From Nemertoderma westbladi (Eukaryota; Animalia; Xenacoelomorpha), in assembly GCA_032718475.1 (NCBI GenBank), contig JAUCBJ010002303.1, positions 20,694-84,693 on the forward strand: a stretch of DNA of 64,000 bases. The letters run 5' to 3'. This document shows positions 1-64,000 of the stretch, piece after piece. The notes below the pieces were generated by a model. The model saw nothing but the letters and a program-made list of their open reading frames with translations. It made no database searches and was not told the DNA's origin. The position numbers were made by a program, and so were the translations under genes. Every line of letters begins with the position of its first letter. The first letter of the stretch is position 1.

Positions 1-4
1 CGAG

Positions 5-1261
5 TTGATTACGCTGTCGCCACAACTCAACGAGGATGGGATTCTAGTAATGAATTCTAGGGTGGGATATAACAACAGTATAGTCGTGCCACCGAAACCC
101 ATCATCATTCCCACAGGATCGCCTATAGTCCACCAGATCATATGGGACTCCCACAAATCGATATTGCATGGGGGCACCAACCGAACCCTCACAGAGATAA
201 GGAGGACCTATTGGGTCAAACAATTAAGAAAGAAGGTTAAAGCGGTAGTGGGGCAGTGCCAGACCTGCCGACGAGCGAAGAAGGAACGAGCCGTACAGGA
301 GATGGCGCCACTACCGGCGAGTAGGGTAAGACAGCACGACCCGCCATTTACGCATTGCGGTGTGGACATGTTCGGGCCGATAAAGATCAAGGTGATGCGA
401 CACACGGAGAAACGCTACGGTATTATCTTCGTATGCAACAATACGCGGGCGGTAGGGATAGAACTCGCCCAAGATGCAACCGCATCAGCATTCATTAACG
501 CCTTAGAAAGGTTTAGGGACCGCAAAGGTGGGACGATCGCAGTGATATACAGCGACAACGGCACCAACTTTGTGGGCGCAGAGAGTGAGATGGCAGAGGC
601 CTTGGAAATCTTAGAAGGAGAAGAAGTCAGGGCAGCCATGAGAAGACGACAAGTAAGGTGGGAGAGAAGGACGCCGTATGCACCACATACACTAGGATAC
701 GTCGAGAGACTGGTGGGCAGTTCAAAGCGTCTAATGACGAAGTTAATGAACACCCACATGGTCACTGAGGACGTCTTACGGACAGTACTTGCGAAGTGCG
801 AGGGGATCATTAATAGCAGACCGCTATACCCGGAGAATGATGACCCTGAGTCATTAGACGTGCTGACGCCTAGCCATTTTCTGATGGAAAGGCCAGCGAC
901 CATCGATATGCGGGGTGTAGACCCAGATGATATACATTCCCGCCAGAGTTGGAAAGTCGCTAAAGCAATAAGCGCAGAGTATTGGAGGAGGTGGGTAGAA
1001 GAATACCTACCCACGCTCCATAAGCGAAGCAAGTGGAGGAAGCCGAACAGGGAGTTAAGAGAGGGAGATCTCGTAATCGTCACGGATGATACTATCATCA
1101 ACAACCAGTGGCGGTTGGCGAGAGTCGTAGGCACCTACTCCGACGAGGACGGAAGAGTCCGATCGGTAGAAGTGCGGATAGGTGGAAAGATAGGTGCGAA
1201 AGACAGAAAAACCTACAGGAGAGCAGTAGGTAAATGCTGTCTTCTAGAAGGGGCACCTTAA
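5..1261 (+). CDS. BEL/Pao Pol C-terminus (integrase), open in the visible part; begins before the window
   Basis: H..H..CxxC Zn motif (HKSILH...CQTC), GVDMFGP, YSDNGTNFVGA, ERLV catalytic motifs, BEL-typical WRRWVEEYLPTL / GDLVIV / DGRVRSVEV tail. Confidence 0.93.
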   Translation: MITLSPQLNEDGILVMNSRVGYNNSIVVPPKPIIIPTGSPIVHQIIWDSHKSILHGGTNRTLTEIRRTYWVKQLRKKVKAVVGQCQTCRRAKKERAVQEMAPLPASRVRQHDPPFTHCGVDMFGPIKIKVMRHTEKRYGIIFVCNNTRAVGIELAQDATASAFINALERFRDRKGGTIAVIYSDNGTNFVGAESEMAEALEILEGEEVRAAMRRRQVRWERRTPYAPHTLGYVERLVGSSKRLMTKLMNTHMVTEDVLRTVLAKCEGIINSRPLYPENDDPESLDVLTPSHFLMERPATIDMRGVDPDDIHSRQSWKVAKAISAEYWRRWVEEYLPTLHKRSKWRKPNRELREGDLVIVTDDTIINNQWRLARVVGTYSDEDGRVRSVEVRIGGKIGAKDRKTYRRAVGKCCLLEGAP

Positions 1262-2242
1262 TATAGAGTTAGAGTGGAGTTTAGTCGTCCAAGTTTTGGA
1301 CTGAGGGGGGTGGGATTGAGGGCGAGACGCCCTTCCCACACAAATAAAAATAAAAATAAAATAAAAATAATAGTTAGTTAGTTAGTAGGTACGTAGTACC
1401 TAGAGTTAGTTAGTTAGTTAGTAGGTTAGTAGTTAGAAGGAAGTGGCGGCAAAGGTCTGGAAGCAGAAAGCGGATGATGCCAGAGGAGCGGTGATAACCA
1501 AGAAACGGGCCAGGGAAGAGGACGTGAGGAGGAACAGATAAGTTCCCAGAGACGAGGGAACGAGGGAGTGGGACTGAGACTGGAAAGTGGTGCGCCTGGA
1601 AGGCGCCGCATGGAACGTACGAACTATTAAAATACAAACTTAATTAATGCAAATAACATATAAGTGCAATTTGTATGTACGTACATAGTGATTAGTAATC
1701 TAAAATACATACGTTTGGAGTAAGTACTATAGTCATACAACCTTTCTCAATTAGCTACTGGGACTGGGGGATAAATGACTATGGCACTATGGACGAGACA
1801 ACTGACAATTTCACGCTTCTTGAGTGCGACGGCACGAGAGGGGGGGGAGGTTCGTCAGGAGAGATAAAATAGTCAAAGTGGAGTTGAGGATCGGAGTAAG
1901 AGTGCAAAGTGCGGAGAGAGTGCGAATGCAATTCTAGTGTGGGGGGGGAGAATAAGAGGCTGAGTGAGGGACGAGGAGGTCCGGGGGTATGAGAGAGTTA
2001 GGGTGAGAGTAGAGGGGAGATAGGGCGAAAGTGTTGGGGAAACAAAAGTCGCGATCGGCCCGACATGAGACGCCAGGCACACAGGGTAGCATTATCATAC
2101 CCATAGGGGGCGGCCTGGAAAGCCGACCCCGAGAGAAAAGAATTCCACCCCACACCCGATACTAGATCGGGATCCAGCGGGATTGTAACGCACTTTTTTG
2201 GTTGATGCTATCTTCTTACCGGGAAGATAGCATGGGGGGGAG

Positions 2243-2783
2243 TGTTAGCTTATTCAATCCCGCCAACACCCCATAAAGTTATAAGCCGATAAGCAATATT
2301 GGGAGCCACGAGATTGGGCAATTAACCAACTCGTGCCATCCCAATAAGAGTGGGAAGGAAGCACACAATAGAGGGTCAGGGGCCAAACCCCTAACCCAGA
2401 GAGAACAGGTGGAGTGAACGGGAATACTCCACGGGGCGCCAACAAGGGTATTAACCAATCAGAGGGGGGAATGGCATCGATTGAGTAGCAGTAAGGCCAC
2501 CGTGCAATATAACCAATAACCTATTAATCAGGGATTCAGTTATCTCAGTGCAGCAGTGCTAGCGTAGGGTACAGTCAATTAGTTTAGTTAGGGGATCACG
2601 GGACTTTAGGTACCGTATCCCGCCTTGTACACATTATACCTATATCTATATCCTATGCCCTGTTATTATTATACACCGAACTTCAGAACTCAGTTACCTT
2701 TATTTCACCCTTATACACGGCGGGGACGCGTGGACTAAATTACCACATCGGATAAATCGGGATCCCTCCTGGATCCCGTCACA
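2243..2783 (+). repeat. 3' LTR of BEL element 1 (541 bp)
   Basis: TG...CA termini, preceded by PPT; alignable but clearly diverged from 13467-14033. Confidence 0.85.
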
Positions 2784-5700
2784 GAGAGGGCAGACGAAGC
2801 GTCGAGCCCGATCAGAAGAGGGAAGAAGAACAGTGGAGTTTAACCGGGAGGTCGAAGAGAGATCTCACGAGCGGGAACACTGCACTGAAAAGAGAAGAAG
2901 AGAAGATAGTAGGAGAAGTATCGCTGCGAACGATAGGAGAGCGAGGACGGATAGCGAGCCGTCGATAGTCGAGATGGGAACGGAGAGTCAGTGGGGTCGA
3001 ACTTCGGGAGATTGCCGTCGTCCCAGAGAGGCGCGACCTGACGAGGCGCACTGCGCGCCGATAGAGGGGTACGCGATGTACCGGCACAAGGACGAGAGCA
3101 GTGGAGGGGGTCGAAGAGAAACTTCCCGGCGGGATACAGCTACCGATCGAGAATACGGTAGCCGCGGGGAGGATTACTCGAGAAGATTAAACTTCGATCC
3201 CGAGCGACACATACAGACTGTGGAACATACTGTAGGCCTTACTGCACATACCATAGGCCATGCTGGCAGGAATAATTTAGGCGATAGGATAGCGCGGACA
3301 AAGGGATTAAACCCGGAAGTCGCGGAGTACATACCGGCAGGTAGGCCAGAAGCTGACAGGCCTATTCCGGTACCAGTACAACAGTATGACTACAGCATGC
3401 AAGGACATAACATATACCCAGGGGAGGGGGGAATTATTGCGGATAGGTGCATGGGCCCCAATATATTAACATCAACCCCAGTATCAAACATACCGGTGGG
3501 GGGGGGGGGGGGGGGGACAGGGTGACATTCCCCCATCACAATATCAACAATATACCCCGATAGGAGCAAGAACAACGAGACCCTTGGATGAAAATAGATC
3601 ATGCGACACAGAAATATGGAGGGGGCCGCTACCCCCAATGATATACCCAAGCCAGAGGAAGGTAGAAAATAGGACGGACGGACCACACCCAACAGGAGAA
3701 ACTATACAACATCCATCGAACCCATTGGAAGCGCAGGCGATGGGGATGGCCACGTTGATCGATGCGTTAAAAACTAGGATCGAGTTACCAGCCGTGGAAC
3801 CGTTTAAATTCGATGGGAGTAGGCCAGAAGAATATCTGCAGTTTCGGCGCATGTATAGTAACGAAATACTAACAAAGAACTTGACGCAGGCGGAGTGCCT
3901 AAAATATCTGCAAGTATATACAGGAGGCCCAGCATACGACATCGTGAGGCAATACCAGGGCATAGAGGGCGGCTTCACGACGGCATGGCGGGCACTGGAC
4001 AGGGAATATGGGCACCCGGCCAAGATCATCTGGCAAACCCTGAGGGGCATAACATCGGGTGGCCTACAGGATAATCCCGTTAGCATTAAGACGTTCGCGA
4101 ACAAAGTCGAGAAGGCGCTAATCGTGTTAAAGACGCTAGACGCGCCATACGAACTCAACGCGTCCAACAACATCACCACGATAGCGCAGGCACTACCGAT
4201 GTGGCTGCGCAACAAGTGGAGGAAAATCGCTTTCTCCACTCGAGATAGGAAGGGTGCGGAACCGGGTTTAGAAGAAATGTCGAGCTTCTTAAACTACGAA
4301 GCCGAATTAATAACCGACCCAGTCTATAGTGAGGACAGCCTGGGAAAGGGACCAAGAACCGATTACCATAGACTGAAACCAGAACACAACACGTCAAACG
4401 CATTGCCAAAGCTCAGGCAATCATTGCCATAAGCAACGACGCAGGGGACTGCAAGTCCACAGGTAGCCGAGGGTAAGACCACATCATGGAGCGGACAGGG
4501 GAAAAATAACAACACAAATAAATATAACCCCAGTACGCCCAGTAGGCCGAACCCAAACAATAAGAATAGTAGGGACTTTGGTACAAATGCAACTGCGATA
4601 CGCAATGCACTGTATAAGGACGGCTATAACCCAAAGAGCAAATGCCAGCTACATACAAATGCGCTTCATCAAACCATGAACTGCAGGTACTGGCAAGCCC
4701 TACCCAGGGAAGATCAGGTAGAATACACGGCGAGAAATGAGATCTGCTCGCGATGTGTGATGAGTGGACATAGAGCTAGGCAATGCAAGGAGACGCCGAT
4801 CAAGTTCGGTCAAAGCAAAGGCCAAACGATGGCAACGAGCACAGTAGGGGTGAAGAAGAGAGGAACGGTGCTACTTGGGGTAGTACCAGTGCGAGTGATT
4901 GGAGAAGGCAATCGATCAGTGACCACACTGATGCTGGTAGATAGTGGAGCTGCCTTCACATTAATCGAAAATTGGGTGGCCGAAGAGATAGGATTGAGAA
5001 CGAGGCCAAGTAGAATGGAGGTAACAACAATTTCTAGCAAAGATGAGGTCCTGGAGATGAGGACCGGACGGTGCGCGATTGCAGCGGTGGCACCGGGATG
5101 CGACTATGGGGCGACCATCGACCCTATCCAAGTGATAGAGTCAATAAATATCAATGCCAGGCGGCCAACCAACATCGAGGTCGAACAATATAAATTCCTG
5201 GACGATATCGACTTCTCAATCCCAGAGGTGGACGTTAGGAAGGTATCCATCATAGTAGGAATGGACTGCCCGACGGCCCACGAAAGAATGCAAACGGTCT
5301 TCGGCGAAGACAGGCAGTGTGACCTGATGGCGATATTGACACCATTCGGGTGGACGCTGAGTGGCCCAATTAAGAGTAAGATACCATTTAGGATGTCGGA
5401 GACATCAGGATGCATGTTCGCAGGAACTATGTAAGAAATGGGGGATGAGAGAGCGGAGGAACAGCTCAAGAGACTGCTCAGGCAAGATTTTGAGGGACTA
5501 AAGGAAACCGGGGTCGGGACCTCGGTGGAAGACAAGCAGGCTCAGCAGAGCGTAAAGGAGTCTATGAGATGCGACGAGGGGCGGTATACCATAGGAATGG
5601 TATGGAAGCTACCAAAGCTACCACTGCCCGATAACAAGGGAATGGTACTCACGAGGCTTCATAAGTTGAAACAGACATTAAAACGGAGCCCCGAAAAGAA

Positions 5701-8700
5701 TGAGTACATTCACAAAACAATCAGAAAGTACGTCGAGAAGGGATGGGCCGTGGAGTTACCGGTCGACGAACCGAACACGGACAGGACATATTACCTGCCA
5801 CTCCACGTGGCTTTAGATCCGAAGAAAGGTAAACTGCGGATGGTAGTGGACGCATCGGCAAAGACCGACGGGAAATGCCTAAACGACTATCTGCTAGAAG
5901 GTCCCAACATATACAACTCAGGGATAGAGGTCCTACTCAGATTCAGGAATGGGAAACACGCCTTCACCTGTGACATAGAAGGCATGTTCAACCAAGTCCG
6001 TGTGACGGAAGAGGATAGCGACAGTCAACACTTCCTATGGTACAACGGCGACGTGGAACCGTCGACAATACTGATGTACAAGATGATAGTACAGAATATG
6101 GGAGCCAAGTCGTCTTCATTCACGACGACTATGGCCGTAAGAGACACAGTAAAGGGAAAGGAAGATAAATACAGTACTAGAGCCGTCGATATGATTCGAC
6201 GCGGCTTCTACGTAGATGACGGGATGGAGTCTGGAAATACGGTTAAGGAGCTACTGGACACAGGGCGCGAGGTTCGTGACATCCTTAAAGGATCCGGCTT
6301 CAACCTAACCAAATTCCAATCCAGTTCGAAGGAATTTATCGAGGCGATAAAAGATGAGAGACCAGGATCGACCATGGATAATCCCACAACAGCCAAGGGG
6401 CAGGACATGGCGAACAAGAGGATAGAATCTCAACAGAAGGCACTGGGAATCGTGTGGAACAGAGAGACGGATGAACTGAAGTACCAGTTGAGTCAGGAGG
6501 GCGCAGATATCCACACAAAGAGGGGCTATGTGTCGTACATAGCAAGGATATACAATCCCCTAGGCCTAGCATCCCCACTATTAGTCACGGGGAAACAGAT
6601 ACTCAAGAGAGTATACAAACTAAAGGACGAGTGGGACGCAGAGATACCGGAAGAGATCAGAAAGCAGTGGTATAACTGGACAGAGAGCCTGGAGCAGATG
6701 GGAACATACAGCATGCCAAGAGTGTATTTCCCGGATGGGGACATGACAAATCTGGACCTACACATGTTCTCTGATGCATCGTTAGAGGCATACGGAGCGG
6801 CACTCTATTTAGTACAACGAGAGGGGGCTCACAAGCCCTGACTGGCCTTCAGCAAAGCGAAGTCAACGCCACCAGATTCAGCATCAGTTCCCAAACTAGA
6901 ATTGACAGCTGCGAGACTAGGAGTTAGGGCTACAGCCTACCTAATGGATGCTATTCCCAACATAGTGGAGACACACTACTGGACGGATTCCATGGTAGTG
7001 CTTGGTTGGCTACATAACAAAATGACGAGATACCCTATATTCGTCGCGAATAGAGTGGACGAAATAAGGGCGACCACAGAACTGGAAAGGTGGCACTACT
7101 GCCCAACGGACGAGAACCCAGCGGACTTGTTATCGAGGGGCGTGGTATGCCACACTTTCTTGAAGAAGGAAGTATTGTGGCAACACGGGCCACAGTTTCT
7201 GAGCGATAAGGAGGCCTGGCCGCCGATGAGAAAGGTGGACCCGGGCTCAGGAGAAGTAGTGTCAGAAGGAGAAGAGGGAGATTCAGAGGGAGAAGAGATA
7301 TACTCCCAGATAGTGAGGGAGATTAGGGGCGTGCAACCAAAATCAGAAGAACCGTGCGATAACCTGGCGGATAAACTCCTTAGCTACAGTTCTAGCTGGT
7401 ACAAGACCAAGAAATTAGTGGCGTACTGGAGAGCCTTCGGGAATTTCCTCAGGGGAGTTGGCAAAGACGTGAAGATTAGAATGACAATAGATCTGGAAGG
7501 AGCGGCCAAAGCAGTCATCCGCTACGAGCAGAGGAAGAACTACGGCGACGAGGTGGAACGCGTCAGTAAACAACAGCATCTACGGTGGGACAACGAGCTC
7601 ATCACGCTGTCACCACAACTTAATGACGACGGGATCCTAGTAATGAACTCTAGGGTGGGATACAACAACAGTATCGTCGTACCACCGAAGCCCATCATCA
7701 TCCCCACAGGATCGCCGATAGTCCACAAGATTATTTGGGACTCCCACAAGTCGATATTGCACGGGGGCACCAAACAGTTGAGGAAGAAAGTAAAGGCGGT
7801 AGTGGGGCAGTGCCAGAGCTGCCGACGAGCGAAGAAGGAGCGAGCCATACAGGAGATGGCACCACTATCGGCGAGTAGGGTAAGACAGCACGACCCGCCA
7901 TTTACGCATTGCGGTGTGGACATGTTCGGGCCGATAAAGATCAAGGTGATGCGGCACACGGAGAAACGCTATGGTATTATCATTCGTATGTAATAACACG
8001 CGGGCGGTAGGGATAGAACTCGCCCAAGATGCAACCGCATCGGCATTCATTAATGCCTTAGAGAGGTTTAGAGACCGCAAAGGTGGGACAATCGCAGTAA
8101 TATACTCAGACAATGGGACCAACTTTGTGGGGGCGGAGAACGAGATGGCAGAGGCCTTGGATATCCTGGAAGGAGAGGAAGTCAGGGCAGCCATGAGGCG
8201 ACGACAAGTAAAGTGGGAGAGGAGGACGCCGTATGCACCGCATACCCTAGGATGCGTCGAGAGACTAGTGGGTAGTTCGAAGCGTCTGATGACGAAGTTG
8301 ATGAACACCCATATGGTTACGGAGGACGTGCTAAGGACAGTACTTGCGAAGTGTGAGGGTATCATTAATAGCAGACCGCTATATCCAGAGAATGATGACC
8401 CTGAGTCACTAGACGTGTTGATGCCCAGCCATTTCCTAACTGAAAGGCCAGCGACCATCAATATGCGGGGTGTAGACCCAGATGACATACACTCCCGCCA
8501 GAGTTGGAAAGTCACTAAGGCGATAAGCGCAGAGTATTGGAGGAGATGGGTTGAGGAATACCTACCCACGCTTCACAGAAGAAGTAAGTGGAGGAAGACG
8601 AACAGAGAGCTGAAAGAGGGTGATCTCGTGATCGTCACGGATGATACCATCATCAACAACCAGTGGCGGTTGGCGAGAGTTGTAGGCACTTACTCCGATG

Positions 8701-8816
8701 AGGACGGAAGAGTCCGATCGGTAGAAGTGCGGATAGGTGGCAAGATAGGTGCGAAAGACAGGAAAACCTACAGAAGGGCTGTAGGGAAGTGCTGTCTTCT
8801 AGAGGGAGCACCTTAG
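2784..8816 (+). pseudogene. Disrupted gag-pol of BEL element 2
   Basis: Gag FDGSRPEEY and Cys/His knuckles (CSRCVMSGHRARQC), protease LVDSGA, RT DIEGMFNQV and FYVDD, RNase H FSDAS / WTDSM / NPADLLSRG, integrase. Broken by a G-run frameshift near 3500, stops at 4430, 5432 and 6839, a 39-bp in-frame deletion near 7772 and a frameshift near 7980. Confidence 0.92.
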
Positions 8817-8980
8817 TGTAGAGTAAGAGAGGAGTTTAGTCGTCCAAATTTTGGACTGAGGGGGGTGGGATTGAGGGCGAGACGCCCTTCCCACACATAA
8901 AAATAAAATAAAAAATAAATATAAATAATAATAACTAGGTACGCAGTAAGTAGGCAGATAGAAGTTAGATAGTAAGAGTA

Positions 8981-9740
8981 GTAAGAGGGTACGTAGTACC
9001 GTTAGTTAGGAGTGTTAGAGGAGTAGTAAGAGGGTACGTCGTACCGTTAGTTAGGAGTGTTAGAGGAGTAGTAAGAGGGTACGTAGTACCGTTAGTTAGG
9101 AATGTTAGAGGAGTTAGTAAGAGGGTACGTAGTACCGTTAGTTAGGAGTGTTAGAGGAGTAGTAAGAGGGTACGTAGTACCGTTAGTTAGGAGTGTTAGA
9201 GGAGTAGTAAGAGGGTACGTAGTACCGTTAGTTAGGAATGTTAGAGGAGTTAGTAAGAGGGTACGTAGTACCGTTAGTTAGGAGTGTTAGAGGAGTAGTA
9301 AGAGGGTACATAGTACCATTAGTTAGGAGTGTTAGAGGAGTTAGTAAGAGGGTACGTAGTACCGTTAGTTAGGAGTGTTAGAGGAGTTAGTAAGAGGGTA
9401 CGTAGTACCATTAGTTAGTTAGTTGAGTTAGAGGTTAGTAAGAGGGTACGTAGTACCGTTAGTTAGTTAGTGGAGTTAGAGGTTAGTAAGAGGGTATGTA
9501 GTACCGTTAGTTAGTTAGTTGAGTTAGAGGTTAGTAAGAGGGTACGTAGTACTGTTAGTTAGTTAGTGGAGTTAGAGGTTAGTAAGAGGGTACATAGTAC
9601 CATTAGTCAGTGGAGTTAGAGTAGTAAGAGGGTACGTAGTACCTTTAGTTAGAGAGAGTAAGAGTTAGAGGGTACGTAGTACCGTTAGTTAGTTAGAGAG
9701 AGTTAGAAGTTAGTAAGAAAGTACGTAGTACTAGTTAGTA
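8981..9740 (+). repeat. Internal tandem array of BEL element 2, 45-48 bp unit, about 17 copies
   Basis: Unit gtaagagggtacgtagtaccgttagttaggagtgttagaggagta; core GGTACgtaGTACC is an inverted repeat. Confidence 0.95.
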
Positions 9741-10202
9741 AGAGATAGAGGTAGAAGGGTATATATAGTATAGATATTAGTCAGTAGTGAGTAGCGAGAG
9801 GGGGGCATATGAGTACAGCTGGATAAATCGTGTGGCCATGCGACGCATACTGTTGTACTGCACAGGTCCCACAGAATAGGCCAGAATGTGGATTATAAAA
9901 TAGAATAATCCATAGATGATAGTAAGTAGTAGGACAGTAGAATTAAAATTAAATTAAAAATAAAATAAGAATAGGGCTGAAAATTAGCAAATTATGGTAA
10001 CAGTGGAAAAGGAAATTCTGGAATATAATTAAAGTAATGGACAAAATTGCGATTTAGGGTACATTTAGTAGCTTCATAATTAAGTAGTGTAAAGAATAGG
10101 CGATAACTCAGAAATTCAGAGAGAGATAGGCCATCGAACTGAAATAAACCATCTAAACCTATCACTCATCCTATAGCGCCTTGGTAAGGCACCACCCAAA
10201 GG

Positions 10203-10563
10203 GTGAGCGATCGGGCAGAGTTCGAGATGGCAAGCAAACTTGTGCGAAAGAGAAAGGCGGAGCTAGGAGGAAAGGAGATACTGGTGGATTTCACCAAGAG
10301 GCATCCGGAAGAGAGGACAAGGGGATACTACGAGCGGTTAGAAAAGGGTCACGCAGTGCGAGCGCTACAGGACCACTTCAGGGAGGTGCACGAATAGCGG
10401 CTGGTCGGGACCTACGGGACGCCGTCGCTGGACAACGCGATCTTCGAGCATTTCCACTACGTGGTGAAAGGAGACGAGGCGAAGTTCGGGATTCCGAAGT
10501 ACGCAAGAGAGTCAGAGGAAAGATTGGAAGAGGTTCATAGAGTCCGTCAACAGGGGAGGATAC
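10203..10563 (+). pseudogene. Probable disrupted N-terminal extension of the extra ORF
   Basis: Same purine-rich coding-like composition. Frame 10203 reads on past a TAG at 10395 (RLVGTYGTPSLDNAIFEHFHYVVKG). The frame of the 10564 ORF is open back to 10468 (QRKDWKRFIESVNRGGY-MILDDEG), implying one stop and one frameshift. Confidence 0.55.
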
Positions 10564-12774
10564 ATGATCCTAGATGACGAAGGGACTGTGGAAGACAAGG
10601 AGGGTTCAAGGAGAGGATCGGCGGGATTGGCCAGAACCATACTCCTACATTTGGCCGCGCCAAATGGGGATATTTTCCTATTTGACCTGGGAACGTATGG
10701 GAAGAAGGACGGGCCGAAGTTAAACTTGCTGCCGAGGGCGGTGCAAGTCCTAGTGAGAGAGAAGTCGACAACAAAAGTGGGATTGGCGATTCGCGATGAC
10801 ACGGAGAGAATCATCGGTCCGGACACCCCCAACCTCCTGGATATGCAGACGGTCTTCATGGCTATGACAGCACCAGACGGGTTGGGACTAGTCGAGAACA
10901 CAGGCCATTGCGGAGCGGTGGCGATGGGCCAGCTATTGGGGCTCGTATGTCACAAACCAATGGACTGGGGGAAGTTCAGAGAAGAGTACGGAGCAGAATT
11001 AGCAAACTCGCTGAAGTGGGGAGCGAGGCCGGAAAAACAAGAGGTGTATCAATTCCGAAGAGGAGCGATAAAGGTATATCAGAAGCGATATATCCTGCAG
11101 GAGGACTGGATAATGATAGGTTTGCTTAACCTATTCATGACCGTGGTTATCGAGAGGGAACCAGCGGCATTCCTATTATCGGGATCACCCCTAAACTACA
11201 GAAGAGCCTTTAAGACGGCTTTCGTGGGTCTGGTAGACCACCCGGGGCTGAAGGGCGAGTCGGTGTACTACAACAGCCGACATCTGGTAGACGGGGAGAT
11301 AGATACTCCGTATCAGAGATGGGAGCAGCTAGAGACGGATAGACGAGAGGCGAAGCGACTGGAAGAAGTTGCTAGACGGGAGAGGAGAGAAGCAGAGGAA
11401 AGGGAGGAGGAAGCCAGGGCGCAGAGCTACGGCTTCGAGGAACAGACGGGCTTAGACGAACTTCGTTGGACTTCATCAGGGAGTTCGGGGGAGTCTCTAG
11501 GGCGAGAACTGGGATGGACGGTGGGATCACCGAAACAGTCAACGTCGGGATTGCAAGCGACGCCCATACCAGCGGGCACTGAGGGCGACCAGCCGCTAAG
11601 GAAGCTAGGGGAGCTAGAGGGATGGAGAGCTACGGGCGAGAGCCAAGGCGGGAAGGGACATAGTGGGTCCACCGGGATACCGGGGTTGGAGTCACTGCCA
11701 GAGGAGGACGAAGACGACGACGAGTTCGGGAGGATCGGCCACTCGGACACGCACTGGGTTGGCGGGAGGGTGGTGACGGCCAGTGGGGCGAGGGCCTTCT
11801 GGGATAGACCCGGCAAACGGGCCTGGGTGCACGAGGAGCCGGCGATGGATTTCGCGGGGAGCACTATCAGGTTGGGCGAGCAACCGGGGACGGCACCACG
11901 GGTAGTATTCGGGGAGACGATGCACGAGAGGGGCGAGGAGATCGACGTAGATAGGGACACTAACGCCCGGAAGTTCGCTTACCAGCGACTCCACAGACCG
12001 CGGAGATCGCTTGGGACGAAAGACGACGTGGGGCGGGAGACATTGGTACTCGGCTGCGACTACTGTGGGAGACAGACCCACCAGGAAAGGAGCTGTTTGT
12101 ACCGGTTCCAGAAAGGAACTAGTTGTCTCTATTGCCGCGAGTCGAGCCACAGGATGGGGGCGTGTCCACGGTTGCATAACCGATGTTCGAAATGTAACTT
12201 CCGGGGACATTACGGATGCCAGTGCGACTGGATGGACGACAAAGAAAAGTTTAGGATCTTCGAGGAGGTGGCCGACGTCGGAGCGATGACTCGGCAACGC
12301 ATGAAGGCCCAGGAGTTCCGGTGGGGCTTCTTTAACATCAATCAGGAGGCTCACATGGAGATTATCAAACGGAGGCTTCCGTTTACCTATCAGGAAGTGG
12401 CGACGGCGGTATCATATGCCGGAGTGATAAATACGCAGAGGTATTTGTATAGGTGGACGCCACAGAGTAGAGGAGAGTTTAGGGATTTCTTGGCGGAGCA
12501 TGTGCCGCAGGCAATGAAGATGATCTTATGGGACGCCACCAGGGGGAGACAACAGGGCCACTCGGAGGGGCCACCCGCTAAGCGATACCGGGAGCTAATA
12601 ACACCGGCACCCAAGGAGTCAACGACCGGGATCAGTAAGGAGGTGGTGGCGAGAGTCCGAAGCCAGAAAGCAGACAAGACCAGAGGAGCGGCAGTGACCA
12701 GGAAACGACCCAGGGAGGAGGACGACAAAGGGAAAGACTTGAGGTGGTTCCCAAAGGCTGGTGGAACGAACTAA
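10564..12774 (+). CDS. Retrotransposon extra 3' ORF: DEDDy-type 3'-5' exonuclease domain + coiled coil + three CCHC zinc knuckles
   Basis: ILDDEG (ExoI DxE), LLHLA..IFLFDL, LPRAVQVLV..KVGLAIRDD (ExoII), LLDMQ, QKRYILQED (ExoIII-like); E/R-rich helix; CDYCGRQTHQERSC, CLYCRESSHRMGAC and CSKCNFRGHYGCQC at 12055-12225. Confidence 0.78.
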   Translation: MILDDEGTVEDKEGSRRGSAGLARTILLHLAAPNGDIFLFDLGTYGKKDGPKLNLLPRAVQVLVREKSTTKVGLAIRDDTERIIGPDTPNLLDMQTVFMAMTAPDGLGLVENTGHCGAVAMGQLLGLVCHKPMDWGKFREEYGAELANSLKWGARPEKQEVYQFRRGAIKVYQKRYILQEDWIMIGLLNLFMTVVIEREPAAFLLSGSPLNYRRAFKTAFVGLVDHPGLKGESVYYNSRHLVDGEIDTPYQRWEQLETDRREAKRLEEVARRERREAEEREEEARAQSYGFEEQTGLDELRWTSSGSSGESLGRELGWTVGSPKQSTSGLQATPIPAGTEGDQPLRKLGELEGWRATGESQGGKGHSGSTGIPGLESLPEEDEDDDEFGRIGHSDTHWVGGRVVTASGARAFWDRPGKRAWVHEEPAMDFAGSTIRLGEQPGTAPRVVFGETMHERGEEIDVDRDTNARKFAYQRLHRPRRSLGTKDDVGRETLVLGCDYCGRQTHQERSCLYRFQKGTSCLYCRESSHRMGACPRLHNRCSKCNFRGHYGCQCDWMDDKEKFRIFEEVADVGAMTRQRMKAQEFRWGFFNINQEAHMEIIKRRLPFTYQEVATAVSYAGVINTQRYLYRWTPQSRGEFRDFLAEHVPQAMKMILWDATRGRQQGHSEGPPAKRYRELITPAPKESTTGISKEVVARVRSQKADKTRGAAVTRKRPREEDDKGKDLRWFPKAGGTN

Positions 12775-13466
12775 GACTTCGGTGTAACATGCCTGGAAGG
12801 CACCACGCGAGACGTGCGAACTCTTAAATACAAATTCAAATAATGTAAATAATCGAATAAGTACAATTTGTATGTACGTACGTAGCAATCAGTAATCTAG
12901 TAATGAAATATATATATTCGAAGTAAGTACTATAGTCATATAACCTTTCTCAATTAGCTACTGGGACTGGGGACCAATGGACTATAATACTACTACGGAC
13001 GAGACATTGGACGACATCACGCTTCTTGAGTGCGATGGCACAAAAGGGAGGGGTGAAACTCGTCGGGAGTGAGTGGTCAGGATAGAGGTTGAGTTGTAGT
13101 GCGGAGAGAGTGCGGAGTATAGAGAGAGTGTGAGCGCAATTCAAGTGTGGGGGGGAGAAGTAAGAGGCAGATTGAGGGACGAGGAGGTTCGAGAGTGTGT
13201 AAGAGTTGGGGTGAGAGTAGAGTAGAGTTGGAGTGGCGAAAATGTTGGGGAAACAAAAGTCGTGTGGGAGGAGCGCACGATCGGCCCGACACGGGATGCC
13301 AGACAAATGGGGTAGCATTATCATACCCATAGGGAGCGGTCTGGAAAGCCGGCTCTGAGAGAAAATAGTTCCACCCCACACCCGATACTAGATCGGGATC
13401 CAGCGGAATTGTAGCGCACTAGAGGTGGATGCTATCTTCTCACCAGGAAGATAGCATGGGGGGGAG

Positions 13467-14033
13467 TGTTAGCTTATCCAATTCCGCTAACCACCCCATA
13501 AAGTGAGCCATTAAGCAATATTGGGGAACACGAGGGTGAGCAGTCAACCTCGTGTCACCCCAACAAAGTGGGAAGGAGAAAGCACACACACACACACACA
13601 CAATAAGGGTCAGGGGTTACACCCCTGAGAGAGAGAGAGAGAGAGTAACAGGGGCGAAGGGAAACCCTCCAGGGGAGGAAAAGGGCGACAACAGGGTTAT
13701 TAGACAATGGGGGGAAGGCATCGGTTGAGTAATGTAACACAGCCAACCGTGCAATATATATTATCAGTACAGTAATCATTTCATTCACTTATAGTAAGTC
13801 AGTTTAGCTAGGGTAGTACCGGAACTTCAATTACCGTCTTCGTATACCATCCGTGTATCCAATATTGTATCTTATACTTTGTGTTATCATCTGTATACCT
13901 TATATCATATCTTATACTATTATACCCGGAGAACTATATACAGCGATCAATAACTCTCTTTACCTTTCACACACGGCGGGGACGCGTAGATTGAAAACCG
14001 GATAAACCGGGATCCTCCGTAGATCCCGTCACA
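13467..14033 (+). repeat. 3' LTR of BEL element 2 (567 bp)
   Basis: GGGGGGGAG|TGTTAGC start, CCCGTCACA end; contains (CA)n and (GA)n microsatellites. Confidence 0.87.
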
Positions 14034-14270
14034 CTTGTAGATATTCCCATTGAATTCACTGGGAAGAGCTATCACCTGGGCTGGGGTGGGGTGATACAAT
14101 ACAAACTCACAGGTGATTTTTGCTTAATGTCTGGGATAGAGTGACTGGGTAAACACAACCTTACTAAACTTGGCAACATGGCATGTAATATACTTGTCTG
14201 CAGTTTGGGCCTGTAATAATAGCATTCACAAGGCCCTCACTATCATTTTTCATGAGCTCACCAGCTGGTG
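14034..14270 (-). repeat. Unclassified dispersed repeat; related copies at about 14685-14860 (+), 21375-21490 (+) and 36385-36705 (+)
   Basis: Shared blocks caccagctg..ctcatga, gcccaaactgca, tcactcta(t/c)cccagaca and gaatatcta(c/t)aag; the 21375 copy shares only the upstream ggctttaaacgaacctg..gaaaattgc block. Confidence 0.65.
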
Positions 14271-16842
14271 ATTATACATTACTATTGGGTCTATGGCAAT
14301 TTTCGTGTTTTGGGGCTATTTTTCGAAATAAAACAAGTTGAGATGTTTCAATTTAAACCGCGATTTCACAAGTACCCATAGAAATCTATTTTCATGGTTC
14401 ATGCAAAATTTAATCAAAATCGTTAGAGCCGTTTTTGCACAAGTTAAGTAGGTACTGTAGTTGTCTAGTCAGTAGCTTTTTTGCTTATTAGAAGACCGAT
14501 AGGACTTCATACTGTAAAAGTATTCACTATGTATGTATATCGGGTTAACTCCTCCGAAACTATAGTTCGCCTGTCAATGAATGAAAGTTATATGAATCGA
14601 CGCAACTCAACCCCAGGGTGTGGAAAAAAAAAGTTTCTAAAAAAATTATTAAAGTGTATTTTTTTGTTTCAAAAAATAGCCTCAAAACACGAAAATTGCT
14701 ATAGACTCAATGATAGAAACACAAGCTGCTGGTGCTCATGAGGGCCTAGTAAGCTACTAACTATTGATTGAATGGATAGGCCCAAACTGCAACGAATTAC
14801 ATTACTTGTCAAATTTATTACTATCTCACTCTATCCCAGACAGAAAGCAAACATTGTAATATATTAGCCCGCCAGCCTATGATGTCCTTCAGTCCCGGGA
14901 TGCACCACAGCGCTTGTTTTATTGTACTAACTGACACCTGGCCGCCCGGTTGAACTTAGATTAATTACTGGCACCCGGTTGCACTCGCCGACACGTGGTT
15001 TGACTAACTATGGCCTAAGGTTGGTCTTGTTAGTGTGATCGTAGTCCCGGTTTACTACTGTTCGAGCAATTTTCATAGCAGGCTGCATAGAGCCTGCTAT
15101 GGTTAACTAAATACTGGCCCCGAAACGGCGAAAGTAAAGGTATTATATGTTAACTAGAACGCCATCAAGATGGCTTTAAACGAACCTGTCTTACACAGAC
15201 TCCAAGAAACAGATGGGATTGGAAGATGCAAACCAAGAATGACTTGCATCAACCAAAAAACTGCCTCCCATCTAATGTAATACACATTCGCCTAGGCAAA
15301 CAAATCATAATCACAATTACTACGATGATCTGTGAAATGGTATCCATATCCGCAACCTGAGAAACGGCCCAAAAGAGCAGTTTATTCTGCGGAGGGGTCT
15401 TTTCTGTATTAGATAAATAAAATAAAGAACACTATAATTACAGTATTTATACCTGATACATTCTCAGTTAGCCTAATAAAAACATCGGAGCAACCAATAT
15501 AATGTACATGTACAAGCATCCTATGAAAGTTTGTGAAATGTTCCCTTAAGTCTACCCAACAGCCGTTGGTACCCGGCTGGCAGCCACCCTGGTTCAGTTT
15601 TATGGTTTTGTTAGTTTAATCGACAGCTGTTGTAAACGTCCCAGATATACAAAACCTACTAAGCCTTTGCATTACAATTGAGCTTAGCCTAAGTTGATGA
15701 CAGTATTATAACGATGACAATTAGGCCCTATAGATACATACGATATATAAATGATGTACTGCTTGACATTACACTAACTGGCTGAATAGAGATAGAACTA
15801 TAATAATACGTTTGGCATTCTGTCAGATTTGAGTAGTAAGTAACCTCATAATAATTGCTAAATATCAATCACCTGAAAAACATTTCAAGCAAGGGAGTTG
15901 TGGGTATTTAATTTCGCGTTCAATAATGTTGAATATATGCAAATATTTCGAATATCGCACTTCGAATCGTTCCCAACTTTTTTATTCAACAACTAGACAA
16001 CAATTGATAAATACTTGCGTTTACAATTTTACAATGCATGCAAGTGGTTTCAAGCCATTTGGTGAACATACATAGTGACATATGTAGTGATATAGGTAAA
16101 TATATAAATATATATATCCATCGTGTTTTTGCCGGCCTCAGCTTTAGACAAAAACTACCCAGTCTAAAGACAGGTTCGTTATAAATTCACAAAGAAGGAC
16201 AAACTGATACGACGGTTGTCAATATCTGTGCGAATGTTTTTTCCCTTAGCATTCTCATTGGTGCTTCTATCAGTCTACAGTATACTATGTTAGTGCCATA
16301 TACTGTAGCAACCAACAACATTCTATAGCCAGGTTGGTGGAAAAAGCAGTTCAAAAATAACTCACGGTTGGTTAGATTTCCAAGCGGCGTCAAGAAGAGT
16401 TAACTGGTTAATAGGTACAGCACTGCTGGCGCATCCCGGGGCTGGCGGACACTGGCTGTCACTCATCCTGGACCTGTCCTGCATTGTTTATTTGACATAA
16501 GGTAGCGGCAGCAACACTCTTTAAATCACTTAGCTTTAAGTAGGCCTACCTGTCTCCAGTCTGCATGTGTGTTGTGCACTTCTTACTGGTCCGCAATGCT
16601 GCAATGCCTAATCTCTAAAATCACATACGGATTATTCTCCATAGGAATCCATTACGGCACACAAGCGAATGTACATAGGGATACGGCAAATGCATACGGA
16701 TACGGCGAAAAGTTACAGTATTTAAACCCGCCATTTCGACCGTTTCCTTGTGTTTTAAAACACGAGACAGTGGCACGTTATTTTAACCAAAACAATTTAC
16801 TAAACACAATTGAACAGGTTTCAGTTTTATTTTTGAGATTAA

Positions 16843-17668
16843 GGGGGGATGGGGGGGTACCCCCTCCTTGTGTAAAATTTTCATATTTTTGGTTTTCTAT
16901 TTCATCTCATGCAGAATTTAATGGGGAGTACAAATCTTGAAACAGTTTGGCGAGATCTTTTTTAGTTCTCGAGTTATCGCTGTCTTTCCGTCTATCAGTT
17001 TGTCCGTCAAAATTTAGAAGACAGACAGACATGCTGTCAGACAGACATATTAGATGCCACCAAACATTAAAACTGACATCAGAAATGAAATCACCGACCC
17101 CGAAAACCCCCATATTGATAATTTTAGTGAGTTGGTATGAAGCCATAGTGTCAAACAAAGTCATTAACACCCGATTAACACATTTTTCAAAATACTACTC
17201 CTCCGCCGTTTTTCACCCAAATTCGATAATTTATGGCTCGTTTGAAAGGTTTTTTGAACATCTTGAAAAATTATCCAGCACTTTTTTGAAAAAAATATTT
17301 TTTTTAATATTATTGAAAACTTTAATTAATTTTATTAATTTTAATTAATAAATTTAAATAATTTACTTAAAAATTAATAATTTAAAGAATCGGCTGGATA
17401 ATTTTTGTAGAAACGATGGTGCCGAGTCCAAAAAAGTTGGTTTCAAAAAAATTCGATAAATATTAAGGGACTAGTAGTTTTTTTAGTGAAATATTTAATT
17501 CCGCCACTCGCCGCTAGAGGGAAACAAAAAAATTTTAAATTTCAATTTTTGTTGCTCTTTGGCCTTCCCCACGGAGGCTGAACACAACATATAACAGTGA
17601 TATTGACCTACTACACGAAGTTTGAGCTGTTTAAAAAAAAACTCTCCTGAGGGGGTACCCCCTCCCCC
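16843..17668. mobile_element. Non-autonomous TIR element with TTAA target duplication (Kolobok-like termini)
   Basis: TTAA|GGGGGGATGGGGGGGTACCCC at left and GGGGTACCCCCTCCCCC|TTAA at right; GG...CC ends with TTAA fit Kolobok rather than piggyBac. Confidence 0.65.
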
Positions 17669-19544
17669 TTAAACAGCTGTAATAACTGTAAAACCTGGAC
17701 TATTGGCTTGTCATTAAAAACTATAAGATATTCGGTAGACTGACTATCCCGACCCGGGTCAGTAGGCTATATGATTCAGTGATTGATACTGTCAGCACAA
17801 AGTACTACAGTCAGTACTGCAGTAGGTACAGCTGGGTTTTCTATATTACTGTATTATAACAACGGATTTAACTGTTTAATTGATTACTGGATTCTAAACT
17901 TATTAATATGTAACGAAAGCCTATTACTTTTACACTTACAAAAACAAAATTAAAAATAAATTATTCACAAGTACTGAAGTACTTTTCGTTTTTCACCCAA
18001 ATTCGATAATTTATGGCTCGTTTGAAAGGTTTTTTGAACATCTTGAAAAATTATCCAGCACTTTTTTGAAAAAAATATTTTTTTTAATATTATTGAAAAC
18101 TTTAATTAATTTTATTAATTTTAATTAATAAATTTAAATAATTTACTTAAAAATTAATAATTTAAAGAATCGGCTGGATAATTTTTGTAGAAACGATGGT
18201 GCCGAGTCCAAAAAAGTTGGTTTCAAAAAAATTTCGATAAATATTAAGGGACTAGTAGTGTTTTTAGTGAAATATTTAATTCCGCCACTCGCCGCTAGAG
18301 GGACACAAAAAAATTTTAAATTTCAATTTTTGTTGCTCTTTGGCCTTCCCCACGTTGGCTGAACACAACATATAACAGTGATATTGACCTACTACACGAA
18401 GTTTGAGCTGTTTAAAAAAAACTCTCCTGAGGGGGTACCCCCTCCCCCTTAAACAGCTGTAATAACTGTAAAACCTGGACTATTGGCTTGTCATTAAAAA
18501 CTATAAGATATTCGGTAGACTGACTATCCCGATCCGGGTCAGTAGGCTATGATTCAGTGATTGATACTGTCAGCACAAAGTACTACAGTCAGTACTGCAG
18601 TAGGTACAGCTGGGTTTTCTATATTACTGTATTATAACAACGGATTTAACTGTTTAATTGATTACTGGATTCTAAACTTATTAATATATAACGAAAGCCT
18701 ATTACTTTTACACTTACAAAAACAAAATTAAAAATAAATTATTCACAAGTACTGAAGTACTTTTCGTTTTTCACCCAAATTCGATAATTTATGGCTCGTT
18801 TGAAAGGTTTTTTGAACATCTTGAAAAATTATCCAGCACTTTTTTGAAAAAAATATTTTTTTTAATATTATTGAAAACTTTAATTAATTTTATTAATTTT
18901 AATTAATAAATTTAAATAATTTACTTAAAAATTAATAATTTAAAGAATCGGCTGGATAATTTTTGTAGAAACGATGGTGCCGAGTCCAAAAAAGTTGGTT
19001 TCAAAAAAATTCGATAAATATTAAGGGACTAGTAGTGTTTTTAGTGAAATATTTAATTCCGCCACTCCCCGCTAGAGGGACACAAAAAAATTTTAAATTT
19101 CAATTTTTGTTGCTCTTTGGCCTTCCCCACGTTGGCTGAACACAACATATAACAGTGATATTGACCTACGACACGAAGTTTGAGCTGTTTAAAAAAAAAC
19201 TCTCCTGAGGGGGTACCCCCTCCCCCTTAAACAGCTGTAATAACTGTAAAACCTGGACTATTGGCTTGTCATTAAAAACTATAAGATATTCGGTAGACTG
19301 ACTATCCCGACCCGGGTCAGTAGGCTATATGATTCAGTGATTGATACTGTCAGCACAAAGTACTACAGTCAGTACTGCAGTAGGTACAGCTGGGTTTTCT
19401 ATATTACTGTATTATAACAACGGATTTAACTGTTTAATTGATTACTGGATTCTAAACTTATTAATATATAACGAAAGCCTATTACTTTTACACTTACAAA
19501 AACAAAATTAAAAATAAATTATTCACAAGTACTGAAGTACTTTT
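17207..19544. repeat. Tandem triplication of a ~780-bp unit
   Basis: Units start cgtttttcacccaaattcg at 17207, 17987 and 18765; near-identical; each holds the right half of the TTAA element plus flank. Confidence 0.97.
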
Positions 19545-19790
19545 CGTCTACTCTAGTGCATACTGTCAGACTGTATATAAAGAAATATAAACAATAATAT
19601 AAAGAAATATTTCATGGGATATTTATATTTATAAGATAGGACATTGTTCATACTGATACTGTATAGTGGTACTTTTATAAACATTACAACCCTAAATAAT
19701 GGTGATGTCAATTTAAACAGTATTAGTATACGACTACCAACTACTGTAGATAACATAAATAATCTAATAACTGACAATATAAATCTGTAA

Positions 19791-20822
19791 ATGGCTCTTC
19801 TTAGATGGGGTATTTGCGGGAGTGGCAAGATTAGTCACGATTTCAGCCTAGCGCTAGCCCTGAAAGCTGGAAAAGACAGACACTTGCTGCAAGCTGTTGC
19901 TGCGAGAAACAGCGAACGAGCTCAAAAATTCGCAAAAATTCACAACATCGGCACAGCGTACGGGGATTACAAGCAGCTAGCTGAGGACAGCGCTGTAGAC
20001 ATCGTCTACATCGGAGTCATACATCCGCACCATTTCGAAACCACTAAACTCTTCCTAAACGCAGGTAAACACGTATTGTGCGAGAAACCCTTAACCTTGT
20101 CATCCAAAGAAACAACCACTCTATGCGAGTTGGCAAAGAAGAACAACGTATTCCTTGCGGAGGGATTGTGGTCCCGATATTTTCCCATCTATAAACGGAT
20201 ACGCCAGATTATTGATGATAATGAAATAGGCGATGTTCGAACCGTGGCTGCCAATTTTGGTTTCAATTTATCTGCAGTCGATAGGCTGACAGATCCAGCA
20301 CTTGGTGGTGGTGCTTTGTATGATTTGGGTTTGTACACGATTCAGTTTGCCTTGTGGATATACCACAACTTTGGCTACAAACTTAATGATATATCTTCAG
20401 TAGGAGCTTTAAACCCGAGTACCAAAGTAGATGAAACCACTGTCGTTACGATGAAGTTTGCCGATTCCAAATTAGCGGTTCTCACCTCTTCCACCTCTTC
20501 TATACTGTCGAACACTGCAGTTGTGTCCGGCACATTGGGGTGTTTAACGGTTGAGAAGTTGTGGTGTCCCACCAAATTGGTCGTCAATGGGAAAGAAGAA
20601 ATTTACGACCTACCGGATATTAAGGAGATTAATTTAAAGGACAAAGGAGGATTTAATTTTATAAATTCAGCGGGTTTGATTTACGAGGCAGATGCAGTTC
20701 GCACCGCCATTAACGCCGGTCTCAAAGAAACTGCCGAAGCTCCTTGGTCTCAGACAATAGCGATAAGTGAGATAGTAGATACTGTACTTAAACAGGTTGG
20801 GTATAGAAGTGGAACTTTGTAA
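19791..20822 (+). CDS. DHDH: Dimeric dihydrodiol dehydrogenase / D-xylose 1-dehydrogenase (NADP)-like, Gfo/Idh/MocA family, copy 1; intronless
   Basis: LRWGICGSGKISHDF, DIVYIG..HPHH, GKHVLCEKP, EGLWSRYFP, GGGALYDLGLY, GLIYEA. Confidence 0.92.
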   Translation: MALLRWGICGSGKISHDFSLALALKAGKDRHLLQAVAARNSERAQKFAKIHNIGTAYGDYKQLAEDSAVDIVYIGVIHPHHFETTKLFLNAGKHVLCEKPLTLSSKETTTLCELAKKNNVFLAEGLWSRYFPIYKRIRQIIDDNEIGDVRTVAANFGFNLSAVDRLTDPALGGGALYDLGLYTIQFALWIYHNFGYKLNDISSVGALNPSTKVDETTVVTMKFADSKLAVLTSSTSSILSNTAVVSGTLGCLTVEKLWCPTKLVVNGKEEIYDLPDIKEINLKDKGGFNFINSAGLIYEADAVRTAINAGLKETAEAPWSQTIAISEIVDTVLKQVGYRSGTL

Positions 20823-21501
20823 TTTTTTATCATCAGGAAATTCAGAACCAGTATACTGTGTAAGGGTCAAGAGTGACTAAGTGTGCTGTAAGACTATTAT
20901 ACCATAAATTAATAATTATTTCATGGAGTGACTGAGAGGTAATACAGTATTATTGATTTTTAAGTGTTGAGGTGATGGTACATAAACAAAACAAATGACA
21001 ATTAGGTATTAATTATTGTTTTATATACTTACAGTGTTGCATTTTTAATTACTGTATAACATTATATTCATTCATGCAGTAATTAATTAAGCTGTTAAAG
21101 AATCAATTATATAATTCCCTCGGCTTTTACATTATGACCGGTAATATTTTATCAATTTGTTTTATGTAATGGACGACCCCACCCCATATGTTTTCTACAA
21201 ATCTTTTTTATCGTATTTTGTATTGCTTCACAGTTGACTGAACCATAGGGATTATAAAATTCTGGTTACGACTGTTGCGCTTGCCATCATTAAGATTGGT
21301 AAAACTTATAGATTCTCAAACGGTTACGAATTAAATTGGGCATCCGGGGTCCGGATAATTAAGTAATTTAAACTAGAAAGCCAGCAAGCTGGCTTTAAAC
21401 GAACCTGCCCTCAAACCAGTACCCTGAGTCAGTACCCTGAGTGAGCGAAATTGAAAACATGAAAATTGCCATCAACTCAATGATAGAACAGTCTGTGTTT
21501 G

Positions 21502-24280
21502 CTGGTATCAGACTAGTTGTGATAATATATACTAACCTGATATATTATATAATACTTTATTGTGTTGATACCCATCGGGATCCAACCCTTACCACTTTGG
21601 CGTGGTGGCAGCAGCTGTGTTTTTTTTTGAGAACCCAACGTACTCATACATACATGCGGTTTGGTCGATGATCTGGAGGATATCTCCGCTGCATGCCGTC
21701 GTACTGCAGCCCAGCAAGTCGCTGCTTTGGAGTTAATGCTTGGACAAATAGCAAACTATGCCCCAGTAATCTCTTGAGCCACCATGCTGGGCTCAGAAAC
21801 AGCCCTTGAGGAACTTATAACACGTGTCCTTGTCAACCTCCTAGTTCATGGTGGTGTCACAAAAATCGCTGACGATCTGTACTGTGGTGGTGATACCCCC
21901 AGGAACTCGCACTAACTTTGATACTGTTATCTGCCCTAGAATGGTGTGACCTACGGTTGTCTGCCCGCAAAACCGTCATTTGCCCTGCATCCACGACCAT
22001 TTTGGGGTGGAAGTGGACCCAAGGTTCACTGTCTGCATCACCCCACATCATTTCCACACTCACTGCATGCCCCATGCCCATGACAACATGACAGTTTGTG
22101 AACTCCTTCATTGGTTCGTATAAGGTGTTACCGCGTGTCCTGCCTCAGTGTTCTGCTCTTATAGCTCCTCTTGATACACTCCTCACTGACTGACCCCTTG
22201 ACCCGGTTGCGTGGAATGAACCCACTTCCACAGCATTCCGGCGTGTACAGGCTGGCCTTAAAGATTGTTGGTCCATCACCATTCTGAGGCCCTCAGATGA
22301 ATTATTCATTGTAACCAATGCTGCATCCAGCACCGCTGGCATTGGTGCGATTCTATACACAAAACGTGATGCTCAGTTGCACATTACTGGTTATTTCTCA
22401 GCTAAACTGTGGCAACACCAACAGAGTTGGTTAGGTTACCTTGTGAGATGGAAGCCCTAGCCATCGCCGCTGCTGTCAGCTATTTTGTGCCATATATTAC
22501 ACAGTCATTAACTGCCCCGTGTTGTCATAGACAGCAAACCCTGTGTTCAGGCATATAACAAGTTCTCACGCGGCTCCTACTTGACAAGCCCTCGGCTCAC
22601 TACCTTCCTCGCCACACTGAGCCAATATAATATTACTGTCTCATACATACAGGGCACACGCAACTTGCCTGCTGACTTCCAAAGCCGGAATATCCAGCCA
22701 TGTCCCAACCAGTCGTGCCAAGTCAATCCAGAATCCAGGATCCAGAACCTTTCTCAATGAACTCTGTGACTCACCGCTTGTACAGTCGCTACCCATCCCT
22801 GCTGATGACCCCCAGCCACTATATACCACTCGCAGTGCATGGCTAGCTACACAGGCAGAATGTCCAGATATCAAATGTGCACATGCCCATTTGCAACAGG
22901 GTACGCGTCCATCAAAGAAAGACATCCACTGCCACGATGTCAAACGCTACCTAGACTGCACCTCTGTGACAAGCAATGGACTCCTTGTTGTTCGCCTTCA
23001 TAATGCACTGCCATCGCCATGCAACCTCATTGTGGTACCTCGTTCCGCACAACGTGGCCTTGTATCATCCATTCATTTGGAATTACAACACCCATCGAAA
23101 GCCCAACCCTGAAAAATTCTCAATCGTTCCTTCTGGGCTCTTGACCTTGAAGCAACAGTGGCTGCTTGCATATATGAGCGCCCACAATGTGCTGCCCTGA
23201 AATCTGCACCTCCCTGACCCATTCAACAGACATCTGAGGAGCCCCCAACCATTATCGACATCTCCCTCGCTGCTGATGTCCTGGTTCAGCACTGTCAGCA
23301 TATACTTTTCTTTCGCAAGACTGTGTCATCCTTCTCAGCTGCTACTATCATACAGGACGAAACCCATCCCACTCTTTGTGATGCACTCATCGCCCTCTGT
23401 ATTGGTCGTGTTCCCCTCATTGCCCCCCCCCCCTGCCATTTTTTGCATCGATCAGCTCCAGGGTTTAATGCATTACGCGCAATGACTACATCCTCCTCTC
23501 CCATTGAATACGGTTGGAAATAGGTAGACCTAAGAACCCCAACAAGAATCCTGTTGCTGGACATGGTGTTCGCGAACTTGAGGAAGAACTCCTCCACTTG
23601 CACCCCTCTGGGGACCCATTTTCCACCATGTCACTAGCAATCGCTGTTGCTAATTTGAACCATCGCATACGCCACAAGTGGTCTGTCTGCCTGCGAAATT
23701 ATCAACCAATGTGATCAGTTCACTGGAGACCAACTACCACTCGATGACGATGATGGCCTCATCCTTTGCCAACATCGCAACTGGGCAACCAATCATTCCA
23801 CCAGTATTGAAGCTAAGTGCAGACTTCTGGCAAAATCCTCCTCAGCCACACCACACCCACTGTCACAAGTGGGTGATTTAATTCACCTCTATGCTGATGG
23901 CTCAAAGTTACATGGTCGCCCTCGATACATTGTATCTTCAGTCGCTGATGATTGGATCAACATCAGAAAATTTATCGGTTCCCAACTTCATGCCCAAACG
24001 TACCGAGTACCCCGCTCAGAGTACTACCTGGTGCCCCAATATCGAACACGAACCCACACCTACCAACAGTCGCGATCAACAGAATCAAGCGATGAAGACC
24101 CACCAGTGCCACCCTGTGGTACTGTAGCACACCTCGCGACCCCCTAGAACTTGGCCTCCCAGGACTCGATCCCAATAATGAGCGTCCAGCGCCCGGTATA
24201 CTGTCACCTCAGTCAACTTCCCATTGCCCAATACGGACACGCCGATCCCCCATGTGTTATGGCTATGACGAGTAGGGATG
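21502..24280 (+). mobile_element. Decayed Ty3/Gypsy LTR retrotransposon A (LTR end, PBS-like site, RT/RH/IN remnants)
   Basis: 21502-21594 matches the end of the LTR-like unit at 32027-32295 and is followed by TGGCG/TGGTGGCAGC. Remnants: ILGWKW, GYFSAKL, CEMEALA, DSKPCVQAY, NPNKNPVA..VRELEEEL. Many stops and frameshifts. Confidence 0.8.
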
Positions 24281-25000
24281 TTTCAGACAGGATTGTATCA
24301 TATTAAGTTTTTAAGCATCTACTATATTCTCGAATAGCAGTGTGTGTGTAGTGAGATATTTCTATATAAAGATATACTGTATATATATATTGGTGATGGG
24401 ACCCAAGTGTGCTTTTTATTATAAAATATATTCTGGTACTGATAAGATTTAGGAATAATAAATACTGAAGTATCTGACTGTGAACGAAAAACAATTTCTA
24501 TATATTACTACTGTACTACTGTACTGTACTAAATTAATCCTCAGAAAATTACATTTCATCACATCACACAGCACACAGACACAGACACAACACACTACAT
24601 TTTATTGGACAAACAAAGCAATAACGACAAGCAACTCAATACAATAAATTAGATGCCAAATTTATTCATTGTAATTACATAATTGATAATTACTCTAAAT
24701 ACTGTAATATAATTAAACAATAACTAATAGTGCGGTACCTACACTACTACTACTGCTGCTACTGTATAGGGCTTTGGCTTTACATTCAGACTGTGTTAGC
24801 AATAATTACTAGGTTCCATGAACCAGTAGGCCTACTGGTATCTTACTACTTACGCTATACAGCTACCGGTATTCAGGTATTAGCTGTGACTTCTTGCCTA
24901 ACTAACTAAATTCATAGACTTTCATGTCACTGATCCCAGTTGCTGAGCTAACTCATAGCTAGGCCGCGATTACATCATTAAACCAACCTAGAAAAAATAA

Positions 25001-25241
25001 TGTGCAGCCAAATCTCGCTGTAATTTGTTTTTGTTGTGTTTATTCAAAAAAGCATCATACACACAAAATTTCCGTCACACAAACAACACAGTTTTGTATG
25101 GGCTTTCTGATGGTATAATTTTTGTAATGCAATAGTTTTTGTATCATACTGTCATATCTGCATATGCAATTTTGTATCTTTAATTTTGAAAGGGATTTCT
25201 TAGTAAGATTTTGAATTTGTGCAGCGAGATTTGGTTGTACA
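25001..25241. mobile_element. MITE-like element
   Basis: tgtgcagccaaatctcgctg ... cagcgagatttggttgtaca inverted termini around an AT-rich spacer. Confidence 0.55.
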
Positions 25242-25559
25242 GTGCAGCCAAATCTCTCTGAGAATACCCAACTGTACTATTAACAATCCTATTCACTGGG
25301 AGCCTAGAACTGTCAGATTTAAATATAGCGATACCTTAGTGGATAATGCAGTAATGCAAGCATAATTGTGGTGACCCAGACCGCCAGACGATCGTTCAAA
25401 AAACGATAAACCTTAACTGCCTAACTCCAACAACTCGCAACACAACAATACAGAGCGGCAGAGGTGCAGAAGCAAGACAGACTGAAGCTACCGGTACTGC
25501 GGTAACCGGTAAGGCAATAGGCCTACCAGAATACTGCAATTCAATAACGATAACCGTTA

Positions 25560-25875
25560 ACCACGTACCAGTACAAGTAACGGTACCAGTACAAGTACCG
25601 GTACCAGTACCGGTACCAGTAAAAGTACCGGTACCAGTACGGGTACCAGTACCGGTACCAGTAAAAGTACCGGTACCAGTACCGGTACCTTTACAGGTAC
25701 TGGTACCATTACAAGTACCGGTACCAGTACAAGTACCGGTACCAGTACGAGTACCGGTACCAGTACCGGTACCAGTAAAAGTACCGGAACCAGTACAAGT
25801 ACCGGTACCAGCACCGGTACCAGTAAAAGTACCGGTACCTGTACAAGTACCGGTACAGTACTGGTACCAGTAGCG
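25560..25875. repeat. 6-bp-period microsatellite (accggt/accagt/acaagt)
   Basis: Direct reading; produces spurious TGTG/VPVL ORFs. Confidence 0.9.
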
Positions 25876-27951
25876 GTAGGCATACAAACTACAAATCAGA
25901 AAGTAGGCCTACAGAAAGAAAATGCCTATAGACATACATAACCAGCCTAAGGTGTAAGGCTATACTGGAAGCAATGTTGAGGTTGCTGCACGAAGACGAT
26001 CCAAATTATCCCGGAGTACCGCCCATCAAAGTGGAAATTATCGACGAATTACGGGAAGAAAAAGCAAATGCAATTCAATTACTGTACCACCACATCCAGC
26101 TCTCACCGTACCGAAAACAACTTCACAGACTAACCAAACAATAAAACTACCAAACTTTTACGAGAAAGATACCAGGATTTGGTTTGAACAGAAAGAAGAA
26201 ATACAGATGTCTCAGATAATGTAAAAAAGAACAGCTTGTTACGCGTTTTACCTACAAATATCATTTTTGATAGTGGTGCACAAGTTACAGACCCATTTGA
26301 AACAATAAAAAATAATTTAATCAAATATTTTGACATAAGCGAAGAACAAAGATTAAAACGACTTCTACAAGAGCAACACTTAGGAGACCGTAAACCTTCA
26401 GTAGCCCTTAGGCATATATAACGTTTAGCACCAAATAACAATAATACAGTCTGACTGTAATATAGTAAAAATGCGTTTCATGGGAATTTTACCGGAGCAG
26501 ATTCGAATATCCTCATCATCAATTGATGGCGTTAGTACAGAAAAGCTAGCAGAAATCGCTGACCACTGGACCATATGATGGCAGGATGGAGCAGATAAAA
26601 ACTTCGAGTAGTTCAGTTAACGTCAACCAGGTGAGTGGAAACTTGGATATATGGATAGGCCTTTATCTAACCCTGCTACTACTGGTATAGAGGTTAGGGC
26701 TGATAATGGAATGGAATTATGGTGTCAAAACATCACACACCAAATTAATAAGCTATCTCAAGCTGTCGAATATTTGTCTACCAGTAATGACCACCCTTAC
26801 AGTGATAATAGGGGCCGCAGACGTTACCATGAACAGTTTCAAGGAGAACAGTATTCTCCAAATAGGCCTAATAGAAATAGATATCAGTCAAGATCTAAAT
26901 CACTTACTCGCAATTACAATCCTGATGGATCCTGATTGGCGTTTTGGTAAAAATGCTACAAAGTGTGGTGGAGTTGATGTGTGTGAATGGAATTCATCAT
27001 ATAGAGAACAAGTGAATAACCCACATGGCCGAAGACAGCCGGGAAACGCTCAGGCTCTTTCACCAAGGCGGTCAGTGATGGAGTAAATTCTATTTTCGTA
27101 GCCGCTGAACCAATGCGCCAATTTTTGGCTGATAGTGGTAGCGAGGTAAGTGTAGTACCTCGACATTATGCCACATCAAGATTAACACCTGTGACTAATA
27201 TTAATCTGAAAGCGGCAAACCAAAATAAAATTAATGTAATTGGAATAGAACAAATAACATTTAACTTACCTGATATCAGTAGAAAACAGTTTACATGGAA
27301 TTTCTACGTATGTGATGTAGACCAACCTATATTAGGTGCTGATTTTCTTCGATATAATGAACTACTTGTAGATTGTACCTACAACAGACTGATACCCTTG
27401 TCTTGGTTAAGAGATCCCTCAAAATTTCCCAATAACCAACTCAATACGGAAACTAATCCACAATTAAAAGTAAAATTAGAAAAAAAACCAGACAAAATAG
27501 ACCAACATACCATCACTAAACAAAGAATATTTGTACGGAGAATTACAGTGGAAAATTCTCAGTATAGTAAATCTGTCAATGATCTTCTGGATAAATACCC
27601 GGATATATTCAAACCAATAATTATTACAGAGCCAGTAAAACATCAAGCACATTAGCATCATATTATTAGTAGTGGGCCACCTACTCACTCAAAACCAAGA
27701 TAACTTTTTGGCGACAGATTGAAACATGCAAAAAGGATATTTAGTGACTGGGAAACCCAAGGCATTTGTTACGGTATAGAGGCGAATCACCATATGCATC
27801 ACCCATGCATATGGCCCCTAAACCAAAATCCACTAAGTACACCATTCAGAGCCTGTGGCGATTGTCGTGGCTTGAATTTGCAGACTATACCAGATCGTTA
27901 CCCAATGCCACATTTAGGTGATATACCAAGTTTTCTCAATGGTTGCACTGT

Positions 27952-29866
27952 GGGGCGAGCCACGAAGTGAGTGAGCCTTAGCGTAGTGGTACCATTAATC
28001 AACCTGTCGTTCTGTCGTTCTGTCGTTCTGTCGTGTTCAATTTTAAACGTTAATAACTCGGCCAATCTTTGATGAAATCTATCCAAACTTGGTACACATG
28101 TTGTATGGCAAAAGTTTAGAAATTTTCCAAGTAGAATTTCCGTGTGGCCTTCGAGAAGCTAAGATAATAGCAGTTAATTAGTTAATTAAGTTGATTACGG
28201 TAAAAACACCATTTTCAACCTGCCTTTTAAAGGAAATTAATTGTTTTACAGTATAAGACTTCAATAATTATACTTAAAAAATATACAGATGTAATCCGCA
28301 TACTCCATTCTATTATAGTTTTTAATTAGTTCAAGTGATTTGCTTTAATAATCGTGTCTTTAATTGATCTAAAGTAATTAAACCGGCATAAAAAATTTAT
28401 TCTCATTAAATACTGCTCATTTATTGGTTAACTCAAGTTGGCTTGTTTCCCAGCAACACTTGAGGTATTCAGTCAGCCTTGCTTGTAAGAGGCAGACTGC
28501 TGCTGCTGCTGGTAGCCATCCATTCACTCACTCTCCATTGAACTGGCTGATTGGAGGTGTGTGTGTATCGGGTTCAATGACATTAATATTATTACTAAAG
28601 TAACGTCGGGATGTTAATATTCACTGGAGCTATGAGTCTCTCTGGTTAGTTGAATGAATGAAATAAATAATTGTTTTACTGTTCCGAATATCAATGTTTA
28701 TTTCTGTAGGCCAACTTACTGTATTATTATTTAATCTAAATGTACATAATAGTTTAAATAAATTATTTCACAATTTCATTCCAATTCATACTGCTTACGC
28801 AACCATGCTAATTAGGTATATTAAATGGCAGGATTGTTTTTAATTAAAATTTTTACAGAGCAAACAAGTATATTGTATTTAACTGAAAGTTAATTTATTT
28901 CGGTAAGTAGGCCTTGCGGTTTGTTAGTTTAGTTAGTATAATAAGTATCAAATATATTACGTGCTGCTGTACAGTAAACGCGGCTTTGCGTTATTGAATT
29001 ACAGAATTGGCGGTACAAAGTACATTAATAGGGATCAGGCATATTGCATTTATATAATTGTTGTTGTAAATGTACAATAATATGCGCCACTTTTATTTTA
29101 GTAACTGCAATGTGTATTTCATTTGTACCTGCAACCCATTAAAAAGGGCAGCTGAACATATCGCGGACAGGCTGACTATTCACCATAACAAAAAAACCCA
29201 AATCGCCGCAGTTCCACTTACAGTTCCATATTATTCTGTTTTGCAATTCAACCCAATTTATCTGCTCTCTGCTACACGCGGTTTTATCCACGAGTTTTGT
29301 AAAGTCCCGACTTATCGGGAATGACATGAACTTAGCGTCCGGAATATTCTGAACAGATTAAATCTACTTGGCGCTGTAATACTGCATCCCGTTGTACCAG
29401 AAGTTATTAAAACATACCGGCCCCTCAAATGCGCTTGCAGTGGGTTAGAGAACAACATATACCGCCCCAGTACAACCGCTATTTTGATAAGGTCCAATAT
29501 ATAATATATATATATGGTCTAACATATGATAGTTCACTAATCAGCTAATAGGCCTATTAATTCGTGAGATTTCAATTTATAAATAAAACTAATATACGAG
29601 CTCATATGAGCTCAATTGATTGATTGATTGAAGGTATGACCGTTGTTGTGGGGGACTAGGTCTACCTGTCTAGCAGCTAATAACTCGTCCGTGGAGAGAA
29701 TAATATAAGTCGAGGAACATAACGAAACGCGTTTAATTTATTTATTTATTCCAATTGGGGATGCTTTCTAACGCGGGAATGCGGTGCTATTAAACATCAA
29801 CACATTCCTGCGCGTGCGTCGATATTGTGCACCCTAATACTAACAACCCACCCAGACACCCCCTAC

Positions 29867-29900
<34 letters not shown>

Positions 29901-30419
29901 ATCACCCAACATTACTATGTATAGATCAATGCAGCTCAATATATTAGTAAAGGTATCGTCTGATTAGCTTTCCTACACATGACCTCTTATCCTTGTAGCT
30001 TGTCCTTGCATTTATTTACACTATTTTTTGTTGAGTAAATCTTTCTGATAGGGGGGGGGGGGGGGGGGGGGGACTTACTCTGGACGAGCGCAACGATTGA
30101 ACGACGCTTATAATAATTAAGACGAGTACGGCGTTGATTATATTCATATACACCACCTGGCTTTGCATATTTAACGTGCGATTGGAAATAAGTTCGTTCT
30201 ACCCTTCCGTGGGTGGTAGATGTCACGGTTATGTATTGGTGGTTGAGAAGGGTGGGGGGGGGGGGGATTAAAAGGGGTGAACACGTACTGTCCCCCTTTC
30301 TTTGATTGATTGGTGGTGTGGGTAAATTTCTCAAAACCTGATTTTGTGATACAGTCGCTTAATTTTAATTTGTATCTCATAACTGGACCTCGTGCTGCGC
30401 GAAGGCCCCACGAACGTGT
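27952..30419 (+). mobile_element. Helentron/DINE-1-like non-autonomous element inserted in the Gypsy RT
   Basis: Starts GGGGCGAGCC, has a (ctgtcgtt)n microsatellite, ends CTCGTGCTGCGCGAAGGCCCCACGAACGTGT; removal restores RT FLNGCT-VFSKLDL; same ends recur elsewhere in the window. Confidence 0.7.
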
Positions 30420-32026
30420 ATTTTCAAAATTAGACCTTCAATCGGCATAAACACAAATTCCTATTGCTAAGGAGGATCAGCAAAAAGCAGCAGTAACCAC
30501 TCCATTTGGGTTGTTCATCTTTCGCCGAATGCCATATGGATTACGAAATGCAGCCCAAACATTTCAACGTTTAATGGACTGTGTTCTCCAAGATATTCCA
30601 CATGCATGGGTATATCTGGATGATATACTTTATAGCAAGCAAAACTGCAGAGGAACACCTCATACATCTAGATACAATTATCAACGTTTAACAGTTAATG
30701 GCCTACGATTAAGGGAAGATAAATGTCGTTTCTTCTGTGATAGTATAAGCTTTGTAGGGGCAAATATCTCAGCAGATGGAGTCAAACCCTTACAAGAAAA
30801 GGTAGAAGCCATTACTAGTTTTCCTAGGCCCACAACAATCAAAGCTCTCAAACGATTTCTTGGAATGGCCGGTTTCTATCACCGTTTTATACCAAACTTT
30901 TCAGGAACAGCCACGCCTCTTACAGATCTAACTCGAAACAAACAAGAAAACGAATTCCATATTAAATTGGACTGACGAAGGTATACTGGCATTTGACAAA
31001 TTGAAAATCGCTCTTAAAGATAGTGTATCTCTAGCTTTTCCAAATACTGATGCTAAATTTGAAATAACTACAGACGCATCACAATCAGCAGCCGGTTCAG
31101 TACTTCATCAGGTAGTATAAGGTGAAAAGCAACCATTAGCTTTTTTCTCAACCAAATTTAATTTAAATGAAGTACGAAAATCCGCCTTTGATCGTGAGTT
31201 GTTAGCAATTTACCTGTCCCTAAAACACTTCTCTTGGTTACTGGGCTCGGAATTCACCATTAAGACAGACCACAAACCAGTACTTAGGATATTAGCAATG
31301 AAAAACCCTACACCACAACAAATTCGATGGATCTCATACATTTCTGAATTCAATTGCTCCATTGAACATATTTCAGGTTCATCTAATATAGTAGCAGACA
31401 CTTTGTCGAGAACAACAGCAACTATCACAGCGGAATTCGATGATTCACTAGCAGAAGCTCAGAATGCCGATCCTTCACTAATATCCTTTTTCAGTAAAAC
31501 TACATTACCATTGAAGAAATTTCCAATATGCGATAATTTTCTATGGTGTGACATTTCAACGGATCGTATTCGACCATACATTCCAACAAATAGTCGTTTC
31601 CAATTATTTACACAACTCCACAATTTGTCACATTTGGGAAATCGTGCTACATACAAACTTATTTCTGAGAAACATATATGGCCCTGAATGCGTAAAGACG
31701 TAAGTAAATGGTGCTGAGAATGTCAAAGATGTCAAAAAATTTTGCTTTGTGTAATGTTCTTTTACATTAGTTATAGTTAGTCGCCCTAGCTTTCCAAGCC
31801 ATTAATTAGACTGGACATTTGTACATTTCGAATTCTTTTCATAGTTATATGCAAAATAATTGCATTAGCACCCTCTAAAACTGCATGGAGTCATCGTTGT
31901 TTTATTTTTCTTATATGCCAGTACCATATACTTACTGTTTGCATTATGCAGTGTTTGAAACTGAAAGTTTTTCATACCAGTTTCGAAACACTCTCACCTG
32001 AGGAGGTCATGAAAGAGAATGAAAGA

Positions 32027-32295
32027 TGTTGCACCAGACCTTAGGTCTAGCGTATACGCCAGACGTTATGTCTAGCATAGCATATATATATATTATGGTG
32101 GATATAGACCTAAGGGCCCACAGGTACCGTATTGCCGGAGGGGCCTCAATCTGGCTGTGTTACATTGCATGTCACCTACCTTTCTTACCTCAATGTACCA
32201 GTAGCCTGGTATCAGACTAGTTGTGATAATATATACTAACCTGATATATTATATACTTTATTGTGTTGATATCCATCGGGATCCAACCCTTACCA
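32027..32295 (+). repeat. LTR-like unit of Gypsy family A
   Basis: Purine tract then TGTTG...TACCA; last ~90 bp nearly identical to 21502-21594; followed by TTGGCG. Confidence 0.6.
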
Positions 32296-33349
32296 ATTTG
32301 GCGCTGCTTATATTTTGCTTAAAACTCTTTTAGTAGTGACTCAACTGTTAACATAAGTTTATGTCACGTGCTGCGCGAATATCATGTACAGTATATATGT
32401 TTGTATAACCTTTGAACTTCATAGTTATATAATTTAACTGGAAACTTTATACAAACAAGTGCTCAGATTCCAGGCTATTCCAGGTATTACACTTGATGTT
32501 TGCAGAGTATTTAATTGATAAAATTTCAAATGTAGATTTTGTGATTACCATACTTAAAACGGTTATTCAGACATTACTTACTAAACCACCATAATAAAAC
32601 CTGATCAAATTATCTGTAGTAGTATTAAAACAAAGTTTTAATTTCCTATATATTTTATTCAACAATAAATAAATATTGTATTTAACTGCAAATTTCTTAT
32701 CAAGTTTAAACAAATTGAAATATACAATTTGGAAGTCGTGAATGTTGACACATCGAGTACATGATTTTTCCAGATATTTCATATTTCAGTCTAACATGCA
32801 CATTTTTTTTACTTTTTGTATATTGTTTTGGTTAAATTAACGTGTAACTGGCACCCCTCCTCCCCCTATGTATGACATTTAGTTGTTCTACAAACGTCCC
32901 TACCCACCTACTTTACTGTTACAGTATATTAAGGTATGATACAGTACACTATGTATTATCAATTATAGTAAAGTCGTCATTATTTAAAATGTACCTGAGC
33001 ACGTTATAGAACCTGCTCAATGTACCTGTACACCGTAGAACACGTTCGTGGGGCCTTCACATGGCACGAGACTCGATAACCCGAGAACAATTAACTTGAA
33101 AAAGCTATGTTCCCAAGTACTTATTTCGATTTGATCTCCAACTTCGTTAGCTTGCCGACTTGTTCTATTTAAGCAATGCTCATAGAGGCCACTCTTGCCA
33201 AATTTCAGATGAATCTGATGGTTGGTTCTATAATTACAGCTAGTTCTACATTCTGTCAATTCGCTCTCTAGCAGCAGCCAAAAGAACTATAAAAGTCTAT
33301 CTGTGTGTAAAATTTATAATTAAGCAATGCTCATAGGACACTCCTCTCC

Positions 33350-34500
33350 TACCAAATTACAGATGAATCACCAATCCAGTTGCGCATGAAGGTTTTCCAA
33401 GTGTTGGCAGGCTTATTCAGCCATTGAGGGCAATGGTAGAGTCTGAATAGAAGCGAACATTGACCCCAGGTCAGTCTTCGTGAACCTTGAGGGATGGAGA
33501 CGTAGAGACGAGTTCCCAACAGTGCCAACAAGTATCAGCTCCAAATAAGGTATAGAAAGTTTAGGTCGCCGTGGTGCAGTCCATGCCTTGATGGAGAGCA
33601 GAGTCCACATACCACCCATTGTGTGTAGAGACAGGCTCCATAGGCCTTTGGCGATGTGTTGGCATAGACTTCAATGTACCCCTAATCCAGATACAAGCAG
33701 TCAAGGTGGGTACGTAGTATATGAGAGAGGGGTTTCAAGCAGACATTCGCGGCAGTTGGTCCAGTTGATTGGCACAGGCTTCGTGCAGTTGCATTCGCAG
33801 AGAAAGAGTCCAGGGGGATCAAAGATGGAAGTGGTGCAAGCCAACAGCGTCTGTTTAGTGAATACCTTGGGCAGGTCGATGTTGACTAAGACTTCTTAGG
33901 CGACAGGGTCCCATACAATTCCCAGTATGCATGTCAGAAGGCTCTCCCCTTCGCAGGTATGATTCAATTACCTCCTCTTATGGAGGTCCATTGGAGCATG
34001 AAGCAAGAGGTTAGTTAAGGTCACACTGAGATTGTTCACTTCAGCTGCAGTGTTTCCCCTTAGTACCACCTTCACCTTGTCAACATAGACACTCTATAAG
34101 CTTATAAAAGGTCCATGATTCTATGGCCAAGGGGGTCACTGGCTCAGTGATCAATCACAGGAGGTCAATGACTGGTGGTGACGATTGCAGACCTGGTTGA
34201 TTGGATGGGAAATGGGTCAGTTCAGCATTACCGAACAGAACCTGCAGAGTTGACTGGAGGGCGTTCAGGGTGCAGTTGAGTTGGGAAGGAAGAAGCACGA
34301 AGAAGCTCTCAACTTCCCCCTTTGTCTCGCCACATGCAGAGGTAAACATAGTCATGGTTGGTGATCGAAATCTGGTGGAATACCTTAACAATATTACTGA
34401 TAGCCTCGAAGGGGTGAATAAACACAGAAGCGCAGTGCGACGTTGATGGTATAGGAGGACGGAAAACACAAATTCACTGTCAATGCCTACCTGCCACCAA
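33350..34500 (-). pseudogene. Highly decayed BEL/Pao pol fragment (RT-RNase H)
   Basis: ILGIVWDP, APRRPKLSIPYLEL and WKTFMRN motifs on the minus strand. Confidence 0.7.
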
Positions 34501-34802
34501 TCTCACGTACTAGTGCCATCTGTGGCTTTGGGTTGGGGTGCAAATTAAGGGGGGGGGGGGGGGACACACTATCCCCCTTTCTTTGATTGATTGGCGGTTT
34601 GGATAAATTTCTCAAATACCTTGCAGTTTTTGTGATAGAATCGCTCAATTTTAATTTATGTCTCATAACTGAGCCTCATGCTGCGCGGAGGCCCCACGAA
34701 CGCATTCGTACCGACTTAGTGATATTTCTAAACATTTCTTACCTCTCAGCATTGGTCTACAACTACTCCTGTAACATTTAAATCTATTAACTGACAATAT
34801 AA

Positions 34803-35825
34803 ATGGCTCTTCTCAGATGGGGTATTTGTGGGAGTGGCAGGATTTGTCATGATTTCAGCCTAGCCCTGCAAGCCGGAAAAGACAGACACTGCCTGCAAGC
34901 TGTCGCTGCGAGAAACCTTGAACGCGCTCGAGAATTCGCAAAAATGCACAACATCAGCACGGCGTACGGGGATTACAAGCAGCTAGCTGAGGATATCGCT
35001 GTAGACATCGTCTACATCGGAGTCATACATCCGCACCATTTCGAAACCACTAAACTCTTCCTAAACGCAGGTAAACACGTATTGTGCGAGAAACCCTTAA
35101 CCTTGTCATCCAAAGAAACAACCACTCTATGCGAGTTGGCAAAGAAGAACAACGTATTCCTTGCGGAGGGATTGTGGTCCCGATATTTTCCCATCTATAA
35201 ACGGATACGCCAGATAATTGATGATAACCAAATAGGTGATGTTCAAACCGTTGCTGCCAATTTTTGTTCCAATGTAACTGAGGTCGAATGGATCCGTGAT
35301 CCATCTCTTGGGGGTGGCGCTTTATATGCTTTGGGTGTATACACGATTCAGTTTGCCTTGTGGATATACCACAACTTTGGCTACAAACTTGATGATATAT
35401 CTTCTGTAGCAGCTTTAAACTCGGGTGAAGTAGATGAAACCACTATCATTACAATGAAGTTTGCCAATTCCAAATTAGCGGTTCTTACCTCTTCCGCCTC
35501 TTCTATACAGCCGAACACTGCAGTTGTGTCCGGCACATTGGGGTGTTTAACGGTTGAGAAGTTTTGGTGTCCCACCAAATTGGTCGTCAATGGGAAAGAA
35601 GAAATTTACAACCTACCGGATATTAAGGATATTAACTTGACAGGCAAAGGAGGATTTAATTGCACCAATTCAGCGGGTTTCATTTACGAGGCGGATGCAG
35701 TTCGCACCGCCATTAACGCCGGTCTCAAAGAAACTGCTGAAGTTCCTTGGTCTCAGACAATAGCGATAAGTGAGATAGTAGATACTGTACTAAAACAGGT
35801 TGGTTATAGAGGTGGAACTTTGTAA
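34803..35825 (+). CDS. DHDH: DHDH-like oxidoreductase, copy 2; intronless; conserved Asp replaced by Ala
   Basis: Paralogue of 19791-20822; GGGALYALGVY in place of GGGALYDLGLY. Confidence 0.9.
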   Translation: MALLRWGICGSGRICHDFSLALQAGKDRHCLQAVAARNLERAREFAKMHNISTAYGDYKQLAEDIAVDIVYIGVIHPHHFETTKLFLNAGKHVLCEKPLTLSSKETTTLCELAKKNNVFLAEGLWSRYFPIYKRIRQIIDDNQIGDVQTVAANFCSNVTEVEWIRDPSLGGGALYALGVYTIQFALWIYHNFGYKLDDISSVAALNSGEVDETTIITMKFANSKLAVLTSSASSIQPNTAVVSGTLGCLTVEKFWCPTKLVVNGKEEIYNLPDIKDINLTGKGGFNCTNSAGFIYEADAVRTAINAGLKETAEVPWSQTIAISEIVDTVLKQVGYRGGTL

Positions 35826-38800
35826 TTTGTTATCATCAGGAAATTCAGAACCAGTATACTGTGTAAGGGTCAAGAGTGACTAAGTGTGCTGTAAGTAAGA
35901 CTATTATACCATAAATTAATAATTATTTCATGGAGTGACTGAGGAGGTAATACAGTATTATTGATTTTTAAGTGTTGAGGTGATGGTACATAAACAAAAC
36001 AAATGACAATTAGGTATTAATTATTGTTTTATATACTTACAGTGTTGCATTTTTAATTATAACATTATATTCATTCATGCAGTAATTAATTAAGCTGTTA
36101 AAGAATCAATTATATAATTCCCTCGGCTTTTACATTATGACCGGTAATATTTTATCAATTCTTTTATGTAATGTGTATATGTTTTCTACAAATCTTTTTT
36201 ATCGTATTTTGTATTGCTTGAAGTTGAAAACACATATACGCCATGTCCTGAAGGAGAAACCGGTGTCTTCTCTTTGTCAGTTAACTGAACCATATGGATT
36301 ATAAAATGGATTGTTGCGCTTGCCTCATTAAGATTGGTAAAACTTACCGGGGTCCGGATAATTAAGTTTTTTAAACTTAAACTGAAAGCCAGCAACCTGG
36401 CTTTAAACGAACCTGCCCCTCACACCTGTACCCTGAGTGAGCGAAAATGAAAACACGAAAATTCCCATCAACTCAACGTTAGAAACACCAGCTGCTGGTA
36501 CTCATGAGGGTCTAGTAAGCTACTACTATTTATTGAATGGATAGCCCAAACTGCAGAGAAGTATATTACTTGCCAAATTTATTACTATCTCACTCTACCC
36601 CAGACAGTAATCAAACATCAACTGTTAGTTTGTATAATACTGTATATTACCCAGACAGCTGAACAGCTCTTCAAAGTGAATCCTATTTGAATATCTATAA
36701 GGTTACTTACTACTCAGTGCTATGTTAGGTGGGAGGCCAACTGATTGAATTGTAAGCACTGGGCCGTTCAAATGTTTTATGGGTTGATGATAATGAATGA
36801 GGAGGGACCCAACTAACACTACGTTTGTCTATATGGACGGTCTCCTTATAGCCATCTTGATGGCTTTTCTACAGTCCCGCTCTCAAAAAGCATTCCTTTG
36901 ATCAAACATTGATCAAACTTTGATCAAACATTGATCAAAGTTTGATCAAAATGTGTCCATAGAATATCATTGAAAGTAGCATTGACATTGAAATGACATT
37001 GATGGCATATTGAAATGACCTTGAAATCGATGGACCGAAATTCCAGACTTTCTGTCTCATATTGAAATGACATTGAAATGATTTCAAGGTAACAGTTTAC
37101 ATCGCTCTTCTGCGGCATGCCTTTGAACTCAGATTCCCGCCGAGGACTGGCTTTTGTTAATGGCCAAGCCGCGATGTGATTGACAGGGCGGTGGATGGAG
37201 CTTGCTTGACTTTGTGGATGGACAGCGATTGGATTTACAAGGCGGTGTTGTGGTAGTGTCCCAGACTGAGTTTTGTTCTTGTAGGGCAGGGCCTATTATT
37301 ACACCAACAACTAGTTCAGAAAAACAGCCTTTGGAATATTTTTAATTTATTGTTATATTAGAAATTGTTTCAATGTTCCTTAAATCAGAATCAAGGCCAA
37401 AGACCTCCATTGACGTAGCAGCGCGATGGCTGCCGTTGCATTGCATTTGCTTATACAGTAATTGTGTAAATTCGACAAGCTTCCTTCCTGCCCCTGTCTC
37501 TAATTATACTAATAAATGTAAATAAAGAAATAAATAAATCCAAGCCCTAGCGCCAGCGCACCCCCTAAAATACCTTCTAAAAATTTACGTAATTTAATTT
37601 TAATACTCTGATAAGGAAATTTTATTGAAAACCTAATTTGTTTTAAAGTAAACTACAGTCGGGGTCTCAAAGTGCATCTGTTCTTTGAGATTTTCTCAAA
37701 GTTTTTCTAAAAGTGTCTAAAAGTCATTACATTACTCCCAATGGCCGCTTTGAATTCTTGTAGACACTTTTAGTTGGGAATCTCAAAGTGATTTCCTACT
37801 TTTAGGCACTTTGAATTCTTTGAGAAATGTCACTTTGAGGTAGTTTGCGGCACTTTTAATTCTTTGAGAAAATAAACTCCGAGGTATTCCTGATTGACAG
37901 CTCGTGGTAAGTTAACTGAGAGGCAGAGGCATTTTCGGGGAACAATATTATGCGGGCAACAAAGTGATACTTGTGTGCTGGCCAGTTGTTGCCTAGAAGC
38001 TATATTCCCATTAATTTATCAAATTGAGGTTCCTGAGGTCATTACGGATGGGTTTTCGGTCGCAAGTATAAATTGAATTTACGGCACCCTAAAGTCTTTC
38101 TAAAAAACATTCATTCAAATAATACATGAAACAGGAAAAACAAGATTGATTATTTTAATAACATAATACAATATCAGATTAACAATTAATATAAGAGAAA
38201 CTGCACTGTAGTATCTCTGTGTATACGCAGTTTCATTATAATGACCTAAAGAAGCCCTGTTGGGAGAAAGCTTGTAATAACATTTGTTATTCATTTCATT
38301 AGTCACCTCAGGTCAAACCGTACTACCTTTAACTGTTTAATTAATATGATAACTATGTTGACGAGAGCGCGAGAATTCCTTCTTAAAAACTAAGAAAGGC
38401 TTTCGACTTTCAAGTACAATAGAACGGCTACAATCTTGTGTTGTTTTAGCCTAATAGAGATATTAAAATACCCCCTGCTGCTGGCGTTTGTATTTGAGCA
38501 TATTTTAAATGTTTGCCTCATATTCAATTGATGTGTACCGCCTTCTGGCAAAGCGGCACCCAGTTTAAGCTATCAATCACAGCTAGCGAGTAGCGACCTA
38601 CGGACGGTGACCTTCAAACAAACAGTGCAGAGCCAGCCGGAAAGAACTGTCACATGCTCTGCTTGGCTTGTGGTACCATTTGATTACATAATAGATTTTG
38701 GCAGACTGGGCGGTCGCTCTGACCATATGCATTGCGCACCAACAATGCCTAAAACATCTATGGGGACAGCCAATTAGTGCGCTTGAATCATTTATCTTTA

Positions 38801-39176
38801 TTCCTGCCTCTATCGTTATTCTTTACTTTGTATAACACAATTTACAGTGCGGCAAAGTATGGCTGGTTGACAATTGAAATGCATTGGTGGTAAAGGTTTT
38901 CAACGTTCACGTGGGCTAAACAAATTTAAACAATACAGTTTTAGCACTATACATTAATATAGATAGGGCAACAGACAAACTGTCTCTGACACAAATACCA
39001 ACACATTCCGATATCCCGCAATTATGGCGTCTGTAAAGAGCCCAAATATAAATTAATAAAATCCTCTATGAAACAATAAAAATACCTACAAAAATACTGC
39101 TGTATTAACTATTAGTTACTGCAGTAACATATAACAATTACTGCAGTAACAAATATTTATTACTGCAGTAATAATT

Positions 39177-39503
39177 ACTAGTCCATTTACTAGTTTAGAT
39201 TTACTAGCCCATATACTAGTTTAGATTTACTAGCCCATTTACTAGTTTAGATTTACTAGTTTAGATTTACTAGCCCATTTACTAGTTTAGATTTACTAGC
39301 CCATTTACTAGTTTAGATTTACTAGCCCATTTACTAGTTTAGATTTACTAGCCCATTTACTAGTTTAGATTTACTAGTCCATTTACTAGTTTAGATTTAC
39401 TAGCCCATATACTAGTTTAGATTTTCTAGCCCATTTACTAGTTTAGATTTACTAGTCCATTTACTAGTTTAGATTTACTAGCCCATTTACTAGTTTAGAT
39501 TTA
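39177..39503. repeat. 26-bp minisatellite, about 12 copies
   Basis: Unit cccatttactagtttagatttactag. Confidence 0.93.
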
Positions 39504-39909
39504 TCATATTTAGCTTGTAAACACGGCAGCTATCTTCGCTTATATTTACTGACCTGATTTTTTGGAATTTTACTTACATATAAAGATTTGAATTGACATA
39601 ATTTGTATTGCATTCTATCTATTTACATACAAACATCAATATGTTAATGGTAACACGTGGATTTTATATCGTGTTCGGCTTAAATATAAAAGGGGGCCTT
39701 TATTCAAATGTGGTTCAATGAACCTCCCCACATAAGGTGTACAATGCAACGACAGTATATCACAGAGATAATAATGACTCATAATGAGTCATAATATCTC
39801 GACATACTGTACACAACACAAACTGTAAATGGTTCCTTTAGAAGATTACCTCACCTCGCTACCTACGTACTACCTAGGCCTATTTAAGCTAATACCGGAA
39901 ACTCACTCA

Positions 39910-40122
<213 letters not shown>

Positions 40123-40436
40123 TTATTATCAACTATTATTGTTATTTATTTTATTATTACTATTATAATTACTATTACAGGCACCACACGTCTAATAAAT
40201 AATACCCACTGCTTTGGCTCGCCCCAAAATAAGGAACGACAGTTGACTGGTGGGGACACGGATCACGCTTAAACAAATGAAAATAATGGTGATTCGAGCA
40301 AGCTGGAAATCACACATTGTAGTGTAGTTTAGTCTCATAATCTAGCAATTTATAAGATTACAATTATTAATTTAATCTCATAAAGTGTTAGATTAACTGT
40401 AATTTTTGTAATTTTTCAATGGAAGTGTTTACTTAC

Positions 40437-40604
40437 TTGGAAGTATGTAAACTGGGTATGGTAAAATAGTCTGATAATATGGAAACTGTTTCCCACCGCG
40501 AGAACCAACTCGAACTTGTGGAGGTTCCGTTTGATATAGCCGTTGAATCCGAGGCAGAGAATCTTGAACAAAGCCTCGATGTCAAATATTATAGTGAACA
40601 CAAC
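40437..40604 (-). CDS. NALCN: NALCN exon (domain II S2-S3)
   Basis: tag|VVFTIIFDIEALFKILCLGFNGYIKRNLHKFELVL...YHTQFTYFQ|gtaagt; 168 nt. Confidence 0.94.
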
Positions 40605-41837
40605 CTAAAAGGAGTGTGTTGGTTAAAAAATATCTAATGTGCCGCCGACACGCCGTCGTTAGGGAGTTGTTCATCATAAATTCACTAATGTTGGAAGCTA
40701 ATGTTTAGGTTTCGGCCTACCGGTACAGTTTCTACTGCAGCCCTGTCATACAGTACCTATTTTATTATTTTATTATTATATTATTTTATTAACAACAAAT
40801 ATTTTCCTGAAGAAGGGCTTAGGGCAGAAATCGATAGAAACTCAAATTATTTTGTTAGTTTTCAGGGAAATAACGGATCAAAAGATGTCAATAAGGGCAC
40901 CACTATCTCAACCTGTGTCTGTCTGTCCGTTCGTCGGTCGGTCGGTCTTCCTGTCTGTGGTCTAATTTTTAATAGCTTATTTCTCAGGAACTTTCCACTT
41001 TCTTGTACTAAAACAAGATTGATATATCGGATGGTCGGATTGATATATGAAAAATGATTCAAAAGTTGGCCGCTAGGGGACTACTTGTCTAAACAATACA
41101 TCCCATTCATTACATTGCTTTTAATCCGTTCAAGTTGAGTCAGCTGTGTCTTTCAAAGGAGGCTAATCCGTCTGCAGTTCTCCAGTTTACCGCTAGGTGG
41201 CAAAATATCTGAAGGTTTAATTACTCTAATACAGCCTGCGTCTTTATGTGGACGGTTATCGGTCTGCAGTGCTCCAGTCTCCCACATGAGGGCAAAATAC
41301 CTGAAGGTTTTAATCTTATCCCATCTCCGTGATTTTAATCTGTTACGCTGAATCTTGCCATATATGTCTTAGTCACCATGCTTCGTCTTTGTGAGAAAGT
41401 TGATCATTCGAAAGTTATCCAGTCTTCCGCTACGGTCCTAGATGACTGAAAGATGCTACCATCTTTCAGTCATCTTAATCCGTTTAGGCTGAAACTTGGC
41501 ATATTTTTTATGTACTATAAAATTGGCAGCGTCTTTGAGCGATGCAGCTCCATCTACCCTAAGTTTGCCGCTATTGAGCGCACTTGGGAAATTAATGCGT
41601 GCAAGGACAGAGATGGACTTCTGATTTATACAACCAGTTTAACGCAAACTGAACACAGCACTCATTGGTATTTTGGAAAGACGGTTTTCGTATATCTAAT
41701 GGGGACTACTACATTTACTTATATAGCATATCGTGCTGCGCGAAGGCCCCAGAACTTGTATTATGTTCATATTATATTATGGATTGGCAAGGCAAAAGTA
41801 GGTATGTGAGAAGATGAAATTATATAGGTAATAGTAC

Positions 41838-42065
41838 CTGGGCCGAATATAAGAAACCGTCGTATTCCTGCAATTCTTTAACTCTATTAATCCGGTAGGA
41901 AGTCGAGGCAGCCAATGCAGCATCAATGAATACCAGACACAACATCCCAATGTGGAAGACGTTGGATTGCAGGATACATTGGAATATGGTTGGAGCCACT
42001 CCAGCGGGTTTGTTCACATCCATCGTGACCAACTGCCAGTTGCGTCGGACAGACGGTACTAGTTT
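41838..42065 (-). CDS. NALCN: NALCN exon (I-II linker, domain II S1)
   Basis: tag|KLVPSVRRNWQLVTMDVNKPAGVAP...SNVFH...FLYSAQ|gtacta; 228 nt. Confidence 0.92.
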
Positions 42066-42326
42066 CTATAATATTTATTAAAAACAATTAATTGACGTAC
42101 GAACTTTTTAGAAGAATTTGTACACTCACATAAACAGTTGCAAATTATAAATAGTACCTGACTTGACTTCTGAAGGCTTATGTAGAAAAATAGAACTCAA
42201 TATATAATACTTTTATAAAATTAGAATCTCCTTTTTTTGAGCTTTAAAGTAAAAAAAAACATTTAACATTTTATTAATAGGTTGCCTGTTGTAGTTTTGC
42301 TTTTTATACATAGTAGCTATTAATTA

Positions 42327-42587
<261 letters not shown>

Positions 42588-42818
42588 TTACCACGGGACC
42601 CTATATTGCCCCAGAGTCGGCCATTCAAAGTAATATATATCAATTAATTGAGTCCCTGATGCGCAGCTATGATATGAGAATACTACATTAAGCCAGTTCT
42701 CTCTCTATATGCCACAAACCACACAGTACCAATCTTTATCCAACCAATATGATACCGACACAGCAAGAGTAGGAATGAGGCACCCCCGTTCCCAGCTGCT
42801 ACAAGAGAAGCACTATCA

Positions 42819-43003
42819 CCATATTAGGAGTGAGGCTGGGAGGGAAATGTCAGCAAGGGTTATCCAATAAGAGCACGCCACTCCCAAGTATAATCCAGCT
42901 CGCGTTTTTTTGACCATATATGGAGAGGTTTGCTACAGTGACTGGATGTGAGTGTTGGCTCTAACTCATATATAACTAGGCAATATTTCTACACAAGCTC
43001 ATT
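42819..43003 (+). promoter_or_regulatory. Actin promoter: two CArG boxes, CCAAT, TATA, initiator-like site
   Basis: CCATATTAGG 42819-42828, CCAAT 42864-42868, CCATATATGG 42914-42923, TATATAA 42969-42975, TCATT about 30 bp downstream. Confidence 0.8.
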
Positions 43004-43125
43004 GCAGCATTCAATAACTTTTAGTTTGGTTTATTCGTAACATTTTTTCTCACCACACATCCTCCAGTTTACATCAGAGGTGGAAATATCTGGTTACTTG
43101 TAATTTAACTTTCGGAAATATTCAG
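43001..43125 (+). other. Probable non-coding first exon of actin
   Basis: Follows the TATA/initiator; ends CAG|GTGAGT; matching acceptor ttttcag at 43888, 9 nt before the ATG. Confidence 0.7.
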
Positions 43126-43269
43126 GTGAGTGAATAACGTTTTGCGAATGTACATGAAGTTCTAAAGGCAGTTAGTACGAGTACCAACCAGTACGGGAAT
43201 GGTGGGCGGGGGCCATCAACCTATTCTCTGCGCCATTTTTACATCCTGTACTTTTGCTTAATTTGCTTA

Positions 43270-43410
43270 TAGATAGATAGATAGATTTATTTATACATTA
43301 TGTAAAAACAATAACAAATACACCAAACAATGTACCGGTATAAAGGTATTGTCCAACATAACATATAGGATTACCCCTAAAGCTTTGAGCTTATTTCCAA
43401 GGGGGTCCTT
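43270..43410 (-). mobile_element. Probable LINE 3' tail in actin intron 1
   Basis: Minus strand: ggacccccttggaaataagctc...aataaa followed by (tcta)n. Confidence 0.4.
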
Positions 43411-43774
43411 TATGTTACTTGGTTACAAATACAATATTACACTACGCTAACCTAAAACCAATATAAAACGTAATTCTGTGTTCGATTCATATGGGTGTCA
43501 TCCATGTTTTGCCTTCCTTTGAGGCTGTCCTGTTCTGCTTTATTTGGCTGTTGCTTTGCGATACTTTATGTGGATTTCCGGTGTCGCTAGTGGCTGATAC
43601 AGTTATGTGTATGTGCTGTTTGATGACTTTCTAGCGACTCAGCTGTTTGTCCTGCCGCCGTCTCTGAACATTATTGAGATATCGTAGGACAAAAAACATG
43701 CATTAACTAAGAATGGTGGATGCTAAGACTAAAATAGTCTCGTTTTGTTCCCCTTTTCTAACTAAACATTTTAA

Positions 43775-44053
<279 letters not shown>

Positions 44054-44110
44054 TAATTTAATGAATTATAAATAGCCGTGTAGGGGGATATCTAACAATC
44101 TATAATGTGA

Positions 44111-45136
<1,026 letters not shown>

Positions 45137-45956
45137 CTCGCGAACTTTAAACTCGAACAATAACTCTCATCACACCTTAATAGTCTAAATATTGAAAGCT
45201 GCGGTACTAATTAGGCCTATTGCTATTATATTGATCATGCTTTAAAATTTGTTTGTAAAGAAGTTGTAACAACATTTATCCTAATTGTCTTTATTTCCTG
45301 TTTGGCTTATAAAAAGGCCACATAGTGCAGTGGACATATATTTAACTCATACTGTTTTACGTAACTCGACTGAAATCATGTTTCAAATATTGTCTCCTAT
45401 GTATTTGTGCTTTTAGTGTTCAGAATTTATAAACTCAGTAAGAAACAGTATTCTCATATTATTCATACGTAATTAAACTGGGGTCACATTAATTTTGTTT
45501 GCAGTGAGTGTCAGTGAGTCACCCGACGTATAAACTTAAATCATATATGCAACATTCAAAAGCATACATAAAAAAAACCTAAAACAAATAGTTAATTTTC
45601 AAAATGTCATCCCTCTCCAGGGGAAATTGGACGCAAATGACAGTTGATTACTCTCAAAAATAAAACTGTATAACCTGTTCTATTGGGTTTAATTTAATGT
45701 TTTGGTTAAAATTACATGCCACTGTAACCTGCTCCTTTCACTAAATTGAGAATTTAAGATTGAGGCGGGACGGGATATTAATTCGCCAAGATGGGATATG
45801 CGTCCAGTTTCCCCCCATGTCTCACAGATACAGTATGCAATATGCAGGATATTAATCAGTTGATATTTTCGACGACAGATGGATGAAGAGATATTAATTT
45901 TGATGCCATCAACTCCTCAACGGTTCACTGTACTATATATATAATAATAATATCTA

Positions 45957-47955
<1,999 letters not shown>

Positions 47956-48449
47956 TCATAAATAATTATCAGGTACTAGACAGTTTGCTGTATCTTAAAA
48001 TGTTGTAAATATTCTAGAGATCTATTTTCTGGAGAATTTATGCAGCAAAGCTTAATAATAAATCAAAGCTTACCTAGATGAGTCAGTTTTGACCAAATGC
48101 ATTTAGAAGTTATTACGAGGTTGAGGTATAATAATAAAGTTACATGTGCAGTTTTTTTGAAGTTACATTTATGATGGCGTCGCTGAAATATATTTAAAAA
48201 GTACCAGCACTAGCCTACAGCTACATGAGGTCAAAAATATTGTAAAAGTGATGTTCAAACTAGTACAGACAACATTGTTACGATTTTCTTACCAACAAAC
48301 AGTACTACTACTACTGTAACAATATTATAATCAGCCTGCTGCATTGAAGCTGCACATTGAGGTGGGATGTCGGCTTAACAATAAATTTGTGCAGCCACAA
48401 TGCAATCCACAATCAGCATGCAGCAATGCAGCTTGCATTTAAGAATGAT

Positions 48450-48838
48450 ATGCAGTAGGAATGATAAGTCATGGGCTGTCCACCATGCTTATTTTCTTCA
48501 TGGGGCTACCAAAGTACAAGATTATGCACAGGCTGGTCCTCACGACGAAAGCATTGTCCTGCAAAACGGAGGCGGATTTGTTCAAGTATCAAGCTTGGGG
48601 GAACCAATGTGACTCCTCCAATGTTATATAGTGTCTGGTTCGAGATGTGTGCATTGTACTTGACACAGTGAACTCGACATAGCATTCTTGTGAATGTACC
48701 ATCCAGAGATTTGGTGTCCTCAGCAGTTTGAGACCATCCTGGATCCCTATGAGTCAGGCAGGTTCTACAGCTACTCTAAGTAATCGAACAATACTTTTCC
48801 GACTTATTCTATTTGACTTCCAAATCCTGGACAGACGC
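48450..48838 (-). mobile_element. RTE-like LINE ORF C-terminal fragment, decayed
   Basis: DGTFTRML...ISNQTLY...RLRFAGQCFR...NLVLW*P motif series. Confidence 0.65.
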
Positions 48839-49196
48839 TAATAAAATCATAAATAGAATATTAACGTTCATAAAATTTATTCAGAAACATTATTATGTGC
48901 GAAAAATTTCGAAGAATTAAGAATTTCGAAGAATTAAGAATTTCGAAGAATTAATGTAATTACGCCTCCGAAAGCCAGTGAAACACACATTATTAACATT
49001 GCAAAGTATCTCTATTTCAAATTGAATTAATACGCAGTCAAATCTTATTTATAGCATGAAATTTATATAGAGGTACACATAAAATTAAATACTGAATAGA
49101 TTCTTAAAGACCCTACAATATCACATTATTATTACCTTTAGTTTTTCATAAAAATATAATAAAGTAAGTAATAAGCAAAAAGAAAAATAAAAAAAA

Positions 49197-49269
49197 AGCC
49201 TTCGGAGAGAATCGAACTCTCGACCCCTAGTTTACTAGACTAGTGCTCTAACCCCTGAGCTACGAAGGC
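49197..49269 (-). tRNA. trnT-AGT: tRNA-Thr(AGT)
   Basis: GCCTTCG/CGAAGGC acceptor stem, TAGCTCAGGGGTTAGAGC D arm, CTAGT-CTAGTAA-ACTAG anticodon arm, GTTCGATTC T loop, oligo-T terminator immediately downstream. Confidence 0.95.
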
Positions 49270-49350
49270 ATGTATGAGCGGACGGTGAAATACTAGAGTT
49301 AAGGTAAAGTATGTTCTATGAGGATTGATTAAGATTCTCGCTTCCAATTT

Positions 49351-49657
49351 GGGGCGAGCCACTAAGTGAGCGATTAGCAAATAGGTACCATTAACAAGTT
49401 GTCTGTCGTCGTAATGTTTTGATAGCTAATAACTCGGAAATTCCTTGATGAAATTAAACGAAACTTACTACGTATGTAGTCCGTCAAAAGTTTAGAAAGA
49501 ATCTGAAGTTTGGTGAAAAATCAGACAGTCAGTCTGTCAGTCTGTACCGGTAGTTTCAAACTTTTATAAACCGAAACAAGTCGGCCAATCTTTGCTGCAA
49601 TTACACCAAAGCAGGTACGTATGAGGCTCGTGCTCTGCGAATGCCCCACGAACGTGT
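49351..49657 (+). mobile_element. Short copy of the Helentron/DINE-like family
   Basis: GGGGCGAGCCAC start and CTCGTGC..GCCCCACGAACGTGT end, as in 27952-30419; other end fragments near 33041(-), 34700, 40220(-) and 41750. Confidence 0.7.
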
Positions 49658-49859
49658 GAGTGGTTGTTGACTAGAATGAAGTTTGTCGGCTTATACCACA
49701 ACAATAATTAACAAAAAATTGAAAACATAATAATTTTTCTATAATATGGCAAGTTTTATGAACATTCCAACGTAAACTCAATTAATAGGGCTATACGACT
49801 ACTACTACTAGGTCGAGCGAAATCGGACAGTGGAAATGAGATCCTTCCAGGCTTCCCGA

Positions 49860-50020
49860 TTCTCCATAGTCTAACACGAGGCCATACCAGATCTAATTTT
49901 CTGGCAACCAACACAAGGAAAGCGTAGCAGTGGACGACCGGCTCTAACATATATAGACCAGCTTGAATGGGATACTGGAGTTGGGAGACACGAACTTGCG
50001 GCAACTATGGAGAATAGGGC
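49860..50020 (+). mobile_element. RTE-like LINE 3' fragment
   Basis: DLIFWQPTQGKRSSGRPALTYIDQLEWDTG...MENR. Confidence 0.65.
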
Positions 50021-50506
50021 TGTACAAGGGGATAATAACTGAATTTAAGAAAACTGTAACTCGTTTACAGAAAAGAGTTCGTGAATTTCGAAACAAATTT
50101 TAATATATTACACTTTTTATCTGAAACGTCCTTATCTGAAAAATAAGCATTTATTGCGCGGAAACAATGACTTGTACGCCCAGAGAGACCAAGAGGATAT
50201 TATTACCGCTAGCTGTACCACATTCATCACGGGGTCATAAGGGGGAGGAGGGGACTGGAGCACTAAATAATTTTATGCCACAAAATATCCTTGCCTTGGT
50301 CGCTGAATACCATATAGTCCCGAAGATATATTCCGTTTTTCACTAAACTTGCATGGAAGTATATAGTAAATGTTTTGTAATATATTATATACCATGTACA
50401 TGTGGGGAGTCTGATAGTAACTATAATGCCTACTTAGACAGCAGCACTGTAGAAATCCAGAGAAATACAGCTGACTGATTGCTTGCGACATTTTATTCAT
50501 TTGGGA

Positions 50507-50662
50507 CACAAGTACCTGTTCTAGAACTTACATTTAATTCCTTTAGGACACTGGTAACCACAAGTACCTGTTCTAGAACTTACATTTCATTCCTTTAGGA
50601 CACTGGTAACCACAAGTACCTGTTCTAGAACTTACATTTCATTCCTTTAGGGCACTGGTAAC
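50507..50662 (-). repeat. 3 x 52-bp tandem repeat spanning a NALCN splice donor
   Basis: Units start at 50507, 50559 and 50611; each holds the exon 3' end (GYQCPKGMK codons) plus |gtaagt. Confidence 0.95.
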
Positions 50663-50724
50663 CGCCCTGCTCTCCAATGTCACAAAGCGTATCGGGAATG
50701 GCAAAGTCGTTGATCGTTAAGTTT
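50636..50724 (-). CDS. NALCN: NALCN exon (domain I extracellular turret)
   Basis: cctcag|a NLTINDFAIPDTLCDIGEQGGYQCPKGMK t|gtaagt; 89 nt; the phase-1 end joins gt at 46183 to make Cys. Confidence 0.92.
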
Positions 50725-51407
50725 CTGAGGAAATAAAGAAAGTAATAAAATAATACTGAATAAAATAAATGAAATTCCCCTGGATAAACTGTAGTTCTAA
50801 CAGTAACACACCAGTTCTTCTAACAGGGGGAGGGGTGGCAGTCATCATGTTTTTATTGGATGGTACCCACTTCCCCCCCCCCCCCCCCCTTCCCCTTGTA
50901 TAGAACGAAATTAAGAAGTATTTAACCCCCTTTCTGTTCAGAAATTATTTTATAATATTTTCCAAATTGTTATCGCCCCCCGCCCCCACCCCCACCTGGA
51001 TGATTCTAAATTAGGAAAACACTAGTAAAACAGTAAAACACTAGGAAAACATAGGAAAAGTACTGTAAAACACACGGAAAACAGTGAAAATATTGATCAG
51101 CAGGGAATTTAACACATGTACTTCTCTGAATTGACAATCCTAAATGTACTCCTCGCATAGCACCCCTTAAGTCATCACCGTAAAACATTCGGAAAACACT
51201 ATAAAAATAATATAAACCTTCCGGAAAACAGTGAAAAAATTGATCAGCATTAAATTTTACCTATATGCAGCAAAAAAATAAATTGAAAGAGTCTAATACT
51301 GCCCAGAAAGCTTGTTGCCAGGCAACCAAAGAACATAGTACATAGTCAGCATACGGTGCAGTATCAGTACAGCAGTACTATCCGGGCGTAGACGCTGTGC
51401 AGACATA

Positions 51408-51724
51408 GGTGCCGACAGAGGTGCCGACACAGGTGCCGACACAGGTGCCGACACAGGTGCCGACACAGGTGCCGACACAGGTGCCGACACAGGTGCCGAC
51501 ACAGGTGCCGACACAGGTGCCGACATAGGTGCCGACACAGGTGCAGACACAGGTGCCGACATAGGTGCCGACACAGGTGCCGACACAGGTGCCGACACAG
51601 GTGCCGACGCAGGTGCCGACACAGGTGCCGACACAGGTGCCGACACAGGTGCCGACACAGGTGCCGACACAGGTGCCGACACAGGTGTCGACATAGGTGC
51701 CGACATAGTGACCGACTTAGGCAC
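51408..51724. repeat. 12-bp minisatellite in the left TIR
   Basis: (aggtgccgacac)n. Confidence 0.95.
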
Positions 51725-52578
51725 TCAGGTTTCTCTCAATATGTTTATCTCACTAAATGGCTTACTTGTTGTGACGTTATATACTGTCTATTTGTAACTT
51801 TCAGAAAAATCAAATTCCAAAAGCTTTATATGGCAGATTATCCCCGTCGGCAGTATGCAGAGGTTTAACACGTCAAAAAATATTTTATACCATACCTGAA
51901 GACCCCCTGCGATAGGAACACATGTTGTATAATAACATCCTGCTGTCAATAATTAACGTAAATCATATGTTTCATTCACTATTAATTATTAATTAATTAA
52001 TTATTAATTATTCACTATTAACTCCAATAAGTATGTTTAAGAATATATATATAAAGATAAAGAACATGCTAAATGATTGCGATAAGCGATAAACAGACAA
52101 AATACGATGCGACCACCTCGATTATAGATTATATTAATAAGTAGAGCACTACTGATATTCTTTATATACAACTGATATTGATATTCCTTATATACTACTA
52201 ATACTTTAGACCGCAGGATGTACCGCAGGATGGCGCTAAACCATCTGGAATTCTCAAGAATACTGACTATGGACTCTGTGAAAAGTTTAATTTTTTAAAT
52301 AGAATTTGGGTGGGGCCATTGAGTATCACAAGTATGACTGTCTGTCTTTTTTCCAAATATTTTCGAACACTAATAATTCGGTCAATCCTCGATAAAATTA
52401 ATCCAAACGTGAAACACAGTCTGTCAAAAATGTAGAAATTTTACAAAAGAATATCAGGATTCTCTCTATGGATTATAATCTAAAATTCATACGATAATAA
52501 TTTTTATTAATATTATAAGTAAATTGGGTGTCTCGTGGCCCCACATTTATCTAGTTTAAGATTACTCGGAATTTTTAT

Positions 52579-53082
52579 TCAAACTAATCCAAAAGATCTG
52601 AGTTTATCTATTTGTTTACTATCGAGATTGCGATACACAATATTTTCAATGAAGACATCGCTGAGGGAGAACTTGGTAAATTTCAACTGTACACAATTCA
52701 TTTGAAGGTGAAAAGCAACTTTATCTTTAGTGATTTTAAGTTGCAATTGGTTGGAGTTAGGTGTTCTATATGCTCGTTGACACCATGTGAATATGACAAT
52801 ATCTTCAGGAGATTGAACTACCTGACTGCCTGATCTGCGAAGAAATCCATCACATCCATAGCATTTAAACCAATCTCCCTCATTTATTGAACCGATAATA
52901 AATTTACAAGATTCTTTGGCTATATCTAATTGATTGATTAATTGCTGTGTTAATTTCTTATTAACAATTTTTCTCTTCCCAGGCCCACACTTTCTACCTG
53001 CAACACTGGCGGCAGATAAAGCTGCCAGTTGTTCGAGCGTCCATGTTGAGTTCCACCAACTTATGTACTTATTATACACCAA
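52579..53082 (-). pseudogene. Probable C-terminal fragment of a MULE-type transposase (Cys/His zinc-binding module)
   Basis: Only long ORF between the TIRs; KCYGC...PEDIVI...FHLQMNCV pattern after a basic AGRK..KRK segment; no DDE core visible. Confidence 0.5.
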
Positions 53083-53423
53083 CCCCCAAATTATTTTTAT
53101 GTGAAGTTAATAATAACATTCTGACTTGATGCCAGACATACGGCAAGGTTTATTGGGTAAATGAAACATATGATTTACGTTAATTATTGACAGCAGGATG
53201 TTATTATACAACATGTGTTCCTATCGAAGGGGGTCTTCAGGTATGGTATAAAATATTTTTTGACGTGTTAAACCTTTGCATTCTGCCGACGGGGATAATC
53301 TGCCATATAAAGCTTTTGGAATTTGATTTTTCTGAAAGTTACAAATAGACAGTATATAACGTCACAACAAGTAAGCCATTTAGTGAGATAAACATATTGA
53401 GAATACCTGAGTGCCTAAGTCGG

Positions 53424-53836
53424 TGCACCTTTGTCGGCACCTATGTCGGCACCTGTGTCGGCACCTGTGTCGGCACCTGTGTCGGCACCTGTGTCGGCAC
53501 CTGTGTCGGCACCTGTGTCGGCACCTGTGTCGGCACCTGTGTCGGCACCTGTGTCGGCACCTGTGTCGGCACTTGTGTCGGCACCTGTGTCGGCACCTGT
53601 GTCGGCACCTGTGTCGGCACCTGTGTCGGCACCTGTGTCGGCACCTGTGTCGGCACCTCTGTCGGCACCTCTGTCGGCACCTGTGTCGGCACCTCTGTCG
53701 GCACCTGTGTCGGCACCTCTGTCGGCACCTGTGTCGGCACCTCTGTCGGCACCTGTGTCGGCACCTGTGTCGGCACCTGTGTCGGCACTTGTGTCGGCAC
53801 CTGTGTCGGCACCTCTGTCGGCACCTGTGTCGGCAC
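53424..53836. repeat. 12-bp minisatellite in the right TIR (inverted relative to the left)
   Basis: (gtgtcggcacct)n. Confidence 0.95.
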
Positions 53837-53850
53837 AGCGTCTACGCCCG

Positions 53851-54261
53851 TACTATCCTTGTTTTACCGGTCAGTTGGTAGAGGCGCAAAGTACCAGTAT
53901 TGCTGTATTCTGGTAGGCCTATTACCTGATTACAGATTACAGTATTAGTGCTGTAGTGCAGTAGTGTAATGCTGTAATGTAATGTAATGCTGTAATGTCC
54001 CATGGCTATGGCACTATCTCTGTAACCAGGCTGCCAGGCTGTCTTAATACTGTAATGCTTACCGGTACTACTCAGCTACTAAATATAGAAATATTTACAG
54101 CTTTAACTAACCCTAACAATACTGCAATATCTGAATACTGGAATACACTACTGCACTACAGCACTAATACTGTAACCTGTAATCAGGTAATAGGCCTACC
54201 AGAATACAGCAATACTGGTACTTTGCGCCTCAACCGACTGACCGGTAAAACAAGGATAGTA
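53851..54261. mobile_element. TA-flanked MITE with ~120-bp inverted repeats, nested in the right TIR
   Basis: TActatccttgttttaccggtcag ... ctgaccggtaaaacaaggatagTA. Confidence 0.7.
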
Positions 54262-55540
54262 CTGCTGTACTGATACTGCACCGTATATGCTGATTGGTTA
54301 CAGTTCTTTGGTTGCCTGGCAACAAGCTTTCTGGGCAGTATTAGACTCTTTCAATTTATTTTTTTGCAGCATATAGGTAAAATTTAATGCTGATCAATTT
54401 TTTCACTGTTTTCCGGAAGGTTTATAGTGTTTTTATAGTGTTTTCCCTATGTTTTACGGTGATTACTTAAGGGGTGCAATGCGAGGAGTACATTTAGGAT
54501 TGTCAATTCAGAGAAGTGTGTTCGATTTCCTGCTGATCAATATTTTCACTGTTTTCCGGGTGTTTTACAGTACTTTTCTTATGTTTTCCTAGTGTTTTAC
54601 CGTTTTACTAGTGTTTTCCTAATTTAGAACTATCCCCCCCCACCTCCACCTTGCCACGACTGTTAAATATACCACTGTCCCCAACCCTCCCCATCCATTG
54701 TTATTTCAAACGCATTATAAAACCAATACTATTGCTTGGGCTTTATTTAAATTACATAAGCTAATATTGTGATAATACTAACAGTGTGTCAAATAATATG
54801 CTATCAATATTAAAAATCAATGAAAATCTTTGGTGTTGCTGGATGGTGTTGACTTGTATCCTTTTGCAACCTCATTTATGAAATTCATTTTCAATAAATC
54901 AGTTTCCAATACTAACCGTGCTAGTTTCTAAGCACGATAAACTGGAGCTCTGAGAATTTGCCCCCTAGCGGCAGACAGAGGAACTGTAAAAGTCTGTCTG
55001 TGTGTATAATTTATAATTAAGCAATGCTCTTACGTTACTACTACCAAATTTCAGATGAATCTGATGGTTGGTTCTATAGTTACAGCTACAGCTCCTTGTA
55101 CGTTTCTGTAAACTCGCCCTCTAGCGGCAGACAAAGGAACTATATTCCTAAATTTCTAAACTTTTGATAGACTACATGTGTACGAAGTTTGGTTCCATTT
55201 CATCCATGATTAACCGAATTATTAGTTATTAGCGTTCAAACATTACTGCCACAAACTCAGGACCAGGATGTTGTTTTGTGGCATTAATGGGATAGTTATG
55301 AGAAATAATGTCATATTTCTGGCACACAATTAAAAATCATTCGCACTATTCTTCTGGAAAATAATTATATAATCTTTTGGATATTAATTATATTAATTAC
55401 TGCTTTTGGAAGAATTAATTACAATAATTGTAATTATGGAATATATTATTTTGCCAAAACGTGCCAGAAGGTGTACCAGCCATGTTTAAGAAGAAACAAG
55501 TAGGGTCCATGGACAACCGATGCGCGCGACTGTGCCAGTT

Positions 55541-58500
55541 CTCGTGGCCTTATACTCCACAAACTATAAAGATCTCGTGGCCTTAATCTCCACTAACTAT
55601 AAAGATCTCGTGGCCTTATTCTCCACAAACTATAAAGATCTCGTGGACTTATTCTCCACAAACTATAAAGATCTCGTGGCCTTATTCTCCACAAACTATA
55701 AAGATCTCGAGGCCTTATTCTCCACAAACTATAAAGATCTCTTGGCCTTATTCTCCACAAACTATAAAGATCTCGTGGCCTTATTCTCCACAAACTATAA
55801 AGATCTCGTGGCCTTATTCTCCACAAACTATAAAGATCTCGTGGCCTTATTCTACACAAACTATAAAGATCTCGTGGCCTTATTCTCCACAAACTATAAA
55901 GAGCTCGTGGCCTTATTCTCCACAAACTATAAAGATCTCGTGGCCTTATTCTCCACAAACTATAAAGATCTCGTGGCCTTATTCTCCACAAATTATAAAG
56001 AGCTCGTGGCCTTATTCTCCACAAACTATAAAGATCTCGAGGCCTTATTCTCCACAAACTATAAAGATCTCTTGGCCTTATTCTCCACAAACTATAAAGG
56101 TCTCGTGGCCTTATTCTCCACAAACTATAAAGATCTCGTGGCCTTATTCTAAACAAACTATAAAGATCTCGTGGCCTTATTCTCCACAAACTATAAAGAT
56201 CTCGTGGCCTTATTCTCCACAAACTATAAAGATCTCGTGGCCTTATTCTCCACAAACTATAAAGATCTCGTGGCCTTATTCTCCACATACTATAAAGATT
56301 TCGTGGCCTTATTCTCCACAAACTATAAAGATCTCGTGGCCTTATTCTCCACAAACTATAAAGATCTCGTGGCCTTATTCTCCACTAACTATAAAGATCT
56401 CGTGGCCTTATTCTCCACAAACTATAAAGATCTCGTGGACTTATTCTCCACAAACTATAAAGATCTCGTGGCCTTATTCTCCACAAACTATAAAGATCTC
56501 GTGGCCTTATTCTCCACAAACTATAAAGATCTCGTGGCCTTATTCTACACAAACTATAAAGATCTCGTGGCCTTATTCTCCACAAACTATAAAGAGCTCG
56601 TGGCCTTATTCTCCACAAACTATAAAGATCTCGTGGCCTTATTCTCCACAAACTATAAAGATCTCGAGGCCTTATTCTCCACAAACTATAAAGATCTCTT
56701 GGCCTTATTCTCCACAAACTATAAAGGTCTCGTGGCCTTATTCTCCACAAACTATAAAGATCTCGAGGCCTTATTCTCCACAAACTATAATGATCTCTTG
56801 GCCTTATTCTCCACAAACTATAAAGGTCTCGTGGCCTTATTCTCCACAAACTATAAAGATCTCGTGGCCTTATTCTAAACAAACTATAAAGATCTCGTGG
56901 CCTTATTCTCCACAAACTATAAATATCTCGTGGCCTTATTCTCCACAAACTATAAAGATCTCGTGGCCTTATTCTCCACAAACTATAAAGATCTCGTGGC
57001 CTTATTCTCCACATACTATAAAGATTTCGTGGCCTTATTCTCCACAAACTATAAAGATCTCGTGGCCTTATTCTCCACAAACTATAAAGATCTCGTGGCC
57101 TTATTCTCCACTAACTATAAAGATCTCGTGGCCTTATTCTCCACAAACTATAAAGATCTCGTGGACTTATTCTCCACAAACTATAAAGATCTCGTGGCCT
57201 TATTCTCCACAAACTATAAAGATCTCGAGGCCTTATTCTCCACAAACTATAAAGATCTCTTGGCCTTATTCTCCACAAACTATAAAGATCTCGTGGCCTT
57301 ATTCTCCACAAACTATAAAGATCTCGTGGCCTTATTCTCCACAAACTATAAAGATCTCGTGGCCTTATTCTACCAAACTATAAAGATCTCGTGGCCTTAT
57401 TCTCCACAAACTATAAAGATCTCGTGGCCTTATTCTCCACAAACTATAAAGATCTTGTGGCCTTATTCTCCACAAACTATAAAGAGCTCGTGGCCTTATT
57501 CTCCACAAACTATAAAGATCTCGTGGCCTTATTCGCCACAAACTATAAAGATCTCGTGCCCTTATTCTCCACAATCTGTAAAGATCTCGTGGCCTTATTC
57601 TCCACAAACTATAAAGATCTCGTGGCCTTATTCTAAACAAACTATAAAGATCTCGTGGCCTTATTCTCCACAAACTATAAAGATCTCGTGGCCTTATTCT
57701 CCACAAACTATAAAGATCTCGTGGCCTTATTCTCCACAAACTATAAAGATCTCGTGGCCTTATTCTCCATAAACTATAAAGATCTCGTGGCCTTATTCTC
57801 CACAAACTATAAAGATCTCGTGCCTTATTCTCCACAAACTATAAAGATCTCGTGGCCTTATTCTCCACAAACTATAAAGATCTCGTGGCCTTATTCTCCA
57901 CAAACTATAAAGATCTCGTGGCCTTATTCTCCACAAACTATAAAGATCTCGTGGCCTTATTCTCCACAAACTATAAAGATCTCGTGGCCTTATTCTCCAC
58001 AAACTATAAAGATCTCGTGGCCTTATTCTCCACAAACTATAAAGATCTCGTGGCCTTATTCTCCACAAACTATAAAGATCTCGTGGCCTTATTCTACACA
58101 AACTATAAAGATCTCGTGGCCTTATTCTCCACAAACTATAAAGATCTCGTGGCCTTATTCTCCACAAACTATAAAGATCTCGTGGCCTTATTCTCCACAA
58201 ACTATAAAGATCTCGTGGCCTTATTCTCCACAAACTATAAAGATCTCGTGCCTTATTCTCCACAAACTATAAAGATCTCGTGGCCTTATTCTCCACAAAC
58301 TATAAAGATCTCGTGGCCTTATTCTCCACAAACTATAAAGATCTCGTGGCCTTATTCTCCACAAACTATAAAGATCTCGTGGCCTTATTCTCCACAAACT
58401 ATAAAGATCTCGTGGCCTTATTCTCCACAAACTATAAAGATCTCGTGGCCTTATTCTCCACAAACTATAAAGATCTCGTGGCCTTATTCTCCACAAACTA

Positions 58501-58771
58501 TAAAGATCTCGTGGCCTTATTCTCCACAAACTATAAAGATCTCGTGGCCTTATTCTCCACAAACTATAAAGATCTCGTGGCCTTATTCTCCACAAACTAT
58601 AAAGATCTCGTGGCCTTATTCTCCACAAACTATAAAGATCTCGTGGCCTTATTCTCCACAAACTATAAAGATCTCGTGGCTTTATTCTCCACAAACTATA
58701 AAGATCTCGTGGCCTTATTCTCCACAAACTATAATGATCTCGTGGCCTTATTCTCCACAAACTATAAAGAT
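55541..58771. repeat. 33-bp satellite, about 98 copies, with higher-order structure
   Basis: Unit ctcgtggccttattctccacaaactataaagat; variant monomers recur at 726-bp (22-unit) spacing. Confidence 0.97.
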
Positions 58772-59373
58772 GTTAATGTTAAATGAAGTTGTACTGATAC
58801 TTATCTTTGTCATTTATTGGCGATTCGACTTAAAACGTTTTTTTTTTTCAGTAGATGTTAATGTAAAAAATCGTAATAGATACAGTTACCACAGATATGA
58901 ATCCAGCACATTAATACATTAATTACAGATTAATAATTATAAACACGACATATTGAATAACTGAACAAATTGTTCACCTTTAGAGTTGGAAAAACAATTT
59001 ATTATTAACAAAATTCAAGAGATATAAGAGTTATTGACGTATCGACATTACCATTTTCCAATTTAACTTTTATTTATTATCACAATTAAAGATTACTAAG
59101 TTTATTCCAAAATTTTAATATTACTCAACGTCTTTTGTACTCAGTGTCAGCAAGTAATTTTCGCGTGTTACTTTCATAAAATTGCTTAGCTACATTACAT
59201 AGACCGGAAGTACCTAACAAGCCAAATGTATATAGTTGTAAAATTTTAATGAATGTTTTGTAATCTTTGTTTAATAAATAAGCATTTTATATTGGATATA
59301 ACAGCAGTAATGTTAATGAGTTATGTTTGTCTTGCAGGTACACTTATTAATTTACTTTATAGCATGATTATCC

Positions 59374-59467
59374 TGAGTGCCTGCGGTACCACTGAGTGCC
59401 TGAGGTACCACTGAGTGCCTGAGGTACCACTGAGTGCCTGAGATACCCCGAGTCCTTGAGGTACCAC
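59374..59467. repeat. 19-bp tandem repeat, about 5 copies
   Basis: ctgagtgcctgaggtacca. Confidence 0.85.
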
Positions 59468-60306
59468 GGATTGTTTTTTATGAACAGCAAACTATGATCC
59501 GTTATCAATTCCGTAAAACTACTTATCAAAAATTAACCAGGAGATTGTAAATGGTTATTAAAACAAATAGTGGATTCAGTAATACTCTACCTTACACACT
59601 ATATCCTGCTCCTTGATATTCCTAATATATGATTTCTTAATTCTGGGACCTGCCTCCATTTTTCTATAAATTTTAATAATATCAAACAATTGTACAAACA
59701 GAGAATGTTAAATTTCCCTATTATTGTTTAGGTGAATGATAATTTATATTTTCCATTTCAACCTTAGCTATAAGCGATTGAAAAAAAAATTATAATTTAT
59801 CGATATTACACCAGTTGTTGTACCGCAGCTATTCTAAGTCAATAGAATGATTTGTTGGTACTGCCTGTGATTCGCAACTTAATTTAAAATTTAAATACAT
59901 TCCCGCAATCTCAATGAATTATAAATATTCGTGTACGTTCTAGAATGTTTGATAATTAAATAACCTGGGGTTGACGAAAAATCACGTCATTTTCTCTCAC
60001 GCCCACAACAATTCAGCTATTTCTCAATTAAATTCAGTTGCTTTTGCCGATTTGGATAGTTTCATAAAATCGGGAAAGTCGCGAAAATGAAGAGTAAAGC
60101 ATTGATCCGGTGCAATATCCATCCATGGAGGATTATCAATCTTAAATTACTTCTTTAAAAAGTCACGAGATTAAGATTTTTATAAAAAATAGAAGGGAAC
60201 CAGGTCACTAAATTAAGACAGAATTACAGGACATGATATATAAATGTTATTGATTCAACTACAGTATACTGTATATCAGTGCCATGTCCTTTACACCAGA
60301 AGGTAA

Positions 60307-62133
60307 TTAAAGGTCAGTCCCTTTCCGGAAGGCCGGGTTAACATTCCCTTCGGCGGTGGATGACGTCATATTAACAGCGCGATTGGATTCCTCCTCACCC
60401 CGCGACATTCCTCGACGAGCTCTAATCGTCTTTACGGAGGTGTGAATGAGAACAGCAACGCAGGCGACGAAGGCTGCTGCTGTAACGGCAATCAATACGA
60501 TTATCCAATCTTCTATACCTCCCGCAGCAGGGGTTGTTGGCGCACCTGTTGTCTCAGAAACCTCCTCCTTCAAACCACTTTCCTCTAAAATCTCATCCTC
60601 GTTCTCCGTGAAAACATTTAGGATATCCTCACCGGTTACGTAAGCCTCCTCATCATCTACGTAAACCATAACATTTATTTCTATCAATTCTTTATCTGAA
60701 TGAATTGATCTCTCATGTCTACTGACTTTATTATTAACAACTGTGATGCAAAATAATTCGATCTTTTCAGCATTTAAATCGTCAGCGACGCAAGTTGCAT
60801 TTTCAGATTCGCAATAATTCTTGATGTATTTCGCCAAACTTTTCTTCAAGTCATCAGCGTTTTTCTCGACGAAACTATTGATGGATTCCACTTTAAACCG
60901 CAACACAGCGTATTCACCCGGGTTTATATCGTCGCGATAACTAGGCAACAAAGCCTCGGATGTTTGAGAGACGGAGGCTGTGAATCCGGAATCATTCATA
61001 GCGGAGCGGCACTGGATGTCGAGATAAACGACCGACTGACACGAAACGTACTCGATGGGCGAGCCGGAGTTGTAGGGAAGGGTTATATTCAGAGAACTTC
61101 CAGCTGTACCATCGCTTAAAGACGCATAGCGCTCGTCAACGTCAATCTCATGGGGAAGAGCTAAAGTCGTCAAATTAAGAGCAACCCTGTTACCAGGAAC
61201 ACCGACAAACTGGAATTTACAAAGGGTATTATATAATTTTCCTGAAGTATCAACATTTTCGACATCGCTCAAACTCCATTCGTACATTTTCGTTTCGGAT
61301 TCACTTAAATTGTAGGTAGTGTTACACATAGGGTAATATTCCTGGTAGTAATTAATCTGTAGTATAATGTCATTGATGGTAGAATCCGTCTCTAACTCTA
61401 ACATGAACCCAGGTTTATCTACGTCGAATTCTTTGCCCTTAGGAATGGATCCACTTAGTCTGTCAGCCACTGGAAATAGTTCGTCGCCTTCTTGAATACC
61501 GTAGATGCTCACTGTGTCATAAACAGCCTCAGTTTCGAAAAGATCAGTAATAAGACGGTATGTTTCTCTACCTGTTCCACCAGATGAAACTATCCATTCA
61601 CAACGCTGGTTGAAACCAATTACAGGATTCGTACGAATGACGCCGCGGAATTTATTCATTTCCGGAGGAATCTCGATGTCACACTTTTTATCGATCGGTA
61701 GTGTTGCTTCATCTTCCGTAATGCTAAACGTCACGATAAAGTGATCCTCTGTCCCGTTCTCCATTCCGCTCACCTGTAGGGTCAAAGGGGTGTAGTCAGG
61801 AGCCACGAACGGACCAACAATTTTATCACCTGTTATGAAAGCTATAAGAATATCATTTGCCATGAGCGAGATTGATCTATTGTATGCCTCAAGGAAGACG
61901 CCCTCGATAGTTGCCATCACACGTGACCCATTAAAATTATATAAAGCGACAGACCACATACATGAACTTGGTATACCTCCGGGGTAGTCACTGGAATCTA
62001 CCGTTAACGTAGTTTCGTTATGTCCAAGAGTGAAGTACCCGGCACCCATTAGCGGGCAATCATCGGCATAGACCAAAGGTTGCAGAGAAACGACTAGTAT
62101 TATAAACATTGGAATCATTAAATTATACATCAT
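60307..62133 (-). CDS. Intronless type I membrane protein with about three divergent CUB-like domains
   Basis: Hydrophobic signal peptide; SSDYP..CMWSV, RCEWIV..FETEAVYDTVSIY..LETD and CKFQF..GNRVAL..SGFTAS CUB-like motifs; TM WIIVLIAVTAAAFVACVAVLI; tail with NPAF and C-terminal TDL. Confidence 0.8.
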   Translation of the reverse strand: MMYNLMIPMFIILVVSLQPLVYADDCPLMGAGYFTLGHNETTLTVDSSDYPGGIPSSCMWSVALYNFNGSRVMATIEGVFLEAYNRSISLMANDILIAFITGDKIVGPFVAPDYTPLTLQVSGMENGTEDHFIVTFSITEDEATLPIDKKCDIEIPPEMNKFRGVIRTNPVIGFNQRCEWIVSSGGTGRETYRLITDLFETEAVYDTVSIYGIQEGDELFPVADRLSGSIPKGKEFDVDKPGFMLELETDSTINDIILQINYYQEYYPMCNTTYNLSESETKMYEWSLSDVENVDTSGKLYNTLCKFQFVGVPGNRVALNLTTLALPHEIDVDERYASLSDGTAGSSLNITLPYNSGSPIEYVSCQSVVYLDIQCRSAMNDSGFTASVSQTSEALLPSYRDDINPGEYAVLRFKVESINSFVEKNADDLKKSLAKYIKNYCESENATCVADDLNAEKIELFCITVVNNKVSRHERSIHSDKELIEINVMVYVDDEEAYVTGEDILNVFTENEDEILEESGLKEEVSETTGAPTTPAAGGIEDWIIVLIAVTAAAFVACVAVLIHTSVKTIRARRGMSRGEEESNRAVNMTSSTAEGNVNPAFRKGTDL

Positions 62134-63728
62134 TATATTTACGTACAGCAGAAGTTAACAAAATTATTGATTCAAAGTTAAAGAGTCTTCGTATATGACT
62201 TTAGTTATATATATTCGATTTCTTTAAAGACGATATGTTTTACTTAAGAAAAATAGTTATAACACAAATACAGCAATAAGTAATAAATAAATTTTGCCTA
62301 ACATAGTTCACTCACCACTCATAGACTCACCCTGATCTAACTAATCTACAATCATATAAACCAAAAAATATTAGTTAAATTAACTTCCATATTAGGCAGC
62401 AGCCCATCAATGTCTATTACAATGCTAACGCATTGAGTCGATTAAACAACTCGACTCCAAACATGGATGGGACAAGTATATTTCCAGTCCTAACATGGGA
62501 ATGGCATCTCGGGGGGGGGGGGGGGGGGGGGGGGGGTGTGTCCGTGGTCGCAAATCGTCAATGTCAAAAAATGTCAATGTTCAATTAAGTGAAAGGAGAA
62601 GGTTACAGTGGCACCTTATTCGAACCAAAGCAATAAACGAGTCAATAAAATTGTTATTTTTTCGTAATCAGCGCGTTGATTTTCACTGGAAAAAGTTGAA
62701 ATTTGATTGACCGATTGCTAGATTGCGAGATTGTTAGAATTTTATTCAAAACACAGTAGTTATTGTTGTATTGTTGTAAAAGTAGTTATATAGAGAGTAA
62801 TAATTTTCGTGGAAATTGCCTTGACAAAAATAAATCACACTATTGATCTCATGAAGAACCTTTTATTGGTCGAGATACCCCCAATGTCGTGACAGTAGCA
62901 TAGCAACTATTTACAATAATGTTTATCTATTATATTTTACATTTCTACTTTGTTCAATTAAACTATATAAATCTAAAACATTTAAAAAAAAAAAAAAAAG
63001 CCTCAATATATTGGCACAAATTAATTTTTATAATTTGAAGTCAAAGTAGAGAATGTCGTTGTACCAACACTAAATTGAGATTATTACTAAAAGCAGCGAT
63101 ACATTACATATTAATGAATATCACATACAATTAGCATTATATTATGACACTGTGGTAGTGTGGGATAATAATTTCCATTATTTGAACAATGTTAGAAGCA
63201 CGCACAATGTACAAAGTACATTTGAGAAAAACATATTCCTTCCCATTGGTTTAATTACAACTTAATAAATTATATCATTTGTTTCAAGTCAACAAAAATT
63301 GTGCATGCAATGGTAAAGTCGATTAGTTCTAATAAAAAAGAGTTACAGGATAGATGGAAAACTAAAGGTGTAGTGCTTTCGATTTTGTGTTAGTTTACTT
63401 TGTACTGGCCAATGCCTAACTTCATATTCTCTTAAAATATTAAATTTTCAATAAGGAAATCCAATATTAAAATATTATAAATATATATTATATAATAATA
63501 ATAATTAAATTAGTAAACTCAATATGTTTGCAGATAAACTGATGAGAATGACATCTTTTCGTGTTTTCGATATAAATCATTTGATTGAGTACAAACATTT
63601 ATCTAAAAAGTTACTGAATAAATATTTGAAACACGGCGTTCTAAACATAGCCCTTGCACTTGCCTGTCAGATGAATGCAATTTCATGGACCGCCGCTAGG
63701 GGGCGCTAAATAATAACTTCGTCTAGCT

Positions 63729-64000
63729 AAATATTAACTTTCTTGTCAACTCCAAGAAGACCAAAATCATGACAGTGAACCCAGACAGCCCTCAAGAAAT
63801 GTCTGATCTTAAGAGCATAAGCTATAAGTTTGGCTTGCTTTGAGCACGTGGATAACTTCTGCTGCTTGGGATCATGGATCCGAAAGTAAGGTGAAGACTT
63901 TCGGTTAAGTAAGGGGAAGGCATTGGGCGTTAAATGGTCAATCCAGGATTTGGAAGTCCCATCGAATAAAACGGAACCATAAGGTTCAATTATTTATGGC
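63729..64000 (-). mobile_element. Possible decayed LINE ORF2 fragment
   Basis: IIEPYGSVLFDG..KSWIDHL resembles the post-RT LEYGSxxWD motif; it does not resemble NALCN. Confidence 0.3.

Follow-up and report, generated by a model that had tools for sequence, protein, structure and literature searches.

The window, a stretch of 64,000 nucleotides, carries two neighboring retroelements, element 1 (E1) and element 2 (E2), with a third open reading frame (ORF3) lying downstream of the E2 pol gene. The features are listed in order:

2-1261, + strand: end of the E1 pol, RNase H to integrase (Pfam Integrase_H2C2, rve, DUF5641)
1437-1590, + strand: E1 remnant of the ORF3 C-terminus (tblastn)
2243-2783, + strand: E1 3' LTR, TGT...ACA, after the E1 polypurine tract
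2784-8816, + strand: E2 BEL/Pao gag-pol, broken (Pfam)
8976-9692, + strand: 45-bp tandem array, 15.8 copies, in the 1.4-kb pol-ORF3 spacer of E2
10227-10511, + strand: probable first part of ORF3 from ATG 10227 (weak family-profile match, E=0.018)
10510-11274, + strand: DEDDy (RNase D/EXD2-like) domain of ORF3 (leave-one-out profile, EXD2 match, AlphaFold model, fold searches); catalytic codons Exo I D 10573 and E 10579, Exo II D 10798, Exo III Y 11089 and E 11101
11275-12054, + strand: charged helix (about 11308-11427) and low-complexity, non-conserved linker of ORF3 (pLDDT, alignment)
12055-12330, + strand: conserved zinc module of ORF3 (alignment A2; AlphaFold model, pLDDT 75-91)
12331-12774, + strand: variable basic C-terminal tail and stop of ORF3
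13451-13466, + strand: polypurine-rich tract ahead of the E2 3' LTR
13467-14033, + strand: E2 3' LTR, TGT...ACA

E2 is a dead BEL/Pao copy. Its gag-pol has the Pfam order DUF1759, Asp_protease_2, RVT_1 (weak), Peptidase_A17, rve and DUF5641, and is interrupted by frameshifts near 3500 and 7984 and by in-frame stops at 4430, 5432 and 6839. The LTR, the polypurine tract (PPT), the PR-RT-RH-IN order and the Pao-specific Pfam domains are those of the Belpaoviridae, whose ICTV profile names gag, pol and an optional env-like gene only, and no nuclease ORF (PMC8742986). Peptidase_A17 and DUF5641 were also found in all five relatives scanned with Pfam. The pol of E1, truncated by the window edge, beyond which the 5' flank of the tandem lies, is 86.6% identical to that of E2. 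Both LTRs have TG...CA ends, fall within 0.2-1.2 kb and are preceded by a purine tract. The LTR at 2243-2783 occupies the expected place of the E2 5' LTR, but is merely 66% identical to the LTR at 13467-14033 (594 columns) and thus belongs to E1; dating the insertion from LTR divergence was dropped for that reason. No canonical primer binding site (PBS) follows position 2783 in the damaged E2 copy; a site starting with TGG follows the LTR in all five loci displayed (L033, L060, L062, L069, and L023). Past 14033, eight contigs of run X5 continue into unlike flanks (agreement 0.47). An Rfam search over 1200-14100 gave no result.

The original prediction placed a 736-residue ORF between pol and the PPT and 3' LTR, and both the frame and its position were verified: the open frame spans 10468-12774 (768 codons; 736 residues from ATG 10564), between the integrase that ends at 8816 and the purine tract and LTR that starts at 13467. 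The true start is very likely ATG 10227, about 112 codons further upstream. In the window copy this upstream piece is interrupted twice, by a stop (10395-10397) and by a frameshift near 10512; most contig depth from other copies disagrees with it at both places. The predicted lack of a membrane anchor was borne out, the highest 19-residue hydropathy window in the open frame being 1.46 and the upstream piece being basic and polar, with neither a signal peptide nor a transmembrane anchor. The ORF had also been called a family trait on the strength of a remnant in E1, and this held: positions 1437-1523 are 65.5% identical to the final codons of the E2 ORF3 (tblastn, E=3.8e-5). E1 has lost the bulk of its ORF3, and the C-terminal remnant directly adjoins what is left of a tandem array (1376-1440).

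The DEDDy identity of the N-terminal domain is supported by profile and structure, and not by Pfam, which had been proposed as a check and which found nothing on ORF3 and one weak unrelated match when 30 nuclease domains were scanned singly. Single-ORF phmmer against PDB gave a best E of 0.18, homologue searches by word, with either the ORF or alignment A2 as query, returned no scored match, and a single-sequence fold of the ORF (pLDDT 32) was discarded. The family profile matches the window domain at E=1.4e-25 in a leave-one-out comparison. A profile of the 30 nuclease domains matches EXD2 at E=3.3e-13, mostly over the Exo I-II half; nuclease-profile matches to WRN and Egalitarian have E=4e-5 and E=0.02. 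Both domains of the family profile match Trypanosoma brucei RNase D (TbRND), at E=3.4e-10. The model has the RNase H-like DnaQ fold that the original prediction called for. Foldseek ranks T. brucei RNase D first among its matches (E=2.3e-5), and structural alignments, at 14-17% identity, pair it with diDNase (Z 13.4, rmsd 3.3, 167 residues), Nibbler (Z 13.1, rmsd 3.7, 187), WRN (Z 12.5, rmsd 3.1, 163), RNase D (Z 12.1, rmsd 3.8, 175) and Exd1 (Z 11.1). EXD2 (PDB 6K17), WRN-exo, Nibbler/Mut-7, Exd1 and Egalitarian share the fold, with EXD2 the best match in sequence, but are host genes, unlike the element-borne ORF3.

A metagenome scan with the zinc module motif, through which all ORF3 homologues were recovered, gave 80 ORF3 loci with flanks. 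The expectation that the ORF lies downstream of a BEL pol was confirmed. BEL integrase is directly upstream in 39 of the 80 loci, and in 27 of the 30 with at least 5.5 kb of upstream sequence; all 39 integrase-bearing loci are of BEL type rather than of Juno/Vesta or Penelope-like type, and gypsy RT and RNase H pieces from the window matched none of the 80. The nuclease domain is carried by 37 of these 39 loci and is undetectable in the ORF3s of L047 and L059. A chance origin of the motif matches was rejected: 596 billion prokaryotic bases gave 12 matches, six of them by chance. The other six are genuine ORF3s; they lie on small contigs from two MAG bins, one of them with a BEL integrase, and are probably eukaryotic contamination. 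Viral contigs scanned with the motif and with RT gave no result.

The dN/dS check proposed for these copies points to purifying selection. Ratios are 0.06-0.52 in the nuclease region and 0.02-0.38 in the zinc module (each from 13 measurable pairs of 15 chosen, the pairs having members in common), and exceed 1 in no measurable pair. Among the 40 listed variable sites in copies from organism A, where the family is abundant (thousands of contigs), 24 are at third positions (p=0.0005). ORF3 distances correlate with RT distances (rho 0.91, n=23); in close pairs the nuclease region diverges faster than RT (for example, 51-53% against 67-70% protein identity). On these ratios and distances, ORF3 is under purifying selection and is co-inherited with RT. 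In the best RT tree the window RT stands outside the remaining ORF3 carriers (200 of 200 bootstrap trees), but a single clade of carriers is not rejected (p-AU 0.096), with comparison proteins of unspecified ORF3 status. Profile, fold, context and selection together support the view that BEL/Pao elements of this family carry a third ORF in which a DEDDy domain is combined with a zinc module.

These results bear on whether ORF3 is passenger host DNA, or a substitute for env that aids cell-to-cell passage. Its env position, and the broken window copy and deleted sister copy, would suit either, but both are very improbable. Passenger status is largely refuted by the purifying selection and by long open frames that persist across very divergent elements. 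An env function was rejected for want of a hydrophobic anchor: 3 of 68 frames exceed 1.9 in hydropathy, with peaks at residues 68 and 81 (near the frame start) and 999.

The catalytic residues proposed for the window copy were D4, E6, D79, Y176 and the pair E180-D181. The first four align with conserved family positions, giving the Exo I D-x-E and the Exo II D, but D181 was rejected as the Exo III acid. Its column is not conserved (alanine is commonest, in 33 of 91 rows), and E180 is the residue in register. The window copy therefore reads Y-x3-E in place of Y-x3-D, as do its three nearest relatives (P0007, P0008, and P0022). With gaps counted, the Exo I D, Exo I E and Exo II D are present in 47, 53 and 48 of the 91 rows, respectively. 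Codons for the Exo I and II acids are absent among the 40 listed of 60 variable-site rows in organism A.

Conservation of the acids among copies, another expectation, holds in part. Of 75 complete nuclease domains, 43 keep four acids (30 the exact D-E-D-Y-D set) and 32 lack at least one, and one entire clade of 20 rows has lost the Exo I D-x-E with dN/dS still at 0.06-0.36 in five pairs. Judged from such alignments, catalysis looks dispensable. The four acids in 43 domains argue for catalysis mattering in many lineages. The same count favors a replication enzyme, an active 3'-5' exonuclease that would trim primers or cDNA ends or remove RT mismatches in the particle; so do the fold, common to polymerase proofreading domains and WRN, and the ORF3-RT distance correlation. 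We consider such an enzyme distinctly unlikely. The relatives have an ordinary tRNA-type PBS and PPT, with no unusual priming step that calls for a nuclease, and replication proceeds without a gene of this kind in most BEL/Pao elements described.

Evidence on both sides also comes from the pol/ORF3 junction. The env of SIRE1 is reportedly expressed by readthrough. In the clade without catalytic acids, a UGA-C and a stem-loop lie at the pol end, a type of signal described for readthrough by Firth et al. (2011; PMC3159437). At least 200 open in-frame codons follow pol in 11 of the 14 loci in which pol terminates in TGA-C, compared with 1 of 23 others. The stem shows two-sided changes at 9 of 13 pairs, although the structure so counted came from folds of the same six related sequences; the lower stem was not found by RNAalifold on 11 sequences of unequal length. 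For one clade the prediction is a Pol-ORF3 fusion made by UGA readthrough. In L029 and L076 an intact site occurs together with an in-frame TGA-C junction, which favors a replication enzyme, but in the majority of elements with this junction the site is dead. Readthrough was rejected for the window element, which has no such signal; particle delivery is therefore not indicated for its lineage.

The zinc module is conserved: of the 14 invariant columns in alignment A2, 12 fall within it. It has Cys and His ligands and a core L-H-x2-C-x2-C-x2-R-G-H, followed by F-E-x2-A-x2-G-x2-T-x2-R and then W-G-F. The module seems indispensable, an impression biased by the search, since the homologues were all found through it. 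Three CX2CX4HX4C knuckles had been predicted at residues 498-554. They are present in the window copy but are not a family trait: among 155 distinct modules the strict pattern occurs three times in 1, twice in 24, once in 34 and not at all in 96, so that fixed gag-type knuckle spacing is not conserved. In the linker region, most of residues 311-511 are below pLDDT 50 in the AlphaFold model, and the linker cannot be aligned across the family. An Atlas neighbor of ORF3, a 'CCHC-type domain-containing protein' (score 0.86), serves as a lead only.

The function originally proposed centered on the nuclease. The DEDDy identity stands, and the activity reading is weakened by the Glu at the fourth position, by acid losses under selection in 32 of 75 domains and by two ORF3s in which no nuclease domain is detectable. 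As the core function, RNA binding is the better candidate. We favor, with a probability of about 0.5, an RNA-binding accessory protein that acts on the element's own RNA-protein particle, with 3' trimming as an extra in some lineages. The zinc module would grip single-stranded RNA, and the DEDDy pocket would hold the RNA 3' end, as in trypanosome RNase D. EXD2 and WRN relatives act on DNA too, so that RNA as the substrate is what we infer. A catalytically dead domain could still bind RNA, as in Egalitarian and Exd1, which illustrate a path from enzyme to RNA-binder; Egalitarian functions without its catalytic residues. The target would be the element's own transcript, for 3' end protection, packaging or transport, and 3'-end trimming is the predicted extra that only some lineages keep. 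In one clade, the readthrough fusion would place the protein inside the particle. The window lineage, with its own start codon 1.4 kb past pol, would need a separate message.

TbRND has the same succession of a DEDD exonuclease and CCHC zinc fingers (PDB 7C42-7C4C; PMC7797062). It is a cellular enzyme that trims guide RNAs; its linker has 28 residues, and its four canonical fingers drive RNA binding and cleavage (PMC7797062). ORF3, in contrast, has a linker of about 250 disordered residues, variable finger spacing, an extra invariant His and a conserved segment downstream. We infer that the shared architecture is probably convergent.

The structural neighbors include small-RNA factors (Nibbler and Exd1, besides the guide-RNA-trimming TbRND), and ORF3 could instead be a trans-acting suppressor of small-RNA silencing, which degrades piRNA or siRNA 3' ends where its site is intact and sequesters them where it is dead. 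This is possible, if unlikely. A dead enzyme would still be able to sequester, and the abundance of the family in organism A and the faster divergence of the nuclease region than of RT in close pairs are in its favor. A Pol readthrough fusion, however, would yield few, particle-tied copies and fits poorly; dN/dS is never above 1 in measurable pairs; and the DEDDy ORF3 of rotifers has no clear link to copy number (Rodriguez et al., 2017; PMC5408684).

Nuclease ORFs of this kind are already known from bdelloid rotifers. The Juno and Vesta elements are gypsy-like. A DEDDy 3'-5' exonuclease ORF3 is carried by Juno/Vesta LTR and Athena/Terminon elements (Rodriguez et al., 2017; PMC5408684), and resembles the present one in its env position downstream of pol, as a separate ORF without transmembrane or signal features. 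The rotifer elements form a separate group with a dUTPase domain, and the paper describes a DEED motif, mentions no knuckles for ORF3, describes no readthrough and does not discuss BEL/Pao elements in its text (PMC5408684). In the present family BEL/Pao elements are the carriers, a conserved zinc module is fused to the domain, and the active site occurs in intact, DEDE and dead forms. The claim of novelty for BEL/Pao stands for the literature searched, where no report of a DEDDy ORF3 was found, with Repbase and GyDB outside that search.

A bolder reading, which we regard as rather doubtful, is that a widespread BEL/Pao group swapped env for a captured EXD2-like exonuclease and zinc module that would act alongside RT and integrase within the particle, reaching it in some lineages by readthrough from Pol as a fusion protein, and would be editing 3' ends (primer, cDNA or mismatch) or shielding the genome from small-RNA attack. 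If true, retroelements would have their own equivalent of the ExoN enzymes of nidoviruses and arenaviruses, and the active, altered, dead and deleted versions would form a natural series on which to test it. The 2017 rotifer report raised the question of what 3'-5' exonucleases do for retroelements. The ORF3 family adds an accessory gene class for the Belpaoviridae, wholly missed by Pfam, together with a zinc module that bears no family name and a predicted readthrough signal by which a third ORF would be expressed. Its many divergent open frames occur in four natural states on a congruent RT tree (canonical, Glu variant, dead, and domain absent), so that the roles of catalysis and RNA binding are separable.

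Two BEL/Pao retrotransposon copies, E1 and E2, lie head to tail in the window, which begins in the interior of E1. E2 carries an extra gene, ORF3, in the env position.

2243-2783: E1 3' LTR, after E1's own purine tract
about 2784 to 8816: E2 gag-pol (Pfam DUF1759, Asp_protease_2, RVT_1 (weak), Peptidase_A17, rve, DUF5641)
1.4-kb spacer between E2 pol and ORF3, containing a purine-rich 45-bp tandem array at 8976-9692, with a remnant in E1 at 1376-1440
10468 to 12774: ORF3 open frame, 736 aa counted from ATG 10564
after ORF3: about 700 bp of 3' UTR, then purine tract and LTR
13467-14033: E2 3' LTR, preceded by a purine tract and ending TGT...ACA

The copies in window 1-14033 are related yet distinct, with pol 87% identical. 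The single LTR between them lies behind E1's purine tract and shares just 66% identity with the LTR at 13467-14033; it is therefore E1's 3' LTR, and the age of E2 cannot be dated from it. No PBS (primer-binding site) was found after this LTR, and the tandem likely arose by recombination or deletion. E2 is a dead copy: three in-frame stops (4430, 5432, 6839) and one frameshift (near 7984) disrupt its gag-pol. The LTR end at 14033 is supported by eight contigs of one sequencing run (X5) that extend past it into unlike flanks. The DNA directly beyond (14034-14854) belongs, like 36450-36701, to another dispersed repeat with inverted arms, so that a MITE-like element adjoins or encloses the end of E2. 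E1 retains only the last codons of ORF3 (65.5% identity, E=3.8e-5), in agreement with the homologous C-terminal remnant originally noticed there. The window also holds the following.

19791-20822 and 34803-35825: two intronless Gfo/Idh/MocA oxidoreductase paralogues (Pfam for the first)
44111-45136: actin coding frame (by eye)
51383-53850: 12-bp tandem repeats forming inverted arms on either side of a 175-codon frame (minus strand, 52579-53106), perhaps a DNA transposon or a foldback element
55405-58900: 33-bp satellite, about 100 copies
60307-62154, minus strand: 615-codon intronless frame resembling a CUB-domain membrane protein by eye, with no Pfam match at E 0.001

ORF3 is very likely longer than originally reported and is multi-copy. 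The frame from ATG 10227 meets a stop at 10395-10397, and a shift near 10512 leads on to the long frame. Public contigs of the same organism placed on 9750-14150 came from four runs and numbered 9717, 5685, 6401 and 121; the runs represent no more than three samples, of which one may be the window's own source. Contig depth over the ORF3 region does not equal copy number. Most contig depth differs from the window copy at both break sites, which argues that the breaks are private decay of that copy. In the nuclease-motif region third codon positions make up 24 of the 40 variable sites listed (60 in all; p=0.0005), and no motif codon is variable among those 40. A pyrimidine-rich stretch ending in AG (10150-10190), about 50 nt 5' of ATG 10227, resembles a splice acceptor by eye.

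On profile and modelling evidence, the N-terminal part of ORF3 is a DEDDy domain. ORF3 alone has no match in Pfam, in a single-sequence PDB search or by single-sequence folding. Scanning 1.84 billion representatives in full with HMMER returned 76 matches, every one via the C-terminal zinc region; 28, including 13 that had served as its seeds, also fit the N-terminal domain profile. When the window protein is left out of the profile, its N-terminus is still found (E=1.4e-25). The family profile matches EXD2 (9e-12), Trypanosoma brucei RNase D (TbRND) over both domains (3e-10), WRN (4e-5) and Egalitarian (0.02), and a profile from 30 nuclease domains matches EXD2 at E=3.3e-13. Pfam DNA_pol_A_exo1 matched one of 37 family members scanned, at 6e-5, just under the cut-off. 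An alignment-based model of ORF3 has two confident domains. Foldseek ranks TbRND first for this model, and in a wide structural search diDNase, Nibbler, WRN and RNase D tie at Z 12-13.4. The proposed combination of a DEDDy nuclease and zinc knuckles in a BEL/Pao element is confirmed with corrections.

One correction concerns the active site. The catalytic register of the window ORF3 is D4-E6-D79-Y176-E180; D181, previously named as a catalytic acid, falls in a column that is not conserved. The fourth-position Glu also occurs in the three closest relatives (FastTree support, 0.86) and is therefore a trait of the lineage. The alignment comprises 91 rows, 16 of them incomplete; among the 75 scored, four acids are present in 43 (in 30 as exactly D-E-D-Y-D) and at least one has been lost in 32. 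A 20-row clade (support 0.996) has lost the Exo I D-x-E altogether, and in the RT tree 12 of its loci group together as well (support 1.0; 100/99 on four representatives).

Another concerns the zinc module. The triple CX2CX4HX4C is real in the window copy, but among 155 distinct modules three such patterns occur in just 1, and 96 lack the pattern. The conserved feature is a module of ~90 residues that contains 13 Cys/His positions, among them an invariant His ahead of the third Cys pair, its core columns being fixed by the search pattern for the metagenome loci and free in 29 rows of the protein alignment. The Cys/His positions are followed by conserved F-E-x2-A-x2-G-x2-T-x2-R, then W-G-F. All homologue searches ran through this module, so elements that lost it are invisible. 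In three proteins (P0043, P0071, P0077) and two loci (L047, L059) the module is present and the nuclease domain is not detectable; the ORF3-like frames at L047:3341-6529 and L059:6880-9648 have a BEL integrase upstream.

A degenerate zinc-module motif found at least 120 stretches in metagenome contigs, with flanks for 80; the 40 others were excluded from context counts because they were too short. On the same strand, 39/80 loci have a BEL integrase upstream; the figure is 30/34 for loci with 4.5 kb or more of upstream sequence and 27/30 for those with 5.5 kb or more. Of the three exceptions in this last group, one (L071) matched by chance in a gene-dense contig and the others (L012, and L022 with a short pol remnant) are broken copies. 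The 39 integrase-bearing loci are all <90% identical over the motif, 37 have the nuclease domain, and all five polyproteins checked in Pfam are BEL/Pao. The window's gypsy RT and RNase H pieces match none of the 80 loci. Four ~10.2-kb contigs (L033, L060, L062, L065) overlap by 111 bases at their termini and contain one LTR, gag-pol and ORF3 apiece; they are either collapsed repeats or one-LTR circles. Across 596 billion prokaryotic bases the pattern occurred 12 times. Six of these matches arose by chance, and the others (L123, L124, L127, L128, L130, L132) are true ORF3 copies on small contigs in two bacterial MAG bins, probably eukaryotic contamination of the bins.

Fifteen close pairs were picked from trees, with members shared between pairs, and dN/dS was below 1 in all 13 measurable pairs per region (0.06-0.52 in the nuclease region, 0.02-0.38 in the zinc module). 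Five dead-site pairs gave 0.06-0.36 in the nuclease region. Distances in the RT tree are correlated with those in the nuclease tree (rho 0.91, n=23, p=0.0005, with kin not independent). The window RT has a long branch apart from the main carrier group, nearer fish, echinoderm, mollusc and other proteins. The AU test does not reject grouping the carriers in one clade (p-AU 0.096, 29 rows, L010, L023 and unnamed proteins grouping with carriers excluded). Two histories fit: an old gene with many losses, or exchange among BEL lineages.

The pol stop could be located in 37 loci, the degraded L023 and L039 being excluded. It is TGA in the following.

L002, L007, L021, L031, L033, L034, L037, L062, L065
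L066, L068, L069, L080, L029, L076

C directly follows in 14 of these 15, with ORF3 in frame. At least 200 open in-frame codons follow the stop in 11/14 TGA-C loci versus 1/23 of the remainder (p=5e-6 by Fisher's test, with kin not independent). About ten loci have a stem 9 nt past the stop with a conserved 7-nt bulge. In six equal-length sequences, from whose own folds the tested structure was derived, 97% of cells pair and two-sided changes occur at 9/13 pairs, above all 500 shuffles; RNAalifold on 11 unequal-length sequences did not recover the lower stem. UGA-C plus a stem is the readthrough signal of Firth et al. (PMC3159437), and the match predicts a Pol-ORF3 fusion. The predicted junction occurs mostly in the dead-site clade, and also in L029 and L076, both with intact sites. 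The window's elements lack the signal, their pol ending in TAG or TAA.

DEDDy ORF3s with a DEED motif, the same type of cargo, are described without a demonstrated function in the rotifer elements Juno, Vesta and Athena (Rodriguez et al., 2017, PMC5408684), as two reviews restate. The ICTV profile lists only gag, pol and env-like genes for Belpaoviridae (PMC8742986). In the accessible text of de la Chaux and Wagner on BEL/Pao, env is the sole extra gene mentioned and 'nuclease' occurs 0 times; their sequence files may hold unannotated ORF3 members. A word search of the available text of a review of extra plant ORFs found no exonuclease or readthrough passages. We found no report of an exonuclease-zinc gene in BEL/Pao, with subscription journals, Repbase, Dfam, GyDB and supplements outside the scope. 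As far as searched, nothing in print describes such cargo with a BEL/Pao host, a fused zinc module, this range of active-site states or the predicted readthrough.

Beyond fold, context and selection, function can only be inferred, and the original interpretation, an RNA-binding 3'-5' nuclease that might counter silencing, trim primers or cDNA ends, or limit the element's own RNA, is partly supported. Suppression of small-RNA silencing is a less likely role, a replication-step exonuclease seems improbable, and a passenger or env substitute very improbable. At roughly even odds (about 0.5), we favor an RNA-binding accessory, because the gene is kept where catalytic acids are lost, and in L047 and L059 where the nuclease domain is undetectable, and because there are precedents. 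The zinc fingers of TbRND provide RNA binding and enhance cleavage, in a combination of exonuclease and CCHC called very unusual among solved structures (PMC7797062), and Egalitarian binds signals in RNA, the I factor's among them, and functions without catalytic residues. Such an accessory would act on the element's own RNA, and 3' trimming may be retained in some lineages only.
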